Source: Mobula hypostoma
Lineage: Eukaryota
Assembly: GCF_963921235.1 (NCBI RefSeq)
Contig: NC_086097.1
Span: 25,050,001-25,114,000, forward strand
DNA length: 64,000 nucleotides
Direction: 5' to 3'
Both the position numbers and the translations under genes were made by a program. The notes under the pieces are model-generated. The model was not told the origin of the DNA, did no database searches, and worked only from the letters and a program-made list of their open reading frames with translations. Below are positions 1 through 64,000 of this stretch, piece after piece; the first letter of the stretch is position 1, and each line of letters begins with the position of its first letter.

Positions 1-346
1 ATGGAAGCAACGTTTTCAGTGCTTTCGTGGCTATTTCAGGATATTCAACCTTGACTTTGATCCAGAATGCCAGCAGAGATGTTCTGTCAAACATACTTTT
101 CAGCCCATCTCATTTGCAAGCTCGAGGAGTTGATCTTTTTCCCGCGCTGACATGGATGATTCACTGGGGACATTCACAAATGGGTCACGGACCCAATCCT
201 TTGCACGTCTTGGGTCACTGATGACCTCGCGTGCGTTAAAATTCAACAGTGCATGACAGAGAATGAGGAAAGGTGCAGCTGACTCATATCGTTTCATATG
301 GCCAAATCATATTGTTTCCTCGTGGCCCGGTGGTTGGGGACCACTC
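1..346 (-). mobile_element. hAT (Charlie/Buster-type) non-autonomous DNA transposon fragment with transposase C-terminal remnant; runs off the window start
   Basis: Minus-strand peptide WVRDPF...QLLELANE...LKSMFDRTSLLAFWIKVKVEYPEIATKALKTLLP resembles the Buster/ZBED5-type dimerisation region; ends in a Charlie-like TIR (ggttggggaccact, ~332-345). Confidence 0.8.
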
Positions 347-498
347 TTAGCACGAAGAGAGACCAATCAGGACGCTCGCTCTCCCTCTCCCTCTCAAAAA
401 AATCTATTTCCGGGATATTGTATATAATTTCCGGGCGTCAGGGAGCACTATCGATATGCGGGAGACTCCCGGAACTTCCGGGAGAGGTGGGATGTCTG
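347..498 (-). mobile_element. End of a second hAT-derived element (TIR CAGACATCCCACC), same family as 38949-39426; hosts the Charlie insertion
   Basis: Ends ...ccggaacttccgggagaggtgggatgtctg, the reverse complement of the start of the element at 38949. Confidence 0.75.
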
Positions 499-1007
499 GT
501 TTAAGGCTAATAAGTTGTGGGCATGCTATGTTGGCACTGGAAGCATGGTATCACCTTCGGGCTGCCCCCAGCACATTTTCGGACTTTGGTGTTCGCTGAT
601 TCAAATGACACATTTCACTGTATGTATTCATGGACATGTTGACATAGAACATAGAACAAAGAACAGTAAAGCACAGAATAGGCCTTACAGCCCATGTTGT
701 TATGCTGATATTTTAGCCTACTCTAACACTAACTCTTCCCTTCTACAAAGCCCTCCATTTTTCTATCATCCAAGTGCCTATTGAAGAGATTCTGAAATGC
801 CCCAGATGTATAGAGTCAGACACAGACCACTACAGGCCCTTTGGCCCAACTAGACTGTGCCAAACTATTCATCTCCTTAGTCCCATCAAACTGCACCCAA
901 ACCATCGCCCTCCATACCCCTCCCATCCAAGTATCTATCCAAATTTCTTTTATATTTTGAAATCGACCCCGTGTCCACCATTTACACCAACAGCTCGTTC
1001 AACATTC

Positions 1008-1850
1008 TTTATACTTTATACTTTAATGTCACTAAACAATTGATACTAGAATGTACAATCATCACAGCTCCCTGGATTACAAATCGATAGAAATATTAAA
1101 AATTCAAATTATAAATCATAAATAGAAAATAGAAAAATGGAAAATTAGGTAGTGCAAAAAAACCAAGAGGCAGGTCTGGATATTTGGAGGGTACGGCCCA
1201 AATCCGGGTCAGGATCCGTTCAGCAGTCTTATCACAGTTGGAAAGAAGCTGTTCCCAGATCTGGCCATACGAGTCTTCAAGCTCCTGAACCTTCTCCCGG
1301 AGGGAAGAGGAACGAAAAGTGTGTTGGCTGGGTGGGTCGTGTCCTTGATTATCCCGGCAGCACTGCTCCGACAGCGTGTGGTAAAAGTGAGTCCAAGGAC
1401 AGAAGATTGGTTTGTGTGATGTGCTGCGCCGTGTTCACGATCTTCTGCAGCTTCTTCCGGTCTTGGACAGGACAACTTCCATACCAGGTTGTGATGCACC
1501 CTAGAAGAATGCTTTCTATGGTGCATCTATAAAAGTTAGTGAGGGTTTTAGGGGACAGGCCAAATTTCTTTAGCTTTCTCAGGAAGTAAAGGGGCTGGTG
1601 GGCCTTCTTGGCAGTGGACTTTGCTTGGTTGGACCAAGTCAGGTCATTTATGATATTGACCCCGAGGAACTTAAAGCTTTTGACTTGTTCCACTTGCACA
1701 CTACCGATGTAAATGGGGTCGTGCGGTCCGCTACTCCTTCTGAAGTCAACAACCAATTCCTTCATCTTGCTGACATTGAGGGATAGGTTATTGTCTTCAC
1801 ACCATGCCACCAGGTTCTTAATTTCCTCTCTGTACTCAAACTCATCATTC
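1008..1850 (-). mobile_element. Rex1/Babar-type LINE, 5'-truncated 3' end
   Basis: ORF 1349-1867 YREEIKNLVAWCEDNNLSLNVSKMKELVVDFRR...FKFLGVNI...LYFLRKLKKF, frameshifted continuation LPSGRRFRSLKTR..NSFFPTVIRLLN; (tataaag)n tail. Confidence 0.9.
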
Positions 1851-3340
1851 TCACCACATTGCCTCATGTTCCCCTTAAACTTTTCACCTTCACCCTTAAC
1901 CCATAATCTTTCATTGTAATCTCACCCAGCCTTAGTGGAAAAAGCCTGCATGCATTTACCCTATCTATACCCATCATAATTTTGCATACCTCTATCAAAT
2001 CTCCTCTTATTCTCCTACACTCCAGGGAATAAAGTTCTAACTGATTCAACCTTCCCCCATAAATCAAGTCCTCAAGTACCAACAACATTCTTGTAACTTT
2101 TCTCTGTACTCTTTCAATCTTATTGATATCTTTCCTGTAGGTACGGTGACCAAGGCTGCACACAATATTCCCAATTAGGCCTCACCAAAGTCTTAAAGAA
2201 TATCAACATAACATCCCAAATCCTATAGCCAATACATTGATTTATGAAGGCCAATGTGCCAAAAGCTTTCTTTATGGTCCAATCTACCTGTGGTGCCAGT
2301 TTCAAAGAATTATGGATCTGTATTCGTAGATCCCTCTGTTCTACCACAGTCCTCCATGTCCTACCACTCACTGTGTAAGGCCTACCCAGGCTGGTCCTCC
2401 CAATGTACAACACCTCACATTTATTTGCATTAAATTCCATCTGCCATTGTTCAGCCCATTTTTCCAGCTGCAAGCTTTTATAGTCTTCCTTGCTGCCCAC
2501 TGAGTGGTCCCCCAGTCCTCCAGGTTCGGGGGTTTCAGCTAAGGGTTAAAAACGCAGACTGGTAAAACAAAATTGTTACAAAAACAGCCATGAAGAATTC
2601 TTCTACAAGTGAGTGAGGTGGGATTCCTGAGTCTCCTGTTAGAACTTGCAAGACTGACAGTAGTGAAAACTGAGAGGAAACTACTGAAAGAAGCCCTGAA
2701 TACCACCAGAGTTAAAGGATTGCTGCCCTAAAGGCCAATGAAATAATGGGCAATAAGTAAGTAAGTTACCACATTATCATCCAGATTGCTGATATAGAAG
2801 GCAAACAACAATGGATCCAGCACCAATCCCTGAATCTCATCACAAGTCACAGGCCTCCAATTAGAGAGGCAACAATCTACAACCACTCTCTGGTTTCTCT
2901 GTAAAGCCAATGTTTAATCAAGCTTACTACCTCATCTTGAATGTCAAGCGACTGAATTTTCTTGACCAACCTTCTTTGTCAAAGGTCCTGGTAGAGTCCA
3001 TGTAGACAACATCCACTGCCTTGCTTTCCTGGTAACTTCATCAAAAAACTCTAAGATTGGTTAGCCATGTTGAAAATCCTTAAGTCCCTGTCATCCAAAT
3101 ATTTGTACATCCAAAATACCTTCCAAAATCTTTCCCACTACTCACTGGCTATAATTTCCTGGCTTATTCTTAGAGCCTTTCTTAAAGAATGGAACATTAG
3201 CCGAACCCCAATCTTCCAGCACTTCACCCATTGCTAAGGCTGTTTTCAATATCTCTGCTACGGCCCCACAATTTCTGCTCTAATTTCCCACAAGCTCCAA
3301 GGGATCACATTGTGAGGCCCTGGAGATTTATCCACTCTAA
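1850..3340 (-). mobile_element. Degenerate CR1 LINE ORF2 (RT and 3' region), interrupted by an RTE-like fragment at ~2505-2765
   Basis: Peptides WAEQWQMEFNANKCEVL, KTLVRPNWEYCVQ, QRVVVDCCLSNWRPVT; the 3' UTR continues at ~810-1000. Confidence 0.85.
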
Positions 3341-4570
3341 TAGGACACTCAAAGCTGCTGCACAGGTTGACTCTGTGGTTAAGAAGGCATATGGTGCATT
3401 GGCCTTCATCAATGGTGGGATTGAGTTTAGGAGCCGAGAGGAAATGTTGCAGCTATATAGGACCCTGGTTAGACCCCACTTGGAGTACTGTGCTCAGTTC
3501 TGGTCACCTCACTATAGGAAGAATGTGGAAACCATATGCTGAGATTGGGGTGCAGGGGAGATTTACAAGGATGTTGCCTGGATTGGGGAGCATGCCTTAT
3601 GAAAATAGGATTAAGGGTCGGTGTCACCACAGGAGACCCATGTGTCATTGGGGGAGTCGGAACATCTGCTGTGTGCCTGGGGACCTGGGATCCTTGAGAT
3701 CTTCAGGCACAGAGCTCAAAAAGAGCGATGTAACAGACTTCTAACATTGTAAACCAGCGAGTTGGTTGTTGTCTCTCCCCGCTCGTTGGAAAATGGAGTC
3801 ATCTCTTTCTCCCTTATTAGGAAAGAGAGAGCGCCTGCAGCATGTCGAATTATCGGATAAACAATGTAGTCTTTGGGGTAACTGCAAGTCTGTGTCTTTG
3901 CTATTGCTCTGCTCCCGCTTGAGTGCTGGTAGTGGGTGCACTTTATTTTTGCCGATGGGGGGAGGGGGATTGTTGCTCGCTGCCTCTTATGCACAGGAGG
4001 GAGGGGAGCTAGAGGGAGGACTTTGGGGTTCTAACATTTAACTGTCATTCATTTTTTGGGCCACTCTTCTGTTTTCGTGGATGGTTGCGAAGGAAAAGCA
4101 TTTCAGGATGTATATTGTATACATTTCCCTGACATTAAATTGTACCTTTGAATAGGTTGAGTGAACTCGGCCCTTTTTCCTTGGAGCGACGGAGGATGAA
4201 AGGCGGCCTGATAGAGGTGTACAAGAAGATGAGAGGCATTGATCATGTGGATAGTCAGAGGCTTTTTCCCAGGGCTGAAATGGCTAACATGAGAGGGCAC
4301 AGTTTTAAGGTGCTTGGAAGCAGGTACAGAGGAGATGTCAGGGGTAAGTTTTTTACGCAGAGTGGTGAGTGCGTGGAATGGGCTGTCGGCGACAGTGGTG
4401 GAGGTAGAAACGATAGGGTCTTTTAAGAGACTCCTGGATAGTTTCATGAAGCTTAGAAAAATAGAGAGCTATGGGTAACCCTAGGTAATTTCTAAGGTAA
4501 AGGACATGTTCGGCACAGCTTTGTGGGCTGAAGGGCCTGTATTGTGCTTAGGTTTTCTCTGTTTCTATGC
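3340..4570 (+). mobile_element. CR1 LINE 3' end split by the insertion at 3612-4149
   Basis: LKAAAQVDSVVKKAYGALAFI...LVRPHLEYCAQFWSPH and NRLSELGPFSLERRRMKGGLIEVYK; (tttctatg)-like tail. Confidence 0.9.
3612..4149 (+). mobile_element. 5'-truncated copy of the non-autonomous retroelement at 4886-5720
   Basis: Colinear similarity with 5160-5720 (ggagacccatgtgtca, gagctcaaaaag, ctttggggttct, ctgacattaaat); aatagg duplicated on both flanks. Confidence 0.75.
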
Positions 4571-4589
4571 TTCTAATTTTCCTCAAGAC

Positions 4590-7500
4590 AGCAAACACCT
4601 CCTCCTCTATAATCTATACAGGATCCATGACCCAGCTACGACATTGGCTCACATCTATAGACTCTGGGTCCATCTCCCAAGTATGGAAGCATGTACAATA
4701 CCTTAAGTGGACTGAGGTTCATCGCCATGGCCAGAAACGAGGCAGGAAGGAAAGACTCCAAGCAAGGCTGAAACACAGAGGGATGAGGCCCCCCTCTACC
4801 CAGCATCTTGTTAGCAAATGTGCAGGTCACCAAAGAACACAACAGAGGACCTGAGGGCAAAATTGGCGTATCGGTGGGAAAAGGAGGCGAAGCAAAGTTA
4901 AGATGACACTAAATGGTGACTCCTCTGCTTGCATCTTCAGAAACAGCTCTATTTCCATCTTTAATATCATTATTTTTCCCCTTCAGGGTTATTTTGAAGA
5001 CCCTGATCTGGAGATACATGTTGACTTCGGTTCTTTGCAGGAACGGGACCCGTTCTTGGGGTTTCAGGACTAGCGGTTATTTGGCATGCCAAGGGTTTGG
5101 CCTGAGAGTCCAGTTCGGATTTGGAAGCCTAAGATCTCGGGACTCTGGAGAAGGGCAGATCGAGGGTCAGCGTCACGGCAGGAGACCCGTGTGTCATCAG
5201 GGGGGTTGGAAAATCTACTGCTGTGTGCCCGAGGACCCGGGATCTTTGTGATCTTCAGGCACAGAGCTCGAAAAAAGCAACGTAACGGACTTTTAACATC
5301 ATAAACTAACGAGTTGTTTGTAATGTCTCCCCGCTCGCTGGGAAAATGGAGACACCTCCTTCTCCCTTATTAGGGAGCGAGAGAACCTGTGGTATGTCAA
5401 ATACCGGGTGAAATGCAAATTCTTTGGGGTAGCTGTGTCTTTGCCATTGCTTTGCTCACACCTGAGTGCTCAGTGACAGTACTGATACTTGCTTTTTTTA
5501 TTCCGGTGGAGGAAGGGGGGATTGTTGCTCGCTGTCACTTATGCACGGGTGGGGAGCTGGGGGGACTTTGGGGTTCTCACATTTCACTGTTGTTCATTCT
5601 TTGGGGCACTTCTCTGTTTTCGTGGTTGTTTGCGAAGAAAAAGCATTTCAAGATGTATATTGTATACGTTAATCTGACATTAAATTGGCCATTTGGACCT
5701 TTGGATCTTTGAACCTTTGAAATGAGAGATTGTTGTGTTCTTTGTGTAATTGAGACATGGCTTACTCCCAGTACGCCAGATATGACGATCAGACACAAAG
5801 GCTTCTCGATTCACAGGATGGACCAGACAGCTGATTTGGAAGAGGAAAATGGTGGAGGTGTGTGTTGCATGATGAACTCAGTGGTGCTCCAATGTGGTGA
5901 TCTTGTTCAACTCATGTTCCCCTGACCTTGAACACCCAATGGTTAAATTCCATCCGTTCTACTTACCTAAGGAGTTCTCCTCCATAACCCTGACCGCAGC
6001 TTACATAACACCAGCAGTCAGCTATAATCAGGGCACTGGAGATAGCACATGATGCCGTCTCCAAACAAGAATCAGTCCATCCTGATACATTTCAAATCAT
6101 ATTCGGTAATTCAGCCAGGCTTGTTTGAAGAAAATCCTGCTAGTTACCATCAGCACGTAACCTGCAGCAACAGAGTTCCCAATATTCTAGACCACTGTTA
6201 TGCTAAGATAAGGAATGCCTACTGTTCCACGCCCAGACCATATTTTGGTAAATCTGGTCACTTGGCTGTCCTCCCATCTGCACATAGGCAAAAGCTAAAG
6301 AGCAATGCTCCAGAGATTAGAGCAACCAAGAGGTGGTCATGGGATTGCTTCAAGCTAGTGGACTGGGCCCTGTTCGAGGACTCATTTGTGGATCTGAATA
6401 AATACACCACCCTTGTCATGGACTTTATTAAAACAGTTGCTGACGAGTGTGTTGCCACAAAATCATTCAGAGCCTTCCCCAACCAGAAGCCTTGGATGAG
6501 ATCTGCAATTCGCTGATGGCCAGATCAGAGACATTCAACTCTGGTGACCAAGAAGGCTACAAGAGGTCCAGGTACAATCTCTGGAAAGCCATTTCACGGG
6601 CAAAGTGGCAATTCCAGACTAAACTTGAATCAGTGAAGGATACTCGACAGTTCTGTCAGGGCTTGAACGCTATCATCACTTATAACGTAAAATCAAGCGA
6701 AATAGGCGACAAGAGGGCTTCACTTCCAGATGAGCTCAATGCTCGCTTCGACTATCAAAACGTGGAGGAACCATCAGGAACTCCTGTAGCTCCGATGATT
6801 CTGCGATTTCAGTCTCCAAGGCCAACGTGCAAGCGTCCTTCAGGAGGGTGAACCCACAAAAAGCATTCGGCAAAGACAGGCTACCTGGCCAAGTACTAAA
6901 GATCTGTGCTGATCAACTCACTGGAGTGTTCACTGAGATCTTTAACTTCTTGGTTTGACAGTCTGAGATACAGACCTGCTTCCAGCAGACTTCACTCATA
7001 CCGAAGCTTAAGAAGAGCATGGTCACCTACCTCGATGATTATCATTCAGTAGTTCTTAGATCCATCGTGATTAAGTGTTTTCAGAGGCTGGCGATGAAAC
7101 ATATCAAATCCTGCCTGAGAAGCGACTTTGATCTGTTCCAATCTGTTCTTATTGTCTTTTCACCCGACCCCTGGAATACCCGGACAGTAAAAATGCATAC
7201 ATCAGTAAGCTCTTTATTAATTACAGCTGGACATTCAATACCATCATCTCCTCAAAACTAATGAGTAACCTTGGCCTGAATAACCCCTTGTGCAATTGGA
7301 TCCTCGAGTTCCTCCTCTGTCAGTTCAGATTGGCAACAACATCTCCTCCACAATCTCCATCAGCACAGGTACACCACAAGACTGAGCTTAGCTCCCTCCC
7401 ACCCCAACCCTACCCCACCCCCCGCTTTACTCACTTTACACTTATGACTGTCTGGCTAAGCACGGCTCCAATGCCATATTCATGTTCGCTGATAACACCA

Positions 7501-8447
7501 CTGTCATAGGCCGAATCAAAGCTGGTGATGAATCAGCAGATAGGAGGGAAACTGAAAATGTGGCAACAACCTTTCACTCAATGTCAGCAAGTGCAAGGAG
7601 CTGATTATTGACCTCAGGCAAAGGAAACCAGAGGTTCATGAGCCAGTCCTCACTGGGGAATCAGAGATGGAGAGGGTCAGCAGTGTTATCATTTCCAAGG
7701 ATCTGGACCCACTACATAATTGCAATTACAAAGAAAGCACAGCAGCAGCTCTACTTCCTTATGAGTTTGCGAAAATGACTCCGAAAACTTTGACAAACTC
7801 CTATAGATAGGTGGTGGAGATTATATTGACTGGCTGCATCACAGCCTGGTATGGAAACAGCAAGGCCCTTGAAAGGAAAATCCGGCAAAATGTAATGGGT
7901 ATGGCCCAGTCCTTCACGGATAAAGCCCACTGCAGCATTTAACACATTTACACGAAGCATTATCACAGGAAAGCAGCATCCATCATCAGTGAGCCCCACC
8001 ATCCAGGCCATGCTCTCTTCTCGCTGCTGCCATCAGGAAGAAGGTGCAGGAGCCTCAGGACTCACACCACTGGGTTCAGGAACAGTTATCACTCCTCAAC
8101 CATCAAGCTCTTGAATCAAAAGGCATAACTTCATTCAACGTCACTTGCTCCAGCATTGAAATGTTCCCACAACCTATGGACTCACTTTTAAGGACTCTTC
8201 ATCTCATGTTCTTGATCATTATTGCTTATTTATGTGTTATTATTATTTGTTTATTTTTGTATTGGCACATTGTTGTCTTTTGCACGCTAGTTGAATGCTC
8301 AAGTTGGTGCAGTCTTTCATTGGTTCTATTATGATTATTATTCCGTTATGGATTTATTATGTTCACAAGAAAATTAATCTCAGGGTTGTATATATAGTGA
8401 CCTATATGTAATTTGAGTATAAATTTACTTTGAACTTTGAACTTTGA
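4590..8447 (+). mobile_element. Near full-length, degenerate Rex1/Babar LINE (AP endonuclease + RT)
   Basis: Start motif RGR..RLQARLKHRGMRPP(L)PSILLANVQ; APE RDCCVLCVIETWLTP, LDHCYAKIRNAY, GKSGHLAV; FPNQKPW; decayed RT; (tttgaac)n tail. Confidence 0.88.
4886..5720 (+). mobile_element. Non-autonomous, non-coding ~830-bp retroelement inserted in the Rex1 APE domain
   Basis: Splits a continuous Rex1 reading (..LAYRWE | MRDCCVL); (tttgaacc)-like 3' tail; sibling copy at 3612-4149. Confidence 0.7.
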
Positions 8448-8499
8448 CAAACTCTTTCACATCCAGCCATTTTACAGTATGGGAGTCTCAGTCAATATG

Positions 8500-8900
8500 T
8501 GGAAAGTTAAAATCATCTACTATCACAACCTTGTGGACCAGCCTCTACCACCCCCCCGGCACCCACCACTCTCTATGTAAAGAACATACCTCTGACATCC
8601 GACCTATACTTTTCCCAATCAACTTAAAATTATACCACTATATTAGCCACTTCCACCCTGGGTAAAAGTCTCCAGCTGTCCGCTCTATATCTCTGCCTCT
8701 TATCATCTTGTACACCTCCATCAAGATACCTCTTATCCTCCTTTGCTCCAAAGAGCAAAGCCCTAGCTCACTCAACCTATATGACATAATTCAGACAGCA
8801 GCCTGGTAAATTCCTGGCACCCTCTCTGAAGGTTCCATTCCCTTCCTATAATGAGCTGACCAGAACTAAATACTATATTCCAAGTGTGGTCTAACCATGG
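8500..8900 (-). mobile_element. Old CR1 3' fragment
   Basis: Reverse complement of CR1 motifs (aggttgagtgagctagggct, gaggtgtacaagatgataagagg). Confidence 0.75.
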
Positions 8901-8914
8901 TTTTTGTTTCACTT

Positions 8915-9160
8915 AGAGATAAAGCACAATAACAAGCACTTCCAGCCCAGTGAGCCTGCGTTGCCCAATTACACCCAGATAGCCAATTAACCTACTAATC
9001 CGTTGGTCTTTGGAATACAGAAGAAAGCCAGCCCACCCGGAGGAAACCTATGCAGTCACAGGGAGAAGATACAAACTCCTTACATACAGTGACAGGAATT
9101 GAACCCAGGTCTCTGATTCTGTAATAGCATTTCACTAATTGCTATGCTTCCATGCCATCC
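8915..9160 (-). mobile_element. V-SINE/HE1-like tRNA-derived SINE
   Basis: ggaggaaacctatgcagtcacagggagaagatacaaactcc...aattgaaccc = reverse complement of V-domain plus B box. Confidence 0.75.
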
Positions 9161-9719
9161 TCGAGCTGAGACATTAATTTTTGGCTTTTGAACCCAGTCC
9201 CCATGACTGATGAAGGGTAAAACACCATACACCTTCATAACAATCCTATCAACTTGAAACCTCTCTTTAACTCCCGCTGACCTACAAAAAACAGAGCCAG
9301 CCTCTTCAATCTTCCCTGGTGCGGATTCCCCCAGCCCAGTCTTCACAAGTATTGAAGATTTATTTCGCTGCAGGCTTGGCCGAGATCCCTGTGGTTTTTC
9401 TGGAGTGTTAATTTGCATTTAAATTGCTTGCAGTGGTGCCTTTTGACATTGTCATCTGCTTAGAATGAATCATTAGGTTGGACCCCCATGTCCATGAGCC
9501 TGTTCAACCGCAGGGACCCCAAAACAAACAAATTGGTTCAAATTTTGTGCATATGTTGTTCCAATGAGGGAAGGCATGCTGAGCAACTTGTAAAGGCAAG
9601 GGTTCTCCTGACAAGGGCATCGTTATGGAAACATGCAGCTTTCACAGGAACAAGTGGAACTCAACCCAAACATTGCTGTAAAATGGAACCAAGATTGTGG
9701 AGGTTTACATAGTATAACT

Positions 9720-12400
9720 TCATAAGGAAACTGCATAACTAAAGAAATTCAGCACGCCCTTTCTGGCCCTCAAAAATTTTTATCCATGCACCATAGAAAT
9801 CATCCAGTTACATCACATCTTGGTATGGCAACTGCGCTGTCTGGGATCACAAAAAAAAGACACAGATATAGACACAGATTACTATTCAAAGTGTACAGTA
9901 AAATTATTGTCAAAGTACAAATACATCACCATATACTACCTTGAGATCCATTTTCTTGTGGACATTCACAGTAGGGCAAAGAAGTACCATAGAATCAATG
10001 AAGAGACACGCGCACACAGACTGACAAACAACCAATGTGCAAAAGAAGACAGACTGTACAAATTCAAATAAATAAATAAATTGTAAATAAATAATACTGA
10101 GAACATGTCTTGCAGAGTCCTTGAAGCTGGACTTCTTTAGAATTAAAAGCATAGATTAATAAATAGATAGATTCATAGTACTGTATTCAAAGTGATTTTT
10201 ACGATCAGAGTACATATGTGTCACCACATACAACCTGAGATTCATTTTCCTGCAGGCATACTCAGTTATAGAATTATAACTATCACAGGATCAAGGTAAG
10301 ATCAAGTAGAGTATATGGATAAATAGATAAATACTGAGAACATGAGTTGTAGATATGCTCAAAAATGAGTCATCGGGTTGTGGGATCAGTTTAGAGTTGA
10401 GGTGAATGCAGTTATCCACACTGGTTCAGGAGACTGGTTACTGTAGGGTAATAATTGTTCCTGAGCCTGGCGGTGTGCGACCCGTGGCTCCTGTACTTCC
10501 TTGCCAATGGCAGCAGCACATCGCAGAAGCCAGCCTCTCCTCCATGGGCTCTGACGATGCTTCTCACTGCATCAGTAAAGCAGCCGGCAGAATCAAAGGT
10601 CCCAGCTGCTCTGAACATTCTCCCTTCTCCCCTCTCCCATTCGTCAGAAGATACGAAAGCCTGAAAGCATGTGTCACCAAGTTAAAGGACAGCACCTGTC
10701 TTGCTGTAATAAAACTATTTAATTGTGCAAAAAGGATGAATGTTTAATCTCACAATTTAACTTCTTAGGATTCTTGCACCTTATTGTCTTCCTGCACTGT
10801 ACTTACTCTGTAATTGTAACATGTTATTCTGCATTCTGTCACGGTTTTCCCTTGTAGTATCTCAGTGCATGGATGTGATGAAATGAAATGTATGAATGAC
10901 ATTCAAAATCAAGGTTTTCACTGCACCTCAGTACATGTTACAATAATAAACTAATTTACCATTAAAGAGTATGGGTTATGGTCTGGAGCTCTGGCCCAGT
11001 ATAACTTTAAAACCCAACCCAGCCAAGGCCAACTGATCTGACTGAGCACAATGCATGAACTTAGCCCCGACCACAGGCACTGTCGGCGCGGAGTCAGCAC
11101 ATTCTCACTGTGAGTGCACGGGCTTTCTCTCAGTTCGCCACTTTCCTTCCACATCCCAAGGATATGCAGGTTGGTAGGTTACAAGCTGGCTGGCGACAGG
11201 TGAGGGGCGAGGTGGGTGGGAGGAGAAGGAAAGATGAAGTGAAAGCTGGGAGGTGATAAGTGGAAGAGGTAAAGGGCTGAAAAAGAAGAAATCTATTAGT
11301 AGAGGAGAGTGGACCAACCTCCTAAGCCCTATAACTTCGGCCCTCCAGTCCTGGCATCCGAGTTAACAATGGGTCCTGGGTCGATATATTCCTTTCACAA
11401 GTCATCCAGAGATCATGTCAGATCCTGGAGTGTCATATGATAGAAAAATAAAAGTGGATTTAATTAGGCAACGTGAATTGACAGAAAGATGTAGTTGGAA
11501 TGAAAGGGCTCAGTGATACTCACAAGTGTAGATAGTTAGCATATTTTACTGCAGCCCGGCGGTATTTCAGCTCAGCCACACTCGTCTCCCCTCTAGCTGG
11601 CTTCACCGCAGATCAAATCACAACATATCACTTCAGATCAAAGGCATTCATTGAGGGAATACCTGTGTCCACCTGACAAACCTGTCGAAGTGAGGAGTCT
11701 GCATTTCTGAGATTCACAGGCTGGAAGATGTTTCAAAGGTGTAATGTCAGATTGCAACAATATTAACAAAAAACTCTCTCGTGCTTCCTGCTTCACTACA
11801 AAGAGTGGTGCATACAGCCCAGTCCATCGCAGGCAAAGCTCTCCTCACCATGGAGTACCTCTACAAGGAGCATTGCCCCAAGAAAGCAGCATCAGTCAGC
11901 AAGGCTCGTCACCATCCAGACCAGGCTCTTTGCTCACTGCTGCTTTCGGGAAAGAGGTCCAACACCACCAGGTTTAGGAACAGTTATTACGCTTCAACCA
12001 TCAGCCTCCCGAACTAGCGTGAATAACCTCAACTCTGAATTGATGGCACAACCTGTGGACTCACTTCCGAGGACCCTACAACTCGTGCTCTCAATATTAT
12101 TTATGTACTTTCACACAAAATGCTGGAGGAACTCAGCAGGCCAGGCAGCATCTTTGGGAAAGAGTTGTCGTTTCAGGCTGAGACCCTTCAACAGGGCTGT
12201 TCCTCTATTTTATTTATGTATTTATTTATTTATTTGTTTGTTTGTTTATTATTTGTACAGGTTGTCTTCTTTTGCACTTTGGTTGTCTGTCTTTCTTGTA
12301 TGTAGTTTTACATTGTTTCTATTGTATTTCTTTGTTCTATTGTAAATGCCTGCAAGAAAGTGAATCTCAAGGTAGTATTTAATGACATGTCCGTACTTTG
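9720..12400. mobile_element. Cluster of Rex1-type 3' fragments in both orientations, with SINE and PLE-tail pieces
   Basis: Repeated LLP(S)GRRY/TTRFRNSYY-like peptides and aaatgaatctcaaggtagtatatggtga-type tails. Confidence 0.65.
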
Positions 12401-12927
12401 ATAAGATACTTTTCTTTCTCCCCCTCCTATTCTTTTTTTCCATTCCCCATTCTGGTTCCCCTCTCACTCCTTCTCTTCCCCTCACCTGCCTATCACCTCG
12501 CTCTGGTTCCCCTCCTTCTTCCCTTTCTCCTATGGTCCACTGTCCTGTCCTATCAGATTTCTTCTTCTTCAGCCCTTTATCTCTTCCACCAATCCCCTCC
12601 CATCTTACCTCATCCTGGTGAAAGGTCTCAGCCCAAAACATTGACTGTTTATTCTTCTCCATGGATACTGCCTGAACTGCTGGGTTCCTCCAGCATTTTG
12701 TTTGTGTTACTTCCTACTTCATTCCCCCTCCCCCATCCATGCACCTTCCCCCTCACTTTGTCTCACCTATCACCTGCCAGCTTCTACTACTTCCCCTTCC
12801 CCCACCTTCTTATCCTGGAAGCGTGTCTTGGCGTCAGAGGACTATCTGTGAGAGTGGATGAGTGGAAGGGTGGAACAGGGCTTGTTTTTCTGTTGTTGTT
12901 TTGTTGCTTGTTGTGTTCTGTTTTGTT

Positions 12928-13540
12928 CAAGTTCAAGTTGAAGTTTAATTGTCATTCAACCATACATGAATACCCATGAATACAGCCAAGTGAAACAGCA
13001 TTACTCAGGGACCAAGATGCAAAACACAGAACTAACAGTCATACACAGCACAAAGCACATATAGCACATATAAGATAGCAACCACATATCAACTATCGGT
13101 AAAATAAGGACTCAAAAAAAGAAATTAAGTCCAAGACGCTGAGCCTATGAACGCTGCAGTAATCTGTAATCGAACACAATACAACTTGTCTTCAGCTAAG
13201 CGAACACTGGGGCCAGCACCACCTCCAGCTTAGCCGCTGCCTCCAGTGGAGCACACCGCCTCCAACGCCCCTCTACTGGGTGGCTGTAAACAGGCAACAC
13301 CGCGACTTGAGACCCAGTCCTTGCTATGACTAAGGCCACACAGCTCCCCCATCACCTACCTTCAGCTTGGACGCTGCACCACACCACCTCCAGTGGAGTG
13401 CACTGACTCCAACACCTCTTTCCTGGGTAGCTGTAAACAGGTCACACCACGGCTTGAGGCCTAGTCCTTATTATGACAGAGGGGCATGCAACTCTCCTGG
13501 CATCCGCCAAACTCCTGTGTTTATTATTACTGATGATGAA
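12928..13540 (-). mobile_element. Non-autonomous LINE-derived element (family shared with 34688-35425)
   Basis: Shared ttcaagtt..ttgtcattcaaccat..aaacagcattactc..aacactgggg..ccagtggag motifs; internal ~150-bp duplication. Confidence 0.6.
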
Positions 13541-13544
13541 CTTA

Positions 13545-14164
13545 CGGGGGTGATTAATAAGTTTGTGGCCTAAGGTAGAAGGAGTCAATTTTAGAAAACC
13601 TAGCACATTTATTTTTTCCTACGTTTACACACTTAGTCCAGCAGTCGTGGAGCATACGGATCCCTTCTTTGTAGAAGTCGGTGTCTTAGACCTCCAGATG
13701 TGGTCCCCAGCAGGGGTGATTGATAAGTTCGTGGCCTAAGGTAGAAGGAGATGTGTTATTACCTTCAAACTTTCTGCATTTTCACTCAGAGTTGAACTGC
13801 ACATGCATGTAACGAGAGCTGTATAACTCATCTCCGTCTACCTTAGGCCACGAACTTATCAATCACCCCTGCTGTGGACCACCTGGAGGTCCAAGATGCT
13901 CTCGTTACATCACATGCAGTTCAACTCTCTGAGTGATAATGCAGAAAGTTTGAAGTTACTAACCCATCTCCTTCTACCTTAGGCCACAAACTTATCAATC
14001 ACCCTTGCTGTGGACACTTTCTGGAGGTCCAAGATCCGTATGCTCCACGACCGCTGGACTAAGTGTGCAAATGTAGGACGGGACTATGTTGAAAAATAAA
14101 TGTGCTAGGTTTTCTAAAATTGACTCCTTCTACCTTAGGCCACAAACTTATCAATCACCCCTTG
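13545..14164. mobile_element. Palindromic mariner-derived MITE with TA target duplication and five TIR copies
   Basis: TA at 13543-44 and 14165-66; TIR cg(a/g)ggggtgatt(a/g)ataagtttgtggcctaaggtagaaggag; both arms encode the mariner C-terminus (FYKEGIRMLHDCWTKCVNVG on minus; IRMLHDRWTKCANVGRDYVEK* on plus). Confidence 0.9.
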
Positions 14165-14182
14165 TAAATTCACAACTCCTTG

Positions 14183-14865
14183 GATTAGATTATGAGAACA
14201 CTCAGTTCTCGTTTATTGTCATTTAGAAATGCATGCATGCATTAAGAAATGATACAATGTTCTTCCAGAGTGACAGCACAGAAAAACAGGACAAACCAAA
14301 GACTAACACTGACAGAAACCCATAATTATAACATATAGTTACAGCAGTGCAAAGCAATACCATAATTTGATAAAGAACAGATCATAGGCACAGTAAATAA
14401 AGTCTCAAAGTCCCGAGTCGATCGACTCCCGAGTCCCCGATAGCAGGCGGCAAAGGGAGAAACTCCCTGCCATAAACCTCCAGGCACCGACAACTCCCAA
14501 TGCATTGGAAGCACCCGACCATAGCTGACACTGAGTCCATCCGTCCAAAAACTTCCAGCCTCCGACCAGCCTCTCCAATACAGCCTCCCAAGCACCATCC
14601 TCTGCCGAGCGACTTCGACCTCGTCCCGGCCACCGAAACAAGCAAACCCAAGGATTCGGGGCCTTCTCCTCCGGAGATTCCGGACCACACAGTAACAGCC
14701 AGCAAAGCGGGCATTTCAGAAGTTTCTCCAGATGTTCCTCCGTACTCTCACGTCTGTCTCCATCAAATCAGAACTGTGCACGGTCCCCTACTTAACAAAT
14801 AACAGACATCACCACCGAAGTGGCCGCACGCCCTGCGTCGCGCCGCCATCTTCTCCTCCTCCTCC
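14183..14865 (-). mobile_element. Young non-autonomous Rex/L2-type element
   Basis: 5' end aagatggcggcgcgacgcagg on minus strand; CpG-rich body; LINE-like 3' end tgacaataaacgag..ataatctaatc. Confidence 0.65.
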
Positions 14866-15139
14866 TCTGTTAGTAAGGATAATGGAAGTTCCGTGCAAGG
14901 TCCAGGTTAAAAACAGTTTGCATTTATGTAGCAGCATTGACAGAGTGAAATATCCCAAGATACTTCACCAGACACAACTCCACACAGTCAGGGGTCTGGT
15001 TTCAACCTGGTTCCCTGGCATTGTGAGGCAGCAGCTCTGTCAGCCACCACAATGAACAAGATTAGCATGAAGCTCACTACCTTGAGGTAAGGGATCAGTG
15101 CACAGTTTCCAGAGTTCTGTGGAGCAGGTAAATCCTGGA

Positions 15140-15660
15140 CACGGAGTTACTGCAGATGCTGGAAATCCGGAGCAACACACACAAAATGCTGGAAGAACTC
15201 AGCCGGCCAGACAGAAGAGTCAACATTCTGGGCCGAGACCCTTAAAAAGGATAGGGGGAAGAAGCCATGATAAGAAGGTGGGGGAGAGGAAGGGATACAA
15301 GCTGGCAGGTAATAGGTGAGATTAGATTAGGGGGAAAGTAGGTGGATAGAGAGGGGTGGGATGAAGTGAGAAGCTAGAAGGTGATAGGTGAGAAAGGCAA
15401 AGACTGAAGAAGGAGGAATCTAATAGGAGTGGGGAGTGGAGCATGGAGAAAAGGAAGGAAGAGGGCCACCAGAGGAAGGTGATAGGCAGGCGAGGAGAAG
15501 AGTGGGGAGTAAGAGGGGAGCCAAATTAGAGAATGGAAAAAGAGCATCAGGACTGGAAACAAAGAGAAAAGGAGCCTGAGTAACAAGGTGGGGCAAGGAG
15601 AAGGTGTACAAGCTAGAAGATGATAAGCAAAGTCGGATGAGGGGGAAGGTAGCTGGTGAC
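15140..15660 (-). mobile_element. Neptune-type PLE 3' UTR/pLTR fragment
   Basis: ctgcagatgctggaaatcc..cacacaaaatgctgg..gggccgagaccct followed by purine-rich UTR. Confidence 0.75.
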
Positions 15661-16720
15661 AAAATCTTGATTTAGCTTTATAAAACTATGAAAGGCTCAT
15701 AGACTAGACAGTTGGTATCCTTCTCCCAGAGTCAAAATGCTTAATACTATAGAGGGCATGCATTTGAGGAGAGAAAGGGATAGTTCAAAGGAGGTTTTTT
15801 ACACAGGGTGTTGTAGGTGCCTGGAATGCACGGCCAGCAGTGGTAGTGGAGGCAGACATGATAGAAGTGTTCAAGAGACTCTTAGATAGGCACATGAATA
15901 TGCAGGGAGGGAAGAGGTATGGACTATGTGCTGGCAGAACGCAGACCATAGAACAGTACCAACAGTACAGGCCTTTTGGCCCACGATGCTGTGCTGACCT
16001 TTTAGCGCATTCCAAGATTAATCTAATCCTTCGCTCCCCCATATCTCACCATTGTTCTTTCGTCCATGAGCCTATCTAAGAGTCGCTTTAACGTCCCCAA
16101 TTATCTGCCTCTACCATTATCCCTGGTAGTGTGTTTCACACCCCTCCCACTCTGTATAAAAAACCTACCTCTGACATCATCCCATATACTTCCCCCCCAA
16201 GCACCTAAAAATTATACCTTCTTGTAGTAGCTACTTCCACCATAGGAAAAAGCCACTGGCTGCCCACCCCCTCTATGCCTCTTATCACCTTATACATTTC
16301 GATCAAGTCATCTCTCATCCTCCTTCGCTCCAAAGAGAAAAGCCCTAGCTCACTCAACCTATACTCACGAGACATGCTCTCTAATCCAGACAACATCCTG
16401 GTAAATCCTCCCCCTATGCCCTATGTGCCATGATGTGGTGCTGATCTTTTAACCTTCTCTAAAATCAAGCTAATTCTTCCCCCCTACAGACCATTTTTCC
16501 TTCATCCATGTGCCTAAGAGTTTTTTAAATGAAAAAAAAGTTTCCAATGTCTGCCTCTACCATTGCCCCTAGCAGCACATTCCATGCACCTACCTCTGAT
16601 ATCCCCCCTATACTTCCCTCCTTAAAATTACGCTCCCTCATATTAGCCATTTACTCTCAGAAAAAGTCTCTGGCTGTCCAATCAGTCCATGCATCTTATC
16701 ACCTTGTATCTCTTTTCTTC
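15660..16720. mobile_element. CR1 3' fragments (plus at 15660-15930; minus at 15945-16720)
   Basis: RLSELGLFSLERRRMRDDLIEMYK; VVEADMIEVFKRLLDRHM. Confidence 0.8.
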
Positions 16721-17014
16721 ACTATTCCACAACACTCTTTTCCAATCCCCCTAATTCCTTGTTGGTGTCGATCCTCTCTCAACCTTGTCCTCTTTCACCT
16801 CCACTAGCTCCTGTTAAGTAATATGTCATCTGTAAAATTTTAACTTGTGGTTTTGAAATCTCTCCACGTTATCACCCCTCCTCATCTGTAATCTCTTCTG
16901 ACTCTTAAATCCACCGAGATATCTGCATTCCTCAAATTCTGACCTCCAGACCTTCACCAAATGCTATCAGGCCACTACTTCAGCTGTCCATATGCTGAAT
17001 GATGGAATTCCTAG

Positions 17015-17500
17015 TGGCTAAGTTTCATTAGGAAATTGAGGAGATTTGGTATGTTAACAAAGCCTCTATCAAATTTCTGCGGACTTACGGTGGAGAGCAT
17101 TCTGACTGGTTGTATCACTGTCTGGCATAGAGGCGCCAATGCACAAGACCAGAAAATGCTGCAGATGGTCGTAGACTCTGCCAGCTCCCCCCATGGGCAC
17201 AAGCCTCCACACCATTGAGGGTATCTTCAAATGGTAATGTCTCAAAAAGCCGACATCCATCATTAAGGACGGTCACCATCAAGATCAAGCTTCTCATTGC
17301 TACCATCAGGGAGGCAAAACAGAATCCTGAAGACACCGACTCAGTGTTGTAGGAACAGCTTCTTTTCCTCCGCCACCAGATTTCTGAATGGTCCATAAAC
17401 CCATGAATGCTATCTTACTAATTTGCTTTCTTTACTGTATATTGCTGCTGCAAAAATAACATATTTCATGAATATGTTAATGGTAATAAACCTGATTCAT
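17015..17500 (+). mobile_element. Rex1-type 3' fragment
   Basis: RRFGMLTKPLSNFCGLTVESILTGCITVWH...LQMVVDSA. Confidence 0.8.
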
Positions 17501-18018
17501 ATGCTGCCCGTTAAAACTAATATCTAATCAGCAGCAACTCAATGCATAAAAACATGCAGACATGGTGAAGAGGTCAGTTGTTGTTCAGACCAAACATCAA
17601 AATGGGGCAGAAATGTGACCTGAGTGACTTTGACCATGGAATGAATGATTGTTAGTGCCAGGCGTGGTATCTCAGGAACTGTTGATCTCCTGGAATTTTC
17701 ACATACAACAATCTCTGGAGTTTACAGAGAATGGTGCAAAAAACAAAAAACATCCAGTGAGCAGCAATTCTGTGGGCAGAAACACCTCGTTAATGAGGGA
17801 GGTCAGAGAAGTATGGCCAGAGTGGTTCAAACTCACAGGAAGGCGACAGTAACTCAGGGAACCGTCTATTACAACAGTGCTCGGCTGTGGGCGTTTCTCA
17901 ACACACTACATGTTGAACCTGGAAGCAGTTGGGCTACAGCGGTGGAAAACCACGACCATACACTCAGTGGCCACATTTTTAGGTACAGAAGGTACATAAA
18001 TAAAGCGGCCACTGAGTG
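17500..18018 (+). mobile_element. Tc1-like DNA transposon deletion derivative (N-terminal HTH region)
   Basis: MIVSARRGISGTVDLLEFSHTTISGVYREW..KTSSEQQFCGQKHLVNEGGQRSMARVVQTHRKAT; TIR-like cactcagtggccac..taggtac / aaagcggccactgagtg. Confidence 0.85.
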
Positions 18019-18279
18019 CACGTCAGTGATAATAAACCCGATTCTGAAGCATAACTTGTCACAAGGCTATTGGTGGAGTCTGGAGAATTGGGGTCAGAAT
18101 CCAATGTCTGGTCCCACTCGCTGTCTGTGGCCCCTCCATGTCAACTCCGGCACAATGGAAACCAGACAGCAACAGCTCAGAGAAACTGTGGAAGGTGAAT
18201 ACAGGGCAGATCAAGCACAAAGCACTCCGCACAAAAGACTAGTGAAAGATAGGGTGAGTGCTACCTTCTTTTGGTGCCC

Positions 18280-18920
18280 AGTAGCATAGTGTGTAACACG
18301 TTACAGCACCAGCAACTGGGGCTCAATTTCCACTGCTGTCTGTAAGGAGTTTCTATGCTCTCCTCATGAATTCATGGGTCTCCTCCAAGTCCTCCAGTTT
18401 CCTCTCATATTCCAAAGCCATATGGGTTAGGATTGGCGCCTGGCTATGTAGTTAAGGCGTTGGTCTAGTGATCTGAAGGTCTCTAGTTCGAGCCTCAGCT
18501 GAGGCAGCGTGTTGTGTCCTTGAGCAAGACACTTAACCACACATTGCTCTGCGACGACACCGGTGCCAAGCTATATCTGCCCTTGTGCCCTTCCCCTGGA
18601 CAAAATCGGTGGCGTGGAGAGGGGAGACTCGCAGCATGGGCAACTGCTGGTCTTCCATATAATTGCCCAGGCCTGCGCCCTGGAAACTTTCCAAGGCGCA
18701 AATCTATGGTCTCATGAGACTAATGGATGCCTATTATTATGGGTTAGGACTAGTTAGGATTAGCATGCCCACAGCATAACATGGGCATGCTATGTTAGTG
18801 CCAGAAGTAGTGACACTGTGGGGCTGCTCCCTACACACTCTCACGTTGTGTTGTTTGTTAATGCAAACAACGCATTTCACTGTATGTTTCGATGTACACG
18901 TGTATCCTTTATCCTTATCT
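18280..18920 (+). mobile_element. V-SINE/HE1-like SINE split by a second SINE
   Basis: tRNA head and V-domain at 18280-18432; tail gggcatgctatgttagtgcc..catttcactgtatgtttcgatgtacac at 18780-18905. Confidence 0.75.
18435..18737 (+). mobile_element. tRNA-derived SINE with CORE-like domain, full length with TSD
   Basis: A box tggctatgtagttaagg, B box agttcgagcc, gtgtccttgagcaagacacttaacc; (tat)n tail; TSD tatgggttagga at 18421-18432 and 18738-18749. Confidence 0.8.
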
Positions 18921-20319
18921 TTATCTTCAAAAGGAAAATAGATTTATACTTGAACAGGAAAACCTTGGTGGGCAATGGGAAAACTGACGGGGATTGGGAC
19001 TAGCTAGATGGTTGCCATCAAATTAGTCTCAATTCGGGCATAGGCATGACAAACAAATGACCTCCATCCACTCCGTGTGAATTCTAAGGTAGAATCAACT
19101 GATGTGTTCAGTCCGGCAAAACTTGACTGGCAAACACATTTGTTGTTAAGTAATTGGGCTGATTAAAGTCAGTGGTACCTTGTTTCCAGGATTGAAATGT
19201 CTAATGACGTTTTAAATTAAGGTGAGAAGGGAGACTTCAAAGGAGATGTGTAGGGCCAGGTTTTTAACACACTGAGATGCCTGCAGATGTCTGGAATGGC
19301 CTGCCAGGGATGGTGATGGAGGCAGATAGGTTAGACGTGTTTAAGAGGCTCTTAGATTGGCAAATGAATGTGCAAGGAATGCAGGGATATGGACCACATT
19401 CAGGCGAAAAGGATTCACATCATTATAAACACTACAGACTCTTGCAGATGCTGGAAATCCAGAGAAACACATACAAAATTCTGCAGGAACTCAGTAGGTC
19501 AGGCAGCATCTATAAACAGCCGATACTTTGGGATGAGCCCTTTAATCAAGACATTAGCATAATTAGTTTGGCACAACATTGTGGTCCGAATGCCCTCTGC
19601 AGTTCGGTACGGGAGAGTCTAAGACCAGAGGACACAGCCTCAGAATAGAGGGGCATCCTTTTAGAACAGAGATGAGGAGGAATTTCTTTAGCCAGAGAGT
19701 GGTGAATCTGTGGAATTCTTTGCCACTGGCAGCTGTGGAGTGGGACATTGCGGCTGGGAGGAAAAGTGGATCAGCCATGATGCCTGTTTCTGCTCCTATA
19801 TCTTATGGTCTTCTGGTCTTATATTTATTCTGTGTTTCGTCCTGCATTTTTGGTGATCCCAGGTCAGGAGGAATGGCCTCCCACCACAGGGACTGGTTTT
19901 GACTGCTGCCCAGCCTGGTCTCAACATGCTGACCTGAGAAGTTCTGCCTGGACAGCTCCAGGTGACAAAACTGGCCACCTCTCAAAAGCAAATGGTGAAA
20001 CTTGGAACAGAGCTGACACAAACACTGAACTGGTGCTATAAATAGCTTGCCATAAAGTGCATTGCGAAGGGGAGTGAGGCTTGGAAAACATCGAGTGAAA
20101 GAGTTCCAAAGCACACACTAGTTATTTTCTCACATGCCCGAGCTAGTGTGGGACAGTAGTCCCTAACGTTATTCTCGAGGTGCACAATAATGGGATTACT
20201 AGACTAGAAATCCAGAGGACTCTTAGACAATTGAAAATTCAAGTTCACTTATCATGGGTTCAACAAAACATACAGTGAAATGTGTCTGAAAAGTATTTTT
20301 GCCGTGGATAGACATATCA

Positions 20320-20853
20320 GAATGGGAACGGTTGGAGGAACAACACCTTATATTCCGTCTGGGTAGCCTCCAACCTGATGGCATGAACATTGACTTCTCT
20401 AACTTCTGTTAGTGCCCCACCTCCCCCTTGTACCCAATCCGTTGTTTGTTTGTTTATTTATTTACTTATTTATTTATTTGTTTATTTATTTATTTATTTA
20501 TATGCACACTTTCTTTTTCTTTCTCTCCTTTTTCTCCCTCTGTCCCTCTCACTATACCCCTTGCCCATCCTCTGGGCTTTTTTTACCCCCTCCCCCTTTT
20601 CTTCCTCCCTAGGCCTCCTGTCACATGATCCTCTCATATCCCAATCAACTGTCCAGCTCTTGGCTCCATCCCTCCCCCTCCTGTCTTCTCCTGTCATTTC
20701 AGATCTCCCCCTCCCCTTCCCACTTCCAAATCTTTTACTAGCTCTTCTTTCAGTTAGTCCTGACGAAGGGTCTCGGCCCGAAACGTCGATTGTACCTCTT
20801 CCTAGAGATGCTGCCTGGCCTGCTGCGTTCACCAGCAACTTCTATGTGTGTTG
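20320..20853 (+). mobile_element. Neptune-type PLE 3' end (end of GIY-YIG ORF plus pLTR with hammerhead motif)
   Basis: RLEEQHLIFRLGSLQPDGMNIDFSNF; (ttta)n; close match to 28339-28870. Confidence 0.9.
20756..20791 (+). ncRNA. Minimal type I hammerhead ribozyme motif
   Basis: agtc-CTGACGA-a-gggtctcggccc-GAAA-c-GTC-gatt; predicted cleavage after 20787. Confidence 0.75.
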
Positions 20854-21073
20854 AGTAAAACGTGACCCTTGCGTTAACAAACAACACATCTGAGGGTGTG
20901 CTGGGGCAGCCCACAGGTAGCTGCACACACTCTGGTACCAACATAGCATGCCCATAATGCTCAGCAAAACAACACAGAACACAAGAAGCAACAACAGCAA
21001 ATAGTAGCCCCCTTCCTCCCTCCACCCACACACATAGACAGTCCTTTCACACCAAGAGAGGACTCAAGCCTCC

Positions 21074-21245
21074 AGCCTCAGTTAATCACGTAGTGGAGTA
21101 AAACATTGCGAGTTCACAGACACGAAGCCTGGAGGAGTCACGGCAGGCCCAGAGCCTCAGCCTCAGTTAATCACATAGTGGAGTAAAACATTGCGAGTTC
21201 ACAGACACGAAGCCTGGAGGAGCCGGGGCAGGCCCAGAGCCTCAG
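21074..21245. repeat. 85-bp tandem duplication (2 copies)
   Basis: gttaatcac.tagtggagtaaaacattgcgagttcacagacacgaagcctggaggag begins at 21081 and 21166. Confidence 0.9.
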
Positions 21246-21721
21246 CGGAGTAAACGCCTCAGAGCAGCGAGCAGAACCAGCATGACCCTCGCCTCTGGTC
21301 AGGATACTCTTCCTTTTCAATCGGTTAAATTGCCCCAACATCAAAGTCATTCCTCGCTCTAAGACCTGGGCCTCTTATCTAAGAAACGATGCACTGGCAT
21401 TGGAGAGGGGCAAGAGGATATTCACGAGAATGATCTCAGGAACAAAAGGAGTGAATGCAGGTGGGGCGTTTGATGCCTCTGGTCTTGTACCCGCTGGAGA
21501 TTAGAGGAATGGGGCTGGGGGAAGATCATCGCTGAAACCTATGTTTCCAACAGTGGCAGAGCCTAGGACCTGAGGGCAGGCCTTTGGGTCAGTGATGAAG
21601 ACGAGTCCGAGGATGGTGAATCTGGGGAATTCATTGATGTAGAAGGCTGTGGAGCCCAGGTCATTGGGTGTCAAAGGTTACAGGGAGAATGGGGTTGAGA
21701 AGGATAAACTTCTCGTCAATC

Positions 21722-22055
21722 ACAGAGGGGATGGTACATGGTGATTAGGAGGAGGTTTCCTCACAAAAGTTTTAACCTGATACCACAAAAATGTACATGA
21801 GGATTTCATAGTCATTCCAGTCTGCAATGGACTTTAGCGAAGATAATCAGCTTGTTTTAGGTAATATTTTCATGCAGAGTTGAACAGCTCAAGTGGCTTG
21901 TTCTGTTGACACACTGAACTGTGCAAATCCTAAACCAACAGAAATGTAAATCCTTAATCAGACTAACAAACAAAGGCAACAGTGTGTAGGATTAACTGCC
22001 AACATACAAAATGCTTCAAGATTATTTCTCATTAACTGAGGGGTGCCTAGCACTC
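21722..22055. repeat. Low-copy block, direct paralog of 47160-47720
   Basis: Shared acctgataccacaaaaa, aatggactttag.gaagataatcagcttgtttt, cagaaatgtaaatccttaatcagactaacaaacaaagg. Confidence 0.85.
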
Positions 22056-22345
22056 AGCTCAGATATGCCCTGATTGCAGTGTGGTCCGAAGGAACTGTAG
22101 CCAATGCACAAATGTAGCACACAGTCTGGGTCAGACTGGTTCCCGTCACTTCACGCCAGTCCACTGTACAGTATGGCTGGGAAAGGTCCAAAATGTATTG
22201 GATTGGAAGCAAAAGATCACTTAGCATCGTAAATCTGAGTATTGACTACAGAAGTTGGGGTGCTATGTATAAGACATTAGTCAGGTCTTATTTGGAGTAT
22301 TGCATGCAGTTCTGGTAACATATCTACAGAAAGATATCAGTAAGA

Positions 22346-24433
22346 CCTAAGACCATAAGACAAAGAAGCAGAAGTCGGCCATTCAGCCCATCGAGTCTGC
22401 TCCGCCATTTTATCATGAGCTGATCCATTCTCCCATTTAGTCCCACTCCCCCACCTTCTCACCATAACCTTTGATGTCCTGGGTACTCAGATACCTATCA
22501 ATCTCTGCCTTAATTACACCCAATGACTTGGCCTCCACTGCCGCCCGTGGCAACCAATTCCATAGATTCACCACCCTCTGACTAAAAAAATTTCTTCACA
22601 TTTCTGTTCTGAATGGGCACCCTTCAATCCTTAAGTCATGCCCTCTCGTACTAGACTCCCCCATCATGGGAAACAACTTTGCCACATCCACTCTGTCCAT
22701 GCCTTTCAATATTCGAAATGTTTCTATGAGGTCTCCCCTCATTCTTCTAAACTTCAAGGAATACAGTCCAAGAGCAGACAAACGTTCCTCATATGTTAAC
22801 CCTCTCATTCCCAGAATCTTTCTAGTGAATCTTCTCTGTACCCTCTCCAACGTCAGCACATCCTTTCTTAAATAAGGAGACCAAAACTGCCCACAGTACT
22901 CCAAGTGAGGTCTCACCAGTGCATTATAGAGCCTCAACATCACAGCCCTGCTCCTATACTCTATGAGGACTCCCAAGTCCCGTTGCATCTCAGAACTTTG
23001 AATTCTTTCCCTACTTAAATAATAGTCTGCCCATTTATTATTTCTGCCAAAGTGCATAACCATACACTTTCCAACATTGTACTTCATTTGCCACTTCTCT
23101 GCCCATTCTTCCAATCTATCCAAGTCTCTCTGCAGACTCTCCGTTTCCTCAGCACTACCGGCCCCTCCACCTATCTTCATATCATCAGCAAACTTAGCCA
23201 CAAAGCCATCTATTCCATAATCCAAATCGTTGATGTACAATGTAAAAAGAAGCGGCCCCAACACAGACCACTGCGGAACACCACTGGTAACCGGCAGCCA
23301 ACCAGAATAGGATCCCTTTATTCCCACTCTTTGTTTCCTGCCAATCAGCCAACACTCTATCCACGTATGTAACTTTCCCATAATTCCATGGGCTCTTATC
23401 TTGTTAAGTAGCCTCATGTGTGGCACCTTGTCAAAGGCCTTCTGAAAATCCAAATATACAACATCCACTGCATCTCCCTTGTCTAGCCTACTGGTAATTT
23501 CCTCAAAAAATTGTAATAGGTTTGTCAGGCAGGATTTTCCTTTAAGGAATCCATGCTGAGTTCTGCCTATCTTGTCATATGCCTCCAGGTACTCTGTGAC
23601 CTCATCCTTGACAATCGACTCCAACAACTTCCCAAAAACCGATGTCAAGCTAACAGGTCTATAAGCTCCTTTTTGCTTCCTTGCCCCCTTCTTAAATAGC
23701 GGAGTGACATTTGCAATCTTCTAGTGCTGCGGAATCATGCCAGAATCTATCAACTTTTGAAAGATCATCGCTAATGCCTCCACAATCTCCACAGCTACTT
23801 CCTTCAGAACACGCGGGTGCATTCCATCTGGTTCGGGAGATTTATCTACCTTTAGACTATTCAGCTTCCTGAGTACTTTCTCTGTTGTAATTGTGACTGC
23901 ACACACTTCTCTTCCCTGCCACCCTTGAGTGTCTGGTATACTGCTGATGTCTTCCTCAGTGAAGACTGATGCAAAATACTCGTTGAGTTCCTCTGCCATC
24001 TCCTTATCTTCCAATACAATTTCTCCAGCATCATTTTCTATCGGTCATATATCTATTCTCACCTGTCTTTTACTCTTTATATACTTGAAAAAGCTATTAG
24101 TATCCTCTTTGATATTATTTGCTAGCTTCCTTTCATAGTTAATCTTTTCCCTCTTAATGACCTTCTTGGTTTCCTTTTGTAAGGTTTTAAAAACTTCCCA
24201 ATCCTCTGTCTTCCCACTAATTTTTGCTTCCTTGTATGCCCTCTCCTTTGCTTTAACTTTGGCTTTGACTTCCCTTGTCAACCACGGTTGCATCCTTTTT
24301 CCACTCGAAAATTTCTTCTTTTTTGGAATATACCTGTCTTGCACCTTCTTCACTTCTCACATAAACTCCAGCCACTGCTGCTCTGCCGTCTTTCCCGCCA
24401 ATGTCCCTTTCCAGTCAACTTTGGCCAACTCTT
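22346..24433 (-). mobile_element. Young 5'-truncated CR1 LINE (RT domain, ORF 22596-23648) inserted in an older plus-strand CR1
   Basis: [48 protein letters not shown]; (tcttatgg)n tail; TSD tca(g/a)taaga at 22337-22345 and 24434-24442. Confidence 0.95.
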
Positions 24434-24537
24434 TCAATAAGATTGAAAGAGTGCCGAAAACATTTACAAGGAGGTTGCTGGGACCTGGGGACCTGGGGAC
24501 CTGATTTATGGGGAAAGATTGAAAAGTTTAGAACTTT

Positions 24538-25273
24538 GAAAAAGGATCTAGTGCTCTCCCGGCGTATATGACTAATAAACTCTTCTCGGGCTTCCAGCTG
24601 GGTACAGGTATCAAATTTTAACCAACATTTCAATGACAAACTCTGCCATCTTCATCAGGGTTGATACCTGGGCATGTCTATTCCAGTGGTACTTATACCT
24701 CTGTCATCTGTCCCTCCTGATTGGTTAGTCTTCATCCAATCAGTTTTCCACTCTCCCACCTTGTTTACAATCGGATTGCAGTTCTTACTAAGAGCAAAAG
24801 CTTCTTCTTTGTTAAAATTCTTTTCCTCCAGTTTTATTTCAATGGCTTCTTTTACCAAGCCGTCCCAAAGGCCATTGGTGCAGCGCAGTAGTTTTGTGTC
24901 ATTGAAGTCAATCCTATGGCTATTGCAAATGTAATGTTCTGCTACCACTGATTTCTCCAGGTAACCCAAACAGATACACCTCCTGTGCTCCTTGACTGGT
25001 GTTTCCACCGTGTATCCCTTCTGGCCGATGTTCCACCTTCACAGGAAATCTGAGTGTCGAGTCATCTTTGACTCACATAAGCCGTGATTTGAGCTTCCTT
25101 ACGGGTTTGTGGATGTTATTAATCTGGTACTTCTTAGGGATCCTGGCGATCATCCTTCCACAAACCATGGAAATATAGGGAAGACAGGCGGTAGCGATGG
25201 GCAGAGCTTGTCATCAAAACATTGGTTGAAATCAATAGCTGTACCGGGCTGAAAATCCGAGAAGAGTTTTCAG
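24538..25273 (-). mobile_element. Second PLE family (Poseidon-like) 3' end with GIY-YIG C-terminus and inverted pLTR at the 5' end
   Basis: KEHRRCICLGYLEKSVVAEH..HRIDFNDTKLL..LVKEAIEIK..NFNKEE; 25197-25270 is an inverted copy of 24575-24650; TSD ttagaacttt at 24528-24537 and 25274-25283. Confidence 0.85.
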
Positions 25274-27023
25274 TTAGAACTTTATTCCCTAGAGCATAAG
25301 AGAATGAGAGGAAATTTGATAAATGTATACATAAATATGAGGAGTAATTGCAGGCAGGTTTTTTCTACTGAAGTTGAGTAAGACTAGGTCTTGACTTTAA
25401 CAGTGCATTGTACACTTACATTTGACATAACAAGGTGCAACACTTCACATTTGGACGGATTAAACTCCATCTGCCATATCTGCAACTGATCTATATCCCA
25501 CTGTACTCTTTCCCAGTCTTCTGTGCGATCCACAACACTACCAATCTTCATATCATCTGCAAACTTACTGACCCATCCATTTACATTTTCATCCAAGTCA
25601 TTTACCGTATATACATTACAAACAGCAGAGATCCCAGTACAGATTACTGCAGAACACCACTAATCACAGACCTCCACCTAGAATAAGTCCCTTCGATAAC
25701 TACCCTCCATTTTTTTTGGACAAGCCAGTTCTGAATCCAAATGGCCAATTCACCAGGGACCACATACACCGTAATCTTCTGGATGAGCCTCCCATGAGGG
25801 ACCTTGTTAAGCAACTTATTAAAGTCCATGTAGACAACATCCACAGCTCTACCTTCATCAATCACCCTCATCACCTCATCAAAAACCTCAATCAAGTTAG
25901 TAAGACATGACTTGCCTTGGACAAAGCCATGGGGGCTCTCCCTAATAACCTATGGTTTTCAGAACATTCATAAATCCTGCCCCTAAGCATTCTCTTCAAT
26001 AACTTCCCTACCTGATGTGAGACTCACTGGTCTACAGTTTCCAGGATTATCCCTAGTTCCCTTCATGAATAACAGAACAACATTAGCTACTCGCCAGTTC
26101 TCCAGGACTTTGCCTGTGGCTAGAAAGGGCAGGAAGATATTGGTCAAGGTCCCAGTAATCTCACCTCATGCATCTCTTAATATCCTGGGGCATATCCTAT
26201 CAAGTTCTGGGGACTTATCCGCATTAATGATCTTTAAGAGAACCAACAATGCCTCTTACCTTCCACGTCCTTCTCATTGGCAAATAATGATATAAAGTAC
26301 TCATTAAAGACCTCATCCACATTCTCCACATCCAAGCAAATGCGCTCCGCCCCACTTTATCTTTGAGTGGTCCTACCCTCTCCCTAATTATCCTCTTGCT
26401 CTTGATGTACTTATAGACTGCTTTGAGATTCCCTTCAATCCTACTTGCCAAGGGCATTTCATGGTCCCTCCTGGTTTTCTTAATTCCCTTCTTGAGTTGT
26501 TTATAATCCTCAAGGGCTCTATTTGATTCTAGCTTCCTATGTTTTCCTTTTGCTTCTTGAAAAATTTATCACCTCTCTCAACATCCAAGAGCTTTTACTT
26601 TGCCATCCTTGTCCTTCCTTCTGACCGGAACATACCTGTCCTGTACTTTGTGCAGTTGGTCTTTACACACCCTCCACATGTCAGGTGTGGACTTGCTCAA
26701 AATAGCTGTTCCCAATTAACTTTGTAGTTCCTTTCTAGTGCTCTCATAATTTGCCCTACTCCAGTTTAATGCTCTCCCACAAATTCCATTTTTATTCTTA
26801 TCTATAGCTATCAAGAAAATGAAAGAATTGTCGTCACTGTTCCTAACTGTTCACCCACTGAAACATTAGCCATCTGGCCAGGCTCATTACCCAACAGCAG
26901 GACCAGTACAGCCACTCCTCTTGTTGGACTATCTACATATTAATTTAAGACACTCTCCTGAATGCACCTAACAAATTTTGCCCCATCTAAACCTCTCGGA
27001 CTAAGGAGGCCCCAGTTTATAAA

Positions 27024-27610
27024 GAGGGAGGGGGGAAGCCCAGAGGATGGGCAACGAGTATGGTGAGAGGGACAGAGGGAGAAAATTCCATCTGGGTAGC
27101 CTCCAACCTGATGGCATGGATATCGACTTCTCTAACTTCCATTAATGCCCCACCTCCCCACCATACCCCATCCGTTATTTATTTATTTATTTGTTTATTA
27201 TTATTATTATTAACTTTTTTCTCTCTCCTTTTCCTCCCTCTGTCCCTCTCACCATACTCCTTGCCCATCCTCTGGGCTTCCCCCCTCCCCCTTTCTTTCT
27301 CCCTTAGGCCTCCTGTCCCATGATCCTCTCCCTTCTCCAGCCTCATATCTCTTTTGCCAATCAACTTCCCAGCTCTTGGCTCCATCCCTCCCCCTCCTGT
27401 CTTCTCCTATCATTTCGGATGTCCCCCTCCCCCTCCCACTTTCAAATCTCTTACTATCTCTTCTTTCAGTTAGTCCTGACGAAGGGTCTCGGCCTGAAAC
27501 GTCGACTGCACTTCATCCTATAGATGCTGCCTGGCCTGCTGCGTCCATCAGCACTTTTTGTGTGTGTTGCTTGAAATTCCAGCATCTGCAGATTTTTCCT
27601 TGTGTTTGCG
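27024..27610 (+). mobile_element. Neptune PLE 3' end with short 5' inversion; hammerhead core at 27476-27503
   Basis: 27024-27085 is the reverse complement of 27228-27290; agtcCTGACGAagggtctcggcctGAAAcGTCgact. Confidence 0.88.
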
Positions 27611-28444
27611 CTTTTAAAAACCCTGGGATATTGAGCACTCATCCTTGCCCTTGCCTCCTGCACCATTTCTTCATCCACTCATTCATCTGTACTATCATTC
27701 TATTCCTGCCCTGATTAATACATAGCACCAGGAGTAATTCAGAGATTACTACCTTGGAGGTCCTGCTCTTCAGTCCCTTTCCTAATTCTCTATACTCACT
27801 GTACAGAACCTCTTTCTCCTTTCTACCGTTGTCACTGGTGCCAATGTGCACCACGACCTCTGGATGAATCACCCTCCCCTTGAGAATATTCTACTTCCAA
27901 TCTGAGATATCCTGGATCCTAGCACCTGGGAGACAACACACCATCTTGGTGTCTCTTTCGCAACCACAGAATCTCCTGTCTGTCTCCATAATCACTGAGT
28001 CTCCAATTACTACCACTCTGCCTGACTGAGCCTTAGAGCCGGCCACATTGCCACAGGCCTGGCTGCTGCTGCTGTTCCCTGATAGCTTATCCACCCCCCA
28101 GCAGTATCCAAAGGGGTTTACTTGTTGCTGAGGGGAATGGCCACAGGAGAACCATGCCCTGACTGCCAACTCCCCCTACTTCTCCTGGTGGTCACCCATC
28201 AGCACAAGTTTCATATTTGGGGTTTTCAGCCACACGGATGGTCCTAAGTACATCCAGCTCCAGCTCCAATTCCTTCACCTTGTCAGTCAAAAGATGAAGT
28301 TGGGTGCACACCCTGAAGATGTAGTCATCAGGCAGACCAACAACAACAAATAACAGGAATTCTGCAGATGCTGGAAATTCAAGCAACACACATAAAAGTT
28401 GCTGGTGAACGCAGCAGGCCAGGTAGCATCTCTAGGAATAGGTG

Positions 28445-28486
28445 CAGTCGACGTTTCAGGCCGAGACCCTTCGTCAGGACTAACTG
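28445..28486 (-). ncRNA. Minimal hammerhead ribozyme motif in the Neptune pLTR
   Basis: Minus strand cagttagtc-CTGACGA-agggtctcggcct-GAAA-c-GTC-gactg. Confidence 0.75.
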
Positions 28487-30089
28487 AAGGAAGAGTGAGT
28501 AAGGGATTTGAAAGTTGGAGGGGGAAGGGGAGATGCAAAATGATAGGAGAAGACAGGAGGGGGAGGGATGGAGCCAAGAGCTGGACAGGTGATAGGCAAA
28601 AGGGATACAAGAGGATCATGGGACAGGAGGTCCGGGAACAAAGACGGGGGGGGAGGGGACCCAGAGGATGGGCAAGGGGTATATTCAGAGGGACAGAGGG
28701 AGAAAAAGGAGAGTGAGAGAAAGAATGTGTGCATAAAAATAAGTAACAGATGGGATACGAGGGGGAGGTGGGGCATTAGCAGAAGTTAGAGAAGTCGATG
28801 TTCATGCCATCAGGTTGGAGGCTACCCAGGCAGAATATAAGGTGTTGTTCCTCCAACCTGAGTGTGGCTTCATCTTTTCAGTAGAGGAGGCCGTGGATAA
28901 ACATGTCAGAATGGGAATGGGATGTGGAATTAAAATGTGTGGCCACTGGGAGATCCTGCTTTCTCTGGCGGACAGAACATAGATGTTCAGCAAAGCGGTC
29001 TCCCAGTCTGCGTCGGGTCTCGCCAATATATAAAAGGCCACATCGGGAGCACCGGACGCAGTATATCTCCCCAGCCGACTCACAGGTGAAGTGTTGCCTC
29101 ACCTGGAAGGACTGTTTGGGGCCCTGAATGGTGGTGAGGGAGGAAGTGTAAGGGCATGTGTAGCACTTGTTCCGCTTACACGGATAAGTGCCATGAAGGA
29201 GATCAGTGGCAAGGGATGGGGGGGACGAATGGACAAGGGAGTTGCGTAGGAAGCGATCCCTGCGGATGCGGGGGGGGGGGAGGGAAAGATGTGCTTAGTT
29301 GTGGGATCCCGCTGGAGGTGGCGGAAGTTACGGAGAATAATATGTTGGACCCAGAGGCTGGTGGGGTGGTAGGTGAGGACCAGGGGAACCCTATTCCTAG
29401 TGGGGTGGCGGGAGGATGGAGTGAGAGCAGATGTACGTGAAATGGGGGAGATGTGTTTAAGAGCAGAGTTGATAGTGGAGGAAGGGAAGCCTCTTTCTTT
29501 AAAAAAGGAAGACATCTCCCTCGTCCTAGAATGAAAAGCCTCATCCTGAGAGCAGATGCGGCGGAGACGGAGGAATTGCAAGAAGGGGATGGCGTTTTTG
29601 CAAGAGACAGGGTGAGAAGAGGATTGGTCCAGATAGCTGTGAGAGTCAGTAGGCTTATAGTAGACATCAGTGGATAAGCTGTCTCCAGAGACAGAGACAG
29701 AAAGATCTAGAAAGGGGAGGGAGGTGTCGGAAATGGACCAGGTAAACTTGAGAGCAGGGTGAAAGTTGGAGGCAAAGTTAATAAAGTCAACGAACTCTGC
29801 ATGCGTGCAGGAAGCAGCGCCAATGCAGTCGTCAATGTAGCGAAGGAAAAGTGGGGGATAGATACCAGAATAGGCATGGAACATAGATTGTTCCACAAAG
29901 CCAACAAAAAGGCAGGCATAGCTAGGACCCATACGGGTGCCCATAGCTACACCTTTAGTTTGGAGGAAGTGGGAGGAGCCAAAGGAGAAATTATTAAGAG
30001 TAAGGACTAATTCCGCTAGACGGAGCAGAGTGGTGGTAGAGGGGAACTGATTAGGTCTGGAATCCAAAAAGAAGCGTAGAGCTTTGAGA

Positions 30090-30262
30090 CCTTCCTGATG
30101 GGGGATGGAAGTATATAGGGACTGGACATCCAACCTTCCTGATGGGGGATGGAAGTATATAGGGACTGGACATCCAACCTTCCTGATGGGGGATGGAAGT
30201 ATATAGGGACTGGACATCCAATCTTCCTGCTGGGGGTTGGAAGTATATAGGGACTGGACATC
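30090..30262 (-). repeat. 44-bp tandem repeat x~4 of the RT motif-A coding segment at the PLE 5' junction
   Basis: cttcctg.tggggg.tggaagtatatagggactggacatc begins at 30091, 30135, 30179 and 30223. Confidence 0.95.
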
Positions 30263-31199
30263 AGGCAGACCGTTGGGTACCCTGTAATTCCTCATCTCAC
30301 AGGAAGAGCATTCAACCACCTTAACTACCATCCTGCCCCGCACTGAATTAAGGACTAAGGATTTACAGACAACAACAAAAAAAACCTTTCCTGTTCTTGC
30401 CTATGCCTTCTCTCTGAAACCTTTGTGTTTTGCCCTCACCTGGGTCACTGACTCAGCCTCTTCTCACTGAGCTTTGGCTCTAAAAGGCCCCACTCACTTT
30501 TTAAAACTGGCACATAAAGTTCACAAGGGACTGTTTCCAACTCTCTCCTCAATCTCTTGCTCTCAAGACAAGTCCCAACAGGCTCCACTTGCTTTTTAAC
30601 ATTGGCAAATAAAGTCCACAAGGAATTCTCTCCATGAAAAGGTTTGGGAACTTTATGACTGACTACAGAGCAGGATACTCTGTGTAATAGTTTCATGGTA
30701 TCATTCATGAACATTAAGAGCAGTGCAAGGGTAGGAATAGGCTGCAAACATTGGCTGGGATTAACTGTGGCATTGCCTTCATTGAAAAACTTACTACTGC
30801 TCTTGAGGGGAATTAAACCCTGACATGGGTAATGTCACTACAAGAAACCAGAAAAGAGAAAAAGAAAGAGACCAAATAATCTCTCCAACACACACAAAGT
30901 GCTGGAGGAACTTGTCAGGTGTCGGCCCAAAACATCGACTGTTTATTCTCCTCCATAGATGCTGTCTGACCTGCTATGTTCCTCCAGCATTTTGTGTGTA
31001 TCGCTCAAGATTTCCAGCATCTGCAGAATATCTTGTGACTATAAGCAATCTCTCTTGACGTTTTAATAACATCTCCACTCAAATACTCGCAAGAAAATAA
31101 ATCTTAAGGTAGTATATGGTAGCACATACGTACTTTGATGCTAAATTTACTTGAACTTTGAATTTGGAATATTGTGTTCAGTTTTGGTCACCCATTATA

Positions 31200-31490
31200 A
31201 GGGCACCATAGTAACTTAGCAGTTAGTACGACGTTATTACGGCTGGGGCATCTGAGTTCAGAGGTCAATTCCAGCATCCTCTGTAAGCAAGTTTGTATGT
31301 TCCTTCCCTTGTGCATGTGGGTTTCCTCTGGGTGATCCGGTTTCCACCCACAGTGCAAAAATGTACCAGGAAGTAGCTTATTGGTCATTGTAACTTGTCC
31401 TGTAACTAGGTTTGGGTTAAATAGGTGGGTTGCTGGACAGTACCACTCATTGGGCCTTAAGGGCTGTTTCACACTATATCTCTGAAATAA
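31200..31490 (+). mobile_element. V-SINE/HE1-like SINE within a CR1 fragment
   Basis: tRNA-like head; gtttgtatgttc..tgggtttcctctgggtgatccggtttccacccacag. Confidence 0.75.
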
Positions 31491-31784
31491 GAAAGCAGGA
31501 AAGATGCCACTTAGCTGGAAACAGGGCAGAGGAGATTTACAAGTATGTTGCAAGGTCTCGAGGAACTGAGTGATGGTAAGGAGTTGAACAGATTGGTAAT
31601 TTATTCATTAGAACATAGCAGAATGAGAGGTGATCTTACAGAGGCGTATAAAATCATGAGGGGCATCGACAGGGGGAATGCACTCTGTCTTTTTTCCCAG
31701 GGTTTAGCATAAGCTTAAGGTGAGAGGGGAGAGATTTAATAAGAAACTGAGGGACCAATTATTTCACCCAGTGGATTGTACATA

Positions 31785-32270
31785 CACTCGATGGCCACTT
31801 TATTAGATGCCTCTTCTGTCTCTTCCAGCTTCTTCTTCTTCTGCCTCTTCTCTCTTCCAGCTCTTCTGCTGCTGTCGTCCATTTACTTCAAGATTCGGCA
31901 TGTTGTGTGTTTGGAGATGTTCTTCTGCACAGCACTGTTCTAACAGCAGGTTATTTGAGTTACTGTCATCTTCCTGACAACTTGAACCAGTCTGGCCATT
32001 CTCCTCTGACCTCTCTCATTAACAAGGCATTTACACCCATAGACCCCTGTTCACTGGTTGTTTTTGGTTTTTTTTTCACAGTTCTCTGTAAACTCTGGAG
32101 AAAGTTCTATATGAAAGTTCCAAGAAATCAGCAGTTTCTGAGATACTCAAGCCACCAAGTCTGACACCAAGAGTCATTCCATGGTCAAAGTCACTTGCAA
32201 TGTTTGGTCTGAACAACAACTGAACCTCTTGACCATATCTGCATGCTTTTATAAATTGAGTTTAGGTTCA
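31785..32270 (-). mobile_element. Tc1-like derivative (same family as 17500-18018)
   Basis: tggccacttt.attag TIR; reverse complement of tgactttgaccatggaatga..ggtgtcag, gttaatgagagaggtcagaggagaatggccagact. Confidence 0.8.
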
Positions 32271-32494
32271 TGGATAGGAAATGTTTAGAGCGATAAGGGC
32301 CAACTGTAGGCAAATGGGATTTGCTTAGATGGGTGCCTTGGCTGGCATGGACCATTTGGGCCTGAATCCATGCTGTATGTCTTTATGACTCTAAAGATAA
32401 AGAGTGCTTAGATAATGGAGTTGAAAATTTAAGCTCATTTAAGAGACAGTGAGATAATTGGTTGCTTGTTAAATTAAAGTTGAGTTTATTTTGA

Positions 32495-33005
32495 AACCAA
32501 GTACTCTGAACTAGCAACTGAAGCTGCCCAGAATGGCTGGAAGACCAAGATTTTCCCTGTAGAAGTGAGATGCAGGGGATTCGTTGCTACATCTACGAGG
32601 AAGATGGAGGTGAGGGGTGACTCCCTCCAACAAGCAATCAAGTCCTTGTCAAATGCAGCAGAAGAAAGCAGCAATTGGATTTGGATTAAAAGGAAAGACA
32701 ACAACTGGGCTGCAAGATGAAGACAGGAGGGTATGGAACTGAGGGGGGGGGGTATCTGGGACGCCAGGTAGCACCGTTGAGCCCTCTGGAGACGTCGTGG
32801 GCTTATCAACGAAACGTCAAAGAAGGAGGGTGCCCACCTGATAACCCTGATGGCGTACCTACCCTCCCTCCTTGTCACCACTCCAAGCCCACTGCCAACA
32901 TCAAGAGTGCTGACTTACCATAGGGATTGAAACATCATCCTAGTAGCTCTACTCCACTGCTCTACTTATATGCATAAGTACATAAGACCCTAAGTAAATA
33001 AGATC
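32495..33005 (+). mobile_element. Hero-clade (RLE endonuclease) non-LTR retrotransposon 3' end
   Basis: 32499-32720 reads KYSELATEAAQNGWKTKIFPVEVRCRGFVATST..AIKSLSNAAEESSNWIWIKRKDNNWAAR*. Confidence 0.8.
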
Positions 33006-33984
33006 ACTAATCTGTAGTGATTATGATTTTGTCAGTTGGTTCAGGAACTGAATGATATAGGGAAAGTAACTGGTCTTGAACATGCTGGTGTTGGACTTCA
33101 GGTTTCTTACCTCCTGCCCAATGGTAGCTCTGAGAAGATGGCATGATCCAGATGGTGAGGATCTATGATAATGAAGGTTGCCTTCTTGAGGGAATACCTC
33201 CTGTAGATACAACCAATGGTGGGGAGGAATGTGGACTTGATGCATTGGTCAGAATCCACTACTCTCTGCAACTTATGCTCCTGCCATGCCAGTCCATGAT
33301 GCAACCAGTCAGGATACTTTCATTTATAGAGTTTCCTTAACCTCCTAAGAAAGTAATGAAGTTGACATGCTTTCCATAAGGCTAAGATGGAGCGATCGGC
33401 CGCCCTCGTCTCATGATCTCAACAGTAACTATTTCTGTGAAGATTTCTACCACCCACAGAGACCAATTACAGGAATTGTCACCGCCAACACAGCACAGGA
33501 CCAGTTTAATCTAATGCGGCAACTACCTGCTGAGAGAGGTGAAATTAACAAATTTTCACCAGTTACTTGCACAAAAATAGTCTTCTTCAGATTAATTTCA
33601 CCGATGATTTCACTGTAAAAAAAATGATTGTTTTCAAAGAAGCACACAGAAATATAAATTTACAATTCTTAACACAAATCCATAATAATAAATGCACCTA
33701 TTCAAAAGTTTACAAATGTAATCAAGTTAAAAAATTGTATTTTAAGAGTAGAAAGCTATTTCTTTGAACATCTGACCTCAGTAAACTATTGTGTTTGTTT
33801 AAGAGGAACACTCTATTCTCTTGTAATGGTTCATTTTGGAGTTCTGTCCATAAAAATTGGCCAAAAATAAATGCTTTAAGCCTTGATTAATAAACACAGA
33901 ATAAGTATTTCTTCAAAGTCAAAGAAATACCTATGAATCTCTGCAATTCTCCACCACAGGAGGCAGTGAATATTCAGCTGCAGA

Positions 33985-34458
33985 GAACCTCCTGTATCTC
34001 CACTGAATGCATATTCATGGTCTCCCGCTACTGTAGCCCATCCATTTCAAAGTTCGATGTGTTATGCATACAGAGATGCTCTTCTGTTCACCACTATTAC
34101 AATGTGTGGTTATTTAGGTTATTGTTGCCTTCCTGTCATCTTGAACCGGTTTGGTCATTCTCTGACCTCTCTCATTAACAAGCTGCTTTTGCCCACAGAA
34201 CTGATACTCATTGGATTTTTGTTGTGTTTTTCACACCATTCTCTGTAAACTCTGGAGAATGTTACGCATGAAATTCCCAGAAGATAAGCAGATTATGAGA
34301 TACTCAAACCACCCCTTCTGGCACCAACAATCATTCCATAGTCAAAGTTACTTACGTGCTTTTATGCCTTGAGTTGGTGCCATATGATTGGCTGATTAGA
34401 TATTTACATTAACAAGCAAGAGTACAGATGTACATAATAAAGTGGCCACGGAGTGTGT
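33985..34458 (-). mobile_element. Tc1-like derivative
   Basis: Same family motifs; ends aataaagtggccacggagtg. Confidence 0.8.
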
Positions 34459-34687
34459 AATCAAAGTTGAAATCAATTTGAACAGATGAATCCAGATGTA
34501 ACCTCTTCTCTTCATTCTTGTCTACCCACAGTAACCTATCTCCCCCTTATTTGTCAATAAACTAATTCTGACTAATTCTATTCCAACACTTTACTTCTTT
34601 CAGGACATGAGTGTGATGTGAAGATCAGACGCCTTCAGAGAAATTAAGTCATTTCACCACCTTCTCAAGTAAGTGACTCCTTTTATT

Positions 34688-35425
34688 CAAGTTCAAGGTC
34701 AAGTTTATTTGTCATTCAACCATGAATACATCCCAACAAAACAGCATTACTCCAGGGCCAAAGTGCAAAACACAGTACCAAGCACAGCACAAGGCACATA
34801 ATAGCTCGTATAAGATAATAAGTACATATAAAGTAGCAGTAAAATACAAACACATAAAAAAGTAGTCCAAGTCCCTGAGTCCGTGAACGTTGCAGCAGTC
34901 TGCTGTCAAACACAATACAGTTGTCTTCTGCCAAGCAAACACTGGGGGGCAGCAGCAACCCGCACTGCTGCACCAGACCGCCTCTCCGGTGGAGTGCACT
35001 GACTCCGACGCCTCTGGCTTTCCTGGCTGATAACATGGCTTAAAGCCTAGTCCTCGTAACAACCAAGGCCACGTGGCTCCCCCACTGTCTGCTAATAAAC
35101 CAGTGAATTAGAATTCAGCACTCCACATTAACAATGTCCAACAGGGTCTTGCGATCACAAGAAAAGCAGCTAAGACCACACACCTCCTTCATGCTCACAC
35201 TCCGACGCCCCTCTGATGCAAGCAGTAGCACAATCCGCACCAGGTCCAGCTCCTTCAGTTTCCCCACCAATGACCAATTCACTGATGGAATAGACCTGCA
35301 GAACTTTAAGCACTTAATGTCTAGCCAGGTCTTGCAGTCATAATAAATAAGTTTAAAAAAGACAATAACACCTTTGGTTGGTCCTGTAGAAGCCACAGTG
35401 TCCGAGAGCGCCACCATCTAACTGG
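34688..35425 (-). mobile_element. Non-autonomous LINE-derived element (family of 12928-13540)
   Basis: 5' agatggtggcgctc on minus strand; shared body and 3' (ttgaac) tail. Confidence 0.6.
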
Positions 35426-38400
35426 AAAAATATGTTTTAGATCCTCTCACAAGAGGAAAAATTGTTTCCTCATCTACTTTGTTAAAACCTTCTAGATCTT
35501 ATATTTCAACCAAGTTCCCCTCACTTTTCTGAAGTCTGGCTGGTACAAGTCAAATCTGTCAAGATGCAAGATTCAAGCTTATTCATCACATGTACATTGA
35601 AACATACAGTGAAATGCATCATTTGTGTTAACAACCAACACAGTCCGAGGATTCTGCTAGGCGCAGCTCACAAGTGTCACCATACATTGCGACGCCAACA
35701 TAGTACACTTACAATGCTCGGCAGAACAACACAAGTAACAGCAAAACAAGCTCCATTCCTCCATCCCTCCCACCCACCCGCATATACAGTCTTCTAACAC
35801 TAACCTTTTCACAAAGGACAACTCACCTGTTATAGATTCTATTCCAGCAAAACCTTCAGAACAACCTCCAACACATTAACGTACTTCCTTAAATCAGACA
35901 TACAATACTCCAGGTGTGGCCTTCTTAATCTTATGTTTAATTCTTCTAGCAGTAGACGACTTTTTAACTTTCTTAAATAATATTCACACTAGCCTTGTGT
36001 GAATAATGCATTAGATCCCTCTGCATCTCAGAACCCTGCAATCTTTAACTTTTGGTATAAAAGGGAGTATTCTTCCTGAAACTCAACAGTTTTTACATTT
36101 TCCGGCAGTAATTCCCAACTCCGCCATGGACGGTCAAGCCTGGCTGCAAAAGGAGGAGGGTTGGGCATTTGGCTAGCAACCCCATCCCACAAAATCCCGG
36201 TGCTACAGAAGCTCCAGAGACCTCATCCCTGGGAGAGGAAGGATCTTCAAAGATGGGCTACACCTGAGGACAACTTGAAAGACTGGCCCAAGACAGAACA
36301 CTCCGGCATGCTGCTGTCGTTCACCAATGCCCCAGCAGGGGTGATGGGCTTAATTGTGTAAATAAGTACAGTTCTCCCATCTGCTAGCATCAGGCAGGAG
36401 GTTCTGCACTATAATACTGTAACAAGGACTGGGGCCTTGTTATTATACTGAAGTAGCTCCCCCAGACTGTGAGAGTTGTGAACATCCTGGTACCACCCAG
36501 TACACACTCTTAATGACAGTGCCAATAGCATTATACTGTTGTATACTTAATGTTCTATGTACCCTTTATGTCAACTTTATGTCAACTTTATACATATACA
36601 GAATATTTTTATTATCTGTAATATCATTATGTTAATATTATTTTATATGCTGTATGTGATATATGTACTGTGTTTTGTACCTTAGTCCCAGAATAACGTT
36701 GCTTTGTTTAACTGTATACATGTGTAACAATAAACTTGAACTTTCCTGCCTTTTTGTCCTCTCCAATAATTACTTTGCTGTCTATTTTTGATCCATCTGC
36801 AAATTTGGTAACCTTATCTTTGGCACTTTTAATAGATTGTGAACACGAGGGTGGGATCCAGAAATATAGAGACTAGGAGAAGTGGTATGAAGGATCACCC
36901 ACAATCAGAACTGACATCAGTCATGAAATCTGCTGTTTTTTTTGTCAGCAGTACAGTGCAAGCATAACAAATTACTATTAATGTTCAATAAATAATTGTG
37001 TAAAAAATGAATAGCAAGATGGTGTTTACGAGTTCATGAACCGTTCAGGAACGTGACGGCAGAGGGGACAAAACTGTTCCTAACTGTTTCAGTGTGTGGC
37101 TTCAGGCTTCTGTAGCTCCAGCATGACAGTACTAATGAGAAGGCACATTTCCGATGGTGATGGTCCTTCATAATGGATGCTGCCTTCTAGAGACATCACC
37201 TTTTGAAGATATCCTCAACGGTGTGAAAGCCAGCGCCCATGATGGAGCTAGCAAGAAATCTTCTTGAACGGTGTAACAGGCTCGAGGGATGTGAAAGACC
37301 AATCTTCTGTCGTGTTCTGATATTCCCCGTGGGTTGGAATGGAATCCCAGTGAATTCTGTAGATTTAGGGAAATAAGTTCAGGCAACCATCTGCCAAAGA
37401 TCTGGATTTCCTAGATTACACTTGATTATGAATATACCTCACAGAACCCTCCAGTGGAGTTTATTGTCATGTGCATAAGTGAGGTGAGGTAGTGGCACAG
37501 TGACAAACTTGCCTGCAGCAGCATCATAGGTACAATGCACAGAATATAAATTACAAAAAATTATTATCGACAGCGAGAAACAAAAAGGCTGTGCAAAACA
37601 AGATATTAGTGCATAAAATCCACAATCAGAGACAAGTGCATGGTGGTCTGCATTGTTCCATTGCTGAGGTAGGGTGCAGGTCAATTCTGGAACCTGATAG
37701 CTGAAGGGAAGTAGCTGTTCTTGAATCTAGATGTGTGGGACCACAAGAAACCGCAGAGAGCTGTGGACACAATTCCGCGCATTATGGAAACCAACGACTC
37801 AGTCTATACTTCTCACTTAACATATTAAAGCTGCCAGCATAATCAAATACCCTGAACATTCTCTCTTCTCCCCTCTCCTATTGAACAGGAGATATAGAAG
37901 CTTGAAAGCCAGGCTCAAGGACAGCTACTACCCCACTGTTATAAGACTACTGAGCAGTCCCCAGTATGATAATATGGACTATTGACCTCATAATCTATCT
38001 CGTTTTAGCCTTGCTCCTTATTGTAAATCTACACTGTATTTTCTCATTCTGTATTCTGTCATTGTTTTACCTTGTACTACCTCAATGCACTGTGTAATGA
38101 TTTGATCTGTATGAACTATATCTCAATAAATCAATTTTGAACTTTTTTTTCCCAGTTTTCCTTTCCCTTGTACTTATGTTTTGAAATGATCTGTATGGAT
38201 GGCATTCAAAATGAAGTTCTTCCCTGCATCTCGGTACATGTGTCAATAATAAACCAAAGGGCAGAGACCCTTTTGAGATATCTCAGCCCTTGCCATGATG
38301 CTGAGTGATGTGACACGAAGAATAGTTGATCCCTCAGCTCTTATCAATGTAGATAAAAAGCAGGAGGAAAGTGGAGGCAGTTTCTCACCTCTGCTACAAT

Positions 38401-38948
38401 GAGCTAGAGCAGTCATTTAGAACTTGAACACAGAACGTAAACCATCACAGCATAGGAACAGAACCTGCAGCCCACAACATCTGGCTGACCATAATGCCAA
38501 GTTAAACTAAACCCATCTGCCTTTATGTGATCCATATTTCTCTAATCGCTTTTGTTCACATGCCCGTCTAAATGCTTGTTAAATATCTGCTTCTAGATCA
38601 CCTCTGGTAGTCCATTCCAGGTATCTAACACTCACTGTGTCAAAAAGATGATATACTCAGTGTATGGTGGTGGCTCTGTGTGAAGGGCAGTCTCAGGTAG
38701 CTAGCCAATGCCTAATCTGTTAAATTGGTAGCCTTGGTCACAGTAAAAGGAGATTAAAGGCCCAGAGGCCCAGAAACAGCCTGTCTAGGGGTTGGAGGGC
38801 TGTCCAGTGTGTGTGAGGAGGATAGGAAAGGGGCTTGTCTTGTTGTTGTTGTTGCTATTATTCTTTTTATTTATTTTGTATTTAGCGGCACTGCATGGAG
38901 TAGGCCCTTCCAGCCCTTTGAGCCACTCTGCCCCGATTAAACCTAACC

Positions 38949-39426
38949 CAGACATCCCACCTCTCCCGGAAGTTCTGGGATTCTCCCGTATATTAATAGT
39001 TGTTCCCTGATGCCCGCAAATTATATACAATACCCCGGAAATTGATTTTTTTTGAGAGAGAGAGAGAGAGCACGCGCCATGGCAGAGTGTTCCAACAAAA
39101 GAAAATGTAAAACGTACGTCACCCCAGACTACACTAAAGTGTACCCCTGCCTAATAAGGGTCAAAAATAATGACAGTGTTTCTCGCTGCACTGTTTGCAA
39201 CAGTGACTTTTCTATTGCCCATAGTGGGTTAAGACTGTAAAAGACATGTTGAGTTTAACAGGTGTCATTCGTTCATTAGCATAGCTAATGTTATTTAAAC
39301 CAGCTAGCTAGCTGCTAAGGAGCTACTCTATTGCAGACTTCCCACCTCTCCCAGAAGTTCCGGGAGTCTCCCGCAAATTGATGGTGCTACCTCCCTGAAA
39401 TGAGTTTTTGCAGGGTGGGATGTCTG
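38949..39426 (+). mobile_element. hAT-derived element retaining the transposase N-terminal BED finger; inserted in a SINE
   Basis: TIRs cagacatcccacc / ggtgggatgtctg; MAECSNKRKCKTYVTPDYTKVYPCL..RCTVCNSDFSIAHSG..CKRH; flanks ctaacc / ctaatc. Confidence 0.8.
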
Positions 39427-39859
39427 CTAATCTACTCATGGGACAATTCACAATGACCAATTAGCTTACCCAGTATGTCTTTGGATTGTGGGAGAAAACC
39501 GGGGCACCAGGAGAAAGTCCACAATTTCCATGGGGAAGAGACACCTTACAGGACAGCGCTGGGTTTGAACTCCAAATTCTGGAACACCTCTAGCTGTAAT
39601 AGTGTCGTATTATCCGCTATGCTACCATGACAATGGTGTAGTTCTGCTGAATATTGTGGGAATGCTACCTTGACGTTGTGATGTGTGGCGACATTTGCGG
39701 CCTGCCTCCAGTACTTCATTAGGTTGTGGTCATTATTAACACAAACGACTCATCTCTCTGGTTTTTGTCCTCCTCTACGATCACAATGAGGCCACTCTCA
39801 GGTTGGAGGAACAACACCTCTTATTCTGTCTGGTAGTCTCCAACCTCTTGACATTTGAA

Positions 39860-41080
39860 CTCAACGTCTCGACTAATAAAAACAAGTATTCCATAAGCCT
39901 TCTTAACCACCTTATCAACCTGTGCAGCCACTTCCAAGCTATGAACTTGGATCCCAAGATCTCGCTGTTCAGCAACTCTGTGAAGGATCTTGCCCTCAGC
40001 AGCGTACTGGCTCCTTGCATTTTCCCTACCAAGGTGTAACACCTCACATTTATCTTGGATAAACTCCATCTGCCATTTCTCTGCCCATATCTGCAGCAGA
40101 TCCATATCGTGCTGTATTCGTTGCCAGTCTCCGACAGAATTCACAACTCCACCAATCTTAGTACCATGCACAAATTTACTAACTCACCCACCTACATTTT
40201 CATCCTGGTCATTTATATACATCACAAACAGCAGAGGTCCCAGCACAGATCCCTGTGGAACTCTACTAATTACAGTCCTCCAGCTCGAAAATGTCCCCTC
40301 AACCACTACCTTCTATGCATAAACCAGTTCTGAATCCAAACAGTCGATTCACCGCAACCCCATGCATCTTAATCTTCTGGATTAACCTCCCATGAGGGAC
40401 TTTGTCAAACACCTTACTAAAATCCATGTAGGCAACATCCACTCCCCTACCCTCAATAATGTCTCTCGTCACCTTGTCAAAAATCTCAGTCAAGCTGGTA
40501 AGACATAACCTGCCCCACGCAAAGCCATGCTGGCTCTCCCTAATTAGGCCAAGGGTTTCTAAATGCTCATATATCCTCTGCCTAAGAATTTTCTCGAGTA
40601 ATTACCCTACAACTGATGTGAGACTCATCGGTCCATAGTTCCCAGGAGTTCCCGTTATTCCCTTCTTAAATAGAGGTACAACATTAGTTACACGCCAGTC
40701 CTCTGGGACCTTGCCTGTAGCTAGTGAGGACACGAAGATACTGGTCAAGGCCCCACCTCTTGCCTCCTTCAATAATCTGGGGTAAATCCCATCAGGCCCT
40801 AGGGACCTGCCCACCTTAATACTCTTTAGGAGTCCCAACACTTTCTCCTCCTTGACCTTTAAACACCCTAATGTATTTATACACTCAGTACTGATCGCCT
40901 AGTCCTCCATATCCTTTTCCTTATGAAGTACCTCACTCAAATTCTCTGCGTTCAAGCAGATGTTCCCCCCTTTATCCTTCAGTGGTCCCACCCTCTTCCT
41001 AGTTATCCTCTTGCTCTACCTTAATCCTACTTGACAGTAACTTATCATGCCCTCTTAACTTTCCTAATTCCCTCTCTTAG
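39860..41080 (-). mobile_element. Degenerate CR1 ORF2 fragment
   Basis: GPDGIYPRLLKE, VPEDWRVTNVVPLFKKG, YMDFSKVFDKVPHGRL, WAEKWQMEF. Confidence 0.9.
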
Positions 41081-41194
41081 TTCTTATGAAACATACCTCA
41101 CTATTTTTGCTCTCTTTTTGCACTACTTAATTAGTTTTAAAGTTAAAAAGGTATACAAACACAAACTACCATTTAACTGGGTAACAAATTATAT

Positions 41195-41660
41195 ACTATG
41201 AATAAACTCTTCTCAGGTTTCCAGCCTGGTACAGGTATCCATTTTAACCGATGTTTCGAAGATAAGCTCTGCCACGTTCATCGGGGTTGAAGCCTGGGCA
41301 TGTCTAGGCCGGTGGTATTTATACCCCCGTTGTCCGTCCCTCCTGATTGGTTAGTCCTCATCCAATTAGGTTTCTGCTGTCCCACCTTGTTTACAATTGA
41401 ATTCCAGTTTTTACTTAAAGCAAGACCTTCATCTTTGTTAAAATTATTTTCCTCTCGTTTTATTTCAATGGCTTCCTTTACCAGGCGGTCCCAAAAGCCA
41501 TTGGCCGGCACAGTAGTTTTGTGCCGTCGAAGTCAATCCTATGGCAATTGTGAATGCAGAGTTCTGCTGCTGCCAATTTCTCCAGGTAACCCAAACGGAT
41601 ACACCTCCTGTGCTCCTCGTTGAGGGTTTCTACTACACGTCCTGTCTGACCGATATATGC
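41195..41660 (-). mobile_element. Poseidon-like PLE 3' end (sibling of 24538-25273)
   Basis: FWDRLVKEAIEIKREENNFNKDEGLALSKNWNSIVNK; degenerate hammerhead at ~41244-41290. Confidence 0.85.
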
Positions 41661-41664
41661 TCAG

Positions 41665-42760
41665 TTGAAAGAGTACTGAGAAAATTTACAAGGATGTTGC
41701 TCAGTCTGGAAAACCTGATTTATAAAGAAAGATCGAATAGGTTATTCCTTGGAATGTAGAAAATTGAGGGAAAATTTGATGAAGGTATACAGAATTATGA
41801 GGGGTACAGACAGAACAAATGCAAACAGGCTTTTCCACTGTGGTTGGGCGGGCCTACAACCAGAGGTCACAGGTTAAGGGTGAAAGGTGAAACATTTAAG
41901 GGGAACATGAGGGGAAATTTCTTCACTTAGAGGGTCAAGAGAGTGTGGAATGAGCGGCCAGCACAAGTGATGCACACGAACTCTCTTTCAAAGCTTAAGA
42001 GAAATTTGGATAGGTACATAGATCATAGGGGTATGGAGGGCTATGATTCCAGTACAGGTCAATGAGAGTCGGCAGTGTAACTGGTTTGGCATGGATGAGA
42101 TGGGCCAAATGGCCTGTTTCTGTGCTATACTTTTCTATGACTCTAACATCTCTATGATCTAATCTGGACCCAACATTTTGATGCAATTACAAAGCGGGCA
42201 TGCCAGCAGCTATATATCATTAGGAGTTTAAGGAGACTTGGTATGTCACTAAAGATTTCAGTAAATTTCTACAGCGGTACCATAGAGAGCATTCTAACTG
42301 GTTGCATCACCATCTGGTATGGAGGGGGCCATGGTACAGGATCAGAAAAAGCTGCAGTGTTGTAAACTCGCTCATCTCCAACATGGGCACTAGCCTCCCT
42401 ACCATTGCAGATATCTTCAAAAGACAATGCCTCAAAAAGCAGGCATTCATCATTAAGCATCCCTATCACCCAGGGCAAGCCCCCCTTCTCATTGCTACCA
42501 TCATGGAGGATGTTCCAGAACCTGAGACACACACTCAATTGTTTTGGGAATACCTCTTCCCCTCCGTTATCAGATTTCTGAATGGATAATTAACCCATGA
42601 ACACCACCTCACAGCCTTCTGTCTCATTTTGCACTATCTATATAACTTTTTAAAATACATTTTTCTTATTGTAATTTACAGTGTACTTTATGTATTGCTG
42701 CCATGAAACAACAAATTTCACGACCCATGTCAGTGACAATAAATCTGATTCTGATTCTGA
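41665..42760 (+). mobile_element. CR1 3' end (41665-42150) followed by a Rex1 3' end (42170-42760)
   Basis: VERVLRKFTRML..; ESILTGCITIWYG..RQCLKKQAFIIKHPYHPG; (ctgatt)n tail. Confidence 0.8.
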
Positions 42761-42786
42761 GAAAGCTTTCAAGGCTTTGTATATTG

Positions 42787-42920
42787 AGTCCTGACGAAGG
42801 GTCTCGGCCTGAAACGTCGACTGCACCTCTTCCTAGAGGTGCTGCTTGGCCTGCTGCAGTCACCAGCAACTTTTATGTGTGTTGCTTGAATTTCCAGCAT
42901 CTGCAGAATTCCTGTTGTTA
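42787..42920 (+). mobile_element. Minimal PLE-tail insertion starting exactly at the hammerhead (core 42791-42818)
   Basis: agtcCTGACGAagggtctcggcctGAAAcGTCgact...gaattcctgttgtt; imperfect TSD aaggctt(t)gtat. Confidence 0.85.
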
Positions 42921-45900
42921 AGGCTTGTATTTTACTAACCTGACAATGCTGGCACTGGGCAACAAAATTATCCCAGAAGGCACATTCACCCAAAGAAGCA
43001 CTCTGCTCCCCTTCCAAAATAATGCAAGATAAACATTCTTTAGGAATGAACACTTTAGCACCTTCAGTAAAAGCCATAAATAGAGAATTTATTTAAATTG
43101 TAAAGTCTTTTCATCGTAATGTTTTAAACAGGTTTACAACAATTACTAAATCAGTCTGTGCAATGATCTTATTCAAATAGTAAGCCTATGTATTGTAAGA
43201 CACGAGTGCAATAATACAGCTCAATTCAAATTAATTCGTGAAGATTTACACACGACGATCAGGGTATCCAGTCACTACCAATGAAAGATAAAACACACTT
43301 ATATTGCTGTGCACCTGGAGTCTTTAAACGCTGAGCGAGGTTTAGCTCATTTATGCAGCTATGCAAGATGCAAATTATGTGGCAATTAAAGACATTTGCA
43401 TTTATATACTGTCTAATCAAGCTGAAATGTTTCAAAGCATTTGGCATAAGTTACGTTAAGAGCTGAGGCTATAGCAGCATGTACATAACTCGTCTGCACC
43501 AGGCACACACACACACACACACATAACTCCTTAACCTGTTTTCAGGAAGCACAAAGAACGAATGCTGATCAGGAGATGGGAACAATTCCTAGCTCTTCTC
43601 CAGAGACTGTTGTAAAGGTCTTTAACAACTGCCTAAGAGCCAGGACCTTGGTTTAACATCTTCTCTGGAAGTTAGGGATGGGAAAGCTATGTAACATAGC
43701 ACCAGAGAAGAGAATGGAAAAAGGTGTCTCTTCAGATTTTGGTGGTGGAGAGAGCTCATAATCTGGAGAAATATGTTTGCACAAAGAATTCAATAACCTG
43801 GAAAGGAAGAATGGAAAGACAGCAAAACTTCTAAAGTTTACAGTGCATGAGGAACCAGGAGTTTGCAACTGTAAGCTGTCTGTACTACTACAAAACCCTT
43901 GACAACATACGTGACCAGTAACATGGAGTAAACATTTGATCCCTGATTGGTCAGAGGTTACTCACTGAGACCAAGTGTTGCTGGTGAAATAAAGGCAAGG
44001 AAAGGAACAACTTCCTATGTCTAACAGTCTGGCGTACACTCAATGAGAGTGTTGATGGTTTCATAATGGACAGATACCAACTTCTGCCTTATATCTTATG
44101 GTCTGTGACATCTCTTGGTGGGGAATCCGCTATCCTCCTGCAGGGTTTGAATCAGTCTGAGTCACCGGCCCTGTAATGATTTTTAGTGCTGGTCTGAGCC
44201 ACAGCAAAAGATGGACAGGAGGGTTTGGGTAGGAAAAGGTGCCCAGGTTTAGAATTTCCAGTTTGCTTCCAAATATACTATGGAGTGATCCACACGTACA
44301 AAATGTTGGAGGAACTCACCAGGCCATGCGTCAAATATGGAGAGGAGTAAACAGTTGATGTTTCAGGCCAAGATCCTAAATCGGAATTGGAAAGGAATGG
44401 CATAGAAGCCAGAAATAAGAAGGCGATGAGAGGGATAGGAGTACAAGCTGGAAGGTGATAGGTGAGACCAGGTGAGGGGGAATAAAGTAAGAAACTGGGA
44501 GGGAACCTGTGTCCCGGTTAAGGGTCTCAGGCTGAAATGTCGACCATAGATGCTGTTTGACTGTTGAGAGCCTCCAGCATTTTGTGTGCATTGATCCAAA
44601 TTTCCAGCATTTTGTGTGCATTGATCCAAATTTCCAGCATTTACAAAATCCCCAAGGAGAGATACTTGCTTAAAAAGATTCAATCACTGACTTGGAAACA
44701 ACAAAAGTTAACAACAATTTCAACTACGTAGAAAGCACTCGAGCACTGCCAGTGCAGGAAATGCTGTAAGGAAGACACTGACTATATGTAAAAAGAGGCC
44801 TCCTTAATTCACGGTCTCTAGATTCAGTGTTATTCAAGGCACTTCACCAATCACCAATAGAAAGTCAATTTATGGCTTTAGTCTCTGTAGGCCAGTACAG
44901 AGATCCCACTATTTAACCAATGGATGTCAACAACTATATTATTCAGTTATAATCTTCTCTTTCAAGCTTGTTTGAACATTTGGTGTCCAGCAGCAGAACT
45001 GTTCTGCCATCTCTGTGTCCCTCAGTAGATTTACATGTTGACAGTCTTGTACCAGGCTTTTTGGTGGGCTGCATAGCATCTGGGATACTCTCCTTGCTCA
45101 GCTCAGGGTGTCAGCTGCAGGTTCCTTCTCAGAAGAGTAACCAACAAATAGATTCAGGAATTCTGACCGTCGAGATAGGTGCAAACATAGCTTTGGCTTG
45201 GCACAGATTCTAATTATCATCTTCTGAAAATGGCCAAAGCTTCTGTGAATTTCACTCCTCGATCCAAAGCAGTTTAGTCCTCTTCCATTCCCCAGTAAGA
45301 ACTGGTGATTGTACCTCATTCGTTGATCCAACTGTAAGATTAGAATAATCTTGATTTTACTTTAAGATTAAAGAATTTAGGCCCGTTTCTGAGAGCTGTG
45401 TTCATTGAGCATGGTTGCCAAAACAAATTCTAGTGCCTAAAGCTTATCTTCAGAGTTGGCTGGAAAAAAAAGCAGACATTCTTACTTCTTGCATGTAACA
45501 CATATATGGAATGATATGTCTCAATGGCATGCAAACAAAATCTCTTCCCTGTATCTCATTACATTTTACAATACCAAATCAAAGCAAACTTCTGGACTGA
45601 TCTTCGTGCAACACACACAAAGTGCTGGAGGAACTCAGCAGGCCAGGCAGGATCTATGGAAAAAAGGTACAGTTGATGTTTCGGGCCGAGACCCTTTGGC
45701 AGGACCGTGATTCTGACAACCTCCAGATTAAATTAATGACATAGTGCAAATTAGCAGGCACAGCTAGTTTTTGCCTCATTCTTTGTTTCAATAATTGCAA
45801 CTATTCTTTCCTTCTCCAGCTGTTTGCTTGCTATCCTTTCAAGAACAGATGAAGATAACATGGCTGTTTTGTCACTACACTGAAAAAGCTAATAAGAGGA

Positions 45901-46119
45901 CTGGCAATAAATGGTATTACTGGCATATCAACAAGTTTCGGCCTGAATCGTCGAATGTATTTTTTTTTCATAGATGCTGCCTGGCCTGCTGAGTTCCTCC
46001 AACATTTTGTGTGTGTGTTGTATCAACAGGTTAGGATCATTTGCAGCTGTGTGCTTCAAGTATCCCCACAGACAGTGACAGGAGTGTCGTTGCATTTATC
46101 TCAGTTCTGTGCTGAAATG

Positions 46120-46652
46120 GCCGCTGAGAGTGGTGGATTGACTTCCAAAATGCACACCTTTGTAAAATCCATCATGGGGAAAATGATAACCCTTTAAGTT
46201 GATACAATTGATACAAGGGTGAGATTCAGGAAAAAGGAAGGTATCCTTCTGATCAACAGTGACTGATCTTTGCAGGAAAACAATGGGAGGATGGCCGTAC
46301 TCTCTTTGATTATAATATTCGGAAGAAATCAATGCCACACATTGTATTGAGACTGCATGGTGCAGCAAAGACGAGGATGAAGTCATACACTACCCCAAGG
46401 AAGAAACAGCATAAGGGGAAGTAGGTCAAACTTGCTCTGCTTAAATACTATAAGGTTGATGAGTATGGGAAAATTTATTGCCTACACCGTGAATGTCCAG
46501 AGGAATGTGGTCCTAGTGTATTCACAGCCAGTCACTTCAACAAGCAATATTGTGTAAAGTGCTGTTTATATACTTAAGGTGCTTTAACAAGGCTGAAGAT
46601 GCAAAATTGTGTTAATTTTAATAAACATTAATGAAAAATTAAAATAAAAATA
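46120..46652 (+). pseudogene. RPS27A: Processed pseudogene of ubiquitin-40S ribosomal protein S27a
   Basis: ATG at 46150 (ccaaaATG); [87 protein letters not shown]; intronless, with stops and frameshifts; AATAAA at 46620-46625 then decayed poly(A). Confidence 0.95.
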
Positions 46653-47159
46653 GAATCAGTAAGGCCTTAAGATTTTTAGAGACCCCTTCACCTTTGCAAG
46701 TCTGGATTTCAGACACAGGTTGAGAAGGCAATAAACCAGTACACAATGCCATGAAGCCTGCTCCAGTACACATGCAAACCTTAAATAAAAGCTGAAAATG
46801 CTGGAAACACTCCACACCGTTTTTTCCAGGCCGTTAGAGGAGGTTCATGAGAATGTATGAGGAACATTTGATGGCTCTGGGCCTGTACTCACTGGAGTTT
46901 AAAAGAATGAGTTGGGGAGTAAGGGGGTTTCGATCTCATTGAAACCTATTGAATAATCCAGCACCACACACAAAATGCTGGAGGAACTTCAGCAGGCCAG
47001 GCAGCATCTATGGAAAACGTACAGTCGATGTTTCGGACTGAGACCATTCAGCAGATGCCTGCTGAGTTCCTCCAGCATTTTGCGTGTGTTGCTTGGATTT
47101 GCAGCATCTACAGATTTTCTCTTATTTGTGAATAGTCCAGCATGAATGTGTATCAACTA

Positions 47160-47720
47160 CGGAGGGAGTGGTAGATGGTGATTGAGAGTAGGTTTCCTTA
47201 TCCATGTTTGACCTGATACCACAAAAACTGTATGAGGATTTCACAGTCATTCCAGTCGGTAATGGACTTTAGTGAAGATAATCAGCTTGTTTTCAGTAAT
47301 GTGTTCACACAATGTTAAACAGATTGAGTGGCTGTTCTGCTGACACATCAAACTATGCAAATCCTAAAGCAACAGAAATGTAAATCCTTAATCAGACTAA
47401 CAAACAAAGGTACTAGTTTGTAGAATTAACTATCAACATGCAAAACACTCCAAGAAACTAATTTCTCATCACTGAGACACGAGGAAATCTGCAGATGCTG
47501 GAATTTCAAGCAACACACATAAAATCTGCTGGTGAACACAGCAGACCAGGCAGCATCTCTAGGAAGAGGTACAGTTGACGTTTTGGGCCGAGACCCTTCG
47601 TGGGGTCTCAGCCCGAAACGTCGACTGTACCTCTTCCTAGAGATGCTGCCTGGCCTGCTGCGTTCCACCAGCCACGTTTATGTGTGTTGCTCTCATCACT
47701 GAGAGTTACCCAGCACTTGC
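47160..47720. repeat. Low-copy block paralogous to 21722-22055, interrupted by a fold-back element
   Basis: Colinear similarity by eye; resumes after 47704 (agttacccagcactt vs ggtgcctagcactc). Confidence 0.85.
47478..47690. mobile_element. Fold-back PLE-tail element with 14-bp TSD
   Basis: Arms 47510-47600 and 47603-47690 are inverted and joined within the hammerhead; TSD tctcatcactgaga at 47464-47477 and 47691-47704. Confidence 0.9.
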
Positions 47721-48104
47721 ACTGATCGAATGGCTGAGAGACTTGATGGCCCAAATGGTCTAATTCTGCTCCTATGTCATATGGTTTCTGTCCTGAAACT
47801 TTTGCTTTGTTTCACTTCCCACAGATGCTGGCTGATCTGCTGAGTATTTCCAGCATTTTCTGCTTTTGTGTTGGATTTCCGGCATCTGCAATTTTTTCCC
47901 CTGATTTTCACGCAGACAACTCCAGTGAGTGAAGGGGATCAGTGCCCCAACCTGCGCAAATGAAGAATGATGCACAGATTCCTTTTCAAAGGGGCTCTGA
48001 TGATGTGATTGCTCCACCTTGCATTGTGAGCTGGGCTCACTCCTGGAGCCCGGCACACTGGTCTCCCAGGACGTTTCAGGCATAAGATGAGTACCATCCA
48101 AGCC

Positions 48105-48820
48105 AGTATAATTTGGGCATCTACTTACAGGAAAGTTAACAACAAGATTTTAAGAGTGCAGAGAAAATCTACAAGGATGTTGTCAGGACTTGAGGACCTG
48201 AGTTATAGGGAAAGGTTGAATAGATTTGGAATTTATTCTCTGGAGTGTGGGAGAATGGGGGGAGATTTGATATGCAAGTCACGAGGGGTATAGAAAGTAA
48301 ATGTAAGCAGGGTTTTTCACTGAGGTTAGGTAAGACTGGAACTAGAGGCTATAGTTTAAGGGTGAAAGGTGAAATATTTAAGGGGACCATAAGGGGTAAT
48401 TTCTTTACTTAGAGAAGAGGGGAGATTTGACACAGGTATATAAAATTATAAGGGGTATAGATTGGGTAAATACAACCAGGCTTTCTCCACTGAAGTTGGG
48501 TGAAATTAGAACTAGTGGTCATGGATTAAAGGTGAAAGGTGAAATACTTAAGGAGTACATGAGGGGGAAACTTCTTCACTCTGTGAGTAGTGAGAGTGTG
48601 GAATGAGCTGTCAGTGGAAGATGCGAATGCGGGATTGATTACAAAATTTAAGAGAAGTTTGGATAAGTACATGGATGGGAAGAGAATGGAGGGCTATGGG
48701 TCCAGGTGAAAGTCATGGGGACTAGGTAGAGTAACAATTTGACACAGACTAGATGGGCTGATGGGCCTGTTTCCATGCTGTAGTGTTCTATGACTCTATG
48801 ACACTGATCATTTGTGGCTG
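48105..48820 (+). mobile_element. CR1 3' end with internal ~155-bp tandem duplication
   Basis: gggagatttga..ggggtatag..actag..ggtgaaaggtgaaata occurs twice; (ctatgact)n tail. Confidence 0.85.
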
Positions 48821-49468
48821 GTATAGCTGAGGCATCATCCACTCTCCAGCCCCACACACCAGATACTAAATATTTAAACTGTAACAAGAGCCACAAACTT
48901 ATGACCCGGCCTCTTCTTGCTGGACTCATCACAGGAGTCTGCCTTGTCTTCATGCACTCCAGACAAGAAATTATCTTCTGACATCAACAGGAATCTCTTC
49001 ATCCAGAGCAGAACCTCCCTTGGCCATTTACATTATCTTCAATGGAAGAGGTAGATCAGAAGCTGGCGTGGAGTGCTTATCACACATTACCCGCTGTTAA
49101 ATTGTGCTGAAGAATCGTTTTTTAAAGGTGTGAAGAGTAAAGCCTCTGGCTATTATTTAGTAAACACATTCTCCATTTAGGCTGAAGCATGCTGAGATGA
49201 ACAATTGTGCGAATTGAAAATTTTACAGCTTCCACCACTGGCACTGAGAAATAGTTTTTTTCTGTAGCAACTGGCACACATTTCTCATGTTGGTAAATAC
49301 AAAAGAAAATAAATTGAGAGGATTGTGCTTTTGGAGAGGCTTTTAGTGCCTGCCGTTGTCTTGCATGCAATGGATGGGAGCACATTTGATTAATGCTCCC
49401 AGACACCCTGCTTGATGTGAGGTAAGTCACCATTCATTAGAGCTGCTGGGAAAACTTGCAGTTCTCAC

Positions 49469-49606
49469 TTGGTTTTATGGCCTAATACTTGTCCTTTTCT
49501 GCGGGAGACTTTCTTCCACTCGTGGGCCTGCCGAATTCTCGTATTCCATTTGCTTCTGTGGTTCCAGGAGGCTGGTTTCTTCGCCTGTTGCTGCTGCCAC
49601 TTGATG
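49469..49606 (-). CDS. Candidate internal exon of an unidentified minus-strand gene
   Basis: Unique sequence; branch-like ctgat plus cacttttcgttacag acceptor; AA|gtgag donor; 138-nt phase-2/2 frame IKWQQQQAKKPASWNHRSKWNTRIRQAHEWKKVSRRKGQVLGHKT. Confidence 0.45.
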
Positions 49607-49914
49607 CTGTAACGAAAAGTGCAACCTTGATCAGTGATCCACCTGCAGATGAGAATTAAAGACACCATATCTACAAACCCACCCACCAGCCCACCTGACC
49701 CAAACACTATCAACTTAAAGACCTTACTCTTATGAACATAGAAGAAAACAGCATAGGAACAGACCCAGTGTCTGTGTTGAACACAATGTCCAATTAACAC
49801 AAATGAACACAAGTGATTCTGTAAATATTGGATATCTAGAGCAACACATATAAACATGCGCAAGTCAGGCAGCATCTATGGAGGGAATGAAGAGTCACCC
49901 CATGGCCACATAGA

Positions 49915-52110
49915 AACAGAGAAACATAGAAAATCTACAAACATTACAGGCTCTTCAGCCCACAATGTTGTGCCAACCATGTAACCTACTCTAGAAACTG
50001 CTTACAATTTCCATACTGCATAGCCCTCTGTTTTTCTAAGCTCCATGTACCTATCTAAGAGTCTCTTAAAAGACCCTTTTGTATCCGCCTCTACCACTGT
50101 CACTGGCAGTGCATTCCATGCACCCAACACTCTCTGTGTGAAAAACTTACCTCTGACATCCCCCTTGTACCTACTTCCAAGCACCTTAAAACTATGTCCC
50201 CTCATGTTAGCCATTTCAGCCCTGGGAAAAAAACCTCTGGCCATCCACACAACCAATGCCTCTCATCATCTTATGCACCTCTATCAGGTCACCTCCTTTC
50301 CTCCGTCACTCCAAGAAGAAAAGGCCAAGTTCACTCAACCTATTAGCAACGCTCTCAACTTGCGCAGCAGCTTTTAGTGTCGTATGGACACGACCCCAAC
50401 ATCTTGCTGATCCTCCACACTGCCAAGAGACTTACCATTAATATTATATTCTGTCTTCAAATTTGACCTACCGAAGTGAACCTCTTCACACTTGTAAGAC
50501 CATAAGATATAGGAGCAGAAGTAGGCCATTCGGCCAATTGAGTCTGCTCTGACTTTCAATCATGGGCTGATCCAATTCTTCCAGTCATCCCCACTCCCCT
50601 GCTTTCTCCCCATACCCTTTGATGCCCTGGCTAACCAAGAACCTATCTATCTCTGCCTTAAATGCACCCAATGACTTGGCATCCACAGCCACTCGCAACA
50701 ACAAATTCCACAGATTTACCACTCTCTGACTAAAGTAATTTCGCCACATCTCTCTTCTAAATGGACATCCTTCAATCCTGAAGTCATGTCCTTTTGTCCT
50801 AGACTCCCTTACCATAGGAAACAACTTTGCCAAATCTAATCTGTTCAGGCCTTTTAACATTCGGAATGTTTCTATGAGATCTCCCCTCATTCTCCTGAAC
50901 TCCAGGGAATACAGCCCAAGAGCTGCCAGATGTTCCTCATACAGTAACCCCTTCAATCCTGGAATCATTCTCGTGAATCTTCTCTGAACCCTCTCCAATG
51001 TCAGTATATTCTTTCTAAAATAAGCAGCCCAAAACTGCACACAATACTCCAAGTATGGTCTCATGAGTGCCTTACAGAGCCTCAGCATCATATCCCTGCT
51101 CTTATATTCTATACCTCTAGAAATGAATGCCAACATTGCATTTGCCTTCTTCACCACCGACTCAACCTGGTGGTTAACTTTCAGGGTATCCTGCACAAGG
51201 ACTCCCCAGTCCCTTTGCATCTCTGCATTTTGAATTCTCTCCCCATCTAAATAATAGTCTGCCCATTTATTTCTTTCACCAAAGTGCATGACCATACATT
51301 TCCAACATTGTATTTCATTTGCCAGTTCTTTGCTCATTCCCCTAAACTATCTAAGTCTCTCTGCAGGCTCTCCGTTTCCTCAACACTACCCGCTTCTCCA
51401 CCTATCTTTGTATCATCAGCAAACTTAGCCACAAATCCATTAATCCCATAGTCCAGATCATTGACATACATTGTAAAAAACAGCAGTCCCAACACCGACC
51501 TACGTGGAACTCCACTGGTAACCAGCAGCCAGCCAGAATAGGATCCCTTTATTCCCAGTCCCTGTTTTCTGCCAATCAGCCAATGCTCCACCCATGCTAG
51601 TAACTTCCCTGCAATTCCCTGGGCACTTATCTTGCTAAGTAGCCTCATGTGTGGCACCTTGTCAAAGGCCTTCTGAAAATCCAAGTACACCACATCTACT
51701 GCATCTCCTTTGTCAAATCTGCTTGTAATTTCCTTATCTGGGTTGAACTCCATCTGCCACTTCTCAGCCTAGTTCTGCATCCTATTGATGACCCACTGTA
51801 ACCTCTGACAACCCTCCAGACTATCCACAACAACTCCACTTTTGTATCATCAGCAAACCTACTAGTCCACCCTTCTACTTCTTCATCCAAGTCATTTATA
51901 AAAATCACAAAGTGAGGGGTGCCAGAACAGATCCCTGTGGAACACCACTGGTCATCGACCTCCACACAGAATACAAACCATCCACAACCATCCTTTGCCT
52001 TCTGTGGGCAAGCCAATTCTGGATCCACAAAGCAAGGTCTCCTTGGATCCCATGCCTCATTACTTTCTGAATGAACCTCACATGGGGATCCTTACCAAAT
52101 GACTTACTGA
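49915..52110 (-). mobile_element. Nested CR1 cluster; youngest copy 50495-51730 encodes RT and C-terminus
   Basis: ORFs 50585-51337 and 51334-51753 (YLDFQKAFDKVPH, KFADD); the older host CR1 is split at 50490/51735. Confidence 0.92.
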
Positions 52111-52479
52111 TATAAATGGGAGGGAGAGATAGTTTTTCTCTGGGTACACCATACAAACAGCGGTGGGAATGGAAACCCGATCTTACAGCAGGTGCTGTAA
52201 AGCACTGTGCTAACCCCTTTGCTACCATGCTACCCAGTAATTAAACCCGGAGCTGGCACATTCTTGTGGAAGTCAAATGTATTTCTCCCACTGGCAGCCC
52301 TGAGACTTAACGGGCATTGGCTAAAGTTCAAAGCTCAAAGTAAATTTCTGTCAAAGTACGTATATGTCACCATATACTACCCTGAGATTTTTTTTGCAAA
52401 CATTCATAGTAGAATAAAGAAATACAATAGAATCAATTGAAAACTACACACAAACAAACACGAGAAAATCTGTAGATGC

Positions 52480-53710
52480 TGACCCTGACCTCATACAACA
52501 TGAAGACTCTAGAGAGGCTGGTCCTACTCACCTCTGACCCATCATCAGATCAGCCCTCGATCCCCTGCAGCTTGCCTACCAGGAGCACGACGATGCCGTC
52601 ATCTACCTGTTGAACAGAGCCTACTCCCATTTGGATAAGAAGGGCAGTACTGTGAGGATCATGTTTCTTGGTTTCTCAAGTGCCTTCAATACCATACAGT
52701 CATCATTGCTGGGGGGAAAAGCTCCATTCATTGCAGGTCCGCACTTCCATTGTATCCTGGATAATGGACTACCTGACTTGCAGACCACAGTTTGTGGAGC
52801 TTCAGAGCTGTGTGTCAGACATGGCTATAAGCAGCACTGGGTGTATTGGCCCCCTTCCTGTTTACCCTGCATACCTCAGACTTTAGATACAACACTGAGT
52901 TGCGTCATCTGCAGAAATCCTGTGATGACTCAGCAATAGTTTAGTGTATAAATGGAGGATAGGAGGATGGGTCCTAACGGAGGACTTTATCAAATGGTCC
53001 AAGCTAAATCATCCACAGCTCAACATCAGTAAGACAAACGAGATGGTGATGGACTTTAGGAAGTCTAAGCCTGCACTGGTCCCTGTTACTATTGACGGTG
53101 AGGACATGGATGTGGTGAACACCTACAACTATCTGAGGGTGCACTTGGATGACAGACTTGAGTGGAGCACCAATGCAGAGGGCCGGAGTCGCCTCTACTT
53201 CCTGAGTAGACTGAGGTCCTTTGGAGTATGCCTCTCCTTCACATGTTCTACCAGTCTGTTGTCCCCAGTATAATCTTCTATGCAGTGGTGTACTGGGGCA
53301 ATGGGTGATGCCAACAGGCTCAATAAACTGATTAGAAAGGCTGGCTCTGTTATAGGAGTCAAACTGGACATACTGGAGGCTGTGGTACAACAAAGGGGCC
53401 CATGGAAAATCCTGGTAATTCTGGACAATGTTACTCACCCTCTGCATGCCATCTTGGCCAAACAGAAGAGCACTTTTAGTAATAGACTAAGACAACTGCG
53501 CTGCTCCAAAAAGCGCTATATGAGGTCTTTCTTACCCTCGGCCATTAGGCTCTATAATGAGTCAACCTATAGCTGGGGAAGTGATGACCCCCTCCTGTTA
53601 GACTGTTTGAGGTAACTTTTTTTCTATTCTTTCTCACTTCTCTTCTAATATTTGTGAATTTGTAGAGACTCTAATTTCCTTTGGGATCAATGAAGTATCT
53701 ATCTATCTTA
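52480..53710 (+). mobile_element. Rex1/Babar LINE RT and 3' end
   Basis: AYSHLDKKGSTVRIMFLGFSSAFNTI, LNISKTNEMVMDFRK, RYMRSFLPSAIRLYN; (tatc)n tail. Confidence 0.9.
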
Positions 53711-53715
53711 TTCCA

Positions 53716-53892
53716 AAGCAACACACAAAAGATGCTGGAGGAACTCAGCAGGCCAGGCAGCAGCTATGGAAAAGAGTACAGTCGATGTTTCGAGCTGAGA
53801 CCCTTCATCGGGTTCTGGCCCGAAATCTCAACTGTTTACTCTTTTCCATAAACACTGCCTGGCCTGCTGAGTTTCTCCAACATTTTGTGTAC
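53716..53892. mobile_element. Fold-back PLE-tail element
   Basis: Inverted arms joined at cccttcatc|gggttctggcccgaaa (hammerhead region). Confidence 0.8.
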
Positions 53893-55876
53893 ACAAAAAC
53901 AAAGACTGAGACCAATCAAGAAAAAGAAGACAAATAAAAAAAAGTAATAATAATAATAATAATAGTAATAATGTAAATAAATAATACTGAGAACATGAGT
54001 TGTAGAGTCCTTGAAAGTGAGTCCATAGGTTGTGTTCAGTAATCAGTTCAGTGTTGTGGGGAATGAAGTTATTCAGGTGTCTGATTGTTGCAGAGTAATA
54101 ACCATTCCTGAACCTGGTGGTGTAGGACCCAAGGTTCTTGTACCTCCTTCCCAATGGCAGCAGCGTGAAGAGAGCAACCCTACCACTCCTGCACTTTACA
54201 AAGGAAAAGTACTGGGTACCAGTAATGGTAAAAAGGAGCAACGCCACGGTAGTTCACTTCAAACAAAGTATAATCTGCAAATAACTGGTGTTACACAAAG
54301 AAGAGTTAAACTATTTCTTCATAAGACCTTGGCTCCTATACGTTATATATTGTGCAATACTTCACAGTCTCACCGGGAGTTCTCAGTTATCCTCCTACCA
54401 CACTCTGCCACGTCCAATCATCTCTTCACAAAAGGTTTTCTGCTTGAATGGTAATTTTAGATAAATATTTAAATCACTGTTGTTTCCGCTTTCATTCTGT
54501 CTTCATTTGACACCGGACAGGATGCTCTGCTAACACCATAACTTCTTAATGAATAGTGCAAGATAATAAGCCCATAGAAATGCAAACAAAGCCCAAGGTT
54601 TATGTCCAAAGAGTAAGAACTAACGAGCATGGGAGTTACGTTAAATCTGTATAGAAACTTGACTTGATAACACTGGGGTAACAGAGATAATTCGAAAAAG
54701 ATGTAGTCATAGAGAAAAAGACCACTTGCCCCATCATACCCATGCTGACCTTTTCACCCGTCTGCAATAATCCCATTACTGCCTTCGGTCCTTATTCTAC
54801 TATGTCTTGTCTATTCATGTATCTGTCTAAATATCTCTTAAATGTAGCGATTGTATCTGAAGTTGTATCTTTAAACGGAGATGCCTCAAAAAGGCAGATC
54901 CATCATTAAGGACCCCCACCTTCATGTTCATTTCTACCATCAGGGAGGATGTACAGGAGCCTGAAGACACACACTCAACGTTTTAGAAACGGGTTCTTCC
55001 CCTCCACCATCAGATTTCTGAATGTACAATGAATCCATGAGCACTATCTCATTTTTTGCACTACTTATTTAATATATATTTCACTGTAATTTATAGCATA
55101 TTTTATGTATTGCACTGTAGTAATGCCACAAAACAATATATTTCATGACGTCTCACCAGTAATAAACCCAATTCTGATTCCGAATCCAACACTTCCTCTG
55201 GCAGCATGTTTCAGCTATCGGCCATTCTGTGTAAATTGTTTTCCCCTCAATCCCCTTTAAAATTCCTTCCTCTCTCCCAAGCCCTCTTGTTTCAGAAAAA
55301 GATTCAGACCATCTACTTTTCCGATGCCTCTTATAACATTATATACCTTAAAATTCTATATCGAAACAATATCCAACGATTATACACAGCATAAAAGGAT
55401 AAGTATATTTACGTTAAGAAAATAGTTTGAAGCAGCATCACAGGTAGACACCCATCCCCTTCCAATTTCCTAACATCTCTCTCCCCCTCCCATCCACCTT
55501 CCCCCTCACCTAGTTTTACCTATCACCTGCCAACTAGTATTCCTTCCCCATCTCCTAACTTCTTATTCTGGCTTCTTCCCCCTTCCTTTCCAGTCCTGAC
55601 AAAGGTTCTTGGCCCCAAACGTCGACTGTTTACTCTCCTTCAGATGCTGCCTGATCTTTCGAGTTCCTCCACCATTTTGTGTGTGCTACTCTGGATTTCC
55701 AGCATCTGCAGAATCTCTTGTGTTATGTATTTATGGGAAAGTTGAATAAGCACATTGAAAAGAATGAAAGAAAGGGTTGCCAGTGGGGTTAGGGCCATAG
55801 AAAGCTTGTGTGCAAAATAAACTCCAGTACAAAGGCTTGGTGTAAATAAATGATTCTCCTCTGTAAATGCTACCTA

Positions 55877-56235
55877 CACTCAGTGGCCACTTTATTAGGT
55901 ACATCTGTACACCTGGTCTTTAATACAAAGACCTACTCAGTCAATCATGTGGCAGCAACTCAATTATTAAAGCATGCAGACATGGTCAAGAGATCTGGCT
56001 GTTTTCATACCAAACATCAGAATGGGGAAGAAATATGATCTAAGTGACTTTGACTGTGGAATGATTGTTGGTGCCATATGGGGTAGTTTGGGGATCTCAG
56101 AAACTGCTGATTTCCTGGGACTTTCACGTACAACAGTTTCTAGAAATTACAAAGAATAGTGTAAGAAACAAAAATAATTCAGTGAGCATCAGTTCTGTGG
56201 GAAAAAATACCTTGTTAGCGAGAGAGATCAGAGGA
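55877..56235 (+). mobile_element. Tc1-like derivative 5' end
   Basis: ta|cactcagtggccactttattaggtac TIR; MGKKYDLSDFDCGMIVGA..ISETADFLGLSRTTVSRNYKE. Confidence 0.85.
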
Positions 56236-56429
56236 TGAGGCATATGGATTAATTTTTCGTAAGTCCTATTGTATCTCTTTTTTTGTGGAAATGCGTGCAA
56301 GAAAATGTTAAATTTTTATTTTATTTACAAGCCCATGGCACGCTCCCCCAATTACATCCATGTGATCAATTAAACTACTAACCTGTATGTCTTTGCAATC
56401 TGGGAGGAAACCTCAGTATCCAGAAGTAA

Positions 56430-59032
56430 CAAGTTGGGTGGACAAAAGAGAGGCAGTGGATGTAACTTACTTTGACTTTAAGAAGGCGTTTGATTAGGTG
56501 CCACACATGAGGCTGCTTAACAAGATAAAATCCTATGGCGTTACAGGAAAGATACTGGCATGGATAGTGGAATGGCTGACAGGCAGGAGGCAGAGAGTGG
56601 GGATAAAGGGGGCCTTTTCTGGTTGGCTACCAGTGAATAGTGGTGTTCCTCAGAGGTCAGTATTGGAACCGCTGCTTTTCACATTGTTTGTCAATGATTT
56701 AGATAATGGAATTGATGGCTTTGTGGCAAGTTTACAGATGATATGAAGATAGGTGGAAGGGTAGTGTTACGTACCCCGTAACTGGGTTGCCAAACCAGCA
56801 GAAATGGATCACTCAGTTGGAGTCTGGAGTACTAGAACTAAGAAAGTTTTATTAAAGAAACAAGCAACACAGTAATCGAAAGGATAATAAATGCAACAGT
56901 TCAGTGATGATAAACACACATGTGCACAGAATTAAGATAACAGCATCAATCAAGCTCTATCGTTGTCTAGGGGTAAATGACCAATTTCAAAATGACTCAA
57001 AGTTCAGTCCAGTTTAGTAGTTCAGTTCGCAGTAATCGTTGTCATGGCGGTGGACAACGTGGGGGAAGAGAGAGATAGAATAGGAACAACTCATCATTCA
57101 GAACGGCTTCACTCACAGACCAGCGGGATGGCTCACAGACCAGCGAGATGGCTCACAAACAGCTTTTGGGCGGGTCCTTGGTGATGTCACCTGAGGTCAC
57201 CGACTGTGACCCCTCCTCCAGATGCGGTCGATCCTCTGCAGTGAACCCGGCACCCAGGCAAGGGCGGACACACACCGGGTTCCCGCTGATCGTACCTTTC
57301 CACCCTGGTCGTTGTCTGGCACTTCTCACCCACTCGTGAGAAGCGTACCGCTTCCAGGGTCTCGTTACCTCGGGTGGCGTGTGTGTCTGTCTTAGCGAAC
57401 CTGTCCCTTTTTATCCCCCTGCTGGGGTATCGCCTGTCCATCACTTCAAACAGTTCAGGGTTCAAAGGGGGGAGCCGCTCCAGACAGCTCTTCCTCCCAC
57501 ATCCCTTCATTACACATCTCCAGACGCTGCTCCATTGTTCCTTATCTCTCCTTCCCCTGAGGGCAGGTGGCAGACCAACTGCTGATGCCACTGATGCTAG
57601 CCCAGGCCAGCAAACATCTTAATTTTATGTGTATTCTCGTAACAGTAGGTAGTGCTAAGGAAGCAATGTGATTGCAGCAGGACTTAGACGAATTGGAAGA
57701 ATGGGCAAAAAAGTGACAGATGGAATACAGTGTTGGAAAATGTATGATAATGCATTTTGGTAAAAGGAACAACAATGCGGACTATTATCTAAATGAGGAG
57801 AAAGTTCAACCATCAGCGGTGCAGAGGGACTTAGGAGTCCCAGAAGGTTAATTTACATGTTGAGTCTGCGGTAAAGAAGGCAAATGCAATATTGGCATTT
57901 ATTTCATAGAATATAAGACTAAGAAGATAATGCTGAGCCTTTATAAGACACCAGTTAGGCTGCACTTGGAGTATTGTCAACAGTTTTAGAAACATAGAAA
58001 ACCTACAGCACAATACAGGCCCTTTGGCCCACGATGCTGTGCTGAACATATCCTTACTTTAGAAATTACCTAGAGTTACCCATAGCCCTCTATTTTTCTG
58101 AGCTCCATGTACCTATCCAGGAGTCTCTTAAAAGACCCTATTGTATCCGGCTCCACCACTGTCACCAGCAGCCTATTCCATGCACTCACCACTCTCTGTG
58201 TAAAAACTTACCCCTGATATCTCCTCTGTACATACTTCCAAGCACCTTAAAACTGTGCCTTCTTGTGCTAGCCATTTCAGCCCTGAGAAAAAGCCTCTGA
58301 CTATTGACATGATCAATGCCTCTCATTATCTCATACACCTCTATCAGGTCACCTCTCATCCTCTGTTGCTCCAAGGAGAAAAGGTCTTCACTCAACCTAT
58401 TCTCATAAGGCATGCCGCCCCCCCCCCCCCAATCCAGGCAACATCCTTGTAAATCTCCTCTGCACCTTCTCTATGGTTTCCACGTCCTTCCTGTAGTTTT
58501 GGGCCCCATATCTCAGAAAGGATGTGTTGTCATTGAAACCTTCCTGAGGAAGGTTTACTAGAATGATTCCAGGAATGAAGGGGTTAACATATGAGGAGCC
58601 TTTGGCAGCTTTGGGTCTATACTCACTGGAATTTAGAAGAATGCGGGAAGGATTTCATTGAAAAACCTACCAAATGTTGAAAGGACTAGATAGGGTGGAT
58701 GTGGAGAGGATGTTTCCTATGGTGGGAGCTTCCAGAACTACAGGGCACAGCCTCAAAATTGAGGGGCAATCCTTTAGAAAAGAGGTAAGGAGAAATATCG
58801 TTTAGCCAGGGAGTAGCGAATCTGTGGAATGCTGTGCCACAGACTGTGGTGGAGACCAAGTCCATGGGTATACTTAAGGCAGAAGTTAATAGTTTCCTAA
58901 TCAGTCAGGGCATCAAAGGATATGGCGAGACCGCAGGAGTATGGGGTTGAGTGGAATCCAGGATTAGCCATGATTGAATGGTGGCGCAGACTTGATGGGC
59001 TGAATAGCCTAATTCTGCTCCTCTGTCTTATG
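56430..59032 (+). mobile_element. CR1 RT/3' end interrupted by a solo LTR and an antisense CR1 (57988-58495)
   Basis: VPHMRLLNKIKSYG..SGVPQRSVLEPLLF; continues after 57648 and after 58500. Confidence 0.9.
56765..57644 (-). mobile_element. Solo LTR (880 bp), Gypsy-like
   Basis: TGTTACG...CGTAACA termini; 4-bp TSD gtag at 56761-64 and 57645-48; AATAAA on the minus strand near 56850; internal 20-bp tandem ctcacagaccagcg.gatgg. Confidence 0.9.
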
Positions 59033-59034
59033 GT

Positions 59035-62000
59035 CACCCGGAGGAAACCCACACAGTCATGGAGACAATGTACAAACCCCTCACCAAGAGCGGTGGGAAT
59101 TGAACCCAGGCCGCTGACATTTTAACAGTGTTACATTAACCCACTACTCTACTGTGACACACTTAAAGCAAATCAAATTAGCGAGGATTGTGCCGGGGCA
59201 GCCCTCAAGTGTCAACATGCTTGTAGCACTTTCATTGCATGCCCACAACTCACCAACTCTCACCCTCATTGCAATTCTTTGGAATGTGAGAGAAAACTGG
59301 AGCACCTGGAGGAATCCCATCTCACCACAGAGAGAAAGTACAAACTCCTCACAGAGAGCTGTGGGGATCGAACCCAGGTTGCTGGTGCTGTAGTAGCATT
59401 AAGCAAACTCCCAAATGACTCTCAAGGTAATTTGTGGTAACATATACATACTTCGATAATAAATTTACTTTGGACTTTCCACAGGGGACGTTGAATGCCC
59501 ATTGTATACAAATCTGCAGGTCCATTGGAGGCTGGAGACAGCCTGTCCCGGAGTTCTGTGGTCGAAGGACTGTGTGGGTGGGAGGGAAGAACGAGGCTTG
59601 TTTTGCTGTTGTTGTTTTGTGCTGACTATGTTCTGTGTTCCTCTGCTAAGTATTGTGGGTGTGCTATGTTGACACTGGAATGTGTGGCAAAACTTTCGGG
59701 CTTAGGTGTGTTGGTTGTTAATGCAAACAATATATTTCACTGCATGTTTCGATGTACACTTGATAAATAAATGAATCTGAATCTGGAAAATGCATCTGTT
59801 TCTCCAAGGTGCAAGATGATGATTTACAATCCCCAAACATCCACGCTGAAACACACTGCGCAAGACCAAAGAGGGAGCTAACTTGTACAACACCTCATTG
59901 CAATAAGTGCTAACAGAACAAAGGAAATCAGGGAAGCCCTAAATTGCATTACAGTCAGTGAAGTGTTCCAGAAGTGTAGTCATGGTGGTTAAACAGGGAA
60001 TGCTAGGATTGATTATAAAAGAGATAATACCGGAACACTTGGAAAGGATTGACTGGATTGGATAAGGTCAGCATGGCTTTATGAAAGGGAACCCATGCTT
60101 ACCAGATCGCGTGGAGTTGTCTGGTGATGTGACCAGCAATATAGACATGAGCAAACGTTACATATACAAGTGCTCCAGGTTAACTGTGGAATGCTATGTT
60201 GGTGCCGGATTGTGAATGACAACCGTGGGTTACCCCCAGCAGCTCCTTATATTGTATTGGTTGTTAACACAAATGACACACTGCACTGTATATTTTTATG
60301 TATAGGCAATAAATGAATCTGAATCTGAACTTTGAGCAATAAGTACTGGTATTTGCTACTCCAGTAGTTTTATCTGAATCCAAGCCCTCCTCACATGAGG
60401 CACTGTATTCCAGGATCCTCTGCTTCATCTCGTGCTGAGTTAAAGGCAGTTCCCATCACTTTCAGGAACCATTCATTTGTGGGATGTGGACATTGTAGAC
60501 ATCATGAGGGCAGCACAGTAGCACAGCAGTTAGCATAATGCTGTTATAGTGCCATCGACCCGTGTTCACTTCTGTCTGTAAAGAGTTCGCACATTTCCCC
60601 CGTGACCACATGGGCTTTCTCCTGTATTCTGAAGACAATAGGTGGTTTGTAGGTTAATAGGTCACATGAGACTAATTTGGAAGGTGTGGGCTTATTGGAC
60701 CTGAAGGGCCTGTTCCTGTGTTATATCTCTAAATCACTGACAAAGTAAGCATTATTGTCCATAGAAAGGTGGAGATGAATCCAGGCAGCTACCACCCAAA
60801 TGCAGTTGGATCGGGATGGAAGTTTCAGGATTTTGACACAATGATGAAGGAATGGAGATATATTACCCAGTCAGTGCGCAGCAAGGGAATGTGCAGATAG
60901 TGCTGTTCCCATATGCCTGGCACCTTATTCCTCCCGATGCTAGTGGGCAGGGGTTTGAGAAGTCTTAAAGAAACCTTTCTAAGTTGCTGGAGTGTATGGT
61001 GCTTTTGGCACGCATTGTGGGCACAATTCAGTGGCAGCAGATGGCACAAATGCTCAGTGTGGTCGATGGGTCCCACACAGATGGCCCTGTTTGATGGTTC
61101 ATTATTTGATGGTGTGGAAGTCAGTGGTTAGTGCAATTAGGATTCAATTCCCACTGCTGTTTGTAAGGAGTGTGTACGTTCTCCCCATGACCGGGAGCTC
61201 CAGTTCCCACTCATGCTTGAAAGGTGTATGAGTTAGGGTTGGTAATTTGTGGGTATGCCACGTTGGCACCAAAAGCGTGGCAACTCTTGCAGGCTGCCTC
61301 CAGCACATCGTTAGACTGTGTTGCAAACGATGCACTTCACTGTATGTTTCAATATACATGTGACAAATAAAGCTAACCTTTCTCTTTAATCTACCTGTAG
61401 TTTGAGTTGCGCTCATCCAGGCATGCGGAGAGTTTACTATCATGCTTCGTGACGTTCTTGTACCACTGTTATCAGTCACTTGGATGGATGTTCTTGTACA
61501 ATAAGATGGACTCTTAGCCTCACAATCTACCTTGTTATGATCTTGCACTTTATTATTTACCTGTGCTGCACTTCTTCGATCATTTTTACACTTTCTTCTG
61601 CATTGCTATTATTTTACCTCAAAGCACTGTGTAATGATTTGATCTGTATGGACAGTATGCAAAACAAGCTTCTCACAGTATCTTAGTAATAATAACAAAG
61701 TGACAATAATAAAAAAATACTAATACCAATAAATGGTGGACTATTTTGGTTGTCAAGATAGCTGGCTTATAACCTACTCTTGATGTCAGCAACTTTGTAG
61801 GATGGTGTAGGTTAAGTTTCTGGACAATGATGGTGAAGAGCTCAACAACGTCAATCTTGTGCATTGACTCTCTCCTGCTCTTAGCTAAAGATGAGATTAA
61901 AGAAAATAATTAACTTTATTTGTCACATGTACATTGAGATATACAGTGCAATGCGTCGTTTGCATCAAATCAGCTCAGTGAGGATTGTGCTGGGCAGTCA

Positions 62001-62390
62001 GTAACTGGCACCAACACAGTATTCACACCACTCATTAACCCTAACTTGGAATGTGGGAGGAAACTAGGGCACCCAGTGGAAACCCACGTGGTCATGGGGA
62101 AAATGAACAAGCTCCTTACTGTCAGTAGCAGAATTGAACCTGGGTCGCTGGTGTAATAGCAGTTGAACAGTCTGACCAATATAATCCGAGGACATGCTTC
62201 CAGTGTCAACAAACCATGCCCACAACTCACTATCCCCAACCTGTACATCTCTAGAATGTGGGAAGAAACCAGCGCATCCAGAAGAAACCCATGCGGTCAC
62301 AGGGAGAATGCACAAATACCTTACAGACAGCTGCAAGAATCAAACCCCGGTCTTACATCTGGCCCACTGTAAAGCTAACCATGCTGCTCC
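59035..62390. mobile_element. Cluster of V-SINE/HE1-like SINEs, an old L2-like 3' end (60470-61120) and Rex/CR1 scraps
   Basis: Repeated gaggaaacccac.cagtca.gggagaa..tacaaactcc..aattgaaccc motifs; attcatttgtgggatgtgg L2-type tail. Confidence 0.65.
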
Positions 62391-62692
62391 AAATCTAGCA
62401 CTTGTATTGAACTGCAAACTAACCACTGTTTAGAAATAGAGCAAGGTTTTATTGGCAATATCACAATGCAAAAGCAGAGATTTATCCTTTCCAGAAATGG
62501 ACATACAGGGTGCATTATGGCCAGAGGCAAGGTCACGTCCAGCTCTGTAGATACCACTTACTAAAGCTGAGCTAAGCTTGCGGGTATTCTGAACAACTGG
62601 ATATACAATTGTTGGCTGTTGGCTAGAACTCAGACTAAATTTTCACAGTAAATTTGAGGCTTGTAGTTAGGGAGGAGCCTGTCCATACTTAC

Positions 62693-62801
62693 AGCACATG
62701 CCTGCAGTCAAAGAGAAGGAAGGGAAATCATTCTGGTCACTTAATGTGGCAGATGTATCCTCCAATCGTTCAGTCCCCAAGCCTGCATCTGACTCTTCCA
62801 C
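62693..62801 (-). CDS. Candidate 109-nt internal exon (phase 0/1) of an unidentified gene
   Basis: cgtacag|G acceptor and T|gtaagt donor; open frame VEESDAGLGTERLEDTSATLSDQNDFPSFSLTAGMC in unique sequence. Confidence 0.45.
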
Positions 62802-62988
62802 CTGTACGTCCAAGGGCATTCAAAATTAACACAGGTTTGGTTATTTCACATTATGACACATTGTGCCCACTCTTGGAATATTACTTTCAGTTCTGATTGC
62901 CTCATCATAGGAGGATATGGAAGCTTTAAAGAGAGTGTAGAGGAGGTTTGCCAGGACGCTGCCTATATTACAGATCATATCTTATGAG

Positions 62989-63171
62989 CGCAAACACAAG
63001 GAAATCTGCAGATGCTGGAATTTCAAGCAACACACATAAAAGTTGCTGGTGAACGCAGCAGGCCAGGCAGCTTCTCTAGGAAGAGGGTCTAGGAAGGGTC
63101 TCGGCCCGAAACATCAACTGTGCCTCTTTCTAGAGATGCTGCCTGGTCTACTGCGTTCACCAGCAACTTTT
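62989..63171. mobile_element. Fold-back PLE-tail element with 12-bp TSD inside a CR1 (62850-63470)
   Basis: TSD atatcttatgag at 62977-62988 and 63172-63183; inverted arms, the second starting at gaagggtctcggcccgaaac. Confidence 0.88.
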
Positions 63172-63471
63172 ATATCTTATGAGGATAGGTTGAGAAAGCT
63201 AGGGCTTTTCTCTCTGGAGCGAAGGAGGATGAGGAGGTGACTTGAGATAGATGTACAAGATGATAAGAGGCATTGATCGAATAGATAGCCAGAGACTTTA
63301 TCTCATCCAGAAATGGCTAGTACAAGGACGCAAAATTTTAATGCAACTGAAGGGAAGTACTGGGGGGTGTCAGAGGTAAGTTCTTTACACAGAGAGTGGT
63401 GATGTCCTGCCAGGAGTGGTGGCATTGGCAGATACATCAGGGTCATTTAAGAAATTCATAGATAGGCACAC

Positions 63472-63707
63472 TGTAGTGTATTCAATACTTCAGTAATATT
63501 TGAGTAAATTTGTATATTGTTGTTTGATTAAGCATTCTTTGTTCAGGTTACATGTAAGAAGTGCGTGAATGCCTTACGTCATTACACGACCATGCCATAT
63601 GTGAGCCCTTTACAAAGAAAAGGGAGGAAAACTAAGTAGACAAGTCAATCCTGGCTCCTATGTTTTTCTTTCGATTAATTTCTGGAGTTACAAAAATCTT
63701 CTGTACA
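63472..63707. mobile_element. Probable degenerate short solo LTR
   Basis: Starts TGTAGTG abruptly at the end of a CR1 fragment and ends ..gttacaaaaatcttctgtaCA; LTR-like composition. Confidence 0.4.
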
Positions 63708-64000
63708 CCAGTGAGTACAGACCTCCTTCTATTTTGCTCTGTATCACTGGGACTCTATGCAAATAGCTCTGGGTGAACAGTGGATTTATTGTCCATCCTT
63801 ACAGGCATGTGGAAGCTCTGGTGTGCATTAGGAAACAGTGGTACAAATCAGCGGCCTGCAAATTGTACAAAGAGGGCCATTTCAATTCTGCAATCAAATA
63901 TAAGTCTGGAGTTTAGAAGAATGAGGGGGAATCTCAATGAAACCTATCAAATATCTCCTATTGTGGGGGAGTCTAGGACCTAGAGGGCATAGCCTCAGAT

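Follow-up and report, generated by a model that had tools for sequence, protein, structure and literature searches.

Short head-to-head fold-backs of PLE 3' ends in a genomic window of Mobula hypostoma, and the position of their 5' ends

Six short fold-backs in the window (the whole 64,000-nucleotide stretch of Mobula hypostoma DNA analysed here) are best explained as single dead insertions made by the protein of a Penelope-like element (PLE), in which two short cDNAs, probably stopped by a template end or a block, were joined 5'-to-5' and never re-copied as units. The probability of this reading is put at about 0.8. The fold-backs are the shortest form of a known kind of PLE insertion that combines an inverted, 5'-truncated copy with a one-sided tail. 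Features are collected in Table 1. Positions within the element (rel) have their origin at the hammerhead cut predicted for the parent, so that rel 0 is window position 28450. Papers are cited by accession.

Table 1. PLE features of the window. Arm ends are rel positions; TSD p values are from comparison with 3000 random site pairs.
Feature	Position	Strand	Details
Parent PLE, 5'-truncated, frameshifted	28339..30258	-	RT, Cx4CxxC linker, GIY-YIG, pyrimidine-rich UTR, minimal hammerhead, tail; 13-bp TSD
Predicted minimal type-I hammerhead motif of parent	28445..28481	-	Helix I 5' strand from 28481, CUGACGA from 28477, predicted cut after 28450
Main fold-back, TSD left copy, 14 bp	47464..47477	+	p = 0.002; one copy at paralogous empty site near 22026-22040
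Main fold-back, long arm, PLE 3' end	47478..47601	-	rel -24 (within CUGANGA core) to ~+101; ~35-nt tail included
Main fold-back, putative junction base	47602		One extra base; join at most ~2 nt from the product of the CCT/AGG turn
Main fold-back, short arm, PLE 3' end	47603..47690	+	rel -19 (first G of stem II) to +67; without tail
Main fold-back, TSD right copy, 14 bp	47691..47704	+	Perfect 14-mer
Fold-back, 12-bp TSD	62977..63183		p = 0.003; arm ends ~+7 / -22; short duplicated word at join
Fold-back, older subfamily	53716..53892		Arm ends -28 / -20 (CCT/AGG turn); two short 3' ends; TSD not found (p = 0.48)
Fold-back, 14-bp TSD with 1 mismatch	46950..47142		p = 0.003; arm ends -27 / ~+20
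Fold-back, marginal 8-bp TSD	30878..31054		p = 0.057; arm ends ~+28 / -20
Old fold-back	44290..44660		Arm ends ~-150 / -30; TSD not found (p = 0.21)
Single arm	42787..42919	+	rel -31 to ~+103; minimal hammerhead core intact; imperfect TSD
Single arm	12111..12198	-	rel -31 to ~+61; TSD
Single arm	45608..45705	-	rel -30 to +67; TSD not found
Single arm	12612..12712	+	From ~rel -29; flanks map side by side near 15367-15371
Single arm	45935..46020	+	rel -17 to ~+66; 12-bp TSD with 1 mismatch

Parent element, fold-backs and single arms

The clearest fold-back, at 47478-47690, consists of two 3' ends of a Neptune/Nematis-type PLE lying head-to-head within a perfect 14-bp TSD. A preliminary description, made from the letters alone, had recognised a hairpin of about 210 bp here, built of inverted PLE 3' tails, and this was borne out: the stretch from 47464 to 47704 folds at -168.4 kcal/mol (z = -18.0, equalled by none of 200 shuffles), the TSD is significant, and an empty site is present in the window. 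The latter is a paralogous repeat near 22026-22040, 85% identical to the left flank over 119 nt and a weak match to the right one, in which the target word is present once; the 14-bp duplication was therefore made by the insertion. The two arms are 88.6% identical over 88 columns, with several of the differences at CpG, while the best match of each arm to other copies is 93-94%. Since the arms are less alike than these matches elsewhere, they have not been homogenised. An assembly artefact was rejected as the source of the structure on the grounds of the 11% arm divergence, the TSD and the empty site. The fusion had been placed inside hammerhead stem II, which needs correction, as the join falls between the CUGANGA core and stem II: both arms retain stem II, and the CUGA core and the 5' strand of helix I are lost.

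In the parent copy, a match to RVT_1 (E = 3.6e-4) is followed by a frameshift and then by a match to GIY-YIG (E = 4.8e-4), both below the Pfam gathering scores, and a Cx4CxxC linker precedes the endonuclease in the translation of 28881-29294. A CX2-5CxxC linker before the endonuclease is a Neptune/Nematis feature (PMC8557442). Judged from its sequence, the parent is an EN+ PLE of Neptune/Nematis type, the two clades being taken together. Four tandem 44-bp copies (97% match) at 30089-30262 make up its 5' junction, abutting the TSD, and look as if RT had re-primed several times there. The minimal hammerhead motif is intact in four copies in the window. An Rfam search of the window with E up to 1 gave no hammerhead match and four matches in all, every one far below gathering; the only one over a fold-back reached 39 bits, where the gathering score is 211. 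In every long copy of either subfamily, pyrimidines make up 79-81% of the 70 nt upstream of -31. In both subfamilies, the word at -33 to -27 fits what is taken to be the initiator consensus (YYANWYY, with A at -31), and it fits a pyrimidine-tract/AG acceptor equally well. The family is extremely abundant (191,749 of the 29.7 million contigs of one run match a 601-nt stretch of it), which puts a very large set of junctions on offer.

Five further independent fold-backs had been proposed (at 62989, 53716, 46964, 30887 and 44290), and all are indeed two-armed. The head-to-head layout, with an inverted 5'-truncated copy adjoining a direct copy, is common to all six, and in each both arms come from the same major subfamily; at 53716 the two arms are distinguished by a 2-nt variant, one by which older copies fall into two groups. 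Five of the six have a one-sided tail of 30-40 nt, the exception being 53716, where both 3' ends are short. Five also combine a long 3' end (~+95 to +108) with a short one (~+58 to +68), the pairing alone not being significant, and the short 3' end is found as well in single arms without inversion. Where present, the TSD is a single one of variable length (8-14 bp) around the whole unit. It is significant in three cases (47478, 62989 and 46964, with p = 0.003 for the 12-bp TSD reported at 62989-63171), marginal at 30887 and not found at 53716 or 44290, which leaves the label "TSD-flanked" good for half of the set. The placing of the breakpoints at the ribozyme is likewise true in part: both arms end at its 5' edge in two fold-backs, and the other four have a partner arm with its end elsewhere, at about +7, +20, +28 or -150. 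Several fold-backs have flanks with matches among other dispersed repeats of the window, and the tail of one arm at 44290, otherwise old and diverged, contains a perfect 30-bp tandem duplication (44573-44642, 2.3 copies).

Inverted pieces also occur at the 5' ends of two longer PLE copies (27021-27085 and 20301-20331), reaching the endonuclease-coding end. They start far upstream of the tail, at rel ~-190 and ~-440 respectively, no TSD was found for either insertion, and they are more like the products of L1 twin priming. Their existence makes the short fold-backs one end of a continuum with coding copies.

Among the single arms, those at 42787, 12110-12198 and 45610-45706 had been described as bounded near the 5' strand of the ribozyme. 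They start at rel -31, -31 and -30, and none of six longer copies matches the 70 nt upstream of them, which marks these positions as true 5' ends rather than points of subfamily divergence. A spliced-exon origin found no support, as the single arms showed no common upstream sequence in the 70 nt before -31. The arm at 12612-12712 sits nested within the pyrimidine-rich UTR of an older PLE copy, which likewise points to a real truncation. At 42786-42787 an additional G separates the imperfect TSD from rel -31; it could be a copied cap, though this is a single case. A profile search of the window recovered the arms already described and, in addition, one weak match of 27 nt at 49860-49886; this and 52458-52481 are tiny tail fragments of 24-27 nt.

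Elsewhere in the window, a 68-nt palindrome at 17956-18023 has a weak Rfam match to mir-9256 (33 bits against a gathering score of 80) and lies inside an ORF (17645-18289) that is taken to resemble a Tc1-type transposase. LINE RT fragments, presumably CR1-like, are located at 22596-23720 (RVT_1, E = 2.9e-30) and 50585-51346, and a minus-strand ORF at 1349-1921 matching Pfam ALKBH8_N (E = 4e-13) is presumed to be the C-terminal part of another LINE, probably.

Clustering of 5' ends at the edge of the ribozyme motif

The 5' ends were called by hand, giving 25 from 19 insertions, with the arms of one insertion not independent and ends 3' of about +35 hard to detect. The count excludes both inverted pieces of the longer copies, an internal fragment and the weak match at 49860-49886. 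Fifteen of the 25 fall between rel -31 and -17, three between -16 and +35, and none between -140 and -32; six arms or insertions read through beyond -140. The expectation that breakpoints along the PLE tail would be non-uniform was thus confirmed, with none of 20,000 simulations under a uniform null reaching 15 of 25 in the -31 to -17 zone. A narrower uniform null with two ambiguous arms removed gave p = 0.0002. Under a geometric null, p was at most 0.0005 for means of at least 60 nt and 0.03 for a mean of 30 nt, or 0.09 without the two ambiguous arms.

The availability of palindromes found no support as the sole cause of the cluster. Inverted matches of at least 3 nt make up 7-9% of position pairs at -16 to +5 and the same 7-9% at -32 to -17, and the longest ones (6 nt) flank the predicted cut site. 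With such matches equally available near the cut, microhomology may pick a particular join, and it does not set the region. Primer-template homology was rejected as a driver, runs at 11 PLE 3' ends being 0-2 nt long with no excess.

Contig data were also compared. In two DNA runs a pile of loose ends (611 and 545 contigs) lies at 28481, or rel -31, among the six positions listed per run, a coincidence confounded by the consensus there being older-subfamily UTR with an agreement of only 0.39-0.40. Contig depth in run X1 falls from 1.1e7 over the ribozyme to 5.1e6 and 2.9e6, and rises to 7.3e6 further upstream; this unevenness is ascribed to contigs breaking in young repeats. One read of 10 million matched in the raw-read run X21.

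How the fold-backs may have formed

The proposed course of events would begin with the PLE endonuclease opening the target on both strands, with a stagger of 12-14 nt. Two cDNAs would then be started, usually one at each of the two 3' start points of the element (~+58 to +68 and ~+95 to +108); both would stop after 30-200 nt and be joined 5'-to-5', some through inverted matches of 2-4 nt. Most would halt at rel -31 to -17, the probable reason being a template end or a block at the ribozyme's 5' edge, read here as a pyrimidine tract meeting AG together with an initiator-like word. The anatomy, the TSDs, the two 3' ends, the unique junctions, the clustering and the loss of the core are all observed in the window, while two-strand cleavage and two internal RT starts are drawn from the literature; conjectural are the order in which the steps follow one another and what causes the boundary at -31. 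For this boundary, it is tentatively suggested that a start site or a splice acceptor fixes the 5' end of the RNA at the base with which ribozyme helix I begins, with RT from internal sites running off after 100-130 nt. In D. virilis Penelope, the 3' splice site of an intron lies at the 5' end of helix I (PMC4209133), and the start site, with an internal promoter, lies 45 nt before an intron (PMC2377424).

The boundary had originally been attributed to the ribozyme, its structure or cleavage setting the point of RT stalling or template switching. In keeping with this, each of the six fold-backs has at least one arm ending in the 5' half of the ribozyme, in a family with four intact copies of the motif in the window. 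Cleavage making the RNA 5' end predicts ends at +1, however, and none of the 25 lies within 5 nt of the predicted cut, nor is there a cut-site entry among the loose ends listed. Moreover, ribozyme mutants of an anole PLE insert unchanged in vitro, with no RNA-seq reads beginning or ending at the cut (PMC11167929), and minimal hammerheads cleave poorly and need dimers (PMC4209133). Stalling on the fold fits poorly too, since RT would reach the 3' side of the fold first and the ends are on the 5' side; at -20 to -31 the enzyme would already have copied the 3' strands of both helices. The attribution is not sustained, and for either version to set the turn seems very unlikely. An RT drop-off on entering the 80%-pyrimidine tract, through a weak RNA:DNA hybrid or bound proteins, would replace the RNA end altogether. 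It would suit the composition of all long copies upstream of -31 and the read-through of several copies (six arms or insertions beyond -140), but it should scatter ends into the tract, where there are none in -140 to -32, and the single arms stop sharply at -31 to -29; this explanation is regarded as doubtful.

The join itself could have been made differently, by a snap-back in which one cDNA reaching about -28 to -31 folds (AGG with CCT) and primes itself, the second arm being a DNA copy of the first, later resolved at the tail by the endonuclease. The two-cDNA join and the one-molecule snap-back yield the same junction. A run-off cDNA of the older subfamily ending at -31 or -28 is predicted to form a 3-bp hairpin; the 53716 join is the predicted product with one substitution and that of 47478 is at most ~2 nt off, in two different subfamilies; the shared subfamily of the arms in all six cases is as expected; and for rotifer PLEs a model of self-priming at junction palindromes has been put forward, in which the template is antisense (PMC3846280). 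Against this, whole-strand folds of -2 to -5 kcal/mol make for a weak hairpin, four of six joins are strongly asymmetric, and the short 3' end is found in single arms without inversion. The 2-nt subgroup variant between the 53716 arms hints at two templates, at one locus only. The asymmetric joins and the discordant variants lead us to lean towards two cDNAs, with snap-back a possible, though rather unlikely, route.

A further proposal in the preliminary description was a self-propagating non-autonomous family, retrozyme-like or MITE-like. In such a family, read-through transcripts would let the PLE protein copy the hairpin whole. The density (six fold-backs in 64 kb), the two joins near the same CCT/AGG turn and the RT start region kept on both strands speak for it, as does the ability of pLTR sequences to mobilise cargo in trans (PMC3846280). 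Identical junctions at different loci were looked for in the window, and all six proved unique, even in two fold-backs of the same young subfamily, a result that excludes only dominance by a few families. The joins of 47478 and 53716 are near the same turn, but the arms of the two subfamilies are only 63-77% alike, so these joins are convergent. No CUGANGA...GAAA core is present on either strand in any of the six, having been lost or mutated, and none of the 11 tandem arrays in the window consists of ribozyme-bearing units. The arms differ by the ~35-nt tail, so that the inverted repeats are not flush at both ends; the TSDs vary (8-14 bp); and there is CpG-type decay between arms. No fold-back joint (tail to tail region) was found among the best 15 of 261 joints in the contig data. 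With every junction different, no hammerhead core and no tandem units, such a family is left unsupported and is considered highly improbable. The 47478 fold is strong, yet the differences between its arms look like neutral decay; if read through, fold-backs could be a background source of dsRNA.

Known systems and what the fold-backs record

In rotifer and other PLEs, inverted copies have been described that lie head-to-head, bear a tail of 30-40 bp on one side only and have palindromes at the junction and TSDs of 8-10 bp (PMC3846280, PMC8557442), which agrees with the earlier statement that an inverted pLTR piece is a common pattern of PLE insertion. Complex EN+ PLE insertions share with the fold-backs the head-to-head arms, palindromic or microhomologous joins, a tail on one arm, TSDs of 8-14 bp and heavy 5' truncation. 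The differences are that here both arms are cut to ~25-220 nt, so that the whole insert is a hairpin, and that the 5' ends cluster at the ribozyme 5' edge, which is not reported for those insertions in the available text of PMC3846280 and PMC8557442. De novo PLE insertions in Chlamys have a median length of 128 bp (PMC9977147, PMC5753468).

The protein of the anole PLE (Poseidon, PAc) cuts both target strands, extends each of them and begins reverse transcription at two internal positions bounding the tail (PMC11167929). The likeness to the present case extends to the two RT start points, the dispensability of primer-template homology and that of the ribozyme for insertion. PAc belongs to a different clade, whereas the element here has a Cx4CxxC linker; its RT starts are in an AC-rich loop inside the ORF, while the sense tail here is UG-rich; and the available text of the PAc study (PMC11167929) holds no analysis of inversion junctions. 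Metazoan PLEs carry the same minimal type-I hammerhead motif as is predicted in the parent copy, and in Schistosoma dual minimal motifs occur ~100-700 bp apart on opposite strands (PMC4209133); in contrast, the six fold-backs have lost or mutated the core. Non-LTR retrozymes are similarly non-coding, PLE-related, ribozyme-derived and ~200 nt long, but they are head-to-tail tandems with a complete ribozyme in each unit and a circular RNA, whereas the fold-backs are head-to-head, single and without a core (PMC7229834, bioRxiv 10.64898/2026.07.22.740005).

Two further classes differ in layout. MITEs are short, non-coding, hairpin-forming and TSD-flanked; the fold-backs, in comparison, have no transposase-type terminal repeats, their ends are unequal, their TSD length varies and no family of identical units was seen. 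In L1 twin priming an inverted piece lies by one TSD, is joined through microhomology and is derived from upstream of the direct piece, whereas here both arms cover the same sequence.

Outside the window, a 24-nt tail pattern had no matches in viral contigs or in metagenome contigs. An RT query found 23 loci, all of them distant, most with 24-35% identity in the best segment and five with 53-56% on short segments. At one of these, in a metagenome contig (L011, 1401-1743), there is a 344-nt fold-back of another PLE family with hammerhead-like motifs in both arms. It turns ~75 nt upstream of the CUGA core, and the -31 boundary is therefore family-specific at best, not universal. At another (L013, 3918-4099), a 184-nt near-perfect palindrome lies downstream of the RT match, and no hammerhead core was found in it.

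Given the parallels in rotifer and other PLEs, Schistosoma, anole and L011, the fold-back structure itself is known. Clustering at the ribozyme 5' edge is the sole part not found in print: a literature search confined to main texts, and for the most part to papers outside subscription, gave no report of PLE 5' ends clustering at helix I, and none of a hairpin PLE family in cartilaginous fish.

As elements, the fold-backs are ordinary debris; what gives them value is the mechanism that they record. PMC8557442 states as an open question how inverted PLE ends are built. If the RNA does have a fixed 5' end at helix I, a "strong-stop-like" cDNA would explain at once why solo arms are so plentiful, how the hairpin stubs arise and why ordinary PLE insertions have an inverted pLTR, and solo arms from -31 might retain the start site and be re-transcribed. 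Should the -31 boundary hold genome-wide and match an RNA end, the structure of the transcript would be tied to the inverted pLTR.
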